64,000 bases of DNA from Candidatus Latescibacterota bacterium (lineage in GTDB: Bacteria; Latescibacterota; UBA2968). The first letter of the stretch is position 1. The number at the start of each line of letters is the position of its first letter. The stretch covers positions 1,824,001 through 1,888,000 of the forward strand of contig OZ240241.1 of NCBI GenBank assembly GCA_965198115.1, given 5' to 3'. Positions 1-64,000 of the stretch are shown in pieces. The notes beneath the pieces were generated by a model that saw only the letters and a program-made list of their open reading frames with translations, was not told the origin of the DNA and searched no databases. The position numbers were made by a program, and so were the translations under genes.

Positions 1-364
1 GCCAGTCGCGGTTCTGACTGGACCCCATGCCTCCCACGGTCGACCCGCCCAGGAGAATGACCCAGAAATCGTCGGCGCCCTTCTCTGGCATGGTGACGTC
101 TCCGGGAGCGACTCGAAAGCCAAGATCATTGTATTGCGACTGGAGCGTATGTTCCAGGAACCTCGGCCGGTTCGTCCAAACCGTGAAATCGCTGTCCGCC
201 CACCGCCCATTGCCCATGACTGAGAAATGGGTGTGGTAAGGGCTGAATCGGAGGTGACAGATTATCCGCGATGCCGCCTCGCCAAGCAGAGCGAACAGGA
301 GAAGCGGCAACAGAGACAGGATGGCACGTACCCATCGAGCGCGCTGGTTTAGGTTGAGTTTCAC
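1..364 (-). CDS. Partial (5' part) membrane-anchored SGNH/GDSL hydrolase-like protein
   Basis: Not in the ORF track. Manual translation from GTG at 364, overlapping the upstream TGA: hydrophobic anchor ILSLLPLLLFALLGE, then QYNDLGFR...KGADDFWVILLGGSTVGGMG, typical of SGNH proteins in glycan loci. Open to the window edge. Confidence 0.6.
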   Translation of the reverse strand, partial: MKLNLNQRARWVRAILSLLPLLLFALLGEAASRIICHLRFSPYHTHFSVMGNGRWADSDFTVWTNRPRFLEHTLQSQYNDLGFRVAPGDVTMPEKGADDFWVILLGGSTVGGMGSSQNRDW

Positions 365-1410
365 GTGGTCACACCACCCAGAATCTCTCTTATGAAAGTG
401 TGCCGGGGAGCGTCGCTACAGTGCCTGGATGTCCTCTCCTGAGACCTTTTCCTGAATGGTATGCAGGCGGCCTCCGCCACCGAACTGACCCAGACCAGAC
501 GCCCGGACGCGCACAATGAGCGATCGATAAGGCCGATGGACGCTCCCAGAATGGAGTAGGTTGGAATACCCAGGAGAGCGGCTTCCCGGTTCATCGTACC
601 TCCCGCCCCAACGACCAGGTCCGCATTCCAGATGAGATTGAGCCCATGAACGGCCCTGCGGAGAACGATGACACGTTGATCACCGCCGAATCTCTCAGAA
701 AGGCTAAGCCCTTGATCATCTGATCGAGGGGCAATGATCACTCGAACCGGATGGACTTCCAGTGCGGCCGTCAGGGCAGCTTCAAAGAGATCCCGAGACA
801 GCTGGCTGTGGTAATGAACGTGCGAGGCTGGGGGCCGCATAACCACAACGATCGCATCTGAAGGGATCGCCGCCCCGACGTCGGGCATGGAACCGGGCTG
901 GTAATCCGACAGGTAGATCTCTTCTTTGTACCCTTTGTAGTAGACGATCTTTTCCGCGGTTCCGGACTGCCTCAGGACCCGCAGGGAGCGTAGCGCGGCA
1001 GGGACAATGATTCGGTCAGGCAGGCTATGAACCAGCAGTTTGGAACTGTGCTCGTAGTCATAGGCCGTAACACACCTAACCCGCGCAAGATAGCTTGCCA
1101 GAATATGGCTTCTCGAACCGTGACTGACTCCTACGTCGGGCCGCACGTTCCTCGCCCATTGCAGCAACCGCAGGGCACGGATCAAAATGGCGGCAGCCTT
1201 TCTGATCCGTCCCGATACTTCTGCCGGGCCGATCACGTCGTGATCGATGCGCCAGGTGTCGAGCAGATCCAGGATCTGGCGCGAGGATCTCGCCGTCACG
1301 CGCACTTCGTGCCCCTTATTCCGCAGGGCCGGAATCAGCGGCCGGAAGATCATCACGTGGGGCGTGTTATCGATGTCGATCCAGACGCGCAACGTGACCT
1401 CGCTGAACAC
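361..1410 (-). CDS. DUF354-family GT-B-fold protein
   Basis: VWIDIDNTPHV...GHEVRVTAR at the N-terminus and DLVVGAGGTMNREAALLGIPTYS at the C-terminus. Confidence 0.8.
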   Translation of the reverse strand: MFSEVTLRVWIDIDNTPHVMIFRPLIPALRNKGHEVRVTARSSRQILDLLDTWRIDHDVIGPAEVSGRIRKAAAILIRALRLLQWARNVRPDVGVSHGSRSHILASYLARVRCVTAYDYEHSSKLLVHSLPDRIIVPAALRSLRVLRQSGTAEKIVYYKGYKEEIYLSDYQPGSMPDVGAAIPSDAIVVVMRPPASHVHYHSQLSRDLFEAALTAALEVHPVRVIIAPRSDDQGLSLSERFGGDQRVIVLRRAVHGLNLIWNADLVVGAGGTMNREAALLGIPTYSILGASIGLIDRSLCASGRLVWVSSVAEAACIPFRKRSQERTSRHCSDAPRHTFIREILGGVTT

Positions 1411-3270
1411 CTACTTGAGAAAGGCCGCCGACCACAGCTCCAGCGCCAGAAGGACGAACAGCTGGCGCTCACGGTCGAGCCGTCCGTCCGCGTGTTCGTC
1501 GAGCAACGATGCGACGTACCTACGATCGAGATGTGTCTGCATCTTCGAGTCGGGATCGAGCAGAACCTCGCGAGTGTAGGAATACAGCGAACTCCGAAAC
1601 CACGTCCCGGCTGGCGTCCCGAATCCCTTCTTCTTACGACGGATAATCTCCCGAGGCAAGCAGGCGTGTAACGCCCGTCTCAGAATCCGCTTTCGGCTCA
1701 ACCCGGAGATCTTGAACCTGGATGGAATGGACTCGACGAAGCCGACTAGGTCAACATCGAGGAAGGGGACCCTTACTTCCAGCGAGTGGGACATCGCCAG
1801 CTTGTCGCTGTAAAGCAACAGATCGTCAGGGAGCCAGACTCGGGTGTCCACGTAGAGCATCTGAGCCACAGCATCGAGATGGCTGACCCGGTCGAGTGTA
1901 GGCTCTATGCAAACCGTTACCCGATCGACGGGACCGTGTGATCCGCCGCGAAGCCGCATCAGATCCGCCCTCGGAAACACGGAATACGACTCGACGAACC
2001 GCTCCGCGGTCGACATCACCCCGATCGTTCGTGCTGCCCGCGGGATGGTCTCAGGGGCACCCGGAACGCAGGATAGCGCGCGGAGGAGACACATCTTCAG
2101 GGGGGCCGGCATCGACCTGAAATAGTATCCCAGGCTCTCTGCAGTGTGACGAAGATACCCCCCGAACGGCTCGTCCGCGCCCTGGCCACTCAGAACGACC
2201 TTCACGTGCTCGCTCGCCAAACCCGACAGATAGAAGTAGGGTACGATTGAGGTCGTGCCCAACGGTTCTTCGAGGTGCCACATCACTCGTGGCAGGAGAT
2301 CTCGAAACTCCACGTCGGAAATACGCAGATCGTGGTGGTCCGCGTTGAAGTACCGGGCGGTTCGCGCCGCTTCGTCCAGCTCGTTTGAAGGATCGTCGTC
2401 TTGGTACCCGACGGTGAAAGTTTTGACCCGTTCGTCCGTGTGCCGAACCATTCGGGAAAGGACGGCCGCGGAATCGAGTCCCCCACTGAGCATCAGTCCG
2501 ACCGGAACGTCGCTCACCATCTGTGCGTGCACCGCCGCATCCAGCCTTTCCAGCAGATCGCTGCACGTCTGCGACACGTCCCGTCCGTGACGGATGACCG
2601 GAACGCTGCTCCAGAACGCGCGGATCGACACCGACCCGTCGCTGAAGGTCAGGTAGTGACCCGGCGGCAGCTTCTTGACGTTCTGAAGCAGGGTATCGGG
2701 TGAGGGAACGTAGCGATACGTCAGATACCGGTCGAGCGCCTGCACGTCGAGATCGCGCCCTACCCGGGTGTCTTCCAGAAGCGCCTTGATCTCCGATGCG
2801 AAGACCAGACGCCGACCGATTCGGGCATAGTAGACCGGCTTGACACCGAAGTGATCTCGGGCGACGAAGAGTCGCTTCCGGGTACTGTCCCAGATCGCGA
2901 AGGCAAAGATGCCGTTGAATCGTCGAACGCAGTCCTCGCCCAGGAGTTCATAGGCCGCCAGAACGACCTCTGTGTCCGAGCGGGTCCGGAAGACGTAGCC
3001 CTTTCCCTTCAGCTCACGTCTCAGCTCCTGGTAGTTGTAGAGCTCACCGTTGTAGGTGATCGCCGCGTTCCCCGACGCGTTCAGCATGGGTTGCTGCCCA
3101 CCCTCAAGATCGATGATGCTCAGACGTCGATGCCCGAGAACAGCCCCTTCGTCGTGATAGTGTCCCGCGCCGTCTGGACCACGGTGCCCGAGCCGGTCGC
3201 ACATCGATGCAATCAGACCTTCGTCCTCAGCATCCGGTCCATCCGCGACCCATCCTGCAATACCGCACAT
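1411..3270 (-). CDS. asnB: Asparagine synthetase (glutamine-hydrolysing)-like amidotransferase
   Basis: True start MCGIAG at 3270 (TGATG overlap with upstream gene). Motifs HRGPD, LGHRRLSIID, YNGELYN, LSGGLDS, VVLSGQGADE, EVRVPFLD. Confidence 0.93.
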   Translation of the reverse strand: MCGIAGWVADGPDAEDEGLIASMCDRLGHRGPDGAGHYHDEGAVLGHRRLSIIDLEGGQQPMLNASGNAAITYNGELYNYQELRRELKGKGYVFRTRSDTEVVLAAYELLGEDCVRRFNGIFAFAIWDSTRKRLFVARDHFGVKPVYYARIGRRLVFASEIKALLEDTRVGRDLDVQALDRYLTYRYVPSPDTLLQNVKKLPPGHYLTFSDGSVSIRAFWSSVPVIRHGRDVSQTCSDLLERLDAAVHAQMVSDVPVGLMLSGGLDSAAVLSRMVRHTDERVKTFTVGYQDDDPSNELDEAARTARYFNADHHDLRISDVEFRDLLPRVMWHLEEPLGTTSIVPYFYLSGLASEHVKVVLSGQGADEPFGGYLRHTAESLGYYFRSMPAPLKMCLLRALSCVPGAPETIPRAARTIGVMSTAERFVESYSVFPRADLMRLRGGSHGPVDRVTVCIEPTLDRVSHLDAVAQMLYVDTRVWLPDDLLLYSDKLAMSHSLEVRVPFLDVDLVGFVESIPSRFKISGLSRKRILRRALHACLPREIIRRKKKGFGTPAGTWFRSSLYSYTREVLLDPDSKMQTHLDRRYVASLLDEHADGRLDRERQLFVLLALELWSAAFLK

Positions 3271-4955
3271 CAGTCTTTGACCACGAGAAAGCTGCCCAGC
3301 GCGAGATACCGAAGACCCGATCGCCGAAGCACGTCGATCGCGTCCTCGGGTGTTTCCACGATCGGGAAGCCGTGCAGGTTGAAGGACGTGTTCAGCACAC
3401 ATCCTCGTCCGGTCGATCCGTCGAAATACTCTATTAAACGATAGTAGTCGGGGTTCCAGGCTTCGTAGACCACTTGGGGTCTGACGGTTCCATCATACGG
3501 GTGCGACGCGGCGCGCCAGGAGGTTCCCACGTTTTTCGTGTCGAGCGCCAGGATCATGTACGGACACGACACCGATTTCGGGTTGACCAGGTGACGCTCG
3601 GCGGACGCCGGCAACATCGAAGGCGCGAACGGCATCCAGAAATCACGACTCTTCACCAGCTCGTTGATCTCTTTGACCACGTCTTCGCGTCCGGGATCGG
3701 CCAGAATGGATCGATTGCCCAGGGCGCGGGCACCGAATTCCGCTCGCCCTTTGAAACGTGCGACGACCTTTCCCTGTGAAAGCAACGTCGCTACGATCTG
3801 TTCGATATCGTCCGGCTGCTCCCAGCGGAACCCGTCCGACTTGTCCAGCGCACGCTCGATGGACGCGTCCGTAAACGATGCACCCAGGTAGAGATCGCGA
3901 AACGGCGGCAGGTTGTCGATCCCTGCAGCATCGGCATAGACCTTGTACGCCGCGCCGATCGCGTTCGTCTCGTCCCCACACGACGGAAACACATACAACG
4001 ACTCGACCTCCGGGAGCTCCAGGATGGCCTTGTTGGCTTTCACGTTCATGAAGACACCACCGCTCAGCGCGACGGTATGGATCCCGGTCGCTTCCACACA
4101 TTTCCGAACCCACGAGGTCAACACCTCCTCAACGAACCGCTGAAGCCCGCCGCAGATGGCGTCGAACCGCTTGAGCTCGAGCATTTCCTTGAAGAAAGGG
4201 TAGCTGTAGTAAGTTTCCGGACAGCCCCTCCGACGTCGCCAGACCGTGTCGGTCAGCTCGAACAGATCCATGAACTGGCAATATACCAACTCCGTCTGAT
4301 CGCCTTTGGCGTAGGGCGCCATCCCCATCAGCTTGTATTCGTGCTCGAGCGGCACCATCCCGAGTAGGAACGTGATGGCCGCATAGACGTTGCCGATCGA
4401 ATCGCCCTCGCGTACCTGCGACAGCCTTTCGATCCGGCCGGCACGCCCGATGTTCACGGTCGCACAGAGTCCGTCACCGGCGCCATCGTTGGTCAGGACC
4501 AGAACATCCTCATCGTAGTTGCCCAGACCGTGATACGCCGCGGCGGCGTGCGTCAGGTGATGGTCCAGGCACACGATGCTATCGGCGGCGAAGCCAAGCC
4601 GCTGGAGCTGACCGATCCGTTCCCTCTTTCGACGATTACGGTAGAGACCGTGCAGAAAGGTGTGTCTGAGAAGTCGTCGGACGCGGGTCTTCCGTGTTCC
4701 GGAGTTGGAGTACTCTCGAAGGAGGTCATCTCTCGTACGAGGCCGTGGCATGTGGTGGCTGCTCAGCGCGACCCGGTCAACATCCTCGACGGAGCATCCG
4801 GCGGCCTCTATAATCTGCATGATTGCCGCTTCCGGCATGCCAAACCAGTTCTTCGTCCGTTGCAGACGTTCTTCCTGAACCGCGTGCGTGATGACACCGT
4901 CCTCGCAAAGACAGGCGCTCGCATTATGACCGTCGTGGACTCCGAGAACACGCAT
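3270..4955 (-). CDS. Carbamoyltransferase (NodU/CmcH/TobZ family)
   Basis: GHNASA, QEERLQRTK, DHHLTHAA, EYKLMGMAPY, SGGVFMNVKAN, EFGARALGNRSILADP, LNTSFNLHG. Confidence 0.93.
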   Translation of the reverse strand: MRVLGVHDGHNASACLCEDGVITHAVQEERLQRTKNWFGMPEAAIMQIIEAAGCSVEDVDRVALSSHHMPRPRTRDDLLREYSNSGTRKTRVRRLLRHTFLHGLYRNRRKRERIGQLQRLGFAADSIVCLDHHLTHAAAAYHGLGNYDEDVLVLTNDGAGDGLCATVNIGRAGRIERLSQVREGDSIGNVYAAITFLLGMVPLEHEYKLMGMAPYAKGDQTELVYCQFMDLFELTDTVWRRRRGCPETYYSYPFFKEMLELKRFDAICGGLQRFVEEVLTSWVRKCVEATGIHTVALSGGVFMNVKANKAILELPEVESLYVFPSCGDETNAIGAAYKVYADAAGIDNLPPFRDLYLGASFTDASIERALDKSDGFRWEQPDDIEQIVATLLSQGKVVARFKGRAEFGARALGNRSILADPGREDVVKEINELVKSRDFWMPFAPSMLPASAERHLVNPKSVSCPYMILALDTKNVGTSWRAASHPYDGTVRPQVVYEAWNPDYYRLIEYFDGSTGRGCVLNTSFNLHGFPIVETPEDAIDVLRRSGLRYLALGSFLVVKD

Positions 4956-4961
4956 GCCGAG

Positions 4962-6875
4962 TCAGCCCGGAAGGTTTCTGAGGGCGCGTTCGTGCTGTCG
5001 ACACCAGAACTCCAACACAAGCATCTGCCAGATCTGCTGGCTGAAGTTTCTCCCGCCTCGTTGATGACGCTCGACGACTCGACGCCGAGATCCTCGATCA
5101 AGGATCCGGTCGCTAGCCACGTGGCCATCGAACAGTTCACGTTCCACGAACGTCGACAGCTCGTTCCGGAACCAAAGCTCGATCGGGATCCCGAATCCCA
5201 TCTTGGGTCGATCGACCACTGAGGACGGAACCAGCTTTCGCGCGATCTTCTTCAGAAGATACTTGGGGGTGGAGGTTCGGGTGCGCAGCGTCGTCGGCAG
5301 ACTGAAAGCGTATTCTACGAGCACGTGATCCAGAAGCGGAACGCGGACTTCGAGAGAGGCCAGCATACTGGCCCGATCGACCTTGGTCAGGATGTCGTCG
5401 ACCAGGTAGTAGTGGAGGTCCTGGTAGGTCACCCGGTCGATCGGGGACGCCGGATCGGGCAATTCCCCGAACGTGGGGCGATACCGGTCGCCAGGGGGTG
5501 GTCGGCAGGCCTCGGAGCAGTCATCGAAAAACCGCTCGAACCCTTGTGCATAAAGGTGCCCACGTTCCCACGACGGAAACATCGATGCGAGTTCGACGGA
5601 TCGCCGGGCCACATCGAACTGCATCAGACTCAGGCGCTTGTGGAGACGATTGTGCTCAGGGACAAGACGCGCCGCCATAGACCACAGACCGGACGGGACC
5701 CAATCGTAGCGGGTCGACTTCTCCAGCAATCCATAGCCTATGTATCCGGCGAAGAGTTCGTCCCCCCCGTCGCCCGACAGGCAGACCTTGACGTCGTTCC
5801 GGGCGTATTGCGACACGAGAAACGTCGGGATCGCAGACGAGTCGCCGAAGGGTTCGTCGTACTGACCCACCAGGCGTGGAAGGAGTTCTGTCGCATCGGG
5901 CGCAACAATCTCCTCGTGGTGGTCCGATCCGATATGTTTGGCGACACACCGGGCCTGGTCCGCCTCCGAATAGCTCGCCTCCTCGAAGCCGATCGAAAAG
6001 GTACTTACGGGCCCGGACTGGGCGGCAGTCGCAGCGACCAAGGAGGAATCGACGCCCCCGGACAGGAAGACACCCAGCGGAACGTCGCTCGCCAGACGCA
6101 GCTCGACGGATTCCGATATCAGCGACTGCAGGCGTTCAAGAGCGTCAGCCTCCGTGATCGTCGCGTCCTGCCTGACTGGAAGGTGCCAGTATCGACGTTC
6201 CTCCACGTCCACCTTGCCGTCCTCACCGATCTTTATTCTTAGAAGATGACCAGGTCTCACCTTGCGGACACCCTTGTAAGCCGTATATGGCGCGGGGATG
6301 TACTGGAACGCCAGGAAGTCGTCGATCGACTGCGGATCGAGGACAGGGTCGACAGCTTCGTCTTCAGCGAGAGACTTAAGTTCCGATGCGAAACGGAACC
6401 GCTTCCCGTCCTCCGCCAGCCAGTAATAGAGCGGCTTGATACCGATGCGATCCCGGACCAGCCACAGCGTGCGCGTCGAACCGTCGAACCAGCCGAAGGC
6501 GTACATGCCCCGAAGACGAGAGACTGCCTCGATCCCCCACCGGGAGAGCGCAGCCAGCAGCACGGTGGTATCCGACGTACCAACGAACTCTGCATCTTCG
6601 GAAACCAGCTCCGACCGTAAGAGCTTGTAGTTGTAGACCTCGCCGTTGAACGTCAACCACTGACGACCGTCCCGTGTGCCCATGGGCTGGTGGCCTGCCC
6701 TCGTCAGGTCGATGATCGTCAACCGGCGATGACCAAGCCATACCGTACGGTCGTCGGACTCCCACAGACCGGCGTCGTCCGGCCCGCGATGGGCCATCAG
6801 GTCCCGCAGTCGAATTTTCTCCGATCGCGAGGCCGGCGATGAGGCTGGATCAATGCCTCCAATGATGCCGCACAC
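4962..6875 (-). CDS. asnB: Second asparagine synthetase-like amidotransferase
   Basis: Start GTG at 6875 (MCGIIG) after a G-rich RBS. Motifs HRGPDD, LSGGVDSS, LSGDGGDELFAGY, KVDRASM. Confidence 0.93.
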   Translation of the reverse strand: MCGIIGGIDPASSPASRSEKIRLRDLMAHRGPDDAGLWESDDRTVWLGHRRLTIIDLTRAGHQPMGTRDGRQWLTFNGEVYNYKLLRSELVSEDAEFVGTSDTTVLLAALSRWGIEAVSRLRGMYAFGWFDGSTRTLWLVRDRIGIKPLYYWLAEDGKRFRFASELKSLAEDEAVDPVLDPQSIDDFLAFQYIPAPYTAYKGVRKVRPGHLLRIKIGEDGKVDVEERRYWHLPVRQDATITEADALERLQSLISESVELRLASDVPLGVFLSGGVDSSLVAATAAQSGPVSTFSIGFEEASYSEADQARCVAKHIGSDHHEEIVAPDATELLPRLVGQYDEPFGDSSAIPTFLVSQYARNDVKVCLSGDGGDELFAGYIGYGLLEKSTRYDWVPSGLWSMAARLVPEHNRLHKRLSLMQFDVARRSVELASMFPSWERGHLYAQGFERFFDDCSEACRPPPGDRYRPTFGELPDPASPIDRVTYQDLHYYLVDDILTKVDRASMLASLEVRVPLLDHVLVEYAFSLPTTLRTRTSTPKYLLKKIARKLVPSSVVDRPKMGFGIPIELWFRNELSTFVERELFDGHVASDRILDRGSRRRVVERHQRGGRNFSQQIWQMLVLEFWCRQHERALRNLPG

Positions 6876-6886
6876 GCTGTTCCCCC

Positions 6887-8428
6887 CTAGAGTGAAACGC
6901 CGCGTTCTCTGAGAATCCGTGTGCAGATTCCGGCCGTGAGCCAGAACGCGCCAATGAACGTGGGGCGCTCGAAGATGGTGTCCACCGCGCCCACGACCAG
7001 AACCGTCGGCACCAGAACCGCACACACGATCACCATCGATCGATCGAGCCCATGAAGATGCGTGCTCTCCAAAGCCCGAATGCAGGACAGGAAGATCCGC
7101 AGAAGAACCGCAGCAAAGAGGGCCGAGCCCAAGACGCCCGTCTCAACAAGAAGGCTTATGAGACTTGAGAACGGGGAGGCAAGCGTCGCGCTGGCCCACC
7201 TCAGGGTGGTGACGAATTTTTCGGCGTAGAGATCGACGAAGAACCTTCTGGCCGGTTCTGAAGTCATCGCCGGCACTGAGCTTCCCAGCCTGACCCTGTC
7301 CTTGTAGAGCGTGTCGTACGCTCTGCTGTTTGCCGCGCGCGTACCAACCGTCCCGGGACCTGTACCCGTGAGCAGACTACCGTATGCGTAGGGGATGTCC
7401 TCGAGGGCCCTCTGTAGAAACAGGAATTTATGGTTCAACCCCTCCCTGGATATCCAGATCTCGAAGTAGCTCTGACCGTAGCGTAGAGAGCCGGCCCAAA
7501 TCGTGGCTAGCCCCAACACCAGCGCGAACAGGCCCCCGATGCGGGGAACTCGATTTCCCAAGAGGGCCAACATACCGCGCCGGCCAAGCGCTGCACAGAG
7601 AGTCCCGAGGCAACCTATGGCGGCGGCGACGACGACGGCTTTGCTGCCCGTCACAAAGATCCCCAAAATCATCGCCCCCGACAGCAGTCGAGGAATCCGT
7701 GCACGGCGTATTCTCTTCGTCCCCAGATTGAGCACCGAGGGAAGAAGAGCGGCAATAAACAGAAGGCAGAGACCGTTCTGGTAACTCGTGGAGCCCACCA
7801 CGAAGTCTCCACCGGGGTAGATCAACAATCCCGCTTGCAGACCTCCGATCGATCGGTCCAAACCCGGCAGACTCTGGACTATGACAATCAGCAACTGAAA
7901 GGTTGCTATCTTCACGGCGAACTTCGCGACCGTCTCGCGAGCCCCTGGTCCGAACGGGCCGCCGGCAGGAAGAAAAAACAGCGAGCAGCTGCTGAAGAAT
8001 GTCAGGCAGAAGAAGGGAAACGCCAGGAAGTTGTGCTCGATGGTGAACTGGCTGACAAGCGAAGAAACGGCGCAGGCCAGGCAAAAGCCGACGAGCAGGC
8101 GTTGCGCGGAAGACGTCTTGATCGGACGGACAGCCGCCCACGCGGCCAGCCACGCCCCGATGAGTGAGAACACCACGAAGGCCACCTCTTCGTCGGGAAG
8201 CAGCATCACCGCAACCGCCAGGATCGCCAGTTCTTCCGTCCTTGACCGTACGAAGGTCACCACGCCGACGACAGCCACCGCGCCATAGGCCACGGCCGGT
8301 GGAACATCCAGAAGCGCGACCCCGACATAGAGGAGACCCCAAAGGATTGGGGACATCCAGAAGGGTAGCCGACGCGCCTCCGAGGAGGGAATGGCGGCCT
8401 CCTCCGCAACGCTAACTGCCGAAGACAT
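6887..8428 (-). CDS. Polytopic membrane protein, probable Wzy-like polymerase or O-antigen ligase
   Basis: Many hydrophobic segments, a large periplasmic loop with LTGTGPG followed by LLVETGVLG, and position inside a glycan locus. Confidence 0.6.
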   Translation of the reverse strand: MSSAVSVAEEAAIPSSEARRLPFWMSPILWGLLYVGVALLDVPPAVAYGAVAVVGVVTFVRSRTEELAILAVAVMLLPDEEVAFVVFSLIGAWLAAWAAVRPIKTSSAQRLLVGFCLACAVSSLVSQFTIEHNFLAFPFFCLTFFSSCSLFFLPAGGPFGPGARETVAKFAVKIATFQLLIVIVQSLPGLDRSIGGLQAGLLIYPGGDFVVGSTSYQNGLCLLFIAALLPSVLNLGTKRIRRARIPRLLSGAMILGIFVTGSKAVVVAAAIGCLGTLCAALGRRGMLALLGNRVPRIGGLFALVLGLATIWAGSLRYGQSYFEIWISREGLNHKFLFLQRALEDIPYAYGSLLTGTGPGTVGTRAANSRAYDTLYKDRVRLGSSVPAMTSEPARRFFVDLYAEKFVTTLRWASATLASPFSSLISLLVETGVLGSALFAAVLLRIFLSCIRALESTHLHGLDRSMVIVCAVLVPTVLVVGAVDTIFERPTFIGAFWLTAGICTRILRERGVSL

Positions 8429-9338
8429 AAATCTCGGAAACCGGAATGTGGGTGGCGCCTGACTTCTTGCGGAGCTTGACGTGGACCGAGAGGACGCCTG
8501 AGGCAGACCCCTTCACCGCACAGAGGAACACCCCTGAGTGCGTTCGTCCCCAGGGCTGCTGGCCGCTCCCGAACGGTACTGATTCGCCATCCGCGGTAAC
8601 GACATCGACCACAGCTTCGTCCACGGTGTAGTTGGGGTAGGGGCTGGGTACAGCAAGTATCACCTTATTGACCGACGTGGGAGCGGTTAGATGAAGGATG
8701 ATCCTCTTTTCGTCCTCGCCCCAGTCTCCCGACCAATAGACCGACTCCACATACGGATTCCCCGACCCGGTGAGCAGCCCATCGGTCAGTTCGGAGTAGA
8801 CCGTGCCCGTCGCCCCTGGGAAAAGAGCGGGTTCGCCGTCGGGGAACGCGATTGATGCAATCGTGGATGCATCCCGCGGCCCCTCGTAGTCAGGGTTCGC
8901 GCTGACCGAATGCTGCCCCAGATGGACCATCGGAAGCGATTCCAGGGGGTAGCCATCAGGGGACCCGACGCGCTTCCCATCTACCGTGAAGGTCGCCGTC
9001 GTGCCGTGGTCCCAGATGGGAAGGGCTCCGCTTTTGGGCTGCGGCAGGAACGGAAAACGGAAGTTCACGGGGTAAACGCCTCCGATCCGCAGGCCCTGAC
9101 TGTCTGCCCTGCGATGGTGCGCAGTTCGGAACCCATCAACATCTACCCCCAGTGTGAGAGGCGTGTTGCCGACCCGGTCGTTGACCCGCACGTGGGCGAC
9201 CACCTCGAGGGTGTCGCCGTAGGCAGCGGGGGCGAGATTCAGCTCGGCTCGGTCGAGGGTGAGACCCCGCACGGGCGTGCCGTCTTCAGCCACGGCAACG
9301 CTCCCAAGGAGGCAAACAAACAGGACGAGCAGGGTCAT
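8412..9338 (-). CDS. Secreted hypothetical protein, possible discoidin/CBM-like beta-sandwich C-terminus
   Basis: Signal peptide MTLLVLFVCLLGSVAVA. LTDG...YWSG...IILHLTAPTSVNKVIL...VSEIYVFG resembles F5/8 type C domains. Confidence 0.5.
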   Translation of the reverse strand: MTLLVLFVCLLGSVAVAEDGTPVRGLTLDRAELNLAPAAYGDTLEVVAHVRVNDRVGNTPLTLGVDVDGFRTAHHRRADSQGLRIGGVYPVNFRFPFLPQPKSGALPIWDHGTTATFTVDGKRVGSPDGYPLESLPMVHLGQHSVSANPDYEGPRDASTIASIAFPDGEPALFPGATGTVYSELTDGLLTGSGNPYVESVYWSGDWGEDEKRIILHLTAPTSVNKVILAVPSPYPNYTVDEAVVDVVTADGESVPFGSGQQPWGRTHSGVFLCAVKGSASGVLSVHVKLRKKSGATHIPVSEIYVFGS

Positions 9339-9342
9339 CGAT

Positions 9343-10365
9343 TCAGGCCCTTTGGAGGCAGGTTTCGTAGATGCCGATCAACCGCCTGGCGATGACGGTT
9401 TCGTCCAGGGGCTCTGCTCTGCGCAGGCGCGCGTCTACGTCAGGATCGTTCATCACATCCGCGATCGCATCGGCGAACGCAGTGGGATCTCGTTTTACAA
9501 TCCGGCATCCGGGGAGCTCGGCAAGCTGGTGTCCGACGTCTCCCACCTCAACCGAAACCACGGGCCTTCCGCAGGCGAGGGCCTCCTTGATCACATTGGG
9601 GGACCCTTCACGATGCGAGGCGAACACCACGGCATCGGCCGCGTTCATGTAATAAGGTACCTTCTCCGCATTGACCCCAGTCAGTGCCAGAACGCGCACC
9701 GTCGTCCCCTTCTCGCGCAGGACGTCCACGGCGTCCGAGACCAGGTCGAAGCCCTTGTTCGGATCGTCGGGATTGCCGGGAAACAGCAGAACGGGCTGCT
9801 CGCCTGCGATTCCGAGGAACGCGCGCGCGTGCTGTGCCGCCATAGGTTTGAACAGATTCGTATTGACCCCGTTGGGAAGGACGACCGACTTGGGCCGGGA
9901 ATAATCCGGCAGCAGCAGCTCGAGATGGTGTGATTTCACGATCACCCGAGACGCCCTTCTCAGTGCCATCCTGACTGCGAGCCTTCGAAGCAGGTCGAGG
10001 GCCCCGCCCCTGCTGCCGGCCCCACCGAGTTCGTCCTCACCACAAACGGACACGACCAACGGAATCCGGCGGGTATTGGTCGCGGCATATAGAAACCCCA
10101 CGTAACTGTGGTGAGCGTGCACGATGTCTGGCGGCCTGACACCGAGCGCACGCCGGATCGCTCGCCAACCCGTCAGATACGCCGTCCTCGTCTTCTTTCC
10201 GTCGACAAACAGGAGGTCCGCCTCTGTACCCAGACACCGAAGCGAATCGATTTGACGTCTGACGAATATTCCGAACGAAGGACGACACGGATCGGGCAGC
10301 ATGTTCGTAATGTGCATAACGAAAAGGGGCCGCATCACTGCTCCATTCCAGTGTCCCACCGTCAA
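9343..10365 (-). CDS. Family 4 glycosyltransferase (TuaC-like)
   Basis: GIFVRRQI, PNGVN, NKGF, EGSPNVIKEALACGRPVVS. Confidence 0.9.
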   Translation of the reverse strand: MTVGHWNGAVMRPLFVMHITNMLPDPCRPSFGIFVRRQIDSLRCLGTEADLLFVDGKKTRTAYLTGWRAIRRALGVRPPDIVHAHHSYVGFLYAATNTRRIPLVVSVCGEDELGGAGSRGGALDLLRRLAVRMALRRASRVIVKSHHLELLLPDYSRPKSVVLPNGVNTNLFKPMAAQHARAFLGIAGEQPVLLFPGNPDDPNKGFDLVSDAVDVLREKGTTVRVLALTGVNAEKVPYYMNAADAVVFASHREGSPNVIKEALACGRPVVSVEVGDVGHQLAELPGCRIVKRDPTAFADAIADVMNDPDVDARLRRAEPLDETVIARRLIGIYETCLQRA

Positions 10366-11300
10366 CGGGCCCTCGAAAACCGGTTACCGATCACCCTGAG
10401 CGCCCTTCTCGGAAGCGTAAGGAGAATCAGGACGATCAGTCGAAGCCCGGTAGCCCATCGCAAGGCATCGACGATATTTTCCAGTCGAGCGAAATCGCGA
10501 GATTCGACAATCTCGCTCAACCTGCCTCCGATAACACCGTCCAGATGGGTCGCCGCCCGTCCTTCGAGAAACGTCTTGAGTTCCGGAGCTTCTTCGCGTG
10601 TGGCCCAGTCTCGATACATCATAAACAGTTCCGCGATGCCTTCGGCCCGCCGGCGGGTGATCTGTCCGCCGTGCGACCTGTACGAAGCAAGCGGTTCCCG
10701 TATCCCGGCGACTTCGAGGTCCCGCGACACCTGCAGGAACATGTCGTGGTCTTGAACGATCTGATATCGGCGCTCGGACCGGAGCCCTGGGACACGTCTG
10801 ATGACAACCGTGAGGCAGGGGGGACAGAAGTCCACGATCTCTTTGAAAGCGCGTCCTTGTGGAAACGAAAGGCGATTCCCGATCAGCAGACCGTATCTTT
10901 CCCCCGCCTCGTCCATACGGTAGGCGTCCGAGTAGACCAGCCCGATGCTGGCGTTCTCGAACAGGGGAACCTGCTTCTCGAGCTTGTGGGGCTCCCACGT
11001 ATCGTCCGAATCGCAGAACGCGATCAGCTCCCCGTTGGAACAGTCCAGTGCAACCTGCCGGGACGCGCCGGTTTTCAGGTTTCGTGCGTTCCGGTGATAC
11101 CGGATCCGATCATCTTCGCGGGCCAGCTCGGCCACGATCTTTGCCATATCGTCCTCCGAGCCGTCGTCCACGACCACGAGCTCCCAGTTCGCATACGTCT
11201 GGTCCCGCACGCTCCGTATGGCTTCGGCGACGAAGGCCTCCGAGTTGTAGCAGAGCATCTGAACGCTCACCAGCGGGTTGTCCGCTTTCTGCTCCGTCAC
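10362..11300 (-). CDS. Family 2 glycosyltransferase
   Basis: Likely GTG start at 11300 (GTGA overlap). PLVSV..CYN, VVDDGSED, AFCDSDDTW. Confidence 0.9.
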   Translation of the reverse strand: MTEQKADNPLVSVQMLCYNSEAFVAEAIRSVRDQTYANWELVVVDDGSEDDMAKIVAELAREDDRIRYHRNARNLKTGASRQVALDCSNGELIAFCDSDDTWEPHKLEKQVPLFENASIGLVYSDAYRMDEAGERYGLLIGNRLSFPQGRAFKEIVDFCPPCLTVVIRRVPGLRSERRYQIVQDHDMFLQVSRDLEVAGIREPLASYRSHGGQITRRRAEGIAELFMMYRDWATREEAPELKTFLEGRAATHLDGVIGGRLSEIVESRDFARLENIVDALRWATGLRLIVLILLTLPRRALRVIGNRFSRAR

Positions 11301-13057
11301 GCCAGAATACGTCCCAGGGCTTCCAGGTTCTGCGGCGTCAACGGCTCGAACCAGGTGGAGAGAATATCCTTCCCACGCCCTTCGAGCTTGCTCCTCCCTG
11401 CCGCGTCGAGCGTCATCGCGTTGTCGAGCGCCACGGCGACCTCGTCGGGACCGTAGGCCCACGATCCGACGCCCTCGTACCAGGCCAGAGGGTCGTACGG
11501 GGGCATGCAGTGGCTTCCGATCTGGATCACAGGGATCCCCAGGGCCGCAGCTTCCAGGGCAACCCCCGTCCCGGCCGATATCACGACCCTGGCCCGGGCC
11601 AGGATCCCCTCCGCCCGTTCGTCCGTCATCCTCAGACCAGCGTCTTCCCCCAGACGGGCGCTGAAAGCAGGATGCATTTTCCCCACCCAGTCCAGCTGTG
11701 GGAAGGCCTGAGTGAGGGGGGCGATGGTGTCGATCATCTCCAGCACCAGTGTGTCGAAGATCGGGAAGGCGACGAAGACGGTATCGTCTGGTTTGCGCGA
11801 AATCTCGTGCAGGTAGCTGTAGCGAAGGCCGCAGAATACTTTGGTTCGAATACGGCGATTGCTACCGGCACGGAAGATCTCCGAAGGCCGACTGCCGCTC
11901 GTCAACACGATTTGGGGAACGAGACCGGCCCGGCAGTGAGATTCGGCATAGATCGTACTCAGGCGGTTCGGAAAAAGCGGCACGTTCTGCAACCCGATTC
12001 GCCTAGCCAATGGAAAGCTGAGACTGAATCCGCGCAGCAGTCCCCGATCTGTGTTGTAGTTTTCCGACCAGGCGAGCAGCCGCTTAAATTCGAATCCGAG
12101 AGACCGAAGCCTCCTGGGCAGTCGACTGTAAAGGCTTACCGTGCGGGCCGGATTGAGGCCCCACTCGACCCGACGCTCTTCCAGCAACAGCGGTCTGATA
12201 TCAATACGATCCAGCCGCACGGGCGGGCAGGGCATCGCAACCAGCCTGAGCGCGTCCACCGCTGCGCCCACGAAGTCCGCAAACGCGAATAGCGACGGGG
12301 CGTGCAGGTAGGCCGAATCTGCTCCAACTCGGGTTGCCCGTCCGCGATCATCTTCGGCGTAGGACGGCATGATCGCGGCAGTGAGATCCTCTCTGGCGAA
12401 CCAATGCCGCATCCCGGGCAGATTCGCATCGATGTCCTGCGCCGTATCCGAACCGGGGGCCGGTCCCGGGGCGGTGACCAGCAGATCGTAAGACTTCCCC
12501 CTCGGCCTTTTGCGCGCCAGTTGGCCAAGTCCCCGGAACAGGAAACGCATCGTGCTCAGCAACGGCCGGAGCGCCCGCAAAACCAGCCCCTTGCGCAAGG
12601 ACCGAACCCGGTGATACGTCAGTCCCTTCTTGCGGAGCATCGCCTCTATGCAACGAATTAAGCCGCGCGACTCGGCGACGATCACTCCAGGACAATCGCC
12701 CTTCTGCAACAGACGATTCAGTACCTCCAGGTAGCAGACCCGGAAGAAGACAGGCGACCCGGCGGAGTTCGCTTCCGACACCTGCGTCAGCCACCACACC
12801 CGTTGATGTCCGAACCGGTCGGCTTGCTTCTCCAGGAGCGCCCGGAAGGCTGGCCGGACGCCTTCTGCGGCCTCGGCGAGCGGCCGGCCGCTCGCGACCC
12901 TGCCGTCACCACCCAGACAGTCTTCCCAGGACTTTGCCGCCTCGACATTCGAGCCCAAAAAGACCCACTTCTTCCCGGCCAGTGCCCCTGCCGCTCTGGA
13001 CGGTCCGTCCAAGCTCAGCGCAATATGGACGAGGCATGGTCTGCTCGGCCTGGTCAC
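11297..13057 (-). CDS. Surface-carbohydrate biosynthesis protein resembling the LIC13510 (TIGR04326) family
   Basis: WWLTQVSEAN motif, KMHP, and GTGVALEAAALGIPVI in a GT-B-like C-terminus. Confidence 0.5.
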   Translation of the reverse strand: MTRPSRPCLVHIALSLDGPSRAAGALAGKKWVFLGSNVEAAKSWEDCLGGDGRVASGRPLAEAAEGVRPAFRALLEKQADRFGHQRVWWLTQVSEANSAGSPVFFRVCYLEVLNRLLQKGDCPGVIVAESRGLIRCIEAMLRKKGLTYHRVRSLRKGLVLRALRPLLSTMRFLFRGLGQLARKRPRGKSYDLLVTAPGPAPGSDTAQDIDANLPGMRHWFAREDLTAAIMPSYAEDDRGRATRVGADSAYLHAPSLFAFADFVGAAVDALRLVAMPCPPVRLDRIDIRPLLLEERRVEWGLNPARTVSLYSRLPRRLRSLGFEFKRLLAWSENYNTDRGLLRGFSLSFPLARRIGLQNVPLFPNRLSTIYAESHCRAGLVPQIVLTSGSRPSEIFRAGSNRRIRTKVFCGLRYSYLHEISRKPDDTVFVAFPIFDTLVLEMIDTIAPLTQAFPQLDWVGKMHPAFSARLGEDAGLRMTDERAEGILARARVVISAGTGVALEAAALGIPVIQIGSHCMPPYDPLAWYEGVGSWAYGPDEVAVALDNAMTLDAAGRSKLEGRGKDILSTWFEPLTPQNLEALGRILA

Positions 13058-13099
13058 GGGCTGACCAGGAGGCCTGGCCCCCCAGACAGTAGGCTCATG

Positions 13100-13891
13100 T
13101 CAGTCCCCGCCGGCAACGGTGAAGACCTCACCCGTAATGAAATCGCCTGCACTAGAAAGAAGGTAGGCCACCATTCTGGCAACATCTTGCGGCTGCCCCA
13201 TTCTGCGAAGCGGTATCAGCTGTACCCGCGCATCCATGTCTTCCTTCGGATAGTCGTCGTGAAAAGCGGTGTCGATCACGCCGGGACGAATGGCGTTCGC
13301 CAGGACATTTCGCTTCGCGCCTTCCTTGGCCAATCCCTTCGTGAACAGCTCGAGAGCCGACTTTGATGCGGCATAGTGCAACGTGGAAGCCGAGCCGGCA
13401 TACTTCACTCCCACCGAGCTGATGTTGATGATCCTACCTCCCTCGGGGGCCTTCATGTGACGCAAGGCGGCCTGGGTGAGCAGGACGGGAGCGAAGAAGT
13501 TGAGCTGCATGGTCTGTCGCCACACCTCGATGGGCAGTTCAGCGAAGGACCTTCTTGCGAACATGTCCCCTGCGTTATTCACGAGCGCATCGATCCCACC
13601 GAATCGTTCCACGAATCCAGATACGAGGGGCTCCGCGGAACCTTCGTCCAGAAGGTCGGCCTCGAAACGTTTGGCGCTGAGCCCCACATCTGCTAGGCGT
13701 TCACACAGAGCTTCTGCCTCTCGCCCGGATCTGCAATAGTGGACCCCAACTGAGGCACCCGCCTCCGCGAGCTCTTCAGTGATCGATGCGCCGATGCCCC
13801 TGGCCGCACCGGTCACAAGGACCCTTTTGCCTTCAAGCCCTTGCCGGCGCCTTCCCCCTGGCGATATCCTGTTCACCTTCTTCCGTGCCAA
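13100..13891 (-). CDS. SDR-family NAD(P)-dependent oxidoreductase
   Basis: TGAARGIG, NNAG, YAASK, PG.IDT. Confidence 0.92.
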   Translation of the reverse strand: MARKKVNRISPGGRRRQGLEGKRVLVTGAARGIGASITEELAEAGASVGVHYCRSGREAEALCERLADVGLSAKRFEADLLDEGSAEPLVSGFVERFGGIDALVNNAGDMFARRSFAELPIEVWRQTMQLNFFAPVLLTQAALRHMKAPEGGRIINISSVGVKYAGSASTLHYAASKSALELFTKGLAKEGAKRNVLANAIRPGVIDTAFHDDYPKEDMDARVQLIPLRRMGQPQDVARMVAYLLSSAGDFITGEVFTVAGGD

Positions 13892-13984
13892 TCCACTCCC
13901 CTCAGGCGCTGCATGTCGCGGACCTCATCTAGATGCTCACCAGCGGACCCGAAACCGTTCTCCTTGGACCAAGAATCTAAGCGG

Positions 13985-15133
13985 TCACAGCCCTCTCGGC
14001 ACTCTTCGGACGCATATCCATATGTCTCTTGCACCGCGCCTGGCGTGGAAGACAACGAAATGAAAGGCCGCGCGTATCACATCGGCTGCCAGGTTTACCT
14101 TCAGATTGGTCTTCTCCGCGAAACCGAACAGATGGGCAATGGCCGCCACTCGGGCTTTGCTGGAGCCGTTGCTTCCTGGGAGTTCGGATGAATTCATCCT
14201 CGGCTGAAGCGCCAGCATATACGTTGTTTCGTATGTCTTTCGGAAAGTAGCTCGGGCCGTCTGCCCATCCCAGCCAATTGGTGCTGTCAGATCCAAGAAT
14301 CTCCAGATGCGATCCATCTCATCCTCGGGGCTGCTCACCAGCCTTTCATATCTGACGACAAGGCTACGCTTCGCTGGCAGATTGTGGGCCGCACATAGGG
14401 CCGCCCGATATTCCCTGATCGCCTCGAATACCGGGAATGCAAAGGTTCTGTGCATTGACCATATCGTATCTACCGCGTTTCGCGTAATGTGTACAAAACG
14501 TGCCCGGGGATACCACGCCATCAGGTCTTTCAAGAAATACAAATGGCGAGGCGACTTCTCCAACCACACCTCTTGGGGGGAATGCTTATGTTCCGCCGCT
14601 TTGACGTTGTACATAAGCAAGTTGAGAAGCAAACCGGGGTCCAGGCCACCTACCTTTACCATCGTGACAATGACCTCACGAAAGCCCTCTTCCAATTCGA
14701 AGCCCAGATTCCCCTCGATTCTCGAGAGTACCATTTCCACCTCGACCAGAGAAATCCTCCTCAGGCGGTCCTGACGGGTGATCGGGTATTGCTCTCGGTA
14801 TGTGAGCGGTTCCCAAGGAACCAGCGTAGATTGGAACAGCTTTGTCTCTGGCAAAGTGACAACGGCGGGATGGGATGCAATCAGTGACTGCAACCACGTT
14901 GTTCCTGACCGGGGAACCCCTAATACGAAGACAGGGGCGATGCAGGTCTTCAACGAAATGCCCCGGCGGAAAGCGAGGTCGACCACTTCCATCGGAGGCA
15001 CGGAAGATCTGCGAATCCTGCCGCTATGTTGCCCGGACGCAATGGGTTGCATATTCCTACTATCCAAACCACAGAGGAAGTAATTCCAGCGTGCAGGGGC
15101 TAGTTCGATTACGCAGAGTGAGAAGAACCCCAC
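13985..15133 (-). CDS. Sulfotransferase (Sulfotransfer_3-like); true start probably downstream of the ORF start
   Basis: PVFVLGVPRSGTTWL (PAPS loop), WLEKSP, HITRN..D..WS, VRYERLV. Visibly more AT-rich than its neighbours. Confidence 0.8.
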   Translation of the reverse strand: MGFFSLCVIELAPARWNYFLCGLDSRNMQPIASGQHSGRIRRSSVPPMEVVDLAFRRGISLKTCIAPVFVLGVPRSGTTWLQSLIASHPAVVTLPETKLFQSTLVPWEPLTYREQYPITRQDRLRRISLVEVEMVLSRIEGNLGFELEEGFREVIVTMVKVGGLDPGLLLNLLMYNVKAAEHKHSPQEVWLEKSPRHLYFLKDLMAWYPRARFVHITRNAVDTIWSMHRTFAFPVFEAIREYRAALCAAHNLPAKRSLVVRYERLVSSPEDEMDRIWRFLDLTAPIGWDGQTARATFRKTYETTYMLALQPRMNSSELPGSNGSSKARVAAIAHLFGFAEKTNLKVNLAADVIRAAFHFVVFHARRGARDIWICVRRVPRGL

Positions 15134-15199
15134 GCAGAACCCCTCGGGTCTCTCTGAGAGTAGCTTTCCTTGCCATCGACCGATTCCTACAGACCTTGT

Positions 15200-16112
15200 A
15201 TGTCATAGCATGAAAGCGTTCTACAGTCGGCAAACTCAACTCGTGGTGATTTTCGGTAACGAATAGTCGTAGCTCGGATAGCTGTTCCTCAGATGCCGGA
15301 GATCTTCAATCTGCATGGACGGTATTCTCGCGCATGACCCCGTAACCAGGTCCACTCCCGGTTACGATGCCCGAAAGGTCGAATGGCGGAGTCCGCCGTG
15401 AACATAGTTTGAACCGGCGCAGAAACAGGGTTGCGTACCGTCTGTCGCACAGGGCAATGCTGCCGAACCAGAGCGTCTGGGCGACATCCCACCACGTCTA
15501 CTTCGGGAATCCGATGATGAGGTTCGTCCTGAGCGTGCTCCCTTGCCGCTCGGCCTCGAGGATCGACTCCACGAATTCAGGTAGGTGGATCAGTTTCTTG
15601 ATCTTCTGAAGCGTCCGCTCGGATCCACTCTCAGGCACGTAGACCAGATACTCGCATCCGGTCTCCCTCAGCAGGCTCAGAATCTCCTCGTCGAGGACCT
15701 CGCTTCGCGTACCCGTGGGCAGAGACCAGGAGAGGTCGAATTTCTCTCTCTCAGCAGTCTCTGGAGGAATGCGAGACCCACTTCCCGTTCACGATGGCGG
15801 TCAGGTCGTACAGCTGCAGGCTCGTGATGTCGTACCGGTCGATGTAGCACTTGATCTCGGCCCTCACATCGTCGATGTCTCGGAGATGGTAGGTCCTGCC
15901 ATACATGAAGGGCTGGAACAGAACGTGCACTCGTAGGGGCAGCCTCGCGACACCAGGAAAGGCACGTCTCTTCCCGTCGAGATGCCGAGCGCCTTCCCCA
16001 CGCCCGGGGGCGGCCGCCCCAGCCCCTACAAGCACCTCAGCGATCGAGGCGCCGATTCCTCTTCCCGCGCCTGTTACAAGGACCCTCTTGCCCCCTCAAG
16101 TCCTTCGGTCAT
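15200..16112 (-). pseudogene. Chimeric scar: SDR N-terminus + radical SAM middle + membrane-protein C-terminus
   Basis: 16112-16010 reads [20 protein letters not shown] (paralog of 13100-13891). 16000-15465 closely matches 25660-25120. 15465-15200 reads GSIALCDRRYATLFLRRF...YPSYDY.VTENHHEL (paralog of 16195-16490). Confidence 0.8.
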
Positions 16113-16194
16113 GTGCAATCCTCACCCGGAAGTCAAACCAGTCCCGGACCCGCGGGGGGAGAGCCGCCAGTATCGGGAATCCAACGCCGTAAGC

Positions 16195-18052
16195 CTAAAG
16201 ACTTCTCATGTCGTAGACTCGGAACCGATCACCCTCGAACATGAGTGGCAATTCAAGATCGTGTTGGTTCTCCGTCACGAAGTAGTCGTAGCCGGGGTAA
16301 TCCATCCTGAGTCTCTTCAGATGAACGAGGCGTAGCGAAAGGTATTTCTCCTCACGCGGTATCCAGCCCCACCGCCGGTGACGACGCCGGGAAGGTCGAA
16401 GTAACTCAGGCCCCGGTGAACGCCTGGGAAGCGAGCCAGGAAAACGGTCGCGTACTTCCTGCTGTACACGGCCATGCTGCCGTCGAATCTCTCGGCAAGG
16501 AACTCCTGCCGCTCACTCAGCGTTCGGAACTCCTTCAGGTAGGATGGCGCTACGAAGGCGGCCTGTCGGCGTGTGTTCTCGCGCACCCAATTGCAGACCT
16601 GGAGGAAGCTCGCGTAGGAAATCCGGTCCTCGCCCGCTCCTTCATCATACAGGTACTCCGAGTCGAGGCCCTTCGCCGCGTAGAAGCTGTGAGCGGGCTG
16701 ACGGTTCCAGTTCAGATAGGCGCGGGCCTCGCCGATTCTCACCCCAAGCTTCTCATCCATCCACGCCGAATCCCATCCTGTGAGCGGCCTCGAAGCGGAC
16801 CACCCCAGCACGCACACGAGGAACAGGCCGAGAAGCCCTCAGCCCATCACTTCATCGGTGCGCCCGGGGGGCCATGCCTTGCCCAGCAGCCCCTCGGCCC
16901 GCGATAGCGTACCCATCAGCAAGGACGCGATGCCGAGTGCAACAACCGGTACGTAGAAGAAAGCCGAAACCGTGAGCACGATCTTCAGCATGAGTGGAAT
17001 CAGCACATCATTCACCGCGTCCGGCAGGTAGGGCATCAGACCCGCTTCCCAGGCCATCGTGAATGCACCGAGAATCCACGGGGCTGCCAGGAACGGAACG
17101 ATCAACGGGTGTCTCAGTGGTGAGCTCAGGGCAGGCCACGCGGATCCGGAGCGCCGTGCCGCATATACGATGATTGTTGCCACAACCGCCGCCACCAACT
17201 CCTTGCGGAAGTATCCATTGTCGATCAGCCAGAGCAGTGATGTGTCATCCGGTTCGTTCTTGATGCAGAAGCGCCAAAACTCGCGATGGAGATCGGCGTC
17301 ACCTCCGCGAGGAGTCCCAACATCGACGCGACGTAGGGAACCATGCCGAGCCCGAAAGGTGCTGCAAACCGAAGCAAGCTCTTTACGCGCGAAATGCGTT
17401 GGTCTGAATCATTCCACGCGTAGATCGTGTATAGTCGCAGGGCCGTGGAGAACGCCAGCATCGTTGCCAGCATGTTCTTCGGATGAATGTAGAAGGCGAT
17501 CACCATCAAGACGGAACTCGTCAGCGGCCTACCCCGAAAGAGAAACGCGCTGCTGACCAGAACCAGAGCCATCGAGGCCTGGCGGAAACTGAGGTAAAGC
17601 GGGGAACGGATTTCGTGTGCCATCAGCCCGAGTGGGGTCGTCACGAAAAACATCAGCATTCCGATTGCACACGCCGTGTATGATCGCGTAATCGTCCAGC
17701 ATAGAAACACCAGTCCCGCGGAGATGGCGAGCTTGATGAGTATGCCACCCACAAGGTGGACGCCTGGCACGTGGAAAAGCTCGGCAACGGCTACAAGGAG
17801 AGCCGACGCTGTCGCCGGAAGGAATTCCGACATCAAAGGATCAACGTCATAGAGACCCTGGTTTTCGATCGCAATACTCACGGGCAGGTAGTAGACGAGC
17901 GATGCACCTGCACCGACGCCGCATCTCAGAACGCTGACAGCAGACGCCAACACCCACAGAAGGACGAGTCTGCCGTTGATCAATAGCGATAGGGGCGCGA
18001 ACAACAAGAGGACCTCGGAGTGTGGAAACCACCTAAACCCGAAGGAGGGCAA
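16195..18052 (-). pseudogene. Fragmented GT-C-like (DUF6798-like) membrane protein
   Basis: Consecutive hydrophobic ORF pieces 17225-18052, 16839-17198 and 16317-16817, plus a tail YPGYDYFVTENQHDLELP ending at TAG 16195. Motifs AFYIHP and WVRENT...FRTLSER. Confidence 0.6.
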
Positions 18053-18062
18053 CCTGTCAAAG

Positions 18063-18983
18063 TTAGCCGTTTGGCGTGAGCGTCCGTTCTGATTGCATCG
18101 ATAGCAGGCGGGGATTCAGAAGCCTTCCCGCCAGGGAAACGGCGGACGACAGGATTAGCACGACGGCAACGGAGGTGAAGCCGCTCAGCAGCGCCCCGAC
18201 GCTCGCGAGGGGAAGCGCGATTCTCTGAACGCGGAAATGCGAGCCGAGCGTGAGATCCACGACGATCAGGGGCACCGCGACAACCAACGCGATTGAACCG
18301 TGGACGAGGCTCTCAGACGATGGGATTTGGTCGGCCATCACCACCAGAGTCTGCCCCGCCACAGCAGCGGCGGCGAGCACGCGGAACCTACGAAGGAACG
18401 CATTGGGGTCCAGAAACTGGGCGACGATGTTCCAGGTTCCCATCACGAAGCCCATTGCCGGGAGTCCGAGAGCGGCAAACCCGGCCACGCAGACGACGGA
18501 CAGCAACCGGCCCAGAAAAGGGACGTATTCGACCGCAAGCACGATCAGGAGCACCCCGGCCAAGTTCCAGGCCCGGTCGCCGACCACCGCCGCCAAGGCG
18601 CAAACGAGGACGCACCACAGCAGGGATAGCGCCTCCTCGCGAGGCCACGAACGCTTCGGGGCGTCGAAGACCCGAAGGTCGTCATCCAGACCGAGGGCTT
18701 CGAGCGCAAACACCCGGGCCTGATTGCGGTTGTTCTCGTCGATCTGACCGTCTGCTCCGGTCGCGTCGGCCGTGTCCCCCCTCTCGTAGAAGCTGAACGA
18801 CGACCGCGGTATCGCTTTCTCGAACGTTCTGCCTTTCCGCTGCCAGCCGAGCGTGTAGGCGTCGCGATTCCGGTCGATTGTCAGGGACTCCGCGACCTCG
18901 CGGTAGACCGCTTCGGGGACCAGCTTTCGGACGACCCACATCTGCCGGAGCAGAAGAATTTCGAGCGCAAGCCCCAGATTCAC
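18063..18983 (-). CDS. Hypothetical membrane protein
   Basis: Likely GTG start at 18983 overlapping the upstream TGA. Soluble N-terminal part followed by several hydrophobic segments. Confidence 0.6.
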   Translation of the reverse strand: MNLGLALEILLLRQMWVVRKLVPEAVYREVAESLTIDRNRDAYTLGWQRKGRTFEKAIPRSSFSFYERGDTADATGADGQIDENNRNQARVFALEALGLDDDLRVFDAPKRSWPREEALSLLWCVLVCALAAVVGDRAWNLAGVLLIVLAVEYVPFLGRLLSVVCVAGFAALGLPAMGFVMGTWNIVAQFLDPNAFLRRFRVLAAAAVAGQTLVVMADQIPSSESLVHGSIALVVAVPLIVVDLTLGSHFRVQRIALPLASVGALLSGFTSVAVVLILSSAVSLAGRLLNPRLLSMQSERTLTPNG

Positions 18984-20178
18984 GCCGTCACCTTCAACGG
19001 AACGATGGCTTCCTGCCGGTCGACTGAATTCCGTTCGTGGATTGCGGCGGCACAGCGAATCATCTCTTCCGCCGACATCCGCTTCAGGAGGTTTTCCGTT
19101 TCCATGGTGAAGAATCGGAAGCGCCTGAACTGGCTCTGCAGGTAGCGGGCCGTAACGGTGATCTCGGGATAGCTTCCGTACATACAGCCCGCGCAGCTCC
19201 GCGTGTACCGGTAAACGGAGTCGTGAATCCGGCCGGAACGGTACCAGGACGGGAAACCGCTGTCGTAGATCGGAAACGGTTCGTCCATCTTGAAGTCGCA
19301 GCACGGTTTGAGGTTGCCGTTCGGCTCGATCGCAAAGTAGAGATTGGGCGAGTCGCAGACGTCGTTGTTGCGGCTTCGCCATTTGAGGGGAGCACCCACA
19401 ATAAAGCGATAGACGTCTTCCAGATATTCGTCGGAATCGTAGACGTTGTATCCATCCCGCCGCATTTCTTTGACTTCATCGACGACACGCCGAACGTGGG
19501 GATAGCTCTCCTCTGGAAAGCGGCACCGTTTGTCCGATCGAACGTCCTGAACCCCTGCGGGCGGTCCGGCGTGCTCGTGTGGGCGGGTACCAGTGAAACG
19601 CCCCAACCGATCTCCGTGGCGAACTCGATCACGTCCCGAATGTGGAACAGGTTTCGCGGCATGAGCACCGTCCCGAAAAACGCCGTGCCGTTCGACGGAA
19701 AGATCTCGTTGACGTTGGAGATCGTCTCGATCGCTCCTTCCCAGGAAGCCTTGTAGCCCCCGTTGATCTGATCCTGTGTCGCCCCGTCCAGGCTGTCCAA
19801 CGAGATGCTGATGTCGTGGGCGCCCGCTTCCACGCACCCCCTGAGGGCTTCGGGAGTGGCCAACCCGTTCGTTTGCAGGCGCACGTGGATGTCCACGTCA
19901 TCAAATGCCTTTACGATGTCCGGAAGATCCCGCCTGACGAACGGCTCTCCGCCGATCAGGAGAACGATACACACGCCGATCTCCGCGAGGTTGGCCGCCA
20001 TCGCCCGGATCTGCTCGATGTTCATCTCCTCAACATCCGCATTGCTGTAGATGATGCTGCACTGTTCGCAGGCCAGATTGCAGCGGGCCGTGATGTAGTA
20101 CTGAACGTAGGCCGGGCTCGTCTTGGTGAAGAGGCTGCGCGCCAGCTTCAGCTTCTGTTTTGGTGAGAAGTAGCTCAT
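18980..20178 (-). pseudogene. Radical SAM/SPASM-twitch protein, frameshifted near 19527
   Basis: CNLACEQC and GGEP in the 19084-20214 frame. The Cys-rich C-terminus (CDSP..PNGNLKPCCD..CAGC) is in the 18980-19837 frame. Confidence 0.8.
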
Positions 20179-20903
20179 CGACTTCCCTTCTGGCCTACGG
20201 CAATCAGCGTGCACCCGAACGGGATATCGTGGTGTTTCAGGATAGGAAGCTCGGCCCTCAGAACACTATCCAGCAGGCGATTGACGAAAGGATTCGGCGG
20301 TTTCAGGTCCGAGCCGCCCCTGCCGAACCTGCGCTTCGCCCAGAGCGGCAGGACGAACAGGGGCTGGAAGTAAGATGAACGAAGAACGGTGAAGCCCACA
20401 GACTCCAGCCGCGAAACGAGAACTCGACGCGTGTAGCGCCGAACGTGCCCGAATAGAACGTCGTGTTGGCCGAACAGCCACTGGTAGGCAGGTACGCACA
20501 CGAGGCATTTACCTTTGTCACGGAGGATCTCGTGGATCTGGTTCAGAATGCGCCGGTCATCCTCGACGTGTTCGGCCACATCCACTGCCAGTACAAGGTC
20601 GAACGACTCTGGTCTGAAAGGCAGATCGACGCCGTCAGCCACGGTTACGAAAGCGTCTAACGCTCTCTGCTTCAGCAAACCCAGAGGACGCCTGTTCAGG
20701 TCGACGCCGTACAGCCGCGTGTCGCCGTTCTGAAACCGGCGAAGAAAGTTCCCCGTGTTGCACCCCACTTCCAGGACGCGGCCAGGGTTGGCATCGCAAC
20801 CTGGGATACTCTCCAGCAAGCCCTGCACGACGTGGTACTTGCTGGTGAGCCAGAAATGATCGCTTCCGAAGGCGTCGTACACCAGCCCGAGAGAGGAGTT
20901 CAA
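20175..20903 (-). CDS. Class I SAM-dependent methyltransferase
   Basis: VLEVGCNTG, DVAEHVEDD, VPAYQWLFGQHD...HVRRY, the type commonly paired with GtrB. Start inferred from a TTGA overlap. Confidence 0.85.
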   Translation of the reverse strand: MNSSLGLVYDAFGSDHFWLTSKYHVVQGLLESIPGCDANPGRVLEVGCNTGNFLRRFQNGDTRLYGVDLNRRPLGLLKQRALDAFVTVADGVDLPFRPESFDLVLAVDVAEHVEDDRRILNQIHEILRDKGKCLVCVPAYQWLFGQHDVLFGHVRRYTRRVLVSRLESVGFTVLRSSYFQPLFVLPLWAKRRFGRGGSDLKPPNPFVNRLLDSVLRAELPILKHHDIPFGCTLIAVGQKGSR

Positions 20904-21870
20904 GGAAAGGCTTCCAGCTCGAGATTGGCAGTTTCCCCGACGACGTAGGGTGGAAGCCCCCGGGCGGCATCGAATATCTGTCCCACATACTCCCCGATGA
21001 TGCCCAGTACGGTCAGCTGCACCCCGCCGATGAAGGCGATGGCGAGCGTCGTCCAACCGGGCACGCCCTGGGGATAGTCGAAAAGCAGCTTCGATAGCAC
21101 GACAAGGCCCGCGAACGCGATCGTACCGATGGACATGAACATGCCGGTCACGACGGAGATTCTCAGGGGAACCTTCGAGAACGAGGTCGCACCCGTCAGG
21201 GCCAGGATCAGCAGCCGTTTCAGATCGTACTTCGGTTCCCCGCCGCTGCGAACGCGCCGTTCATACTCAATGTGCGTCTGTCTACCGCCTACCCAACTCC
21301 GAATGCCCCGAACGGCTGGCGCTGGTCTGTGTGTTTTATGACTTCCACGACCTCTCGGCGCATCGCAGAGAAATCGCCTGAATCCAGCGGAACGCTGAAC
21401 GGAACGAGCCACCGGTACAGCCTGTAAAACGTCGCATACGCCGCGCGCTTCCAGATGGACTCCTTCCGCTTTCTGCGGATGCAGTTCACGACGTCGAAGC
21501 CCTCTTTCAGCCTGTCGAACATGGAGCCGAGCAACTCGGGCGGATCCTGACCGTCTGAATCCATCACCGCCACGTACTGCCCCCGTGCGCACCTCAGCCC
21601 TGCGAAAACCGCCAGCTGATGTCCGAAGTTTCGCGACAGCCGAAGTCCCTTCACACGTTTCTCCCGAGACGCGTAGGCTCTGAGTACGTCCCACGTTGCA
21701 TCCTCGCTCCCGTCGTCGACGACAATCACCTCGTATGTTTTCGCGTACGCCTCGAGCGCTCGCGTCAACTCGTCGAGGAAGCCGGGAAGGATGTGCTCCT
21801 CATTGAACGCCGGGCACACCACGCTCAGGATCTCCGTGTCCTGGTCGAGGTTCTGGCTGTGTCTGTCCAT
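20900..21870 (-). pseudogene. GtrB/ArnC-like polyprenyl-phosphate glycosyltransferase (GT2), frameshifted near 21312
   Basis: PAFNEE, DDGS, SRNFGHQLA, DSDGQDPPE in the 21289-21870 frame. RGIRSWVG...two TM...IIGEYVG in the 20900-21694 frame. Confidence 0.85.
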
Positions 21871-21904
21871 GAGCTACCGCGAGTGGTAGGGCGCACTTCG
21901 CCTC

Positions 21905-22642
21905 TCAACCATTCAAGCGCTTGAAGAGGAACCACGGTACCAGCTGGTAGACGGTCATCACGATCCACCACCACCAGGGTACGTAGCGAACACCCGTGTC
22001 GCTGCCCAGATTCGACACGACCTTCCGGGCCGCAACGTCGGGATCCATCTTCGGAAGGGGAAGCGCTCTGCCAAACGTCATGCGCGTGTCGAGGTAGCCC
22101 GCTCGATAGAACTGAACGGCGCAGGGGTAAGGGCTCAGGTAGTGTCTGAGGGCGCCGAAGTAGCTCTCGAACCCGCGCTTCGCCGATCCGTAGATCGAGT
22201 TCATACGGCGTGGCCGGTCGGCCGCGGCCGACCCGATCCCCACCAAATTGGCTCCCTCCCGCTCTCGAAGGTCCTCCAGGAACGCATTCACGATCCTGAC
22301 CCCGCTCGTGTAGTTGACACTCGCGACCGCTTCCGCGAAATCGTCGGCTACGGGACCCGAATCGTAGTCGGGACGACCGTAGCCCGCTACGTAGAACAGG
22401 TTATCGAGGCCCGAATCGAAGAGTTCGACGACCCGCGCTTTGAGCACGTCCACATCGGGCTTCCGCAGGTCGACTTCCAGGTAACCGACTGTGACGTCGA
22501 ACCTCAGGGCGAGGTCCCGGGCCAGCGGCTCGAGATCCCGTGCGTCGGAAGAGACGAGAAAGACGCCGTGGCCCGACGCGGCCAGCCGAGTCGCGATCGC
22601 CCTGCCCAAGCCGGAAGAGCCGCCCACGACGAGGGACGTCAA
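21905..22642 (-). CDS. DprE2-like SDR (prenylphospho-ketopentose reductase)
   Basis: GGSSGLG, GSAAADRPRRMNSIYGSAK, GYLDTRMT. Translationally coupled to the DprE1-like gene. Confidence 0.75.
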   Translation of the reverse strand: MTSLVVGGSSGLGRAIATRLAASGHGVFLVSSDARDLEPLARDLALRFDVTVGYLEVDLRKPDVDVLKARVVELFDSGLDNLFYVAGYGRPDYDSGPVADDFAEAVASVNYTSGVRIVNAFLEDLREREGANLVGIGSAAADRPRRMNSIYGSAKRGFESYFGALRHYLSPYPCAVQFYRAGYLDTRMTFGRALPLPKMDPDVAARKVVSNLGSDTGVRYVPWWWWIVMTVYQLVPWFLFKRLNG

Positions 22643-23946
22643 ATAGCCAGCCTCTGAGAAAGCTCCGACGCGAACCTTCTGCGCGGGTCGTAAGACCGGA
22701 TGCCGTCCCTGAATCTTTCATACTCCAGATACTGCCTTCGGACGACATCGGCCGACAGATACCCGTTGCGCGTCACGTTCGATATGCATCCGTAATCCGT
22801 GGCGAACGCGTCGAACGCCTGCAGCGCATCCCGGCGGGCTTCGGTATTCGGCACATCGAAGTAAAGGCTGCACCCCTCGCCGTCGAACCTCAGGTATTCG
22901 TTCGTCCCCTTGAACAGCTTGAGCGCCGCAAGGACGGGTCGGAGACTGAACCGTCTCAGGAAAACCTCCAGATCCCGCAGGAAATCCTCGACAGCACACG
23001 TGGGTACGAGGATCTGGTTGCAGACGAAGCCGCGGCGGCCGTACAGGCCGAAGTAGAACCCCTTGTTGTGAAACGGAAACAGCGCGTCATACAGAGGGAC
23101 TTTCGCGTCGGCGTTCTGCCATCGCTCTTTCAGGTAGTAGGCCCGGTTGATCCACGGCGTCGACCGTGGCCCGAACACCGAAAAGCGCGGCGTTCGAGTC
23201 GGATCCAGCTCCTTGTATCTGGGCACGGGCCGTTCGACCCACTCATCCTGGATGTCCCCGACGATCACGAAGCCGCGCCCGAGCTTCGACGGGTTCGAAA
23301 GATCCGTCCAACTCATGAGGACGTCGTGTTGTGCGCACGCTTCCTCCAGGATGACCGCGGCGTCGTGCATCGACCCCGTCGGAATGAGCGTCTTTCTTAC
23401 GACGTTGCCCTTCAGATCGTCCACGCGAATGCGCGCACTCACCACTACCCCCGTCAACCCGAGCCCTCCACAGGTCAGGTCGAACACCTCGGTGTTCTCT
23501 GAGGGTGAGCAGGACAGAAGGCCTTTGTCGGGGTGATACAGGCGTATCGACTGAACGAGTCCGGAAAAGGTGCCGTCACGGTAGGGATTCTTTCCGTGGA
23601 CGTCGGTCGCGATCAGCGACCCCAGTCTGATTCCGGGCCAACCCGGCTGAACAGACAGGTAGAAGCCACGAGGCGTCAGAAACGCGTAAAGCTGCCGAAG
23701 TGAGATGCCGGCTTCGACTTCGATCCAGCGCTCTTCGGGGCAGAAGGCCAGAATCCGATCGAAGCGCGTGAGCGATACCGACCTGACCCCGGGCCCGAAA
23801 CTCGCGGCGACGTAATTGACACCCTCACCCCGCGGGATCGACGCGCTGCTATCTACGGCTGCAAAGAGGTCACGATAGCGATCGGGGCAGTCGTACTCGG
23901 ACGCCAGGCCGCACGTACGCTCCAGGCTGTGGAACGTCATTCGCAC
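22639..23946 (-). CDS. DprE1-like FAD-binding oxidoreductase
   Basis: IATDVHGKN, TCGGLGLTGVV, YGRRGF, LAALKLF, C-terminal FASELSQRLAI. Confidence 0.8.
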   Translation of the reverse strand: MRMTFHSLERTCGLASEYDCPDRYRDLFAAVDSSASIPRGEGVNYVAASFGPGVRSVSLTRFDRILAFCPEERWIEVEAGISLRQLYAFLTPRGFYLSVQPGWPGIRLGSLIATDVHGKNPYRDGTFSGLVQSIRLYHPDKGLLSCSPSENTEVFDLTCGGLGLTGVVVSARIRVDDLKGNVVRKTLIPTGSMHDAAVILEEACAQHDVLMSWTDLSNPSKLGRGFVIVGDIQDEWVERPVPRYKELDPTRTPRFSVFGPRSTPWINRAYYLKERWQNADAKVPLYDALFPFHNKGFYFGLYGRRGFVCNQILVPTCAVEDFLRDLEVFLRRFSLRPVLAALKLFKGTNEYLRFDGEGCSLYFDVPNTEARRDALQAFDAFATDYGCISNVTRNGYLSADVVRRQYLEYERFRDGIRSYDPRRRFASELSQRLAI

Positions 23947-23949
23947 GAT

Positions 23950-24647
23950 TCAACCCGATTTGCGCATCACGACCACCGTGTAGGTATAGGCATCGAGCCA
24001 GACACCGCCACAGTACTCGAGTTGGAATCCGGCGCGTGCGCAGAAGCCCTCGGTCTTTTCCCGGCTTTGGTACAGATTGATCTCGTCCGGGTAGAGCTGG
24101 ATGGGCCCGCGGTTCACGAAACCCAGACACTTCTCGATCAGCACGGCAACGGCCTTGTACCATCCGATCAGCGGCGGCCAGAACAGAATCAGGCAACACC
24201 CTTCTTCAGAACGCGGCTGAACTCGGTCAGGATTCGATCGATTTCGCCATCGGTGAAGTGCTCGATCACGCCGAGATTCCAGATGCCGTCGACGGAATCG
24301 TCCGGGAAAGGGAGCACGAAGATGTCGCTCTGGATGCCCCCGTCCATGACCGGAACCTGCCGGGCGTGGCTCAAGGCCTCGTAGACCACGTCGAGACTGT
24401 AAAGGCGGCGACTGCGTTTATAGATCCCGCTGCTCGACTGCGAGGAACCCGACCCGGCCTCTACAAAGATCCCTTGGTCCGGGAAGTACCGCTCTACGAA
24501 GTGCCGAACAGACCTTGCGATCAGACGGGTTCGAATAATGTAAAGGAGCTTCTGGATGAACCCACTTTCAAAGTGGGAGTTCCAGAACCGTTCCCAGCTC
24601 TCCTGCGAACTTGGGATGCCGCTTTGATCCGTGGCGACGTCGCTCAT
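23950..24647 (-). pseudogene. Class I SAM methyltransferase, frameshifted near 24198
   Basis: VEAGSGS and WNLGVIEHF, then RVLKKG. The continuation CLILFWPPLIGWYKAVAVLIEK is in another frame. Confidence 0.75.
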
Positions 24648-24716
24648 GTTGCCTGCAAACGCCGTGTCAGATCTGCTCGTGGTTCATCGCCGTTCGCGGG
24701 AGCAGTAGGAGATGGA

Positions 24717-26322
24717 TCATCGGGCCACATCCACGTCGGTCGTCCCACGCTTCGTCGTCTTCTTCTGGACGAGATCCTGCAGGCGGTGCTCGAATACCGT
24801 GGCGGACTGGTTCTTGGCACCCAGAAGCGTGCGGATCGTGCGTAGGATCCGGGATGGGTAGAGCGCGTAGCCCACGGCGTAGTTCAGGAGAATGAACACG
24901 CTTCGCACCAGGCCCAGAAGGCGTGCGTTTATGTTGCTGTTGAACGAAATCACATCCGTCGTGACGTAAGCCCCGTTGAGCGACGTGAGGTTCAGGAAAT
25001 ACGCGTCATTCAGCTCGACCCTGTTCTCTGCGCAGAGGTCGTTGAAGATCTCCGTACCCGGGTAGGGCGAGAAGATATAGAGCGGTACGTCGTCGACCCC
25101 TTGCGCGGACATCTTCAGTCCGAACCAGAGGGTCTGTGCGACATCCCACCACGTTTCGCTCGGAAACCCGATGATCAGATTCGTTCTGAGCGTGAGTCCC
25201 TGTCGCTTGGCCTCGAGTATCGACTCCACGAACTTGGGCAGGTGGATCAGCTTCTTGATCTTCTGGAGCGTCCGCTCTGATCCGCTCTCAGGAGCGTAGA
25301 CCAAATACTCACATCCGGTCTCCCTCAGCAGGCTCAGAATCTCCTCGTCCAGGACCTCGCTTCGCGTACCCGTGGGCAGGGACCATGAAAGGGCGAACTG
25401 CTCCTTCTGGAGTCGCTGGAGAAACTCGAGAGCCCACTTCCTGTTGACGATGGCCGTGAGGTCATACAGCTACAGGCTCGTGATGTCGTAGCGGTCGATA
25501 TAGCACTTGATCTCGGCAATCACATCGTCGATGTCTCGAAGCCGGTAGGTCGTCCCATACATGAAAGGATTGGAGCAGAACGTGCATTCGTAGGGACAAC
25601 CCCGAGACACCAGGAAGGGCATGTCCCTTCCGGTCGAGATCCCGAGCGCTTTCCCGACCTCCCAGAACTTTTCCAGATGCCCTTCCGGCCAATGCGGCCA
25701 GGGGATCTCGTCGATCTCCCGAATGCGGGGCGTATCGGTGGGAGACTCTCCCTTCCTGACGAGGGGACGTGGCGGCTGCTGGTATTCACCGTTCGCTCCC
25801 AGGTAGCCCGTTCCGTAAATGCCCTCGTAGGATCGCGTGTTGCCGTAGGTCTCCAAGACCTCGAGGAACGTGGACTCCCCTTCGCCGAGCACGCACACGT
25901 CCAATGCCGGACAGTCCTTCAGGCTGTACTCCGTAAGGGCGGTAACGTGCTCGCCACCGGCCACCAGAAGGGCATCGGGAAACCGTGACTTGACGAGCGT
26001 GATCAGATCCCGCAGAACCGGCCACTCGCCCGAAAACATGCCCGAAAACCCGATGACGTCCGCATCAGAGGGGATTCGGTCGATGATCTTGTCGAACGTA
26101 AGACCGTGGCAGCTGTAGCCTGGGTAGTCCCCCAGCGGCCACACATGGTTCAACGCCTCGCCGATCCCATCCACGATCACTGGATTGTAGCCGAACTTCC
26201 GGATGTAGCCAGCCAGGTAGGCAAAACCGATCGCCGGCGTGGCCGTTGTTGATCGCTTTGTCGACGAAGACGATCGGCCCTCTGACAAGGGCGACGCGAA
26301 GCTTCACATCTGCGACGGACAT
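24717..26322 (-). pseudogene. Cobalamin-binding radical SAM enzyme with a frameshift (~26245) and an in-frame TAG (25470)
   Basis: PAIGFAYLAG, GGEHVT, GEGE, SRGCPYECTFC, APESGSERTL, IIGFPSET, SPYPGT. The frame is continuous across the TAG. Confidence 0.88.
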
Positions 26323-26382
26323 GCTGAACTCCAGAGTTTTAGTAGGGCCTTGCAGCGTTGAGGCCAGGCCCCTCCTTCGTCG

Positions 26383-27249
26383 TTACGACCGGTTCACAAG
26401 CACAAACGACAGACACTCTGCATTGCTGCTGGAGACTCTAGCCCACTGAAAACCCACCTCATCGAACATCTGACGATATTCCCGAGTCCTGTAGTAGTGA
26501 TCGCCCTTGAGCGGGTCTGTCTCATGCGGTAGAGGAAAAGTCTCGGGAGAGAAAGCTCTACCAAACAGCCCGATTTGCGCGGAACGAGGGAACATCCCCA
26601 CAAAGCGCTTTACAACATGACGCACGTAGGTACGCGCAAGACGGACTCGATGTTCCCCAATGATCACGGCACATCCACCGGGTCTGAGCACTCTTTTGAG
26701 CTCTCGAAGCAGTTCCAAAGGTCTGTCTGCGTGATGAAAAGCTTGGGACATGAGGACAAAGCCTGCCTCATTGTCACGGAGTCTCAGTCTATAGAAACTC
26801 CCCATAGCAAGAACAACCTTGGACAAGTCAACACCGTAGTGCCTCAAGACCAAAGTGCCGACTTTCAGCAACCTATGCCGCGAATACTCAACACAGTAAA
26901 GCTTGGTGATTCCGTGCAACTTCAAGAGAACTGGAACCGCCCAACATGTGCCACACGCCAGATCAAGGGCGATTCCCGTGGGATGTTTGTGGAATCTGCT
27001 TTCGAGTTCCTCGAGGGACCTCCTAAGATCTTCTGCTAATCCCGTTCTAAGAACGTGGTTCTCCATTGCTTGGAAGCCTCTGTTTGCCACGTCCCAATCC
27101 TTCTCCCTCTCGGCTTCCTCGTCATTCCAGTAGTCACGATATGCCTCCTCTTTGTGCAGATCAACGTCGTCGAACCAGTTCTCGAGGAGGATATCTCGAG
27201 TGCCTTCGTCCGCCGTCTGTTCGGCATTTATTGGTGATTGCTCTTCCAT
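26383..27249 (-). CDS. Class I SAM-dependent methyltransferase
   Basis: ALDLACGT, AFHHAD, RVLRPGG. More AT-rich than its neighbours. Confidence 0.85.
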   Translation of the reverse strand: MEEQSPINAEQTADEGTRDILLENWFDDVDLHKEEAYRDYWNDEEAEREKDWDVANRGFQAMENHVLRTGLAEDLRRSLEELESRFHKHPTGIALDLACGTCWAVPVLLKLHGITKLYCVEYSRHRLLKVGTLVLRHYGVDLSKVVLAMGSFYRLRLRDNEAGFVLMSQAFHHADRPLELLRELKRVLRPGGCAVIIGEHRVRLARTYVRHVVKRFVGMFPRSAQIGLFGRAFSPETFPLPHETDPLKGDHYYRTREYRQMFDEVGFQWARVSSSNAECLSFVLVNRS

Positions 27250-27463
27250 CAGCTTTCAGTCGCACTTTCCCGCGTAGATGCTAAGAATCGCCTCGACCTT
27301 CGAGTTCCGTCACGCCCTGAGCCATGTCCGATCACATCTCAGTTCTCGTATAGCCGATCAGACCGCAAACTCTCTCATCATCAATGGCGTCAGTGAACAT
27401 AGCAGCGCTACGAGCTGATCGGATAACACACAATCCGGATGCATTACCCGAAGTGCGTCACAC

Positions 27464-28531
27464 CTATGGTCCGATTCGACAGATTCTTCGCCGCAACCGG
27501 CTCAGGACGATACGGAAAAGCGACTTGTCTTCTACTTCCTTCTTCAGAAACTTGATCGTTTCACCCAGAATCCGTCCGGCTGCCTCCGGGCTCAGGCCAC
27601 GATACGGTTCGACATCGCCCGCGTCAGGAAACAACTCGCTCTCCCCGAAGTAGAGTTCAGCGACCTTGGAGTTCGACGCCGCATACCGTTCAAGCAACGC
27701 CCGACGTCCGGAAGCATCCAGAAACGCGTGCGTTTGGAAAGGCTGTCGAGCGGACACCGACTGCAGAACGGTTCGCAGCCACTGCTTCTCCCGAGGCGTA
27801 AGCGACTTACCCGCGTGAATCGCCATCTCCAACGCATCGCGGGTGTATCCAGCGTTTGGCGTCCGCTCTTGACAGGTCGCAAGGGCGTCCGTCCCGATGA
27901 TTTCCGCGAAGTCGTCCAGCAGACTCCGTGTCTCTGGAAGATACCGGCCATCGTATCTTCTGGGCGAAATATATTGCCTCCCGAACACGTCCTCGTAGGC
28001 CTCGAGGAGTCTGCTCCAATCGAACGCCGTATCGTCAAAGGAGGCTGCGAAAGCGTCAAAACTGCACGAGGCGCCCGTGTGGATCGTCTGCGTATATAGA
28101 GATTCCAGGAACTGGTCCTGACGCCTGAGATAGACGATCGGCCAAACCGTGAACCCGCAAGAGATCTCCCTTACGCTTCGCGCGACGATCGATGCGTTAT
28201 CGTAGCCTGTATTCGGGTCCCCGGAAAACCCCTCGTGGCTAAGCACGAATCGAAATACACCCTTGGCCTGATGTTTCCTCGCTTGGCGCTTTACTTGACA
28301 AGCGAGACGACCAATAAGCTCCTCATCTCGCTCCCGACATCTCATGAGCGTCTGCACATCTGACGAGGGTAACCACAGGCCTGCCAGTCCCTCGCTCAGA
28401 AGCTGCTTCTCGCTCACCTTCAGCCAGCGTTGGATGGCGGTGGATCCTGTCTTGTGCGTGCCGATGTGCACGCTGAGCCTCGGTCTTTCTCCTTCGTTCT
28501 GCCCGTCACCCAAAGCGCTGACCTGGCCCAT
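27464..28531 (-). CDS. Sulfotransferase-like P-loop protein (intact copy)
   Basis: VHIGTHKTGSTAIQ, VLSHEGF, IVYLRRQD. Confidence 0.75.
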   Translation of the reverse strand: MGQVSALGDGQNEGERPRLSVHIGTHKTGSTAIQRWLKVSEKQLLSEGLAGLWLPSSDVQTLMRCRERDEELIGRLACQVKRQARKHQAKGVFRFVLSHEGFSGDPNTGYDNASIVARSVREISCGFTVWPIVYLRRQDQFLESLYTQTIHTGASCSFDAFAASFDDTAFDWSRLLEAYEDVFGRQYISPRRYDGRYLPETRSLLDDFAEIIGTDALATCQERTPNAGYTRDALEMAIHAGKSLTPREKQWLRTVLQSVSARQPFQTHAFLDASGRRALLERYAASNSKVAELYFGESELFPDAGDVEPYRGLSPEAAGRILGETIKFLKKEVEDKSLFRIVLSRLRRRICRIGP

Positions 28532-29055
28532 AGAGTCAGATTAGGACTTCGAGCCTAGGATGACGCGGGTCACTCGCGTGATCCCCTTGTGGATGTCCGC
28601 TCGGCTGGTCAAGAAGACGCCTGGCAGCGCGTAGACCACCACCGAGCATACTGTAACATGCGCCAAGCCACACGCTACAAAAGACACCATCGGATGGCCG
28701 ATGAGATCCTCCAATAAAATGCTGACACAGGAAGCGCACAATCCGAATAAAACGATACATGACAATTGATGCCGAAGCAGGTGGGTAAAGCGCAGGTTCA
28801 AATAGCGGGTGCCATACCATAGGCGCACATTTGAGCCGCGACAACAGTCTTCAGCGCAAGTCCTGTTGCCCCCATAGTCAAGTCCGAACCACTCCGAAGG
28901 GCCAAGCAACCAGGCAGTCAAGGCAAGCCCAAACCCCATTTGAAGCAGGGCCAGATTCCTGTGCAGCCGAGTTTGCCCAGTGCCATAGTAAAGAGTTCCG
29001 AGCATCTGCGAGTACGATCGAAAGAGCGGATGAAGACACATGAGCGATACGGCCA

Positions 29056-30429
29056 GAGCTATAATCAAAAGGTGTGGAAAAAGAGAAAGGGCGACCCTAC
29101 CCTTCCCGTGAGATAGTTGATTCACACAAAACCGGGTGAGAGGCCCGGTTGGGAAGGAGGATCGCCGTGAAGGAACATACGCATAGAGCCCCATTGAAGT
29201 CCATGCCGACGTGGGAGACGGTTGACGATTGGATCCGTGAAGAGATCCAGGGCCGGTTCCAGTCCATTCTGGAGGAGGAGGCGACCGCGTTCTTGGGCCG
29301 GTCGTGGTATGAGCGCCGAGCCGAGGTCGATAGCTCCAGGGGCTACAGGAACGGCTACGGCAAGCCCCGGCGTCTCTCGACGAGCTGCGGAACGATCAAG
29401 GTCCGGCGTCCCCGGGTTCGTGGTCTGGAAGAGCGGTTTGAAAGCCGCATCCTCCCCCTGTTCGCCCGGAGAACCAGGGCCATTGGAGATCTGCTTCCCG
29501 ACCTTTATCTCCACGGTCTCTCCCAGGGCGACTTCGAGTTGTCTTTGCGTGCGCTGCTCGGTGATGGCGCGCCGCTTTCGCCGACCTCGATCGCTCGTCT
29601 TCGAGGGAAGTGGGAGGTCGACTTCCAGGACTGGAAAGAAAGGCGTCTGGATAATCGCGAACTGGTCTACGCCTGGGCTGATGGCATCTACGTCAAAGCC
29701 GGGCTCGAGCGCGAGAAGGCGTGTCTGCTGGTCGTGATCGGCGCGATGAGCGACGGCAGCAAGGAGATCCTGCCGATAGAACCCGGTTATCGAGAGTCTA
29801 CAGAATCCTGGCTCACGGTGCTCCGGGATCTCCGGGATCGCGGGCTCGAACATCCTGTCCTGATCGCCGCGGACGGGAATATGGGCATCTGGGCGGCCGT
29901 TGATCAGGTCTGGCCAGAGAGCCGGCAACAACGGTGCTGGAACCACAAGATCCTCAACGTGCTCGACAAGGTCGCCAAGCGTGCACAGGCTGAAGCCCGC
30001 GCACTGCTCGTCCAGATCCCCTATGCCGGCACGAAAAAGGAGGCCGAGAAGCTCCGGAAACGCTTTGCCGCACGGTATCGCTCACAGTTCCCTGCCGCCG
30101 TGGAGACGCTCGAAAGAGACTGGGATCGGATGGTCACGTTCTACGACTTCCCGAAGGAACACTGGAAACACCTGAGAACCACGAACGTCGTCGAGAGCCC
30201 CTTTGCTTCCGTTCGGCTTCGCACAAACGCCGCCAGGCGATTCAAGAAAGTCAGGAACGCCACGGCTCTCATCTGGCGTACGCTCAAGGTCGCAGAGAGC
30301 CGATTCAGGAAACTCACCGCGCCACACTTGCTACAACAAGTCTACGATCAGAAACACTCAACCGGACCGCAGGCCGAAGCCGGGAAGATGGCCGCCTGAT
30401 TTCTTTTACACACCTATTGACCTGAGCTC
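29056..30429 (+). mobile_element. IS256-family element
   Basis: Imperfect terminal inverted repeats gagctataatcaaaaggtgtg / cacacctattgacctgagctc enclose the transposase. No flanking duplication. Confidence 0.88.
29149..30399 (+). CDS. IS256-family transposase
   Basis: YRNGY..PRVR, YAWADGIY, IAADG..G, QRCWNHK, LRTTNVVES. Confidence 0.93.
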   Translation: MGRRIAVKEHTHRAPLKSMPTWETVDDWIREEIQGRFQSILEEEATAFLGRSWYERRAEVDSSRGYRNGYGKPRRLSTSCGTIKVRRPRVRGLEERFESRILPLFARRTRAIGDLLPDLYLHGLSQGDFELSLRALLGDGAPLSPTSIARLRGKWEVDFQDWKERRLDNRELVYAWADGIYVKAGLEREKACLLVVIGAMSDGSKEILPIEPGYRESTESWLTVLRDLRDRGLEHPVLIAADGNMGIWAAVDQVWPESRQQRCWNHKILNVLDKVAKRAQAEARALLVQIPYAGTKKEAEKLRKRFAARYRSQFPAAVETLERDWDRMVTFYDFPKEHWKHLRTTNVVESPFASVRLRTNAARRFKKVRNATALIWRTLKVAESRFRKLTAPHLLQQVYDQKHSTGPQAEAGKMAA

Positions 30430-30695
30430 TATGCTTGAGAGAATTCGCGCATGAGGAGCGGTACGATGGATAGTGAGAACAGCGAACTGAGTAAGCCGAC
30501 ATCTTGCGATAGCGCAAAACTCCCTGCTCGCTCGATCCGTGAAGTCTCTGTAGCAGCCACCGCTCCGCGACGGCGGAGACAAAGCCGGCTGTTGCATAAA
30601 CGACGAGTGGGGCAGAGTAGTCGTAGAACTCCTTCAGGTATCCCCTTACTGCGCATGTAAAGCCCGCGGTTGTCTGGACACTCGGGTGAGTGTAT

Positions 30696-31589
30696 TCAGG
30701 CGGCCTTTCGAGTTGCCGTGAGTGCGTTTCTAGCCTGTTCGGGCGTCTTGTAGCCGTGACGTTCGATGATCCACCTGTGGTTGTATCTGTCCCGAAACTC
30801 AAGGAGTGCGAGGCGCAGGTCTTCGATGGTACTGAAGTGTCTAACCCACAGGAGGTTTTCTTTGAGGGTACGGATGAACCGCTCGGCGCATCCGTTGCCT
30901 TCTGGCTCACGCACGAAACTCGGCGATGTTTGGACGCCGAGGAATGCGATCTCGTTCTGGAAGTCGTCAGAGACGTATTGTGACCCGTGATCGTGTCGGA
31001 GCTCCAGTCCTTCGGCGATGTTTTCTTCGAAGCCCCCGAAGTGTTCACGGATGCCCTGTCGGATCGGCTCGAGAGCCTCAAAGCGGTTGGCCGTCTTGGA
31101 GGCGTGAATGCCCACACACTCGCACGTGCAGTGGTCGATCGCGATAAACACGGAGGCTCTGCCCTCGTCGACCGTGGGCGTCACAGTCAGGTCGGTGCCC
31201 CACATCTGATCGGGCTTCTCGGTCGTAATCGTGCCATCGTGGGCTCGTCGTTCGCGACGCCGTCCTGGACGCGCCTGGAGCCCGTTTTCACGCATCAACC
31301 GGCGGACCCGATCCTTTGACGTCCGCATACCGTGAAAGCGAAGCCTGGCCCAGATCTTGCGGTATCCTTCGCCGTGGAAGGGTGACGCGTCGATCTCCTG
31401 CTGAATGAGGGAGACCAATTCCTCATCGGTACCCGCTCCGACCGGGCCTCGCTTCCGGGGTTGCCGAAGATCGGTTACGGATGAACGACGAAGCTGGCTG
31501 TGCACCGTGGAACGGGGTATCTGCAACACTTTGCACACGCGTTTAATGCTGTAGCGTCTCCCCGTGGAGGGCGAAAGGACCTCACTCAT
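30696..31589 (-). CDS. IS3-like OrfB DDE (rve) transposase
   Basis: GYRKIWARL, WGTDLT, RHDHGSQY, GNGCAERFIRTLKE. Confidence 0.92.
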   Translation of the reverse strand: MSEVLSPSTGRRYSIKRVCKVLQIPRSTVHSQLRRSSVTDLRQPRKRGPVGAGTDEELVSLIQQEIDASPFHGEGYRKIWARLRFHGMRTSKDRVRRLMRENGLQARPGRRRERRAHDGTITTEKPDQMWGTDLTVTPTVDEGRASVFIAIDHCTCECVGIHASKTANRFEALEPIRQGIREHFGGFEENIAEGLELRHDHGSQYVSDDFQNEIAFLGVQTSPSFVREPEGNGCAERFIRTLKENLLWVRHFSTIEDLRLALLEFRDRYNHRWIIERHGYKTPEQARNALTATRKAA

Positions 31590-31969
31590 TTCCGCGACCT
31601 CCGATGCGCCAAAGGGCGGCGGGCTTCCAGACGATCGATTCTTTGTTGCAGCAGCTCGTTGTCCATCGTGAGCTCGCCAATCTTCGCCTGGAGGTCCTTG
31701 ACCCTCTCGTCACGCTCGTCGCTCGGACGAGAGCGTAGTGCGGCCTGGGCGCCAGAGTGGAACTGATCGCGCCACTCGCTCAATTTAGCTGCCGTTACTC
31801 CCAGATCGCGAGAGACGCTGTCGAGGCTCTCGCCACGCATCACACGTAATACGGCTTCGGCCTTCTTCTTCACGGAGAAACGACCCTGCGAAGTCGCGCT
31901 TGGATCGGCTGGGCCTCCGCTCGCTCTCGCTCGCTCCGCCCCAACCGATCCCCTGGTAGCCTTGTTCAT
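31586..31969 (-). CDS. IS3-like OrfA (HTH + coiled coil)
   Basis: KKAEAVLRVMRGESL..VSRDLGV..LSEWRDQF, KIGELTMDNELL. ATGA overlap with OrfB. Confidence 0.88.
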   Translation of the reverse strand: MNKATRGSVGAERARASGGPADPSATSQGRFSVKKKAEAVLRVMRGESLDSVSRDLGVTAAKLSEWRDQFHSGAQAALRSRPSDERDERVKDLQAKIGELTMDNELLQQRIDRLEARRPLAHRRSRK

Positions 31970-32938
31970 GGTGGACCCTCCTTTTCGACCTACTGTAGGT
32001 CAACGGAGTGTCCAAGAAAACCCCGGGGCGCTGGACCCTTACTGCGCACGGCACCATACGACCAAGTGAAATCACAATGCGGCCATGCCTGCGAACGAGC
32101 AGGGCCATCAGATGCACAGGAACAGCAGAAGCCAGTAGTGATAGACGAAAAGCACCCAGAGGTCTCGACTTGCGTTCAGAAACACGACCAGGACAAGGAT
32201 GAGACCCAGGATCCTCCGATAGGTTCTCGTTTTCTCTCCTTCTACGGTAAACCCGTAGGCATCGACGAAGTGATTGAGCAGCACGGTGGCTGCCCCAAGG
32301 AGAGCCCAGACCAGCGCCATCCAGATGTAGGGCGTTTCCTGACCCGGCCAAACCCACTCCTGAAGGCCTGTCCAGTCGATGACGAGAACAAGCAGCGGCG
32401 TTACCGCCGCTACTCCCAGAAAGAACGACCAGTAGAAACGGATCAGCCCCACCTCCCCTGGCCGTTGACTGAGCTTTGTGTAGAAGCAGAGCGGAGTGCC
32501 GAGACTCAAGAAGTCCCACATCTCCGTGAAGAACCGCGTCAGGAAACTGAAATCCCCGTACGCGGCGGGACCGAGTGATCTCGGAATCAACGCGGTGGCC
32601 GCGACTCGAGTTGCGCCGACGACTACGCCCGCACTGAGTTTGTGTAGATACCGTGTTGATAGTGGGATCTCCGGGTCCAGAACTCTATCGCCCACAGGGC
32701 GTGCTCTTGGATTCTCCATCCGTGTCAGCTTCAAGGCACCGAGCTTCCCGCTTCAGAATATGCATCCAACGGCTACTCCAGCCTGCCTCGGCCAGGGCAT
32801 ATCGTCGTACGAAGAGTTCCTTACTGATTGTACATCAGTTTCATACCACCATTCTGCCGGATCCTGTTGGCACCTTGTTGCAGCATCTTCGACTCGATGG
32901 AATAGGATGCCTGCAGACGAAGCTTGTCGAAGTAAGGT

Positions 32939-33580
32939 GTCATGACCTCCGGCAAAGCCGGAGGCTTGAAAACTTGTGAACCGCTCAAAGCGGTTGGAAA
33001 CCAAGCGCCACCTAAAGGTGGCGATTACCTGAAAATGTTGAGCTGGTCGAGACTCAGGTCCTCCCGCTCCTGGTTCTGGATATACTCCCGAACCGTCTGT
33101 TCATCCTTGCCAACGGTGGAGACCCAGTAGCCTCTTGCCCAGAAATGCTGCCCGGTGAAGTTCGACCTAACCTACGTCCCAGATAGTTCCGAGCAATGTG
33201 AATCGCACTCTTTCCTTTGATGAACCCTACCGTCTGAGCTACTGAGTGCTTCGGCGGGATCGAAATCAACGTGTGCACATGGTCGGATCGCAGGTGACCC
33301 TCTTCCACACGGCATTCCTTCTGTGCGGCCAGATCCCGAATCACCTCGCCCAGATAGCGACGAATTTCACCATACAACACTTTTCTACGATACTTCCGAA
33401 CCCAAACAACGTCATACTTGCACTCCCAAACCGTGTGACGTAGACTCCTTACGTTGTTCATTAGAGAGCCTTCCTTCCGTGTGCTTTGAGCGGTCCACGG
33501 CAAGGGAGGCTCTTACATATTTCTGGAACTGTCAAACTCTGGGAGTCTCCCCGGCAGAGCCGGGGGCTTACCAAGGTTTA
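32939..33580 (-). mobile_element. IS200-group (Y1 HUH) element
   Basis: Subterminal hairpins cctccggcaaagccggagg and ccccggcagagccgggg. Removing the element restores the host reading frame with no duplication. Confidence 0.88.
33025..33461 (-). pseudogene. tnpA: IS200 TnpA transposase, frameshifted
   Basis: HTVWECKY, KYRRK, DHVH (HUH), GFIKGKSA. FWARGY..STVG...YIQNQ lies in another frame after a 5-bp duplication at 33165-33174. Confidence 0.88.
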
Positions 33581-33832
33581 GTTACATCAGGCCGTTCTTC
33601 CCAGGTGTCTCTGGACCAAACGAGGACTGTGGGCACGTTCGCAAGCAACGATTCCAGCATTGTCGTAGGACAATGATCAATGACCAGTAGCCTATATTTT
33701 CCAAGCTTCTATGCGACAACAGGCCATCATCCCATCCAACATCTGGAAACCTTGTCTGGATCCTGCTTCGAAACGTACTGATCACAATCCTCGTGATATG
33801 GGCGGGACACAACCTTTCGTCTGAATTGCTTA

Positions 33833-35095
33833 TTACTCCTGTTCTCAAATACGGTGACGTATTCTAAGCAGACTTTGCCAAGGGCGTATCGTAGAACCTG
33901 AGTTTGTCGATCATCTCCGCGAGATCTGTTCGTGTGAACTTCCATTTGAAGGGTGTGGCGATACGTCCGTAGCGTTCCTGAAAACCGAGGATTCTTGCCT
34001 CAAGCTCTTCGAGCGATGCAAATTCGATAGGTGTCAGAGCCTTGCGTTTGAGGATCGAGAAGTAGATCTCGATCTGATTGAGCCAGCTTGCGTGGATCGG
34101 AAGGTGAACGGGGTGGATGTTTGGCCACTTCCCCTGGATACGGTCGATGCATGTTTGCCCTCGGTGCGAGGAGCCATTATCCACGATGAGGTAGACTTTC
34201 TTTGCCGAGCAATAGGGTTTCCGGCTCATGATCAGGCTCAGGAGCCGGTTGAAGGGCTCGATACCCGAAGAAGACTCACAGAGACCGAAGATTCGACCAT
34301 TGTGCACGTCGAGAACAGCCAGATAGGCCAGGGCTCCTTTCCGCTCGTATTCGTGTTTCAACGCGTGCCGCTCTGTTCGAGGCTGGCGGTAGGGTAACGT
34401 GCTTGCGAGCTCGTGCTTGAATACTGGTCTTTTCGTCGGCAGAAAGTACATATTCCCTCGGCCCTAAAGGCTTTCCTTGCCATTGGCGGTGATACAGATC
34501 AAGGACTCTACCTGCTTTGGTTTGGAAGTCCGGGTCCCGTGGGAAAATCCAGGAGCGATGATACCAAGGACGAATCGCGTCCTCGTTCAACCAGCGCCAG
34601 ACAGTGGCGCCGCTGATCTTGGCAACGAAGCCCCTTTGCACTGCCTCGGCGGCAATCTCGGAACAGCTGAACCGCGAGAGCGGTATCCCGCTCTCGCTCG
34701 GTAGTTCACACGCCAGCGCCTTGATCTGAACGACCACCTGAGGGGGGAAAACCGGGCGGGCGCCCGGGACGAGATCTATCTTCGAGTCCCGAAAGACGCT
34801 CTTCGAAAAAGCGCTTACGCCATTTGCTTACGATCGGACGCGGGACATCCAACCGTTGGGCGATAATCTTGTTGGATAATCCCTCGGCGGCGAGAAGCAC
34901 GATTTTCGATCGGATCACTTTATAATACGGTAACGTATATTGTCCAGCCATTCGCTCGAGGTCGACCCGTTCCTTCTCAGACAGTAGCACCACATAAGGC
35001 GAACGTCTTGGCATTGTTCTCCTCCTTTTGAAGGAGAACATAAGCTACAAATAATGTTCAGGACATACGTAATAATATTTATTAAACCATGCACT
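33833..35095 (-). mobile_element. IS630-family element; transposase in three ORF pieces (34706-35041, 34276-34737, 33864-34451)
   Basis: HTH (VSKWRKRF..LEDRSRPGRP), SADEKTSIQ, HEYERKG, IVDNGSSH, HASWLNQIEIYF. Flanked by a duplicated TA. Confidence 0.88.
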
Positions 35096-35299
35096 TAGGC
35101 AGCAGGGAGAAAAACCTAACCTGTCGCTGAAAGTAGTCCTCCGATAGATCGCCTACCGAACCGACGTCGAATCGTTAGAAAAACCGAGGTTGCGTCGTCG
35201 AGACGTAAAGCACTAAATCTGAGTGATACTTCGCCAGCACCTTGGTGCGTTTCAAGATACATTCGGACAATTCCGGGTCGGGCACGTTCAGACTCACGC

Positions 35300-35894
35300 C
35301 CTCCTTTTCGTTCGCCCTCGGCAGAAATGCGCGGTCGTAGCGTCGGACCGCAACCGCCTCGCCGCCGAACGCCTCGGCATAGCATCCGACAAGACGGTCC
35401 CAATCGAAGGCATCCGAACCGAAAGACGCGGCATAGGACTGGAAGCTCGCGGAACAGCCCGAATGAACCTTCTGTGTGTGGAGCGACTCCAGGAACTGGT
35501 CCTGTCGACGCAGGTACACGATTGGGGTGTCGGCGAACCCCGCCGTCACTTCCCTGGCCTGGGTCGCCACCACCGGCGCGTTCTCATAACGTGTGTCGGG
35601 GTCACCAGACAGCTCCTCGTGGCTCACCTGATACGTCGCGTGCGCTCGCCTGGCCACGCGCCGGATCTGGGCCGTCAGCCGGTCGACCAGCTTGGCGTCC
35701 CGCTGACGGGTTCGCATCAGGGCCCGGACGTCGGTTGCATCCAGCGGGATGGGGGCAGCGCCTGCCCGTTTGGGCGCCCGCCTGCTCTCCCAGATCGCGT
35801 GCTGAATAGCGGTCGACCCGGTCTTGTGCGTCCAAATATGGAGCAGCAGGCGGGGTCCCGTACGTGCATCTGAATCAGGCGACATACCCAACAC
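35300..35894 (-). pseudogene. Truncated sulfotransferase-like copy A, fused to the LIC12162 remnant
   Basis: LHIWTHKTGSTAIQ...IVYLRRQDQFLESL...RRYD parallels 27464-28531, then switches to LIC12162 sequence near 35300. Confidence 0.82.
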
Positions 35895-35897
35895 CTG

Positions 35898-37475
35898 TCA
35901 GGAACCGCGGATCGCCGCGCGGATCCGCGAGACCGCCCCGTGAATGTCCCGCCGCTCGATCAGGAAGACTTGTGGCAGGGCATAGACTACGACAGAACAG
36001 AAACTCACGTGGAGCGCCCCTCCGGCAGCGAACGAGAGAAGCGGAAGCCCGATCACGTGGGAGGCGAGCCGGGTCGCGCCCAGGGCGGACAGACCGAACA
36101 CGACGATGCACGCGAGCTGATGCCGAAGAAGGGGCCAGAACTCCAGGCTCAGATATCGGGTGCTGAACCAGAGTCGCACATTCGAGAACGCAGCGGCGGC
36201 GACGACGGTCTTGAGCGCCAATCCCACGGCCCCCAGGCTGAGCCCATACCAGGACGTCGGCGCCAGAAGCCAAACCGTCAGCGCGAGCCGGAAGGCCATC
36301 TGCCACAGTCCCAGATCCTTGTGCAACCGTGTCTGCGCGGTCCCGTAGTAGAGTGCACCCAGCATCTGCGAGTACGACCGGAAGAGCGGGTGGATACACA
36401 TCAACGACACCGCCAACCCGGCCTGGGCATACGCAGAGCCACCCAACAACACCGATACGTTTCCCCCTTGTGACGCCATAAACAGCCCAATCAGCGCAGC
36501 AAGGGCGAAAACCACGGGCACGTAGCGGGCAAACAGGCGGGCCATGGCCTCGGTATCCTCTTGCCCGTGGGCTTTCGAGAACTCTCGCATCAGCAGCGGG
36601 GTCAGGGACAACGAGAAGAACGAGCAGAGCAGCCCGACGTCCTGGGACAGGGCAAACACGCCCTGCTCCGCCGACCCGTGGAGTTTCTGGAGCAACCAAC
36701 GCTCCACCACGGTCGTCAGGAATCCCGCGACCGTATAGACGACTAACGGCGAGGAATACGCGTAGAACTCCCTCACGTACCGGGCAGCCTCCGGCCGGTC
36801 GATTCTACCGAGCGAGAACAGGACGTGCCCGTCGCTTAGCACGATCCGTGCCCAGCCGATACACAGGAAAACCAGCAGCAGATAGTGGTAGATGAAGTAC
36901 GTCCACAGGCTGCGGTCCGCGGTGCGAAACACGGCGACTACGAGGACAATGCTCAGGAGCCCCCGATAGACTCTCGTCCGCTCTCCGGCGATAGTGAGAC
37001 CGTAAGCATCGATGTGGTGGTTGAGCAACGCGCTGAGCGCACCCAGCACACCCCAGCCGAGCCCCATCCAGACGTATCCGGATTCCTGCCCCGGCCACAC
37101 CCAGGCCCCCAATCCAGCCCACTGGACCCCGAGAAGCAGGAGCGAGGAGACCGCCGCGACCCCGACGAAGAACGTCCAGTAGAACCGGACTAGCCCCGTC
37201 TCGTCGGGCCGTTGGCTGATCTTGGTGTAGAAGCACAGCGGCGTTCCCATGCTCAGGAGGGACCACATCTCCGTGAAGAACCGGGAGAGAAAGCTGAAGT
37301 CCCCGTAAGCCATCGGGCCCAAGGACCGTGGCACCAGGGCGACCGCCACGAACCGGGCCGCGCCGCCAAGGAGACCGGCGCCCAGTTTGGACAGATACCG
37401 CGAAGAGAGCGGGCTCTCCTCTCCAGCTTCAGACACGTCTGCGGCCCGTAGGAAGGAACGGCCGCTGCAGGCCAC
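35898..37475 (-). CDS. Wzx/MOP-superfamily oligosaccharide flippase (intact copy)
   Basis: PRSLGPMAYGDF near the N-terminus and hydrophobic segments throughout. Start probably the GTG near 37436. Confidence 0.85.
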   Translation of the reverse strand: MACSGRSFLRAADVSEAGEESPLSSRYLSKLGAGLLGGAARFVAVALVPRSLGPMAYGDFSFLSRFFTEMWSLLSMGTPLCFYTKISQRPDETGLVRFYWTFFVGVAAVSSLLLLGVQWAGLGAWVWPGQESGYVWMGLGWGVLGALSALLNHHIDAYGLTIAGERTRVYRGLLSIVLVVAVFRTADRSLWTYFIYHYLLLVFLCIGWARIVLSDGHVLFSLGRIDRPEAARYVREFYAYSSPLVVYTVAGFLTTVVERWLLQKLHGSAEQGVFALSQDVGLLCSFFSLSLTPLLMREFSKAHGQEDTEAMARLFARYVPVVFALAALIGLFMASQGGNVSVLLGGSAYAQAGLAVSLMCIHPLFRSYSQMLGALYYGTAQTRLHKDLGLWQMAFRLALTVWLLAPTSWYGLSLGAVGLALKTVVAAAAFSNVRLWFSTRYLSLEFWPLLRHQLACIVVFGLSALGATRLASHVIGLPLLSFAAGGALHVSFCSVVVYALPQVFLIERRDIHGAVSRIRAAIRGS

Positions 37476-39237
37476 GCTGGACTTCCCTCCTCAGGAAGCG
37501 CACCCACTGTCGGGGCCACTCACGGTCGGCCTTCGCATACCGGTCGACGAATCGCTCGCGGGCCCTCTGCACCTCGCACGACCACCACCAGGATGGGTCC
37601 TGCTGGATGCGGCTGGCGGCTTCCGTCGGGTCGTGCAAGAGTACGCCAGACGCACGGAGCCTGTCGAAGAACGGCTGTGCTTCCGGCCGCTCCTCCCACG
37701 CTTCCCTGGACCACACAAGCACCGTTGGGACGTTCGACACGAGCGCCTCCAGCACCATCGTGCCACAATGATCGATCACCAGCAGGGCGTGCTTCCTGAG
37801 ACGGTCCGCTGACCGTTTCCCGTCGTCCCACATCAGGTTCGGCACCGCCTCGGTGATCCGATCGCGCACGCACTGGTCGTAGTCCGACGCGAACGGACAG
37901 TAGACGATCCTCGAGACGACGTGGTCGGGCAAAGCCTTGAGGACCTCGATCTGCCGGCCGAAGTAGGTTTCCGCCTGATCCCCTACCGGGGCGACGTTGA
38001 ACCGGCTGAGAAACCGCGAATGCGCGGAAGAAACGAACAGAATGGTCTCGGCTGGAGCAGCGTGCGCCCGTGGGTTGGGCCTCAGGATCTCCGACAGCTC
38101 CGGATCCGGAAGGTTACGTGTTCCTGCCTTCGATCCCGCCCATCCCCAGACCGCGAACACGTCGCTCAACCGTCGCTCGTGGCGTTCGGGAGCGGTGTAC
38201 CGATACTGGCCATAGCCGCCGCCGTGCTGCAAGGCGACCAGACGGGTTCCCCTCCCCGCACGATCGGCGATCACGAATTTGAGGAGGCTGTCGCGATACC
38301 AGCCCGTGGCCGAAACCACGACGGGGGGCACCCGTCTGTAGACCCTGCGGCTCTCTCGCACAGCCTCGGAAAAGCCCTCCAGATAGACCGTCGGCAGGTG
38401 CGAAGGAAGCATCGTCAGCCAGAGCCTCGTGAACTCGTCCGTCCCCGTGAGGTCGCCGAGCGATCTCCGCAGTGCGTGATCCGGACGGGGTTGACCTTGA
38501 GGAAGCGGCGCTTGAGGAATGGGCAACACCCGGAGACCCGAGCCAATCGCGAACCGCGCGTGGATACACAGGTCGCTGTGCATCCCCCACAGCCCCACGT
38601 GCCAGTGCTTCGCCCAGGCCGCTGTCATGATTCGGGACGAGTGGGTAGCTGCCCGCCCCAGGAGGTATCTGACCAAGAGCTTCCACGGCCGCCCGGGCGC
38701 CGGAATCCCGAACGCGTAGTCCTGCGTGCGGAAACGGCACCCGAGAAAAGCCAGGATCTGCGAAGCGATCTGAAGGTTATAGACATCCCTCGAAACGTGC
38801 AGCTGGTAGTCCTTGTAGTCTTGAGGACAGACGAAGGAGGTCGGGGCGAGACACAGCGAATCCAGGTCCGGATACTTGCTGAGTGCGTCCTTTATCATCG
38901 TGTAGCGATCGAACACGACGTGGACGAAATGCACAAGCCACGGACCCAGGAGGATGCGCCAGTAGCGATCGTCCCGACGGATGCCGTGCACCCGGTTCAA
39001 CGCGGACGCAACTGTCGACAGAAGGGACTCCGCCGTTTGGTCGAGTTGCTCGGCGGTCTCGAAGAATCGCACGCGATCGTTCCACGGGTTCCCGAGGACC
39101 TCGTAGTTAAAGCCCTTCAGCCTACCCCGTCGCGAGTAGATCAGACAACTCTTGGTCAGGAACAGGAGGGGCCGACTCACATCCCAGAACTCCTCGAGTG
39201 CCGTCGTGGCCAGAAAGCGTGCCACCCTCTCTACCAC
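37429..39237 (-). CDS. LIC12162-family (TIGR04331) putative transferase
   Basis: FLATTALEEFW, RYWRILLGPWL, LQHGGGYG, LEALVSNVPT. Start approximate. Confidence 0.8.
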   Translation of the reverse strand: MVERVARFLATTALEEFWDVSRPLLFLTKSCLIYSRRGRLKGFNYEVLGNPWNDRVRFFETAEQLDQTAESLLSTVASALNRVHGIRRDDRYWRILLGPWLVHFVHVVFDRYTMIKDALSKYPDLDSLCLAPTSFVCPQDYKDYQLHVSRDVYNLQIASQILAFLGCRFRTQDYAFGIPAPGRPWKLLVRYLLGRAATHSSRIMTAAWAKHWHVGLWGMHSDLCIHARFAIGSGLRVLPIPQAPLPQGQPRPDHALRRSLGDLTGTDEFTRLWLTMLPSHLPTVYLEGFSEAVRESRRVYRRVPPVVVSATGWYRDSLLKFVIADRAGRGTRLVALQHGGGYGQYRYTAPERHERRLSDVFAVWGWAGSKAGTRNLPDPELSEILRPNPRAHAAPAETILFVSSAHSRFLSRFNVAPVGDQAETYFGRQIEVLKALPDHVVSRIVYCPFASDYDQCVRDRITEAVPNLMWDDGKRSADRLRKHALLVIDHCGTMVLEALVSNVPTVLVWSREAWEERPEAQPFFDRLRASGVLLHDPTEAASRIQQDPSWWWSCEVQRARERFVDRYAKADREWPRQWVRFLRREVQRGLQRPFLPTGRRRV

Positions 39238-39899
39238 CTCTGGCGGAGAATCTGGAACGCCTCCGCCGATCGGAGGTTGGCCGCCATCCCGCGACAGGAG
39301 GCCATCACCTTGACCCCTTCGGCGGAGCGGGGGTTCGGAAACGCTCGGGCCTCCTCGACGTAACAGGCCAGAGCCTTCTGCTTCCGCTCCAGAAAGTCCT
39401 CGATATCCACGAAAAAGTTCGGGTGAAAGGCGCACTCCACGAGCGGAGGCGATTGCTCGGTTGAGGAGGGGACCTCGTAGCACGCGACCATCTCCAGCCC
39501 GCTATGCGCGCCGCTGATCGAGCGCAGACTGATCCACCCCGCTTCGAACGCCGACTGGTGGTCCTGGTGCGGGTCGCCGCGGTGGTTGATGTAGATCCTC
39601 TGGGGATCGAAGTCGGCTACGGCGGTCTCGATCACGCGGAGCACGTCCGAAAAGTGATCCCGCAGCCGCTCGTCAGGAAGCCGCGCGAACTCGACATCCT
39701 GGTAGCCCAAGACCTGCTTGGCATCCAGAGCGTTCGACTCCTCCCGCGCCAGACGCGCCTCGTCGAGCTGGTGGTCGTACACCCGGTTCGCCAGGAAGAG
39801 CACCTTGACACGATCGCCGGCCTCGAGGTGCCTGCAGATCGTACCACCGACCCCAAGGACCTCGTCATCCATGTGGGGCGCAATCACCAGGACCTTCAA
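39231..39899 (-). CDS. PIG-L/LmbE-family deacetylase
   Basis: APHMDDEVLG, DPHQDH, YEVPSSTE, FPNPRS. TTG start after GGAG. Confidence 0.9.
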   Translation of the reverse strand: MKVLVIAPHMDDEVLGVGGTICRHLEAGDRVKVLFLANRVYDHQLDEARLAREESNALDAKQVLGYQDVEFARLPDERLRDHFSDVLRVIETAVADFDPQRIYINHRGDPHQDHQSAFEAGWISLRSISGAHSGLEMVACYEVPSSTEQSPPLVECAFHPNFFVDIEDFLERKQKALACYVEEARAFPNPRSAEGVKVMASCRGMAANLRSAEAFQILRQRW

Positions 39900-39955
39900 T
39901 ACACACTCCAGTAAGGCTTGTCGGTCCCGTCGCGCAGGTCCGTGACGGCCGAACG

Positions 39956-40816
39956 TTACGGATAGTAGGCGCTGCACCTCGGGGCGAAGAACGCGTCGAG
40001 CCTATCCCTTGCGTCTTGGGTGATCACCCGCTCGCGCCCGATGATCCGCTCGTCGACAAGCCCGGCTCCCACCTCGGCGCCATCCTCGTAGAATCGGCCG
40101 AGGAAGGCGGCCATGTTCTCCTTCCGCCTTGCCGCCACGGACTCTGCTGGCAGTCCCTCGAGCACCTTGGTCAACGCCCTCGCCTCGACATCCTCGAACA
40201 GCACACCAAGAAATGCCCCTACCCGCTCCATGAAGCACGTCGGAGACGCGACGAGCTCCTCATACTTGACCACCAGCACATCGGGCTCCGAGAACAGCCG
40301 ATGGTAGTAGTCGAGGACCTCGTCGTAGAAGTAATCAGGCAGGAAGATCGGCTTCCGCTTGGGCAGCGCGAAGGGCGTCCGGGACCAGTCGAGATAGTCT
40401 TCGAATGGCAGGCTCCAGAGTCCCTCTCTTACCCAATGCTTGTAGAGAGACTCCAGCAGCGACACCGGATGCCGGAGGACGATCATAATCCTGGGAGAGC
40501 CGAAGGTCTCCCGGATACGCTTCGCCTGGCTGTAGATGCTGCTCGGATTCACGAAGTTCTCGGACGACAGCAGGTTCACCCGATCCGGGCTGAGCAGGGC
40601 TCGGACCCGCTTTGAGATCTCCGGACGTTCCTGCTCAAACCGGTAGTCGTCGAGGTAGTGCAGCTTGATCAGCCAGTCAGGATAGTTCCCGCAACTCCGC
40701 CCAAGGTAATTCAGATTCGGGTGGCCGTTGAACATCACGTCCTGAAGCCAGCTCGAGGCCGCCTTGCCGAATCCGACGTGTATACACAGTCGGCCCGTCT
40801 CAGTCGGTGTCGTCAC
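39956..40816 (-). CDS. Sulfotransferase-like protein
   Basis: IHVGFGKAASSWLQ, LSSENF, VLRHP..LLESLY, KYEEL. Confidence 0.78.
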   Translation of the reverse strand: MTTPTETGRLCIHVGFGKAASSWLQDVMFNGHPNLNYLGRSCGNYPDWLIKLHYLDDYRFEQERPEISKRVRALLSPDRVNLLSSENFVNPSSIYSQAKRIRETFGSPRIMIVLRHPVSLLESLYKHWVREGLWSLPFEDYLDWSRTPFALPKRKPIFLPDYFYDEVLDYYHRLFSEPDVLVVKYEELVASPTCFMERVGAFLGVLFEDVEARALTKVLEGLPAESVAARRKENMAAFLGRFYEDGAEVGAGLVDERIIGRERVITQDARDRLDAFFAPRCSAYYP

Positions 40817-41471
40817 GCGATCCGCCCTGGCTGCCCTCGGCCATCCGTCGCTCGAGGACCTTCTCGGCAAGCCAGAGATCGAAGTCGTCATCGATCTCGA
40901 TATTGCAGTCCCTCGGCACGATCATCGTACCAAGCCGATCACCATACTGTCGTCCTGACCGGATGACCGATGCGTCGACCACGTACACATTCCCGTCATC
41001 ACAGAAGAATCCCTTGACATCCTGACGCCGGTAGACGTCGTGAACCCCGTCCTCGACCTCGCCGAAGGGCTTGTCCTTGCTGATGAACCCGGTCGCCAGA
41101 CAGCTTGGTCTCGTGCTCTCGAACAGAGCGATCGCCCGGTCGATCAACCCGTCGTCGCGTATCGGAGATGTGGGATAGAGGTTCACGAGGATCTCGGCGG
41201 GGCACACGTCGAGGGCGTGGGCCCATACGCTCAGCGAGGTCGCCTCGTCCGTCGCCAGCTCCGGGGGCCGATCCACCACCTCTGCGCCTGTCGACCGCGC
41301 CACGCACGCGATCTCCTCGTCGTCCGTCGAGACGAGAAACCTGTCGAGCCGCGTAGCTTTCTGGGCGGCCTCAATCGTCCAGACGATGAGGGGTTTGCCC
41401 GCGATAGGCTTGACGTTCTTCCTCGGAAGTCCTTTCGATCCGCCGCGGGCGGGGATGAGACCGAGCGTCAA
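40800..41471 (-). CDS. Acylneuraminate cytidylyltransferase (NeuA/PseF/LegF family)
   Basis: IPARGGSKGLPRKN, VSTDDEEI, PTSPIR, IEIDDDFD. Confidence 0.92.
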   Translation of the reverse strand: MTLGLIPARGGSKGLPRKNVKPIAGKPLIVWTIEAAQKATRLDRFLVSTDDEEIACVARSTGAEVVDRPPELATDEATSLSVWAHALDVCPAEILVNLYPTSPIRDDGLIDRAIALFESTRPSCLATGFISKDKPFGEVEDGVHDVYRRQDVKGFFCDDGNVYVVDASVIRSGRQYGDRLGTMIVPRDCNIEIDDDFDLWLAEKVLERRMAEGSQGGSRDDTD

Positions 41472-42416
41472 CAGGCTGTTGGGCTCGCTTTCTCTAAGAC
41501 CACGAAATCATAACCCCCTTCGGGATTATCCCGCTCACTTTCATAAATTGGCAGGAGCAATTCCTTGCAGATAGCAATCCACTCACGCTTGTGCCTGCGC
41601 CGTGATTCTCGTTCCATGGAATTCGCCATGCTGATTAAGACCGGCGAAAGCGGACGCAACCCGATATCCCAGATCTGAAGCACTAAGGGGGAAAGATATT
41701 TGCGGTGTTGGATAGGACGGAGCCCCAACCGACCGGCCAGACCTTCCACCTCGTCAATCGCGAGTTGCCAGAACGTTGAATCTGACCGCCCTTCGATTAA
41801 GACGCTGGAGCAGCCGGGCGTAATCTGGCCAATCCGCGCTTCTGTAGGATGGGCAATAACGTTCGAAATCAAGAGATTGGAGGCACAGAAACGCTCGTCC
41901 ACCAGGACTTAGAACCCTGGCTACCTCCGAAAGACAGTGCTCGGGGTTAGGTAGCCAGTAGAGCATGTTGGAGAAAAGGGACTTGATCGACTCGCTCTCG
42001 AATGGCCAAGTCTCAGCCGCGTCGCCAATTTTGTATTCTCCATACAAGTGGAGGAAGTCGGCCTGTCTTCTGAGGTTCTCCTTGTGATCTAGTGCAAAAT
42101 CGTAGACCCACTCAGGCTCTCGCACAATTTGCTCGGTCGACCCGAACCCTGAGTAGTTATCGTAGATGTCTGCGTTTTCCCAGAAGGCATCTAAATGACC
42201 AGCATTAAGGAACTGATCGTAGTCATGACTGAGGGCTCCCCCCGCACACGTAAAGCTGAACAAGCCGTTTCCGGCTCCCACGTCAAGAGAAGGACCTTCG
42301 ATCGCAAAGCCGCAGTTTCGAACGGCTATGGCGTCCCACAGTGCACTCTCTGGTCGAAGCCATTGCAGGTTGAGGAAGTCCTCAAGGAATGTGTCTGAAT
42401 ACGGATCTGAGCTCAA
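41468..42416 (-). pseudogene. Class I SAM methyltransferase, frameshifted near 41792
   Basis: WLRPESALW, SLDVGAGNG, RVLSPGG in 41754-42416. Continues as GRSDSTFW...IWDIGLRPLSP in 41468-41902. Confidence 0.75.
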
Positions 42417-43492
42417 ACCCCAACCGCCTGTTCACGACCAGCCAGCTGACTGACCTTCGCCTTTCCGCCTCCGACGATCTCGATCTCACCTTCCTCCTCC
42501 GACTCACGAGGCAAATAGCAAGCCTGACAGGCCGAGTAGGCCTCAACTCCGAGAGTCTTCCTGTGCAGTTCCCGAGCTTCACGGAACGCGCGTCCATTCC
42601 AGATCTCCAGAATCGTGGATTCACGCACGTCTCCCATGACGTGATCTTCATAGAGGTCGTTGTGGCAAAGGCAGGCTTCGCCTTCGGCGGTGATGAACAG
42701 ACGCTGCCACGGGACGTGGCAGACGAAGTTCGGCTTGTAGGTGATCTGCTCGGGATCATCCTCGCCCAGATAATCGACGAGCGCCCCGCTCGCGACCATA
42801 TCCACGAAAGGGCCGTACGCATCGAAGAAGGCTTGGGGATCATCCTTGATCGCGGGCCAGACGCCCTGGATTTTCACGACCGGCTTAGCAGATCCGAGTC
42901 GCTCCTTAATCGCCTTGAACGCCTTGAGTTTCTCGATCAGCTCGTCATACTTCGCCGGGTACCGGATCTCGTTGTAGGTTTCACCGATTCCGTCCGCGCT
43001 GATCGTGATCCAGTCCATCCCGATTCGGACGAACTTCTCGAACAGCTCCGGCGTGAGCTTGGTTGCATTCGTGAGCGTAGAAACCTCCCGGATTCCCACC
43101 TCTTTCGCCAAGCGGGCGGCTTCATAGAACTGTGGATGAAGAGATGGCTCTCCCCTGAGGCTTAGCCGAATCGAGAAGACGCCTCCCTTCCCGGCCTCGT
43201 GCATGATCTTCTCGATCAGATCCCAGTTGAGAAGCTGTGCCGTTACGTCCTTTTTGAACCTTTCCGTAATGGTGTAGCACATGGGGCAGCGAAGGTTGCA
43301 AACAGCCGCGAGTTCCATGTCGATGTGCTCGGGATACCGCCTCGGCCATCCGAACCTAGGGAAGTAGTGCCACCGAAAACGGTTTCCGATGTAACCGAGC
43401 AGGTGGCCTTTTCCACGTTTCAGGTGGAATCGAAAACTGTCCAGCTTCGAGGACAACGTGAGCATGTCCCTGTTTATGCTAAAAGTAGCCAC
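42413..43492 (-). CDS. Radical SAM/SPASM-domain protein
   Basis: CNLRCPMC, RGEPSLHP, CHVPW..CLC..GDV..IWNG..CQAC. Confidence 0.9.
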   Translation of the reverse strand: MATFSINRDMLTLSSKLDSFRFHLKRGKGHLLGYIGNRFRWHYFPRFGWPRRYPEHIDMELAAVCNLRCPMCYTITERFKKDVTAQLLNWDLIEKIMHEAGKGGVFSIRLSLRGEPSLHPQFYEAARLAKEVGIREVSTLTNATKLTPELFEKFVRIGMDWITISADGIGETYNEIRYPAKYDELIEKLKAFKAIKERLGSAKPVVKIQGVWPAIKDDPQAFFDAYGPFVDMVASGALVDYLGEDDPEQITYKPNFVCHVPWQRLFITAEGEACLCHNDLYEDHVMGDVRESTILEIWNGRAFREARELHRKTLGVEAYSACQACYLPRESEEEGEIEIVGGGKAKVSQLAGREQAVGV

Positions 43493-43495
43493 CCT

Positions 43496-44515
43496 CTACA
43501 CACCTCTTGATAGCAGCTGTTGTCGAACGATGTCCAGAGTCCTCTGACATCCGTCTCCCGGAACGATCTGTTTCCCCGTCCGCGAGTGCCTACTCAGAAC
43601 GCACGGGTCATCCAGCACCTTAATCGAAGATCGAATGACCTCCAGAGAGGTGTTCAGTCCGTTTCCAGCGCAAATGCCAAAACCTCTCCGTTCGAATTCC
43701 TCGCCCTGAAGTCGCTCGTGCTCATCTTCGTAGAGCACGACCGCAGGTGTCCCTACGCACGCCATCTCGTAGAGCGTGTTGCCGCCCGCGGTGATACCCA
43801 TATCGGAATCAAGCAGAAAATCGCTCAGCTCGGGCGGACACACGTGAGGGTGAATGTGTGATCTCGGTCGCGCGAATTCGAGCACCTCATCCCCAAACTC
43901 GAATCCCGGCCCGATAACCACGTCGACTTGGAGCGATTCTTCATCAGACAGTGATTCCAAGACTCTCATCGTAGTCCGTAACCTGTCGACTCCACCCATC
44001 GAAACGACGATCTTTCGCACGCCTGCGTCGAATGCCCGTTCTTCAAGCCGCAATCTTTGAAACCGCTCGTTCAAGCTCAGGAATTCGGCGCCAGCGAAGA
44101 CTTCGGCCGTCGAACCGGGGTAGTCGTGAAAGGAACGAACGATCGAAGTACTGATGATGACGTCCGGGTTAATCGTCCTTCCACCCAGTTCATCGATGCA
44201 CACAACGCAGCCCGCCCAGTTACGCAGCGCCTGAATCTGTTCCTCCGACACCGAGCGAAAGTTCGTCACCGCGATCCTGGCCCCCTCGGCGCATGGATCT
44301 TCGCCCAGGCGACTCAGCACATCGGGCTCCACCGAGCTGAGTGGACGCGCCCAGTCGGCAATCGGCGCCAAATCGGGGTCTACGTGGGCGTATCCTACGG
44401 CTTCCAAGCACGACCACGTGGCTGCTTGAAAAAGGCCGCCCATCTCCACTATATGTCCGGATCCGATCTCGCTAGTGCCCTCAGATAGGAGGACCACGCG
44501 CTGGGACTCGGACAC
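43496..44515 (-). CDS. PseG/SpsG-like nucleotide-sugar hydrolase (GT-B fold)
   Basis: IGSGHI, VSMGGVD, VVIGPGF, AGGNTLYEMACVGTP. Confidence 0.8.
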   Translation of the reverse strand: MSESQRVVLLSEGTSEIGSGHIVEMGGLFQAATWSCLEAVGYAHVDPDLAPIADWARPLSSVEPDVLSRLGEDPCAEGARIAVTNFRSVSEEQIQALRNWAGCVVCIDELGGRTINPDVIISTSIVRSFHDYPGSTAEVFAGAEFLSLNERFQRLRLEERAFDAGVRKIVVSMGGVDRLRTTMRVLESLSDEESLQVDVVIGPGFEFGDEVLEFARPRSHIHPHVCPPELSDFLLDSDMGITAGGNTLYEMACVGTPAVVLYEDEHERLQGEEFERRGFGICAGNGLNTSLEVIRSSIKVLDDPCVLSRHSRTGKQIVPGDGCQRTLDIVRQQLLSRGV

Positions 44516-45546
44516 TAAAGATCGTCCCACGTGATCGGATGGTCCGCCGCGACGTCGCGCCTGAGCGTTCGTCCCAAAGCGATATCCAGGTTCTGCGGAG
44601 CGATACCGTGGCCCGGTCTCTTGATGATCACGTCATCGGCCGACAGGACGTCATCTCTGCTGAGATCTTGAGTGGCGACGAGGCCTTTCCTCGTGTCGGA
44701 TCGCATCTCCGTCTCGGTGGCCGCCGGATTCTTGAATCCGGTACCCAGCATAGACTCCGCCTCCCGTACACTCTCGACGAGGCGTTTCATATCACCCGGA
44801 TCTGCCGAGAAGAAGGCGTCTGGAACATCGAGGTCTCGGCTCAAGACAAAGTGCTTCTCGATCGCCACGGCGCCGAGGGCGACAGCGGCGACCGCGGCCG
44901 TATTCGAACGCGTGTGATCGGACAGACCGACGTGGACGGGAAACGCCCTCGAATACATATCGATCACGCGCAGATCGAGCTGGGACGGGTCTTCGATCGG
45001 GTAATTGGACACGCACTGGAGAACGACTAGGTCCTCGCTCCCCGCTTCGCGATAGGCACGAACGGCGTTGTCCACCTCGGCGAGTGTGGCCATCCCCGTC
45101 GAGAAAATGACCGGCTTTCCAAGCTCACCGACGTGACGAATGAAGGGAAAGTTCGTCAGATCGTCCGACCCGACCTTGTGCACGGACACACCCACACGTT
45201 CCAGCAGGGCTACGTCATCCGGATGACTCGGCGTCGAAAAAGGTACCAGCCCCCGTTCCCTGCAGCGGTCAAAGATGAGACGATGAAGGTCCTCGGAAAT
45301 CTCGTACTGAAGGAATTCCTCGAACTGGTTGACACCGCCTGCTTCGTTCGGGAAGTCCACGTCTCTTGTCGTGATCGTTTCCGCGCGAAACGTCTGGATC
45401 TTCAGCGCGTCCACACCGCATTCAGCTGCAGCGTCGACCGACTCGAGCGCTTCGGCTTCGCTGCTGAAGTTGTAGCCGAGCTCCGCGATCACGAAAACAG
45501 GATGGCCGGGGCCGATGGTCTTTCCTTCGATGTGTATGTCACGCAT
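44515..45546 (-). CDS. Nonulosonic acid synthase (NeuB/PseI/LegI family) with SAF domain
   Basis: FVIAELGYN, KVGSDDLTN, FSTGMAT, QCVSNYP, GLSDHT, IEKHF, KRPGHGI. Confidence 0.93.
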   Translation of the reverse strand: MRDIHIEGKTIGPGHPVFVIAELGYNFSSEAEALESVDAAAECGVDALKIQTFRAETITTRDVDFPNEAGGVNQFEEFLQYEISEDLHRLIFDRCRERGLVPFSTPSHPDDVALLERVGVSVHKVGSDDLTNFPFIRHVGELGKPVIFSTGMATLAEVDNAVRAYREAGSEDLVVLQCVSNYPIEDPSQLDLRVIDMYSRAFPVHVGLSDHTRSNTAAVAAVALGAVAIEKHFVLSRDLDVPDAFFSADPGDMKRLVESVREAESMLGTGFKNPAATETEMRSDTRKGLVATQDLSRDDVLSADDVIIKRPGHGIAPQNLDIALGRTLRRDVAADHPITWDDL

Positions 45547-46258
45547 GTTCAGAAAATGCGCCGTCCAAAACACACCTGTAGCAGTCATAAACAAGGTTCG
45601 CGTTCGATCCGCTGAACAAGAAATCAAGGGCTGACATGTGTGAGATGAACGGCTCGTTGGTCTGAGGATAGGTCGGATGAATGAAATCGTGATAGACGAC
45701 TCGGATCCCTCTCGTCTTGAAGGCGTCGAAGTCCAGATAGTTCCTTCCGTCAGGTCCTGAGATGTAGACGGACGCCCCCGTCGCGAGGCACAGCCGAAGG
45801 ATGAGATCGCTTCCGCTGCACTCGGGTTTTGCGATCTCCGAGGAGAGTCGCGTTACTGTATCGATTCCCAGCGCGAGTGCGAGTCTCCGTGAAAGTGACA
45901 GGTTCAGGTCGACGAGTCGCTCGTGATGGGTCTCGATGACCTCGGAGATCCACGGGAAACACGTTGCGAAACCGGGTGCCGATCCGTAGTGCGTAGAAAG
46001 CGCCGTCAGGTATTTCCTGCGCCAGTTGCTCTGTTCGTCGATCAGGACCTCGTTAATCCTCTGAGTGTAGCGTCCCTTCGTCTGCACGGGCACGGTGATC
46101 CACTGCGTTCCGTCCCTGGTTCTTATTTTGTTGCGGTTCTCGAAGTAGCGCTTCTTGAACTGCACATCGTCCAGGTGCACGAATAGATCGACCTGGCTCA
46201 TCTTGTTAAAGTATCCGATCCAAGGCGCGTGCTCGGGCTGTTGTATGGCGACGATCAT
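45539..46258 (-). CDS. WbqC-family protein
   Basis: IQQPEHAPWIGYFNK, DDVQF, NRNKI, YISGPDGRNYL, HPTYPQ. Confidence 0.9.
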   Translation of the reverse strand: MIVAIQQPEHAPWIGYFNKMSQVDLFVHLDDVQFKKRYFENRNKIRTRDGTQWITVPVQTKGRYTQRINEVLIDEQSNWRRKYLTALSTHYGSAPGFATCFPWISEVIETHHERLVDLNLSLSRRLALALGIDTVTRLSSEIAKPECSGSDLILRLCLATGASVYISGPDGRNYLDFDAFKTRGIRVVYHDFIHPTYPQTNEPFISHMSALDFLFSGSNANLVYDCYRCVLDGAFSEHA

Positions 46259-46278
46259 TGAGGGTCTTAGTAGGTTGT

Positions 46279-47232
46279 TTAGAGCCCGCTCCGAATATGG
46301 TCCGCTCCCTTTTCCTCTTCCTCCTGCCTCTGAGCCCGCTCTCTGTACCAGTCAATGTACCGACGGACCCCCTCTTCGAAAATCGTCTGCGGGACCCAGC
46401 CCAGCTCCTGCTTCGCACGCTCGCTGGAGATCTCCTTGCCCGAGAAATCCCCGGGCCGGGCTGGGACGTGTTCGATCTCCACGTTGCCGAGAATCTTCTT
46501 GATGGTTTCCGCTATCTGTAGAATGGAAACCTTCTCGGAGCCGTCGAGATTGTATATGCGGTGCTTCTCAGTGCATTTCAGCGCCTTGACGTTCCCGAGC
46601 GCCAGGTCCTCGACGTAGACGAACTTGCGGAACTGAAGACCGTCACCCGCAATCGTCAGGGGTTCGCCGTTCAGGGCTTTGTTGACGAAGATCGGAACGA
46701 CAGCGCCGTCGCGGGCTCGCGGGCCGTAGGGAATCCCATAGCGAAGCACTGTGGTCTTGATGTCATACAGTTCCGCATAGCTTTTGGAGTAGTACTCGCC
46801 GACGATCTTGGTTGCCGTATAAAGATGTGATGGAGAGTGCAGTGGAGTCGATTCATCCACGTCACTGCTGTCTGCCTCGCTATATACCCACGTTGTACTG
46901 CCGTAGATAACCTGGCGAATGTCCGTCCGCCGCGCCGCCTCGAGCACATTGATGGTCCCGCGGACGTTGATCTCCTCCGAGTAGTGCGGCGCTTCGAAGA
47001 CATCCTTGACGTCCGCGATCGCCGCAAGGTGAAACACGGCATAGACGCCTGACATGGCGCCGATCAGAGCCTGGAGATCGAGAATGCTGCCAGGCACATA
47101 CTCGACGTCGGGTCGCTTCAGATACGTGTTATGAGTAAGGTCGAAAACCCGTACTTCGATTTCGTTGTCTCGTAACTTGTCGACAACGTGGGACCCGATG
47201 AATCCCAGTCCCCCCGTAACCAGAACCTTCAC
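46279..47232 (-). CDS. NAD-dependent epimerase/dehydratase
   Basis: GTG start after GAGGAGG. TGGLGFIG, YTATK, YGPR, RPGD. Confidence 0.9.
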   Translation of the reverse strand: MKVLVTGGLGFIGSHVVDKLRDNEIEVRVFDLTHNTYLKRPDVEYVPGSILDLQALIGAMSGVYAVFHLAAIADVKDVFEAPHYSEEINVRGTINVLEAARRTDIRQVIYGSTTWVYSEADSSDVDESTPLHSPSHLYTATKIVGEYYSKSYAELYDIKTTVLRYGIPYGPRARDGAVVPIFVNKALNGEPLTIAGDGLQFRKFVYVEDLALGNVKALKCTEKHRIYNLDGSEKVSILQIAETIKKILGNVEIEHVPARPGDFSGKEISSERAKQELGWVPQTIFEEGVRRYIDWYRERAQRQEEEEKGADHIRSGL

Positions 47233-47251
47233 TGTCCCTCCTCGATCTTCG

Positions 47252-48271
47252 TTATTCCGCGCCGTGGTAGTAGAGCGGCACGCACCAGTGGTTCTCGGCG
47301 AGCCAGTCCGTGTTCGGCAGCACCGTGTCGTGACCCAGAATGCGATGGCAGGGCTGGCCATAGACCTTGCCCGTCGACTTCTCGATGGGGTCGAACGTGA
47401 TGTACTTGTATAAACCCGACGTCATCCCGTCGGGAAGCACCAGTCTGCCCGGATGCGCGTGGTCCAGTTCGCTCCGCGCGTAGTCGTTCTTCCATCGTAC
47501 GATCTCCTCCATCCGCTCCGCCTGGACCACGCCGACGGCCGCCGTGATCTCGCTCATGCGGAAGTTCAGGCCGGTCACTTCGTGCTCGAACTTCCCGTAA
47601 TTCCTGAACTTGCGGGCATAGGCCTCGAGCTCGCTGTCCCCTGTCACCAGCATGCCGCCTTCGCCTGTGGAGACCGTCTTCGTGGCGTAGAAGGAGTACA
47701 CGCCGGCATCCCCCCACGTCCCGGGCTTCTTGCCGTTCCAGTCGGCGCCGTGGGCGTGGGCGCAGTCCTCGAGCAGCCTGATATCATTGTCCCTGCAGTA
47801 GGCCGCGATCTTTTCGATCTCGAAGGCGATGTGCCCCCCGATGTGCACGACCCACGCGGCTTTCGGTCTGTGCATCTCTGCTTTCCGAACGAAGTCGTCG
47901 AACGAGACGCACAGGTCGTCCCGGTTACAGTCCACGAAGACGACCTCGCCTCCAGCGCTGAGGACCGCGTTCGGCGTGGCCATAAACGTGTTGGACGGAC
48001 AGAGCACCTTGTGGCCGGTTACTTCGTAGAAACTGAGTGCCGCAAGAGCGCCACCCGCCCAGCTCGAGAAGGCGACGGATGGCAGTCCGTTCCACGCGCC
48101 CCACTGGGCCTCGAATTGCTCAGTCAGCCGTCCCTCGGACCAGCGCTGGGATTCGAACACCTCATCGATCAAACCGTGCACACGGTCGCGATCTCTCTGA
48201 TCGAACCCGATTCTGAACTGGCTGGCATCCACCGCTTGAATCGTCTGAGTCACGTTCCCCTCGCCGTTCAC
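47252..48271 (-). CDS. DegT/DnrJ/EryC1/StrS-family sugar aminotransferase (short form)
   Basis: EDCAHAHG, YSFYATKTVSTGEGG, GLNFRMSE. Confidence 0.9.
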   Translation of the reverse strand: MNGEGNVTQTIQAVDASQFRIGFDQRDRDRVHGLIDEVFESQRWSEGRLTEQFEAQWGAWNGLPSVAFSSWAGGALAALSFYEVTGHKVLCPSNTFMATPNAVLSAGGEVVFVDCNRDDLCVSFDDFVRKAEMHRPKAAWVVHIGGHIAFEIEKIAAYCRDNDIRLLEDCAHAHGADWNGKKPGTWGDAGVYSFYATKTVSTGEGGMLVTGDSELEAYARKFRNYGKFEHEVTGLNFRMSEITAAVGVVQAERMEEIVRWKNDYARSELDHAHPGRLVLPDGMTSGLYKYITFDPIEKSTGKVYGQPCHRILGHDTVLPNTDWLAENHWCVPLYYHGAE

Positions 48272-48888
48272 GAAAGCTTCCAGATCAGCCGTTCCTCAAC
48301 GCCGACATCGATCAGTTGGTGCTCGGAATCGTCGAGGTTTTCCAGGTCCGTGATGAGCACCGCATCGAATTCCAGTCCGGAGAGCTGCGCCTTCCGTCGG
48401 ACTGGAAGCCCGAAGCAGTCCTGGCCGTCTGTCTTGTCGTCGACCACCCCAACCAGGCGAATGTCCGCCAGCTCGGATTCCACGCCCACCAGAATGCGGA
48501 CGATGTCGCTTGCTCCATAGAGCAACACATTCCGTACACCGTCGGCCGCCATGCTTCGGATGCAGTCGCGGAGCTTCGACTCGACACGCGAATAGAAGTC
48601 TAACGTGAATCGCAGGAAGCCGTACGTCAGCTGCGACTTCATCTTCATCCCCGCGGGCGTGAGGATATACAGATACGCGCGCTTGTCTGGATTCTGGCGC
48701 ACACGCTGAAACTTGACGTAACCCTTTTCCAGGAGCTTGTGCAGGCAGTAGTTGACCTTCTTGAGGTTGAGCCCTGTCTCTTTCGCGAGCTCGCGCTGCG
48801 TCGTGTTCTCGCGATTCTCAAGGGCCTCCATGACGGCGAGCAGGCCGAGGTCGTCTCTTGTCTGAGAGCTTTGTTTGAGGATTTCCAT
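48268..48888 (-). CDS. EPS-associated MarR-like winged-helix regulator with C-terminal Rossmann-like domain
   Basis: TQRELAKETGLNL.KVNYCL..L..KGYVK...YLYILTPAG; VLLYGA. Confidence 0.85.
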   Translation of the reverse strand: MEILKQSSQTRDDLGLLAVMEALENRENTTQRELAKETGLNLKKVNYCLHKLLEKGYVKFQRVRQNPDKRAYLYILTPAGMKMKSQLTYGFLRFTLDFYSRVESKLRDCIRSMAADGVRNVLLYGASDIVRILVGVESELADIRLVGVVDDKTDGQDCFGLPVRRKAQLSGLEFDAVLITDLENLDDSEHQLIDVGVEERLIWKLS

Positions 48889-48893
48889 GGGTC

Positions 48894-49835
48894 TCAGGCC
48901 GCGCGCGGGAGAAGGTCGGAAACCGTACGGGCAACACCTTCCTGGACGGACGTCGTAGGCGACCAATCCAACGTCTTCATCGCCAGCGCGTTGTCCAGCA
49001 CACTTCTCGACAGATCTCCGGCCCGAGGGCCGCACTCGTCGGGCTGAACGCCGGGCCTGTCGAGTGCCTGGACGACAAGACTCAGAAGATCCCTCGTCGT
49101 CGTCTCGACGGACGTCGAGATGTTGACCGTGGTACCGTCCCCGGCCGATAAGGCCGCCACGTTGGCATCGGCCACTTCACCAACGTAGACGTAGTCCCGC
49201 GTACACCCTTCATCTCCCGCTGCTCTGGCGCCATAGAGGGTGGGGCGGGATCCACCGAGGATCGCATCGCAGAAAAGCGCCACGACGCCGGCTTCGCCCG
49301 CTGCGCTCTGCCGGGGTCCGTAGACGTTGCTGTATCTCAGGATGGTGTAGGCCAGACCGTGATGGCGCTCGAAGAACTGCACATACGACTCACAGGTCGC
49401 CTTCGAGATCCCATAGGGCGTCGACGGACGGAAAGGTGCGCCCTCTGGGGTCGGGAAAACATCCGCATCCCCGTAGACCGTTCCCCCCGACGAGGCGAAA
49501 ATGACTTTCTCCACACCCGCGGCAACGCTCTGCTGGAGAACGTTTATCGTGCCGGCGATGTTGATGTCGGCGTCCTCGGCGGGATGCCTAACGGAGTAGG
49601 AAACGCTGAGCTGAGCGGCCTGGTGATTCACCAGTTCCGGTTGAAAGTCCAAGAACAGATCACCCAGGTCCGCGGATCTGATGTCCAGTTCGGAGAACCG
49701 GCAACCCGGGTTCACTTTTTCCCGGCGACCGCTGGACAGGTCGTCCACGACGATTACCTCGTGGCCCAGCCTCACGTAGGCGTCGACCACGTGAGACCCG
49801 ATGAAACCCGCGCCACCGGTAACCAAGATCCTCAT
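48894..49835 (-). CDS. UDP-glucose 4-epimerase-like NAD-dependent epimerase
   Basis: TGGAGFIGSH, HQAAQ, SSGGTVYG, YGISK, NVYGPRQ. Confidence 0.9.
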   Translation of the reverse strand: MRILVTGGAGFIGSHVVDAYVRLGHEVIVVDDLSSGRREKVNPGCRFSELDIRSADLGDLFLDFQPELVNHQAAQLSVSYSVRHPAEDADINIAGTINVLQQSVAAGVEKVIFASSGGTVYGDADVFPTPEGAPFRPSTPYGISKATCESYVQFFERHHGLAYTILRYSNVYGPRQSAAGEAGVVALFCDAILGGSRPTLYGARAAGDEGCTRDYVYVGEVADANVAALSAGDGTTVNISTSVETTTRDLLSLVVQALDRPGVQPDECGPRAGDLSRSVLDNALAMKTLDWSPTTSVQEGVARTVSDLLPRAA

Positions 49836-49859
49836 AGACAGGGAACACTCCGATCAGGA

Positions 49860-49913
49860 TGTAATGTTTCCAATGGTAACATTACACAAGCCCTGTGTCA
49901 AGTGGATGTTACC
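49860..49913 (-). promoter_or_regulatory. Sigma70-type promoter with overlapping inverted-repeat operator
   Basis: Minus strand TTGACA (49901-49896), 17 bp, TACCAT (49878-49873) with extended TG. Inverted repeat tgtaatgtt-N9-aacattaca at 49860-49886. Confidence 0.75.
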
Positions 49914-49949
49914 TTCCGCAACACCAACCGCATGCCGCACGGGACGCGC

Positions 49950-50978
49950 TCACACGCGCTGCGCTACAATGCGCAGGTTTCCGGCCAGACCCAGTCTGCT
50001 TGGCAGCAGGTCCACGAGAACGAAAAATGCCATCAGAACGGGGTTGTTCAGGTTGAATGCGGGGGCCAACCACGATCCCGCACTACTGTCCTGAAGGGCA
50101 TGGTTGATCGACCAAAGCCAGATGATGGGTGCCACGTAGGTTGAGAGCGACAGCACTCGGAAGCCGTGGCTCCTCAGTAGATGTTCGACCGTGGCCTTGT
50201 TCCAAAGGGTCCAGTGTCTCGGAAAGTAGAATCCCGCCCATTGGGGATCGCGAAAGAAACGTCTGTCCCAAGAATCGACATTCGGCGTCTCGATCAGCAG
50301 GTGTCCGCCCAGCCGCATAGCTCGCCAGACCTTCTTCAGTACCTCAGATGGGTCGGCAACGTGCTCGAGGACCTGCAAGATCGTAACGACATCGAATGCG
50401 TCTCGACGCAGATCTGAGTCCTCGATTCGCCCGGGCAGACTGCGGAATCCCTGGGCACGCAGTTTTTCAGTCGCATGGGGCCCGAAGTCATTGCCAACCA
50501 GGTTGCTGGGTGGAACGCCCAGCGAACGGAAGACTTCCAGAGTGAACCCGTCCCCGCAACCGATATCCAGAACGTTCAGCCCCTCCCTCTCGGCGTACCC
50601 TGGAAGGATCCGGCCGATTTTACGTCGATCTCGGTAAGCTCGAAACCGCCGCACGAGTGGATTGCCGGCCTTGCTGAAGCTGTAGGAGTAGTAGTCTGCT
50701 GAGTATAGCTTTTCCAGTGACTCCGCTGTCGGTCGTGGATTCAGGTAGTAGGTGGCGCAATCGCAACACGCTACCATTCTGAATCGCTGTTCCTTCGGAC
50801 ATCCTCCCTCATAGTCCCTTCCGACTGCCACTATTCTGAAGTCCGTGCCTCCACACGCGGGGCACGCTACTTCCTCAACGGCCAGCTTTTTGACCAAGTC
50901 ATTTGACTCAAACGGTTCACTCGCTGTGGGATGATCGCACAAAAGTCGAGTGCTATCGGCCTGATGCTGGACCGGCAT
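49950..50978 (-). CDS. Class I SAM methyltransferase with N-terminal Zn ribbon
   Basis: CPACG..CCDC..YLNPRP, LDIGCGDG, VLEHVADP, ETPN, PRH. Start uncertain. Confidence 0.88.
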   Translation of the reverse strand: MPVQHQADSTRLLCDHPTASEPFESNDLVKKLAVEEVACPACGGTDFRIVAVGRDYEGGCPKEQRFRMVACCDCATYYLNPRPTAESLEKLYSADYYSYSFSKAGNPLVRRFRAYRDRRKIGRILPGYAEREGLNVLDIGCGDGFTLEVFRSLGVPPSNLVGNDFGPHATEKLRAQGFRSLPGRIEDSDLRRDAFDVVTILQVLEHVADPSEVLKKVWRAMRLGGHLLIETPNVDSWDRRFFRDPQWAGFYFPRHWTLWNKATVEHLLRSHGFRVLSLSTYVAPIIWLWSINHALQDSSAGSWLAPAFNLNNPVLMAFFVLVDLLPSRLGLAGNLRIVAQRV

Positions 50979-51939
50979 CTGGGGGAGCCACGCTTATGCC
51001 GAATCCCGGGTTCGAAGAGAGCTGCCAGATCGTATTCACGTACCCATCGACCCACTCGAAAACGCGCCGATCGTAGTAGCCCCGCGACTGAAGCGTACGT
51101 CGCAGCTCCGGCAGCTTGTGAAACGGGATTCCTGGTGTTAGGTGATGCTCGTGGTGGTAGTGGAAACCGACTGGGGCGATCAGAAAACGCTCGAGGAAAC
51201 CGGCTCTGACGCATCTGGTCACCGCTGGAACCTTGACCAATCCGACATCGCAGACATCGCTGCTCGGCTGGTGCTCGACGGCGGTCCGGAGGTTAACGAT
51301 CAGCATACCCACAGCAAAGAGGGGCAAGCCCCACAGAAGGAAGTAGAGATACCAGTAGCCCTGGGACGCACAGAGGGCGAAGACACCGGCGTTCCAGATC
51401 ACGAATCCAACGCACGAGGTGAACGTACGCCTCGGCATCTCTTGCTCAGCGCGCGCTTCGCCGAGCATTCGGTACCGTCTCAGGATTCTTAGCAGAGAGT
51501 CGCCCCCGAGATGGCGTAGAACCTCAGTGAACAAGGTGCCGCCCCTTAGACAGACCCACGCAGCGAGGTCGATCTCGCGATCCGGATCCCCCAGGTATCG
51601 GTGATGTCGTAGATGCTGCCATCGGTATTGCCGAACGGCAAGGCCCAGACTACCAGAGACGGACATATCCGCGATCAGATCGTTCAGCCCTCTGTTTCGT
51701 GTCAGATTGTAGTGAGACGCTTCGTGGTTCCACGACACGAGCCGGTTCTGAACGCAGCCCATGGCGATGAAGCACAGCGCCCAGGCGTAAGGGGACGGCA
51801 CATAGATCGCGACCTGCAGTATAGCGAACACCGCTAACCACGTTGCCACGATGCCACCTACCACACGGATCGGGCTGATTCTGTTCAGGGAATCGAGCTC
51901 ATCCTGCGTGAGCCAGGCGTTGATGTTGCGATCGTTCAC
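50953..51939 (-). CDS. Membrane fatty-acid desaturase family protein
   Basis: Three His boxes HEASH, HLRHH and HHEHH, with TM segments. Confidence 0.9.
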   Translation of the reverse strand: MNDRNINAWLTQDELDSLNRISPIRVVGGIVATWLAVFAILQVAIYVPSPYAWALCFIAMGCVQNRLVSWNHEASHYNLTRNRGLNDLIADMSVSGSLGLAVRQYRWQHLRHHRYLGDPDREIDLAAWVCLRGGTLFTEVLRHLGGDSLLRILRRYRMLGEARAEQEMPRRTFTSCVGFVIWNAGVFALCASQGYWYLYFLLWGLPLFAVGMLIVNLRTAVEHQPSSDVCDVGLVKVPAVTRCVRAGFLERFLIAPVGFHYHHEHHLTPGIPFHKLPELRRTLQSRGYYDRRVFEWVDGYVNTIWQLSSNPGFGISVAPPDAGPASGR

Positions 51940-51990
51940 GACCGAGTCACTCCCACGCCGTTTTCATCTGGCAACCGACACTACCACACC

Positions 51991-53441
51991 CTACACGAAC
52001 TTTATCTTCCTAAGCGCAAAGACCGTCATCTTCAGGAGCAGCCACCCGTGCTGAATCCGCCGGATCTGCGTATCTCCGTAGGTCCTGGCCTTGTATCGGA
52101 TTGGGACCTCTATAATCTTCATCCTCAGTTTGGCCGCCCCAAACAGCAGATCGAAATCCCCGAATGGATCGAAATCTCCGAAGTAGCTCCGTCCTTTTGC
52201 GATCCGCTCGTAGTCTCGCTTGAGGAGTACTTTTGTCCCGCACAGGGTGTCTCGAATCCGCTGTTCGAGGATGTAAGTGAAGGCGATGCTGAAGAACTTG
52301 TTGCCAATCAAATTCAAGAACCGCATCGCGTGTCGTTCCATGGAATAAACAAGCCGGCTGCCGTTGATCAACTCACCCTTCCCCCTAACGAGCGCGTCGA
52401 AGAACTTCACCAGGTCTTCAGGCGGTACCGTCAGGTCTGCGTCAAGAATCATCAACACGTCGCCCGTCGCACGCGCGAACCCTCTCCGTACAGCGTCCCC
52501 CTTCCCACGGCCGTTCCCTTGGAGAACCAACTTGATATCCCGCTCGGGATGATCCTCGATGCATCTTCTGATTTCCTCTGCTGTCCCATCTTCCGACCCA
52601 CCCTCGACGAAGATCAACTCGGTGTGTGATCCCATCCTCGGCACACGATGGACGGCCTGGTCGATGTTTCCCCTCTCGTTCCGACAAGGGATGACCACCG
52701 AACACGTTACGTCAGGGTCGATCTCACTGGAGGCGGGCTTGGCAACCAACACCTGCGTTAGGCACAGCTTCCTCAGAAAGGGGAATCGTGCCAGGTAGGT
52801 GTTTGCGACGTGAGAAACAAGCGGGATCCACTTGGGAAGGAGGAATCGATAGCCTGTCGTCACCACCTCGAATCCAGCAAGATCGAGGAGGTTTTCTATG
52901 TCCCCCATAGGCAGCCAGTTCTGAACCGGGCACGGCATCTTGAGCCCGAGCTGATCGCCCAACCGTAGTACCGGCTCCCAGAGGTAGTTGTAATAGGTGA
53001 TCAGGATGCGTGAGTGGGAGCTTGTGATGTGGTGAAGCTGTTCAAAGGCCTTCTCGATGTCATAGAGATACCCGATGAGGTCCGAGAGAATGACATAGTC
53101 GAATGCTTCGTCAAGATGAAGATCCTCGATATCGCCGACGCTGAAATCGAGTGAAGGGTACTTGACCCGCGCGATTTCAATCATGTTCGTACTCAGGTCT
53201 ATCCCCAGACCCCTCGATGGTTCTACGCCTGCGAGAAGGTCGCCTGTCCCGCAGCCAATCTCCAGAACGCTGGAACCCTTGGGAATCACCGATCGACAGT
53301 AGGATGTGAGGCCGGAGTAGTAGTAGCGGTTCTTGCGATCCACGTGTCTCGATCCGCCGCCAACGCGTCGAAAAGCTGCGAGACGCTCTCCGAGCCCAGC
53401 GTATCTCCCCGCCGGCGCGCATAGGAGACCCAGGTGCTCAC
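51991..53441 (-). pseudogene. Methyltransferase-GT2 fusion, probably frameshifted near 53336 (most of the frame is intact)
   Basis: VLEIGCGTG, then PCRNE, GKGDAVR, LDADLTVPPE, DTLCGTK. The N-terminus FDALAADRDTWI, starting at a GTGA overlap at 53441, is out of frame with KNRYYY. Confidence 0.7.
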
Positions 53442-54376
53442 GGTCGCTGCGCCTCGAACCAGCGGATCGTCTCACCGAGTCCCTGCCTCAGCGCCGTTTC
53501 CGCAACGAACCCGAAGAGGTCCCTTGCCCTGGACGTATCCAGGCATCGTCTGGGTTGCCCATTTGGCCTGGTCCTGTCCCAAACGACTTCGCCGTCGAAC
53601 CCGGTCAGCTCGGCGATGAGGGTTACAAGGTCACGGACAGATATCTCCTTGCCCGTACCAAGATTCACAGGCTCGCCTCCGTCGTAGTGCTCGGCTGCAC
53701 GTACGATGCCTTCGGCCGCGTCCGGGGCGTACAGAAACTCTCTTGTGGGTGAACCGTCGCCCCAACAGGTGATGCTGTCTCTTCCCTCATTCCTGGCCTC
53801 GAGACATTTGTGGATGAGCGCCGGTATGACGTGTCCAGTCTGCAGATCGAAGTTGTCGCGAGGGCCGTACAGATTCACGGGAAGCAGATAGACACCGTTG
53901 AGGCCATACTCCTGACGATAAGCCTGGAGCTGCGTCAGAATCATCTTCTTCGCCAGACCGTACGGAGCGTTCGTCTCCTCTGGATAGCCCTCCCACAGGT
54001 GCACCTCCTTGAACGGGACGGGTGTCATCTTGGGGTATGAGCAGATGGTGCCGACGACGACGATCTTCTCCACGCCGAACAGCCGTGCCGCTTCCACGAG
54101 TTCGAGCCCCATGACAGCATTTTCATAGAAGAACAATCCCGGATGCTCTCTGTTGGCTCCGATGCCTCCGACAACACCGGCCAGATGGAAGACAACCTGA
54201 GGTTTGACCGAATCGAACAGGCTTCGGACGCACGCACGTTCTCGAAGGTCGCACTCGGCGCGTGTGGGCAGGATGAGCTCCCCCGCTTGCCCGGACTCGA
54301 GTCTTTCGACGACGTGACTGCCCAGGAAGCCGTGGGCTCCCGTCACCAGAACTCGTTTTTCTTTTAGCCTAAGCAA
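53438..54376 (-). CDS. fcl: GDP-L-fucose synthase
   Basis: [64 protein letters not shown]. Confidence 0.93.
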
Positions 54377-54419
54377 CCACGTGTTTCCTGGTCTGCCATT
54401 AGCAGTGGCGGATACTGAC

Positions 54420-54790
54420 CTATCGGGGGTCAGACTGCAGCCGTTTTACCCAAGCCAGCCCCCCAACCACAACATGAAACGCGAAATACATCGACAACGC
54501 ATAGACAAACGGCAGAGCAGGCATTGAATAACGACCGCCCTGCGGGGCGCTGAATGCCGAGGGGATAATGTAGGCATTGGCGATCCAGAGCCCCAGGCAA
54601 AGGAACGATCCCGGATCGACTCGTTTATCCTGGCCAATGGAGTGAACGACACACAGAATGAATCCAGGCACGAACAGCCAGAGACAAGCGTTGAAAAGTC
54701 TACCGGGTATGGAAATGAGCAGGATTTTTTGGACTGCCCTGACGTAGAGCCCCGCGTTCATCAGGCTGGACGTACTCACGCGGAAGAAAT
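54420..54790 (-). pseudogene. C-terminal remnant of a membrane protein truncated by IS256
   Basis: Three TM-like segments and GGRYSMPALPF (GT-C-like tail). The frame runs up to the IS end. Confidence 0.55.
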
Positions 54791-56178
54791 GGTGAGGTCC
54801 CTATCCTAGTTGAAACTTAAAGGGCTCCAAACTTACGTTGTGGGTAGACGTGTGAGAGCGTGTACCCGTAAGAAAGGAGCCCACGATGGAGAAGCTATTT
54901 GCAGGGGATGGCGAAGTCAAGGTTGGGTCAGACGTTATGGATTTGGAGACGCGTTTATCGGTGATCCGGGCGCTGATTCCGCTGGGTCTGGAGGCCGTTG
55001 CCGACGTGCTCCAGCAGGAGGTGGAGCAGCTCGCAGGCGTTCGGTATGCGCGTAAGGGTTCAGAGCAGTCGCATCGTCGATGGGGAAGCCAGAAAGGGTC
55101 CGTGTATCTGATGGACCAGAAGCTGCCGGTGGCCGTTCCCCGTGTGCGCGACGTCGAGTCCGATACGGAGGTTTCTCTGGCCGCATACCGGGGGATGCAG
55201 AGGCCCAGAGCGATGGATGAGAAGCTGCTGCTTCGTGTGCTCAAGGGAATCTCCTGTCGCAACTACAGAGCCTGTGCAGAGTCGGTACCCGAAGCGTTCG
55301 GAATCTCGGCATCCTCCGTCTCGCGACGGTTCATCAAAGCCACCGCAAAGAAGCTGAAGCAGTTCCAGGAACGACCGCTCGACGACTACGACTTGGTCGC
55401 CCTGTTCATCGACGGAAAGAGCTTTGCCGACGAAGAGATCGTGATCGCTCCGGGCGTCACGACGGACGGCCAGAAGATCCCCCTGGGCTTCGTCGAATCG
55501 GCGACGGAGAACGAACGGATCTGCCGTCAGCTGATCCAGGATCTCATCCGGAGAGGCCTGTGCTACGACCAGGGCCTTCTCGTTGTGCTGGACGGCTCAA
55601 AGGGACTCCGCAGTGCCGTCACCAAAGCCCTCAAAGGGGATGTGTGCGTGCATCGCTGTCAGTGGCACAAGCGCGAGAACGTCGTCAGCTACCTCCCGGA
55701 GGCAGAACGTCCAAGAGTTCGACGGAAACTTCAGAAAGCCTATGACTGCGACACCTACGAGGAGGCAAAGGCCGCACTCGAATCACTCAAACCCGAACTC
55801 AAGCTGATGAATCAGTCTGCCGTGGCAAGCCTCGAGGAAGGACTGGAGGAAACCCTGACCCTCCACCGGCTGGGGATGCTCCCGTTCTTGAAGCGAAGCT
55901 TCCGAACCACCAATTGCATCGAGGCGCTCAACAGCATGACCGGCAACCTGATACGGAAGGTCAACCGCTGGAACAACTCTCCTCAGCGACACAGATGGGT
56001 CGCGGCCGCACTCCTCGACATCGAACCACGCCTGCGACGCGTGAGCGGATACAAACACCTCCCGCTGCTCAGGCAAGCACTGAAAAACAACCTGAATCTC
56101 GGCGACAATCAAGATGCTCGGCAGAGAGCATGAATACCACGGAGCCCGATGAGTTTCAACTGACTATGGGACTTGACC
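54791..56178 (+). mobile_element. IS256-family element (different from the one at 29056)
   Basis: 27-bp imperfect inverted repeats ggtgaggtccctatcctagttgaaact / agtttcaactgactatgggacttgacc. No target duplication. Confidence 0.9.
54886..56133 (+). CDS. IS256-family transposase
   Basis: VPRVR, LFIDGK, VLDGSKGL, RCQWHKRENV, RTTNCIE. Confidence 0.93.
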   Translation: MEKLFAGDGEVKVGSDVMDLETRLSVIRALIPLGLEAVADVLQQEVEQLAGVRYARKGSEQSHRRWGSQKGSVYLMDQKLPVAVPRVRDVESDTEVSLAAYRGMQRPRAMDEKLLLRVLKGISCRNYRACAESVPEAFGISASSVSRRFIKATAKKLKQFQERPLDDYDLVALFIDGKSFADEEIVIAPGVTTDGQKIPLGFVESATENERICRQLIQDLIRRGLCYDQGLLVVLDGSKGLRSAVTKALKGDVCVHRCQWHKRENVVSYLPEAERPRVRRKLQKAYDCDTYEEAKAALESLKPELKLMNQSAVASLEEGLEETLTLHRLGMLPFLKRSFRTTNCIEALNSMTGNLIRKVNRWNNSPQRHRWVAAALLDIEPRLRRVSGYKHLPLLRQALKNNLNLGDNQDARQRA

Positions 56179-56330
56179 TTACGATCAGCATCGGTGTGGG
56201 AACGTTGACGGAAGAGATGGAGTCCGAGGAGAAGCTGCTCGACGCTGCCGACAGGGCCGTGTATCTCGCGAAGCAGAAGAAAGACATGGTTTGGCCCCAC
56301 ATCAACGCTCAAGAGCAGCCAGCCGCTTAG
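56179..56330 (+). pseudogene. C-terminal remnant of a GGDEF diguanylate cyclase
   Basis: TISIGV...LLDAADRAVYLAKQ is the conserved GGDEF C-terminus and begins exactly at the IS end. Confidence 0.8.
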
Positions 56331-56337
56331 CTACCGC

Positions 56338-56366
56338 TTGACAGTCATGTTGACCTTGTGTAGCTT
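56338..56366 (+). promoter_or_regulatory. Sigma70 promoter of tRNA-Gly
   Basis: TTGACA, 17 bp, TAGCTT, ending 25 bp before the tRNA. Confidence 0.75.
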
Positions 56367-56391
56367 CAAAAATCGTGACAGCTGACAAGAA

Positions 56392-56467
<76 letters not shown>

Positions 56468-56480
56468 AAATATTCGAGCA

Positions 56481-56516
56481 AAAGTCCGTTAAACTTCCCC
56501 CCGTTTAACGGACTTT
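56481..56516 (+). terminator. Hairpin terminator after the tRNA
   Basis: Perfect 14-bp stem aaagtccgttaaac / gtttaacggacttt. Confidence 0.7.
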
Positions 56517-56582
56517 GCTGTATGCGGCTGACGCCCACGACGCGACATTCGTCGATGACTTTTCGGACACCAAGAGGGTGAT

Positions 56583-57722
56583 GTGACGCAAGATCTGAAG
56601 AACCGATTGGCCAGCCTCGCCTTCCCCCACATTCGTCTCCTCGCACCCGGTCCTCACGGTCTGACTCCCGCGGTGACCAAGGTGCTCCAAAACTACACCG
56701 CACGCTTTACTCACCGGGCTGATGACTTTAAGACGTGCTACGCTCGAACAGTCGATCTGCTCAACGAACTGTTTAACATACCCGACGCATTCACACCCCT
56801 CGTGTTCGGTCACACGGGCAGCTACAACTGGGAGATGGTCGCCGCCAACACACCCGATCGATTTCGAACGCTCGGTATCGACATCGGATCTTTCTCGAAG
56901 CGATGGGCTCAGGTCTTCAACGACCGAGGACGACACGCCGATGTCATCTCGGCAGATTGGGGTGAGGGCATCACACCGAACGGAATACGGGAGGCGATGT
57001 CCGCGGGCTACGACCTGGTCCTCCTCATTCAGAACGAGACGTCGACGGGCGTTGCATTAGATGTCGGAGCGCTCTCGGAGACCATTCGATCGGTCAATCC
57101 CGAAGCCTACATCGGCATCGACGCCGTCAGCATCGCCGGAGCTGTGGAGGTCGATATCGGCCGTCTGCAACCAGACTACTACCTGTGGAGCTTGCAAAAG
57201 GACTTTTCCATACCCACGATCGGTTCGGTGATGATCGTTTCCGATCGCGCGGCGGAATTGGCAGAAACCGTTCCCGACCGGGGCTATGTATTGGACGTTG
57301 TCGAATGGTTGAGCCGTGCCGCGAACGCGCAGACTCCCATGACCGTCGCGGATCTGACCCTGCAATGCATCACCGCCAGGCTCGAGGAGATGAAGGCGGA
57401 GGGAAGTGCCCGTTTCGATCGACACGCTGCGATCGCGGCCAAGCACAAAGCGTGGGCAACGGAACGTGGACAGTCGCTCCTCGCCAGGAAGGGGTTCGAG
57501 TCACCGACCGTGAGCGCCATTTCCCTGCCCGACGGCATCACAGGGCCGGAGCTCACCGCCCGGACTCGCGAATGGTTGAACGCCCAGATCGCACCCGGCT
57601 ACGGCACGACGGCAGATGGTTACATCCGAATCGCCGCGATGGGCACGACGACCGTCGAGGACACCGATCGGCTGCTGGAGGGTCTGGGGCTGCTGATCGA
57701 TCACTGGGATGAGCTTACATGA
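56583..57722 (+). CDS. Class V PLP aminotransferase (serine-pyruvate/alanine-glyoxylate-like)
   Basis: LLAPGP, THR, QNETSTGV, IDAVS, SLQK, IRIAAMG. Confidence 0.88.
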   Translation: MTQDLKNRLASLAFPHIRLLAPGPHGLTPAVTKVLQNYTARFTHRADDFKTCYARTVDLLNELFNIPDAFTPLVFGHTGSYNWEMVAANTPDRFRTLGIDIGSFSKRWAQVFNDRGRHADVISADWGEGITPNGIREAMSAGYDLVLLIQNETSTGVALDVGALSETIRSVNPEAYIGIDAVSIAGAVEVDIGRLQPDYYLWSLQKDFSIPTIGSVMIVSDRAAELAETVPDRGYVLDVVEWLSRAANAQTPMTVADLTLQCITARLEEMKAEGSARFDRHAAIAAKHKAWATERGQSLLARKGFESPTVSAISLPDGITGPELTARTREWLNAQIAPGYGTTADGYIRIAAMGTTTVEDTDRLLEGLGLLIDHWDELT

Positions 57723-57725
57723 AGC

Positions 57726-57852
57726 GGTGTTCAGTGTTCGGTGTTCCACAGCCTGCTGGAGGGGCTTCGAGGCTTCTTCGCACCCAATTCCCATTCGGGC
57801 CTGGATCTTCCTCCGAATTTTCGACCCTCGGTGTCCTCAGTGTTCTCCGTGG
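57726..57852. repeat. Short intergenic tandem repeats
   Basis: (r)gtgttc x3 at 57726-57746. 9-mers cctcggtgt/cctcagtgt/tctccgtgg at 57826-57852. Confidence 0.5.
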
Positions 57853-57872
57853 CTGTCCTTGGTTTTCACGAC

Positions 57873-58703
57873 ATGAATAGACCAACGAGCATGATTTGCC
57901 CGAGCTGCGGGAACCTCATCAGCACGGAGGAGACGGAGTGCCCGATGTGCGGGGCACGTCATCCCAACCTCTTCGGCATCGGGCCTTATCTCAACCGGCT
58001 GTTTGGCCAGCAGATCGACATCCTCACTCTGATCCCGACCGCCTGTATCGCGCTTTTCGTTCTCAGTCTGGTCCTCGATCTGAATGCAGCCTTGAGCGGG
58101 GGCGGGGGGATCTTCGGGATGCTGAGTCCCGGCGCCCGCCCGCTCTATCTCCTTGGTATGACGGGTGGATTGGCTCGCGGGGACTGGTGGACGGTGCTCA
58201 CGGCAACCTACCTACACGGCAGCTTACTCCACATCGTTTTCAACGTGATGTGGATTCGGCAGCTCGGCCCCGAGGTCGGTGGTATCTACGGTCCCGCCCG
58301 GTTCTTCATCATATTCACGGCTGGGGGTGCCATCGGATTCATCCTCTCCAACACGCTTTCCGGCGCACCGACGATCGGTGCATCGGGCGCCATCTTCGGG
58401 CTACTCGCGGCCCTCATCGTTTACGGACGCACGCAAGGCGGAAGTATGGCGTTAATGACCCGCCAGGTCTGGCAGTGGGCCATTTTCCTGTTCATCTTCG
58501 GGTTCATGATGAGCGGCGTGAACAACTTTGCTCACCTGGGTGGATTCATCGGTGGGTGGATGGCGGCCAGGCTCCTGGTCAACGGGGCCGGGCGTCGAGA
58601 TAGCCGCAAGGTGACCATCCTCGCCATCGTCCTGCTCGTCTTAACCGGGGCTGGTTATGCGCTTTCGATCGTCAACAACGTGAGCGTGCTCTACCTCCGT
58701 TGA
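57873..58703 (+). CDS. Rhomboid intramembrane serine protease with N-terminal Zn ribbon
   Basis: CPSCG..CPMCG, HGSLLHIVFN, GASGAIFG, AHLGG. Confidence 0.92.
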   Translation: MNRPTSMICPSCGNLISTEETECPMCGARHPNLFGIGPYLNRLFGQQIDILTLIPTACIALFVLSLVLDLNAALSGGGGIFGMLSPGARPLYLLGMTGGLARGDWWTVLTATYLHGSLLHIVFNVMWIRQLGPEVGGIYGPARFFIIFTAGGAIGFILSNTLSGAPTIGASGAIFGLLAALIVYGRTQGGSMALMTRQVWQWAIFLFIFGFMMSGVNNFAHLGGFIGGWMAARLLVNGAGRRDSRKVTILAIVLLVLTGAGYALSIVNNVSVLYLR

Positions 58704-58708
58704 CCACA

Positions 58709-59719
58709 TCAGATCCTGCGAATTCCATCGCTCCAACTCAGACTATCCGCGTCCCCCGTCACCCAATCCAGTTTCAATGCGACGTGATCGATCGTCACGC
58801 GATTGTTCGTGAACGTGACGTGGACCGTATCGTCAGGTCCTTGGATCACCGCCGGATAGTGAAAACGACCTTCCCCCGTCACGAGATCTTTTCGGATCGG
58901 CCACGTCGCCCCTTCGTCCTCGCTCAGCGCAACGGTGAGGGGATTCCGCTCCTCCGGATTGCTGTTCCACACGACAAGAATGCGACCATCTTCGAGTTGC
59001 ACTGCATCCAGCGCGGCGAAGGGTGACGTCAGGTCCGTCAACACCGCAGTCGACCACGTTTCTCCCCCATCGCTCGACTCGCTCTGGAGGACGTAGCCCT
59101 GACGTCCAGAGGGTCGAAGCAGAGCCAGAATCGTTCCATCCGATCTTTCGAGCAACGTCGGATGCTGGTTGCGCTCCCCTTCGATCTTCGTGATCTCCTT
59201 CCACGTCCCGCCATCGTCCCGGCTCCTCCAGATGCGGGAATGACCGTCCTTGTACTCGGTTCCAAAGAGGAAGTCCCCGTTCGATAGCTGTAGTGGTTTG
59301 CATCGCGGGACGTGCCCCCGCTCCGTGTCGAGCATCTCCACGTCGGTCCACGTACATCCACCATCCGAGGACCGCTTTCTACGCAGGTCGCACGTCACCC
59401 ATCGAACACCGGGACCGGGCTTCCCATCCAGCTTGCCGTGCATTGTCCCGTAGATCAACTGGATCTCGCCCGACGACGTTTCCACGAGTATTCCGTTCCC
59501 TTCGGGCTTTCCATCCGTATCGGCCACGATCTCGAGTGGCGCGAAACCGTCTTCGGTCTTTCTCGTCAGCACCCAGGCGGCATCCGGTCTCGCCTCACCC
59601 GATCCCGCATAATAGCCGACGAGGAGCTCGCCTGTAGACGTCTCCATCAGAACCGAACAATGACACGATGGAAACCGGTCGGTTGGTTCGGCGACTGCTT
59701 CCCAGGTTAGGATGGACAT
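58709..59719 (-). CDS. BNR/Asp-box sialidase-like protein
   Basis: Four Asp boxes (SSDGGCTW, SRDDGGTW, SSDGGETW, SEDEGATW), RNPL, HYPAV. Confidence 0.88.
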   Translation of the reverse strand: MSILTWEAVAEPTDRFPSCHCSVLMETSTGELLVGYYAGSGEARPDAAWVLTRKTEDGFAPLEIVADTDGKPEGNGILVETSSGEIQLIYGTMHGKLDGKPGPGVRWVTCDLRRKRSSDGGCTWTDVEMLDTERGHVPRCKPLQLSNGDFLFGTEYKDGHSRIWRSRDDGGTWKEITKIEGERNQHPTLLERSDGTILALLRPSGRQGYVLQSESSDGGETWSTAVLTDLTSPFAALDAVQLEDGRILVVWNSNPEERNPLTVALSEDEGATWPIRKDLVTGEGRFHYPAVIQGPDDTVHVTFTNNRVTIDHVALKLDWVTGDADSLSWSDGIRRI

Positions 59720-59768
59720 GCGTTTGTCCTCACGCTGAACATCGTCTCAGTCCAAACACATCAGCCAA

Positions 59769-59858
59769 TGTCATCCCGGCAGGTTTCTGGCCGGGATCCA
59801 TTATCCCGTCCTTGCAGCTGGGATAAATGGGCCCCCCTTCGACAAGCTCAGGACAGGC
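59769..59858. repeat. REP-like palindromic elements
   Basis: tgtcatcccggc...gccgggatcca hairpin, ttatccc...gggataa hairpin, and cccttcgacaagctcaggacaggc. Confidence 0.65.
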
Positions 59859-59972
59859 GGCAAAGAAGCGTACCGGGGTGGCATGGTCTATCGCAATTGC
59901 AGAAGATCCGATCGCAGTCCAAGACTGCTCCCACCCCAATCGTTTGGCACGCCTGCTCACCTCTTCGGGGTT

Positions 59973-61007
59973 TCAACCTTTCTGTGGTTTCAAAACGACT
60001 TTCACCACCTCTTCCGCTTTCTGGTCCATCAGATGGAACCCGTGAGGCGCTTCTTCCAGACTCAGGCGATGCGTGATCAGCGGATTGAGGTCGAGTTGGC
60101 CTGATGACATCAACTCAAACACAGGTTCATAGCCTTCGGGCATGCCCTGCGAGCCGATGATCGCCTTCTCAGAGAACTTGAAATCGATGATGGGGATCGT
60201 GGCGCGATTGTCCTTGAACTAACCGACGACCGTTACGAGTCCACCTGGCTTGACTGCTTCCACGGCTTGGGGTAAAGTCTCGTCCTGATCGGCACCGACA
60301 CATTCGATCACCTTGTCCACACCTTGCCCGTCCGTCAGGTCCTGGATCGGCCCCGACACGTCCTCTTTGTGAGAGTTCAGTGCGAGGTCGGCCCCCAGTT
60401 CCCTCGCACGACGACATCGGTAGTCCACGATGTCCGTCGAGATTACCCGCGCGCCAAGAAGTTTCGACAACAGCATCGCCGACAGCCCGATTGGGCCACA
60501 TCCTTGAATCAGGACCGTTTCACCGGCTTCGATCTTGGCGCGTCCGGAGACGGCGTGGTTCGCGATGCCTGCGGGCTGTGCGACAGCAGCTTCGTCGAAA
60601 GTCAGACCCTCCGGTATCTGTGCGAGGCGGCCGGCAACAACGGTCATCCGCTCGGCATAAGCCCCGTGGGCGGTGAATCCAGGGCTCCCGGGGTTTAGGC
60701 AATCGACAGGACGACCAGCGCGACACGGATCGCACGACCCACACGCCTTGCGACCGGTTCCAGCCACGCGATCGCCCACCTTCACTGAAGTCACGCCCTC
60801 GCCGATCGCCTCGACGACACTGGCAACTTCGTGCCCCATCACACGAGGAAACGTCATCTTCGGATGCCAGCCGTGCAGACCTTCCAGGTCCGATCCACAG
60901 ACGGAGCAGGATTCGATGCGCAGCCTCACTTCGCCAGCTCGCGGCTCCTCGTCGGGCAGCTCCACAAGCTCGATCTGTTCTGGCTCTCTGACCATCACGG
61001 CTCTCAC
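59973..61007 (-). pseudogene. Zn-binding alcohol dehydrogenase (MDR) with an internal TAG at 60219
   Basis: CGSD, GHE, four-Cys site, GCGPIG. The frame continues past the TAG (LITHRLSLEE..KVVLKP) to TGA at 59973. Confidence 0.85.
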
Positions 61008-61026
61008 GTCACGGGGCTCCCTTCCA

Positions 61027-62220
61027 CTACTGAACGACCGCGAAGAAGCATTTCAAATACCGCCCTTCCGGAAAGTTCACGGGAGACGGATGATCAATGG
61101 CCTGCGTGTGCGATCTCAGGACCTGAACGGTCCTGTTCGCCGCCGTCGCTGCGTGCTTGACGATCGTGAAGAAGGCCTCGTAGTCGATCTGTGTCGAACA
61201 AGAGGCCGTGACGAGAATTCCCCCGGGCCTAAGAATCTGGATCGCCCGCCGATTCAGACTGATGTAAGCGCGTGTCGCCTGCGTCAATGCTGCTTGCGTT
61301 TTGACGAACGCCGGCGGATCAACGATCACCAGATCGTACGTCACGCCATCGGAGCGACACGCCTTCAGATAATCGAACACGTTGTCCGCCACACACGGAT
61401 GATCGTCTTGTGAGAGTCGATTCAACTCCAGATTTTGACGAGCAAGATCGATCGCTGTTTCCGAAATGTCGACGCTCGTCACGCGCAATGCCTTTCCGCG
61501 TCCGGCGTAGACACTGAATCCCCCACTGTAGCTGAAACAGTTCAACACTTCCCGATCGCGCGCGAACGACTGCGCGCCCAGACGGTTCTCTCTCTGATCC
61601 AGAAAAAATCCGGTTTTCTGTCCCCGCCGAACATCGACCAGGAATCGGCACCGGTTTTCGGAGATCTCGATCAGCTCCGGCGGATCCTCACCGGCGACAA
61701 GACCTGTCGGAAAAGTCTCCAGACCATCGGCCCGTCGGGTTCCGACATCGCTGCGTTCGAAGACCCCCGTTGGCGAAAGGGTTTCCTCCAGCGCCTCGAT
61801 GATCTCGCGCCTGACTCGCTCAATGCCCAGCGTATGGAACTGAACGACCAGGAAGTCGGCATACCGATCGACGATCAGCCCCGGAAGACCATCGCTCTCC
61901 CCGTGGACGAGACGATAGGCGTTCGTCGTCTTCCCATCGATCCATGTCTTCCGTAGCGTCGTCGCTGTCTCGATCCGGTTTCGAATGAACCGCTCATCGA
62001 TCGCCGTGTCTTCATCGCGCGTCAGGACCCGTACCGGGATCGATGACGCGGCATTGTAGTAACCCCTTCCGACGAACACGCCCTCAGAATCGCACACGTC
62101 GACGATCGACCCGGGCTTGACTTCAGCGTGATGCGCGACCGCCCCGCTGAACACCCACGGATGTCCTTCCGAGACCTTCCGTTCACGCCCCTTTCGAAGA
62201 TGTATTCGCGGATACGTCAT
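61027..62220 (-). CDS. rlmI: RlmI-like rRNA m5C methyltransferase
   Basis: GHPWVFS (PUA), HGESDGLPGLIVD, GQKTGFFLDQRENR, DPPAF, PEGRYLK. Confidence 0.88.
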   Translation of the reverse strand: MTYPRIHLRKGRERKVSEGHPWVFSGAVAHHAEVKPGSIVDVCDSEGVFVGRGYYNAASSIPVRVLTRDEDTAIDERFIRNRIETATTLRKTWIDGKTTNAYRLVHGESDGLPGLIVDRYADFLVVQFHTLGIERVRREIIEALEETLSPTGVFERSDVGTRRADGLETFPTGLVAGEDPPELIEISENRCRFLVDVRRGQKTGFFLDQRENRLGAQSFARDREVLNCFSYSGGFSVYAGRGKALRVTSVDISETAIDLARQNLELNRLSQDDHPCVADNVFDYLKACRSDGVTYDLVIVDPPAFVKTQAALTQATRAYISLNRRAIQILRPGGILVTASCSTQIDYEAFFTIVKHAATAANRTVQVLRSHTQAIDHPSPVNFPEGRYLKCFFAVVQ

Positions 62221-62230
62221 CGCCCACTTT

Positions 62231-62258
62231 GGTCAATAGTCACCTGTCACTGGTCAAT
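62231..62258. repeat. Heptamer tandem repeat
   Basis: ggtcaat agtcacc tgtcact ggtcaat. Confidence 0.5.
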
Positions 62259-62266
62259 GAACGCAT

Positions 62267-63871
62267 TCACAACCGGGAAAGGCGTTCGCCAACAGGTTCC
62301 GGAATCCAATCCGCGTCGATACCCAAATCCGCAAGGATCACCTGCGCGCTGTTGTAGCCCGGAAGACCCGTAATGTTTCCACCTGGATGGCAACAGGAAC
62401 CGCACAGGTAAAGGCCGTCCACGTGTCCCCTGTAGTGTCCCGCGCCTGGAAAAGGCCGATCGTAGCCGATCTGCCCGTTCGTGAAGGCTCCGATCAAAAG
62501 ATCACCACGCCGCATGTTGGGAAAGGTGCGTTCGACATCCAGTGGGCTTCGAACGAACCAGTCGAGTGTGGCCTCCCTGACATTGGGCGCATACTGACAC
62601 AGCTGCTCGAACATTTGCTCACCCACTCGATCCTGTTCAGCATCCCAATTAGCCCCATTCCCTTTGATGGCATAGGGCGTCTTCTGCCACACGAAGATCG
62701 TATGACCTCCATCCGGAGCCTGACTCGGATCGAACACCGTCGGACAGCTGCCCCACATAATGGTCGGGGGATGGCTGCCCGCCACGTGCGCATCGACCAT
62801 CTCCAGATATCGATCGACGTGATTCAGACCCAAGATGGCCATGAATGTCCGGCCCAGATGGGGATGTTTCTCAGCGGCCACGAGCGACCACGGTTCGGAC
62901 AGGTTAACGTTGAGCGCGAACAGGGGCGAGATCAGGTTGTACTCGAACGCGTCGGCTCTGTCGCGCCAGTCCGCTGGTACATCGTCGCGGTCCATCAGAT
63001 CGAGAAACGTCTGGTGCGGGTTCAGCCCCGACACGACGAGTCGTGTTCCGACACGCTCGCCCTCGGTCGTCTCTACGCCCACGACCTTTTTACTTTCCGT
63101 CAGGATGCGGGCCGGTTCCGTACAAAGCCGGATCTCGCCCTCCGCCTCCTCAACGGCGCAGACCAACGCTCTCGCGAGAGCAGAAGCGCCCCCCAGGCAC
63201 ATCTGCGCTTTCCCCGTGCTCGCCAGCAGTGCGGCGATGTGATGGCCAAAGCCTGGGCACCGCAGGTCTACCTCTCGCAATCCGTTGAAGAACAGAAGAC
63301 CAGCCTGAATCACCGGGTGTTCGAACTCACGCTGCACGAATCCAAGCGGCGACAGTTCACTCACCTGCAGCAGGAGTCGCCCATTGTCCGTCCCCGACAG
63401 GATGCGGTTCCGCTCCTCGCTCGGGATCGGAGGCGCCTGCGCCTCAGGAATCAGAATCTCCTCGACGATCGGCAAAAACTGGTCGCGCCACCGCCTGAGG
63501 GTCGCCGCATCCTTCACGCTGAACTGCTCGAACGAAGAGGCCGTCTTTTCGAAATCCGTCCACCACTCGAGGGCGTCATTCGACTCCAACAAGAGGGCGA
63601 CGTTCAGCTCGGGCTCGATATACCGCGCGCCGTAGCGCTCGAGGTCGAGTTCCCGATACCACGGCATGTATGTAATGGCACGATGGTAAAAGGAGTGCGT
63701 GTTGTGGAGGTAACCGGGATGTCGTGGATCTTCGACGGTGGCGAGGCCACCACCCGCGACATCACGCCGCTCGAGACATAGGACGTCGAGGCCGGCTCGG
63801 CACAGATAAGCCTGGAGGATCAGACTGTTGTGCCCCGCACCAAGAATCACCGCATCGTATTCACAATCCAT
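62267..63871 (-). CDS. Phytoene-desaturase-family FAD-dependent oxidoreductase
   Basis: GAGHNSL..ERR..GG, DPSQAPDG, SPLD, LYLCGSCCHPGG.ITGLPGYNSA. Confidence 0.88.
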   Translation of the reverse strand: MDCEYDAVILGAGHNSLILQAYLCRAGLDVLCLERRDVAGGGLATVEDPRHPGYLHNTHSFYHRAITYMPWYRELDLERYGARYIEPELNVALLLESNDALEWWTDFEKTASSFEQFSVKDAATLRRWRDQFLPIVEEILIPEAQAPPIPSEERNRILSGTDNGRLLLQVSELSPLGFVQREFEHPVIQAGLLFFNGLREVDLRCPGFGHHIAALLASTGKAQMCLGGASALARALVCAVEEAEGEIRLCTEPARILTESKKVVGVETTEGERVGTRLVVSGLNPHQTFLDLMDRDDVPADWRDRADAFEYNLISPLFALNVNLSEPWSLVAAEKHPHLGRTFMAILGLNHVDRYLEMVDAHVAGSHPPTIMWGSCPTVFDPSQAPDGGHTIFVWQKTPYAIKGNGANWDAEQDRVGEQMFEQLCQYAPNVREATLDWFVRSPLDVERTFPNMRRGDLLIGAFTNGQIGYDRPFPGAGHYRGHVDGLYLCGSCCHPGGNITGLPGYNSAQVILADLGIDADWIPEPVGERLSRL

Positions 63872-63922
63872 CAGAGCCGGGACAGACGGTTCGCCTACAC
63901 ATTGGGAGCCAGCGAGGGCCGA

Positions 63923-64000
63923 TCAACTTGATATTTCGTAAGTGCTCGTCGTGTAGGTCACCGACTGGCCCGGGTCGAGGGCAGCAACCGCCGTGTTGGG
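63923..64000 (-). CDS. Possible 3' end of an upstream gene (partial)
   Basis: Open frame PNTAVAALDPGQSVTYTTSTYEISS* entering from the window edge. Confidence 0.35.
   Translation of the reverse strand, partial: PNTAVAALDPGQSVTYTTSTYEISS

What the first reader, a model, noticed from the sequence alone, without database searches (positions are those of the whole stretch)
37429..49835. Non-canonical nonulosonic-acid pathway: candidate new sialic-acid-like sugar system
Seen: an almost fully intact run behind its own promoter: epimerase, MarR-like regulator, short DegT, epimerase, WbqC, NeuB, PseG-like, radical SAM/SPASM, broken methyltransferase, NeuA, sulfotransferase, PIG-L, LIC12162 transferase, then the flippase. 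Established: pseudaminic/legionaminic pathways use a PseB/LegB dehydratase and a PseH/LegH N-acetyltransferase, and Neu/Leg pathways use NeuC/LegG. I recognise no acetyltransferase, NeuC or PseB-type gene in the window. The NeuB also has ELGYN where EIGxNH is usual. WbqC proteins are linked to glycyl substitution of amino sugars. Inference: a nonulosonate with atypical N-acylation (possibly glycyl), further altered by radical SAM chemistry, deacylation and sulfation, and transferred by the LIC12162 protein. This is the best candidate for an undescribed system in the window.
Basis: partly seen in the sequence, partly recalled or inferred. Interest (0 to 1): 0.7.

Follow-up and report, generated by a model that had tools for sequence, protein, structure and literature searches.

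The report
Radical-SAM-linked sialic-acid-like sugar pathway
This nearly intact gene cluster holds a sialic-acid-synthase relative from its own separate branch, which sits beside one particular radical SAM enzyme in bacteria and archaea, and it likely makes an undescribed, likely glycine-bearing, nine-carbon surface sugar that two cultured rhizobia could be tested for.

Summary
All listed genes are present; only the methyltransferase is frameshifted. The genome's single NeuB keeps its catalytic residues but falls below the NeuB and PseI cut-offs and forms its own clade (100/99). No NeuC, LegB, PseH or NeuD passes its cut-off in the genome. Of 14 related loci of 9 kb or more, 13 carry the same BtrN-like radical SAM enzyme, 14 a PIG-L deacetylase and a PseG-like hydrolase, 11 WbqC; 0 of 26 other NeuB loci carry that radical SAM enzyme. 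The clade has an invariant Asp at the published C2-specificity site (Gly in Neu/Leg, Phe in Pse), and this Asp tracks PIG-L and WbqC even without the radical SAM gene. Best reading (0.5): N-acetyl is swapped for glycyl or a free amine before condensation, and the radical SAM enzyme remodels one carbon; the chemistry is inferred, untested. Sulfation is not conserved (0 of 14). The module occurs in cultured Neorhizobium galegae HAMBI 1141 and Rhizobium sp. WYJ-E13. My paper searches found no description; this scan noted a similar block before in another genome. New variant of a known kind.

The parts
49873..49901 (-). sigma-70-type promoter-like site of the run
   Evidence: 10 of 12 consensus match with TG; a match, not shown to work
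48894..49835 (-). GalE-like SDR epimerase; head of the glycan locus, not conserved with the module
   Evidence: PF01370, TIGR01179 below cut-off; 54% orthologue 27 kb upstream of the module in G042
48268..48888 (-). MarR-family EPS-associated regulator
   Evidence: TIGR04176 84.9 bits, cut-off 88
47252..48271 (-). short DegT-family PLP enzyme; likely C4 aminotransferase, optional front end
   Evidence: PF01041; PseC model 139 bits against cut-off 423.5; large family also found without NeuB
46279..47232 (-). extended SDR with GSTTWVY and YxxxK; likely oxidase/epimerase partner, not a classic 4,6-dehydratase
   Evidence: PF01370; 70-76% identical orthologues keep S[ST]TWVY; best solved relatives are C4 epimerases
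45539..46258 (-). WbqC-like putative glycyl transferase
   Evidence: PF08889 230 bits; in 11 of 14 clade loci; no solved relative
44515..45546 (-). NeuB-family PEP-condensing synthase with SAF domain; F27, S107, D128 clade
43496..44515 (-). PseG/SpsG-like nucleotide-sugar hydrolase
   Evidence: TIGR03590 91.5 bits, cut-off 153.55; GxGH motif; 14 of 14 clade loci
42413..43492 (-). Twitch-type radical SAM enzyme, BtrN-like fold; core partner of the NeuB clade
   Evidence: PF04055+PF13186; Cys65/69/72 and 258/276/322/325 conserved; Z 20.4, rmsd 2.5 over 207 to BtrN
41468..42416 (-). class I methyltransferase, frameshifted near 41772-41803; accessory
   Evidence: homologue in 4 of 14 clade loci
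40800..41471 (-). NeuA/PseF-like CMP-ulosonate cytidylyltransferase
   Evidence: PF02348; TIGR03584 110 bits, cut-off 205.7
39956..40816 (-). sulfotransferase-like protein; local accessory, not conserved
   Evidence: weak PF00685 hit E 5.7e-7; 0 of 14 clade loci
39231..39902 (-). PIG-L family de-N-acetylase with intact HxDD and xDH metal motifs
   Evidence: PF02585; H10, D12, D13, D114, H115 invariant in 16 aligned; 14 of 14 clade loci
37429..39225 (-). LIC12162-family putative transferase; likely the ulosonate transferase
   Evidence: TIGR04331 378 bits, cut-off 225; 5 of 14 loci; an MptE/DUF115-like gene lies in L027, L097, L098 instead
35898..37475 (-). Wzx-like flippase
   Evidence: hydrophobic 525-aa ORF without family hit; 42% homologue next to LIC12162 in L229

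Best explanation
This is a conserved module around a NeuB-family synthase that forms its own clade apart from the Neu, Leg and Pse synthases, and it likely makes a CMP-activated nine-carbon sialic-acid-like surface sugar whose C5 N-acetyl group is likely replaced by glycyl (or a free amine) and in which one carbon is likely remodelled by the radical SAM enzyme. Shown: gene content, separate clade, kept catalytic residues, invariant Asp128, co-occurrence. Inferred order: (1) an interchangeable front end prepares an NDP-HexNAc; here the second SDR and the short DegT likely install a C4 amine, and because that SDR lacks the acid/base residue of 4,6-dehydratases C6-OH would be kept (about 0.35); (2) PIG-L removes the C2 N-acetyl; (3) WbqC puts glycyl on the freed amine; (4) the radical SAM enzyme, often with the SDR next to it, oxidises one sugar carbon and the SDR re-reduces it; my single best guess is C2 inversion, standing in for the absent NeuC/LegG epimerase (about 0.3); (5) the PseG-like protein releases the nucleotide; (6) NeuB condenses the cationic hexosamine with PEP, Asp128 pairing with the amine and Ser107 making room; (7) NeuA adds CMP; (8) the LIC12162 protein transfers it to a lipid-linked repeat that the flippase exports.
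For: Clade of 19 rows, 100/99, sister to a 5-row Asp128 group, both apart from PseI and SiaC-type rows; references pass NCBIfam cut-offs (2 of 2 PseI, 11 of 11 LegI/NeuB-type) while 0 of 9 clade members tested do. E22, K49, Q51, K124, Y182, H211, E230, H232, D243, R310 invariant in 119. PMC7371886 names a Gly (Neu, Leg) or Phe (Pse) position as the C2 N-acyl discriminator; that column is Gly in 93% of LegI-type, Phe in 83% of PseI-type and Asp in 100% of clade rows and 119 of 119 close homologues. Double dissociation: 3 of 3 Asp128-only loci have WbqC and PIG-L and no radical SAM gene; the one radical SAM locus with an ordinary His27/Ser128 NeuB (L232) has neither WbqC nor PIG-L match. Radical SAM gene in 13 of 14 clade loci, 0 of 26 others; of 15 genomes in three phylum samples that hold it, 14 have a NeuB within 4.5 kb and 11 the clade type. 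Loci with LegB lack LegG/NeuC and have PseG plus the radical SAM gene. 2-N-glycyl on a hexosaminuronate has precedent (PMC8550257).
Against: No biochemical data. WbqC as glycine transferase is only a putative annotation (PMC7253198) and its precedent is the C4 amine of Qui4N. WbqC is missing from 3 of 14 clade loci (L015, L027, and L148 cut at a contig start). PIG-L plus WbqC is a general cassette also found without NeuB. Asp128 has one origin on the tree, so its link to WbqC/PIG-L is one event, not many. Two loci carry the full cassette with a SAF-less NeuB that has Thr/Ser at 128 (Glu at 107 instead). The radical SAM family has no eighth invariant Cys, which known radical SAM epimerases use as H donor (recalled); an SDR is directly adjacent in only 6 of the 13 loci. 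No ligand-bound model was built, so the Asp128-amine contact is inferred from a published homology model.
Confidence: 0.5

Rival explanations
1. WbqC replaces PseH/LegH: it glycylates the C4 amine (N7 of the product), while PIG-L and the radical SAM enzyme act later on the CMP-sugar, giving a free N5 amine and an oxidised or inverted C4, C7 or C8.
For: WbqC is annotated beside Qui4N genes; L026 has PseB-like, PseC-like, WbqC and PseG genes and no acetyltransferase match; a deacetylase acting at the CMP-sugar level is proposed for Ca. Kuenenia (SugarBase preprint); the many invariant Arg residues of the radical SAM family would suit a CMP-ulosonate.
Against: L098 and L182 hold WbqC with no DegT match in the fetched 25 and 20 kb, so no C4 amine is at hand; post-synthesis tailoring does not explain the invariant Asp at the C2 site of the synthase.
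Confidence: 0.25
2. The NeuB makes ordinary Neu, Leg or Pse with missing steps supplied elsewhere in the genome; the extra genes modify other sugars of the repeat unit.
For: One CapD/PglF-type dehydratase lies 330 kb away; weak GNAT, hexapeptide and non-hydrolysing 2-epimerase-like matches exist; B. subtilis SpsE is the best solved relative and works with a PseG-like protein (recalled).
Against: Separate clade and changed C2 site; no NeuC, LegB, PseH or NeuD over cut-off; the radical SAM family was found almost only beside NeuB.
Confidence: 0.12
3. The radical SAM enzyme makes or breaks a carbon-carbon bond or removes ammonia or water (DesII/BlsE type), so the product has a different backbone (deoxy, branched, or eight or ten carbons).
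For: BlsE and DesII are close structural matches (Z 18.3 and 18.7); unassigned ten-carbon ulosonates exist in Magnetospirillum gryphiswaldense; His27 to Phe and Phe107 to Ser/Gly follow the radical SAM gene.
Against: No B12 domain or methyl-transfer features; no link of this module to M. gryphiswaldense was tested; the other enzymes are ordinary hexosamine-pathway families.
Confidence: 0.1

Closest known systems
Pseudaminic acid pathway (PseB, PseC, PseH, PseG, PseI, PseF)
   Same: PseG-like hydrolase, NeuB-family synthase, cytidylyltransferase, a DegT aminotransferase; no hydrolysing 2-epimerase.
   Different: No PseB or PseH; synthase outside PseI with Asp where PseI has Phe; conserved radical SAM, PIG-L and WbqC genes.
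Legionaminic acid pathway (LegB, LegC, LegH, LegG, LegI, LegF) and Neu5Ac pathway (NeuC, NeuB, NeuA)
   Same: Synthase scores higher on NeuB_NnaB than on PseI; rhizobial members of the clade use a true LegB and a nucleotidyltransferase.
   Different: No LegG/NeuC, no LegH; Asp where these have Gly; PseG-like hydrolase plus radical SAM enzyme in their place.
Bacillus subtilis Sps crust pathway (SpsE, SpsF, SpsG)
   Same: SpsE is the best solved sequence relative (E 2e-54); many clade loci use an SpsF-type cytidylyltransferase with a PseG-like hydrolase.
   Different: SpsE has GINH at the F27 site; its pathway uses an acetyltransferase and no radical SAM enzyme (recalled).
Ca. Kuenenia stuttgartiensis free-amine/formyl Leg cluster (SugarBase preprint)
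   Same: A deacetylase inside a nonulosonate cluster giving a non-acetyl amine.
   Different: That cluster has legG and a formyltransferase; 'radical' does not occur in the preprint's main text.
Twitch radical SAM enzymes of amino-sugar antibiotics (BtrN, BlsE, DesII)
   Same: Partial barrel with CxxxCxxC and a four-Cys auxiliary site; BtrN is the top fold match.
   Different: About 20% identity or less; set in surface-glycan loci; reaction unknown.

Membership tests
NeuB-family synthase | NeuB TIM barrel plus SAF domain | tested here: met
   PF03102 248 bits, PF08666 52 bits; model pLDDT 94
NeuB-family synthase | metal, PEP and catalytic residues (equivalents of E25, Q55, K129, Y186, H215, E234, R314) | tested here: met
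   aligned, invariant in 119 rows; list from PMC6795526
NeuB-family synthase | PEP condensation with a sugar aldehyde | not testable with these tools
   needs an assay
Pseudaminic acid pathway | PseI-clade synthase with Phe at the C2 site | tested here: not met
   257 bits against cut-off 340; outside the PseI clade; Asp128
Pseudaminic acid pathway | PseB inverting dehydratase | tested here: not met
   window SDR scores 49 bits against 407.75; the genome's one strong PF02719 match reads as CapD/PglF-type by its sequence (type assignment recalled)
Pseudaminic acid pathway | PseH N-acetyltransferase | tested here: not met
   best genome match 41 bits against 93.1
Pseudaminic acid pathway | PseG hydrolase | tested here: inconclusive
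   91.5 bits against 153.55; GxGH motif present
Legionaminic/neuraminic acid pathway | NeuC/LegG hydrolysing 2-epimerase | tested here: not met
   best genome match 52 bits against 235.9
Legionaminic/neuraminic acid pathway | LegB dehydratase and LegH/NeuD acetyltransferase | tested here: not met
   LegB best 161 against 475; NeuD best 137.5 against 160.8, far from the locus
Legionaminic/neuraminic acid pathway | NeuB_NnaB synthase with Gly at the C2 site | tested here: not met
   285.6 bits against 399.65; Asp128
Twitch radical SAM (BtrN-like) | CxxxCxxC plus four-Cys auxiliary motif and BtrN-like fold | tested here: met
Radical SAM epimerases (NeoN/HygY type) | extra conserved Cys as hydrogen donor (criterion recalled) | tested here: not met
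   only seven Cys columns are invariant; a Cys in 89 of 125 rows is Ala in the window protein
PIG-L de-N-acetylase | HxDD and xDH metal-binding motifs | tested here: met
WbqC glycyl transferase | glycyl transfer to an amino sugar | not testable with these tools
   Pfam membership met; function only a putative annotation

The most novel reading that the evidence does not exclude
The first radical-SAM-dependent route to a sialic-acid-like sugar: a fourth synthase lineage, spread through bacteria and archaea, that condenses a cationic N-glycyl hexosamine and yields a zwitterionic ulosonate whose stereochemistry or oxidation pattern differs from Neu, Leg, Pse, Aci and Fus.
Probability: 0.3. Interest if true: 0.82.

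Novelty: new variant of a known kind. Interest (0 to 1): 0.62.

Why it matters
Nonulosonate products are predicted from NeuB clade and gene content, and automatic annotation calls these proteins Neu, Leg or SpsE synthases. This clade breaks the published Gly/Phe rule with a third state and travels with a radical SAM family of at least 1,637 sequences (E up to 1e-40) that has no assigned reaction. If the reading holds it adds a new sugar, a new radical reaction on a nucleotide sugar and the first assay system for WbqC. Two cultured rhizobia carry a compact version, so it can be tested now.

Tried and rejected
Sulfation as part of the system: rejected (0 of 14 loci). First epimerase and MarR as module parts: rejected. 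Short DegT as a marker: rejected; 5,937 of 8,000 candidates pass E 1e-60 and it occurs without NeuB in Terrarubrum and Anabaena. Viral contigs: no relative of the radical SAM family. No solved relative for WbqC, the PseG-like protein or LIC12162 by sequence. Atlas look-up of a radical SAM homologue gave only generic clusters. No RNA holder listed. The wide profile search of the radical SAM family was not obtained, so family size rests. A link to the C10 ulosonates of M. gryphiswaldense was not tested. Clade NeuB without the radical SAM gene: G168 and G115 (both at contig edges), L025 (cut upstream), G719 and G594 (only more distant paralogues at 292 and 283 bits in the locus). Paper searches: WbqC + nonulosonic 0; nonulosonic + radical SAM 0; nonulosonic acid + glycyl 2, one read as a passage and about a mannuronate, one seen only in the listing; one search listed 12 of 14, none on this module by title; one search was uninformative. 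The library lacks most subscription journals, where O-antigen structures are printed, and two reviews were not held, so a glycyl nonulosonate may be in print unseen. The preprint's supplements could not be seen and may list gene clusters.


Full report
Observation. The 14 genes and the flippase are on the minus strand in the order given, behind a sigma-70-type match at 49901-49873. Only the methyltransferase is broken, by a frameshift near 41772-41803; same-sample contigs agree, which is not independent. The 8.43-Mb single-contig genome has one NeuB, one NeuA-like and one PseG-like gene. NeuC, LegB, PseH and NeuD models all stay under their cut-offs genome-wide. One strong PF02719 match at 1.543 Mb reads as a CapD/PglF-type dehydratase in another glycan locus (type from recall) and could in principle supply a 4-keto sugar in trans.

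The synthase. It scores 285.6 on NeuB_NnaB (cut-off 399.65) and 257.3 on PseI (340.25). Its 119 best homologues are 53-67% identical. A quick tree of 117 rows and a careful tree of 57 chosen rows (LG+G4) put it in a clade of its own (19 rows, 100/99), sister to five rows that share Asp128 but keep His27 (joint branch 96/90). PseI-type and SiaC-type rows are separate starred groups; the LegI-type rows do not form one group in the careful tree, but none lies inside the clade. The references are real: both PseI references and 11 of 11 LegI/NeuB-type rows tested pass their cut-offs, 0 of 9 clade members and 0 of 4 sister-group members do (L079 misses by 1 bit). Catalytic and metal residues are invariant. 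Three pocket changes mark the clade: His to Phe27, Phe to Ser/Gly/Ala107 (Phe112 of the Neisseria enzyme, listed as ligand-contacting in PMC6795526, passages seen, and conserved with few exceptions in PMC8208679, parts 2-3 read) and Gly to Asp128. PMC7371886 (passages seen) names the Gly/Phe position as the discriminator of the C2 N-acyl group; in my alignment that column is Gly in 93% of 62 LegI-type rows, Phe in 83% of 6 PseI-type rows and Asp in all 40 clade rows. An acidic residue there suggests a cationic C2 group (inference).

The conserved module. Loci were gathered by NeuB, not by neighbours. Among those of 9 kb or more, after dropping duplicates and same-genome flanks (L014, L016, L044, L081, L187-L189) and two loci without NeuB (L115, L116), 14 have the F27+D128 synthase: radical SAM 13, PIG-L 14, PseG-like 14, WbqC 11, LIC12162 5, close second SDR 4, close short DegT 2, methyltransferase 4, sulfotransferase 0. 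Three Asp128-only loci: WbqC 3, PIG-L 3, radical SAM 0. Twenty-six others: radical SAM 0, WbqC 1, PIG-L 3 (blastp E 1e-5 to window proteins, radical SAM profile over 400 bits). The one exception, L148, starts at a contig edge. In plasmids, 151 records hold a NeuB; the radical SAM gene matches fully in 2, which are the two best-scoring NeuB records, Rhizobium sp. WYJ-E13 and Neorhizobium galegae HAMBI 1141, each with the genes within 600 bases. Top homologue lists of the two proteins share 15 of 119 exact contig lengths against 1.1 by chance. The reverse test on whole genomes: the radical SAM profile hit 5 of 168 genomes of the own phylum, 1 of 401 strongly (3 at E 1e-60) in the archaeal phylum of G168, and 9 of 381 in the phylum of G569. 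Of these 15, 14 have a NeuB within 4.5 kb (G101's contig is 3.6 kb), 11 of the clade type (G123 by Phe27 only), 2 a SAF-less NeuB inside the same full cassette, 1 an ordinary-looking NeuB without WbqC or PIG-L. Against: five clade synthases lack the strong radical SAM match (see Tried and rejected). Kin are not independent, and Asp128 arose once.

What varies. The front end: LegB plus nucleotidyltransferase plus an SDR in the rhizobia and L027; PseB-like plus PseC-like in L026; short DegT plus the STTW-type SDR here; no dehydratase or DegT match in 20 kb of L182. The activator: NeuA or SpsF type. The transferase slot: LIC12162 or an MptE/DUF115-like gene. Where WbqC is missing, an ATP-grasp/HAD pair (L027) or a carbamoyltransferase (L015) is present. 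So the fixed core is deacetylase, radical SAM enzyme, hydrolase, synthase, CMP transferase, usually WbqC.

The radical SAM enzyme. Model pLDDT 95. BtrN is first by Foldseek (E 2e-12) and tied first by VIA (Z 20.4, rmsd 2.5 over 207) with SkfB; DesII and BlsE follow; a shared fold shows no function. Seven Cys are conserved, three for the SAM cluster and four auxiliary, with no eighth, and Arg26, 38, 109, 113, 177 and 264 are invariant, fitting an anionic nucleotide sugar. This favours a dehydrogenase or lyase over a stand-alone epimerase (criterion recalled). An SDR is its direct neighbour in 6 of 13 loci. Since LegB-type loci lack LegG and the PseB-type sister group lacks the radical SAM gene (L072, L186), I guess an oxidation-reduction that inverts C2, about 0.3.

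Mechanism. De-N-acetylation, glycylation, radical remodelling, nucleotide release, condensation, CMP activation, transfer and flipping, as set out in Best explanation. Glycyl is preferred over a free amine at condensation because a free 5-amino ulosonate tends to cyclise on its own keto group (own knowledge). Evidence for WbqC is annotation only (PMC7253198, passages; N-acetylglycine in E. coli O121, PMC7685785, one passage); 2-N-glycyl sugars exist (PMC8550257, one passage).

Comparison and novelty. It works like a Pse/Leg/Sps pathway but fails membership of each on tested features. Searches for WbqC with nonulosonic and for nonulosonic with radical SAM returned 0 papers. The SugarBase preprint (introduction, section 12 and passages read; supplements not seen) and PMC8157484 (passages) describe free-amine and longer-chain ulosonates but not this gene set in what I read. 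PMC4758666, PMC7848895 and PMC3210612 (passages) added nothing.

Verdict. Real, conserved, uncharacterised in the papers I could search; a new variant of nonulosonate biosynthesis. That the product is non-standard: about 0.8. That it has a cationic C5 group set before condensation: about 0.5. Interest 0.62.

Noticed in passing
window 28550-35315: Remnants of a second LIC12162 gene (42-46% identity) and a second flippase (59-81%) broken up by several IS elements just downstream of the intact pair.
   Followed up: partly
L229:8289-9164 and L230:10997-11881: The same full cassette (short DegT, 71% SDR, PIG-L, NeuA, radical SAM, WbqC, PseG, methyltransferase, LIC12162) with a SAF-less NeuB that has Phe27, Glu at 107 and Thr/Ser at 128; the acidic residue seems to have moved within the pocket.
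   Followed up: partly
G000:C1:3508390-3519665; L188; L189: A second WbqC + PIG-L pair with DegT genes, glycosyltransferases and no NeuB, conserved in G042 and G115; IS-interrupted in this genome.
   Followed up: partly
L014:11232-16052: G042 has, next to the module, a second NeuB with an iron-type alcohol dehydrogenase, DegT, HAD phosphatase and NeuA, resembling the KdnA/KdnB 8-amino-Kdo pair joined to a phosphate-type synthase (resemblance recalled).
   Followed up: no
L115:6739-14763: The short DegT family (63% identical) sits among MoaD, ThiF, SufE and TIM-barrel genes in Terrarubrum flagellatum, so this large family may not be a plain sugar aminotransferase.
   Followed up: no
L116:8968-13976: Anabaena cylindrica plasmid: short DegT, SDR (42% to the second SDR), sulfotransferase, GalE and NUDIX without NeuB; the window's sulfotransferase may belong with the DegT/SDR pair.
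   Followed up: no
window 21905-26288: DprE1- and DprE2-like genes (below cut-off) and a B12-binding radical SAM gene in two ORFs (24717-25304, 25470-26288) in the downstream glycan locus.
   Followed up: no
window 49950-54376: Upstream on the same strand: methyltransferase, fatty-acid-desaturase-like gene, methyltransferase-GT2 fusion and an epimerase-family (GDP-fucose-synthase-like by sequence) gene.
   Followed up: no
window 1-15200: Two asparagine-synthase-type amidotransferases, a carbamoyltransferase, glycosyltransferases and another sulfotransferase: the whole window is one heavily decorated surface-glycan region with many IS elements.
   Followed up: no
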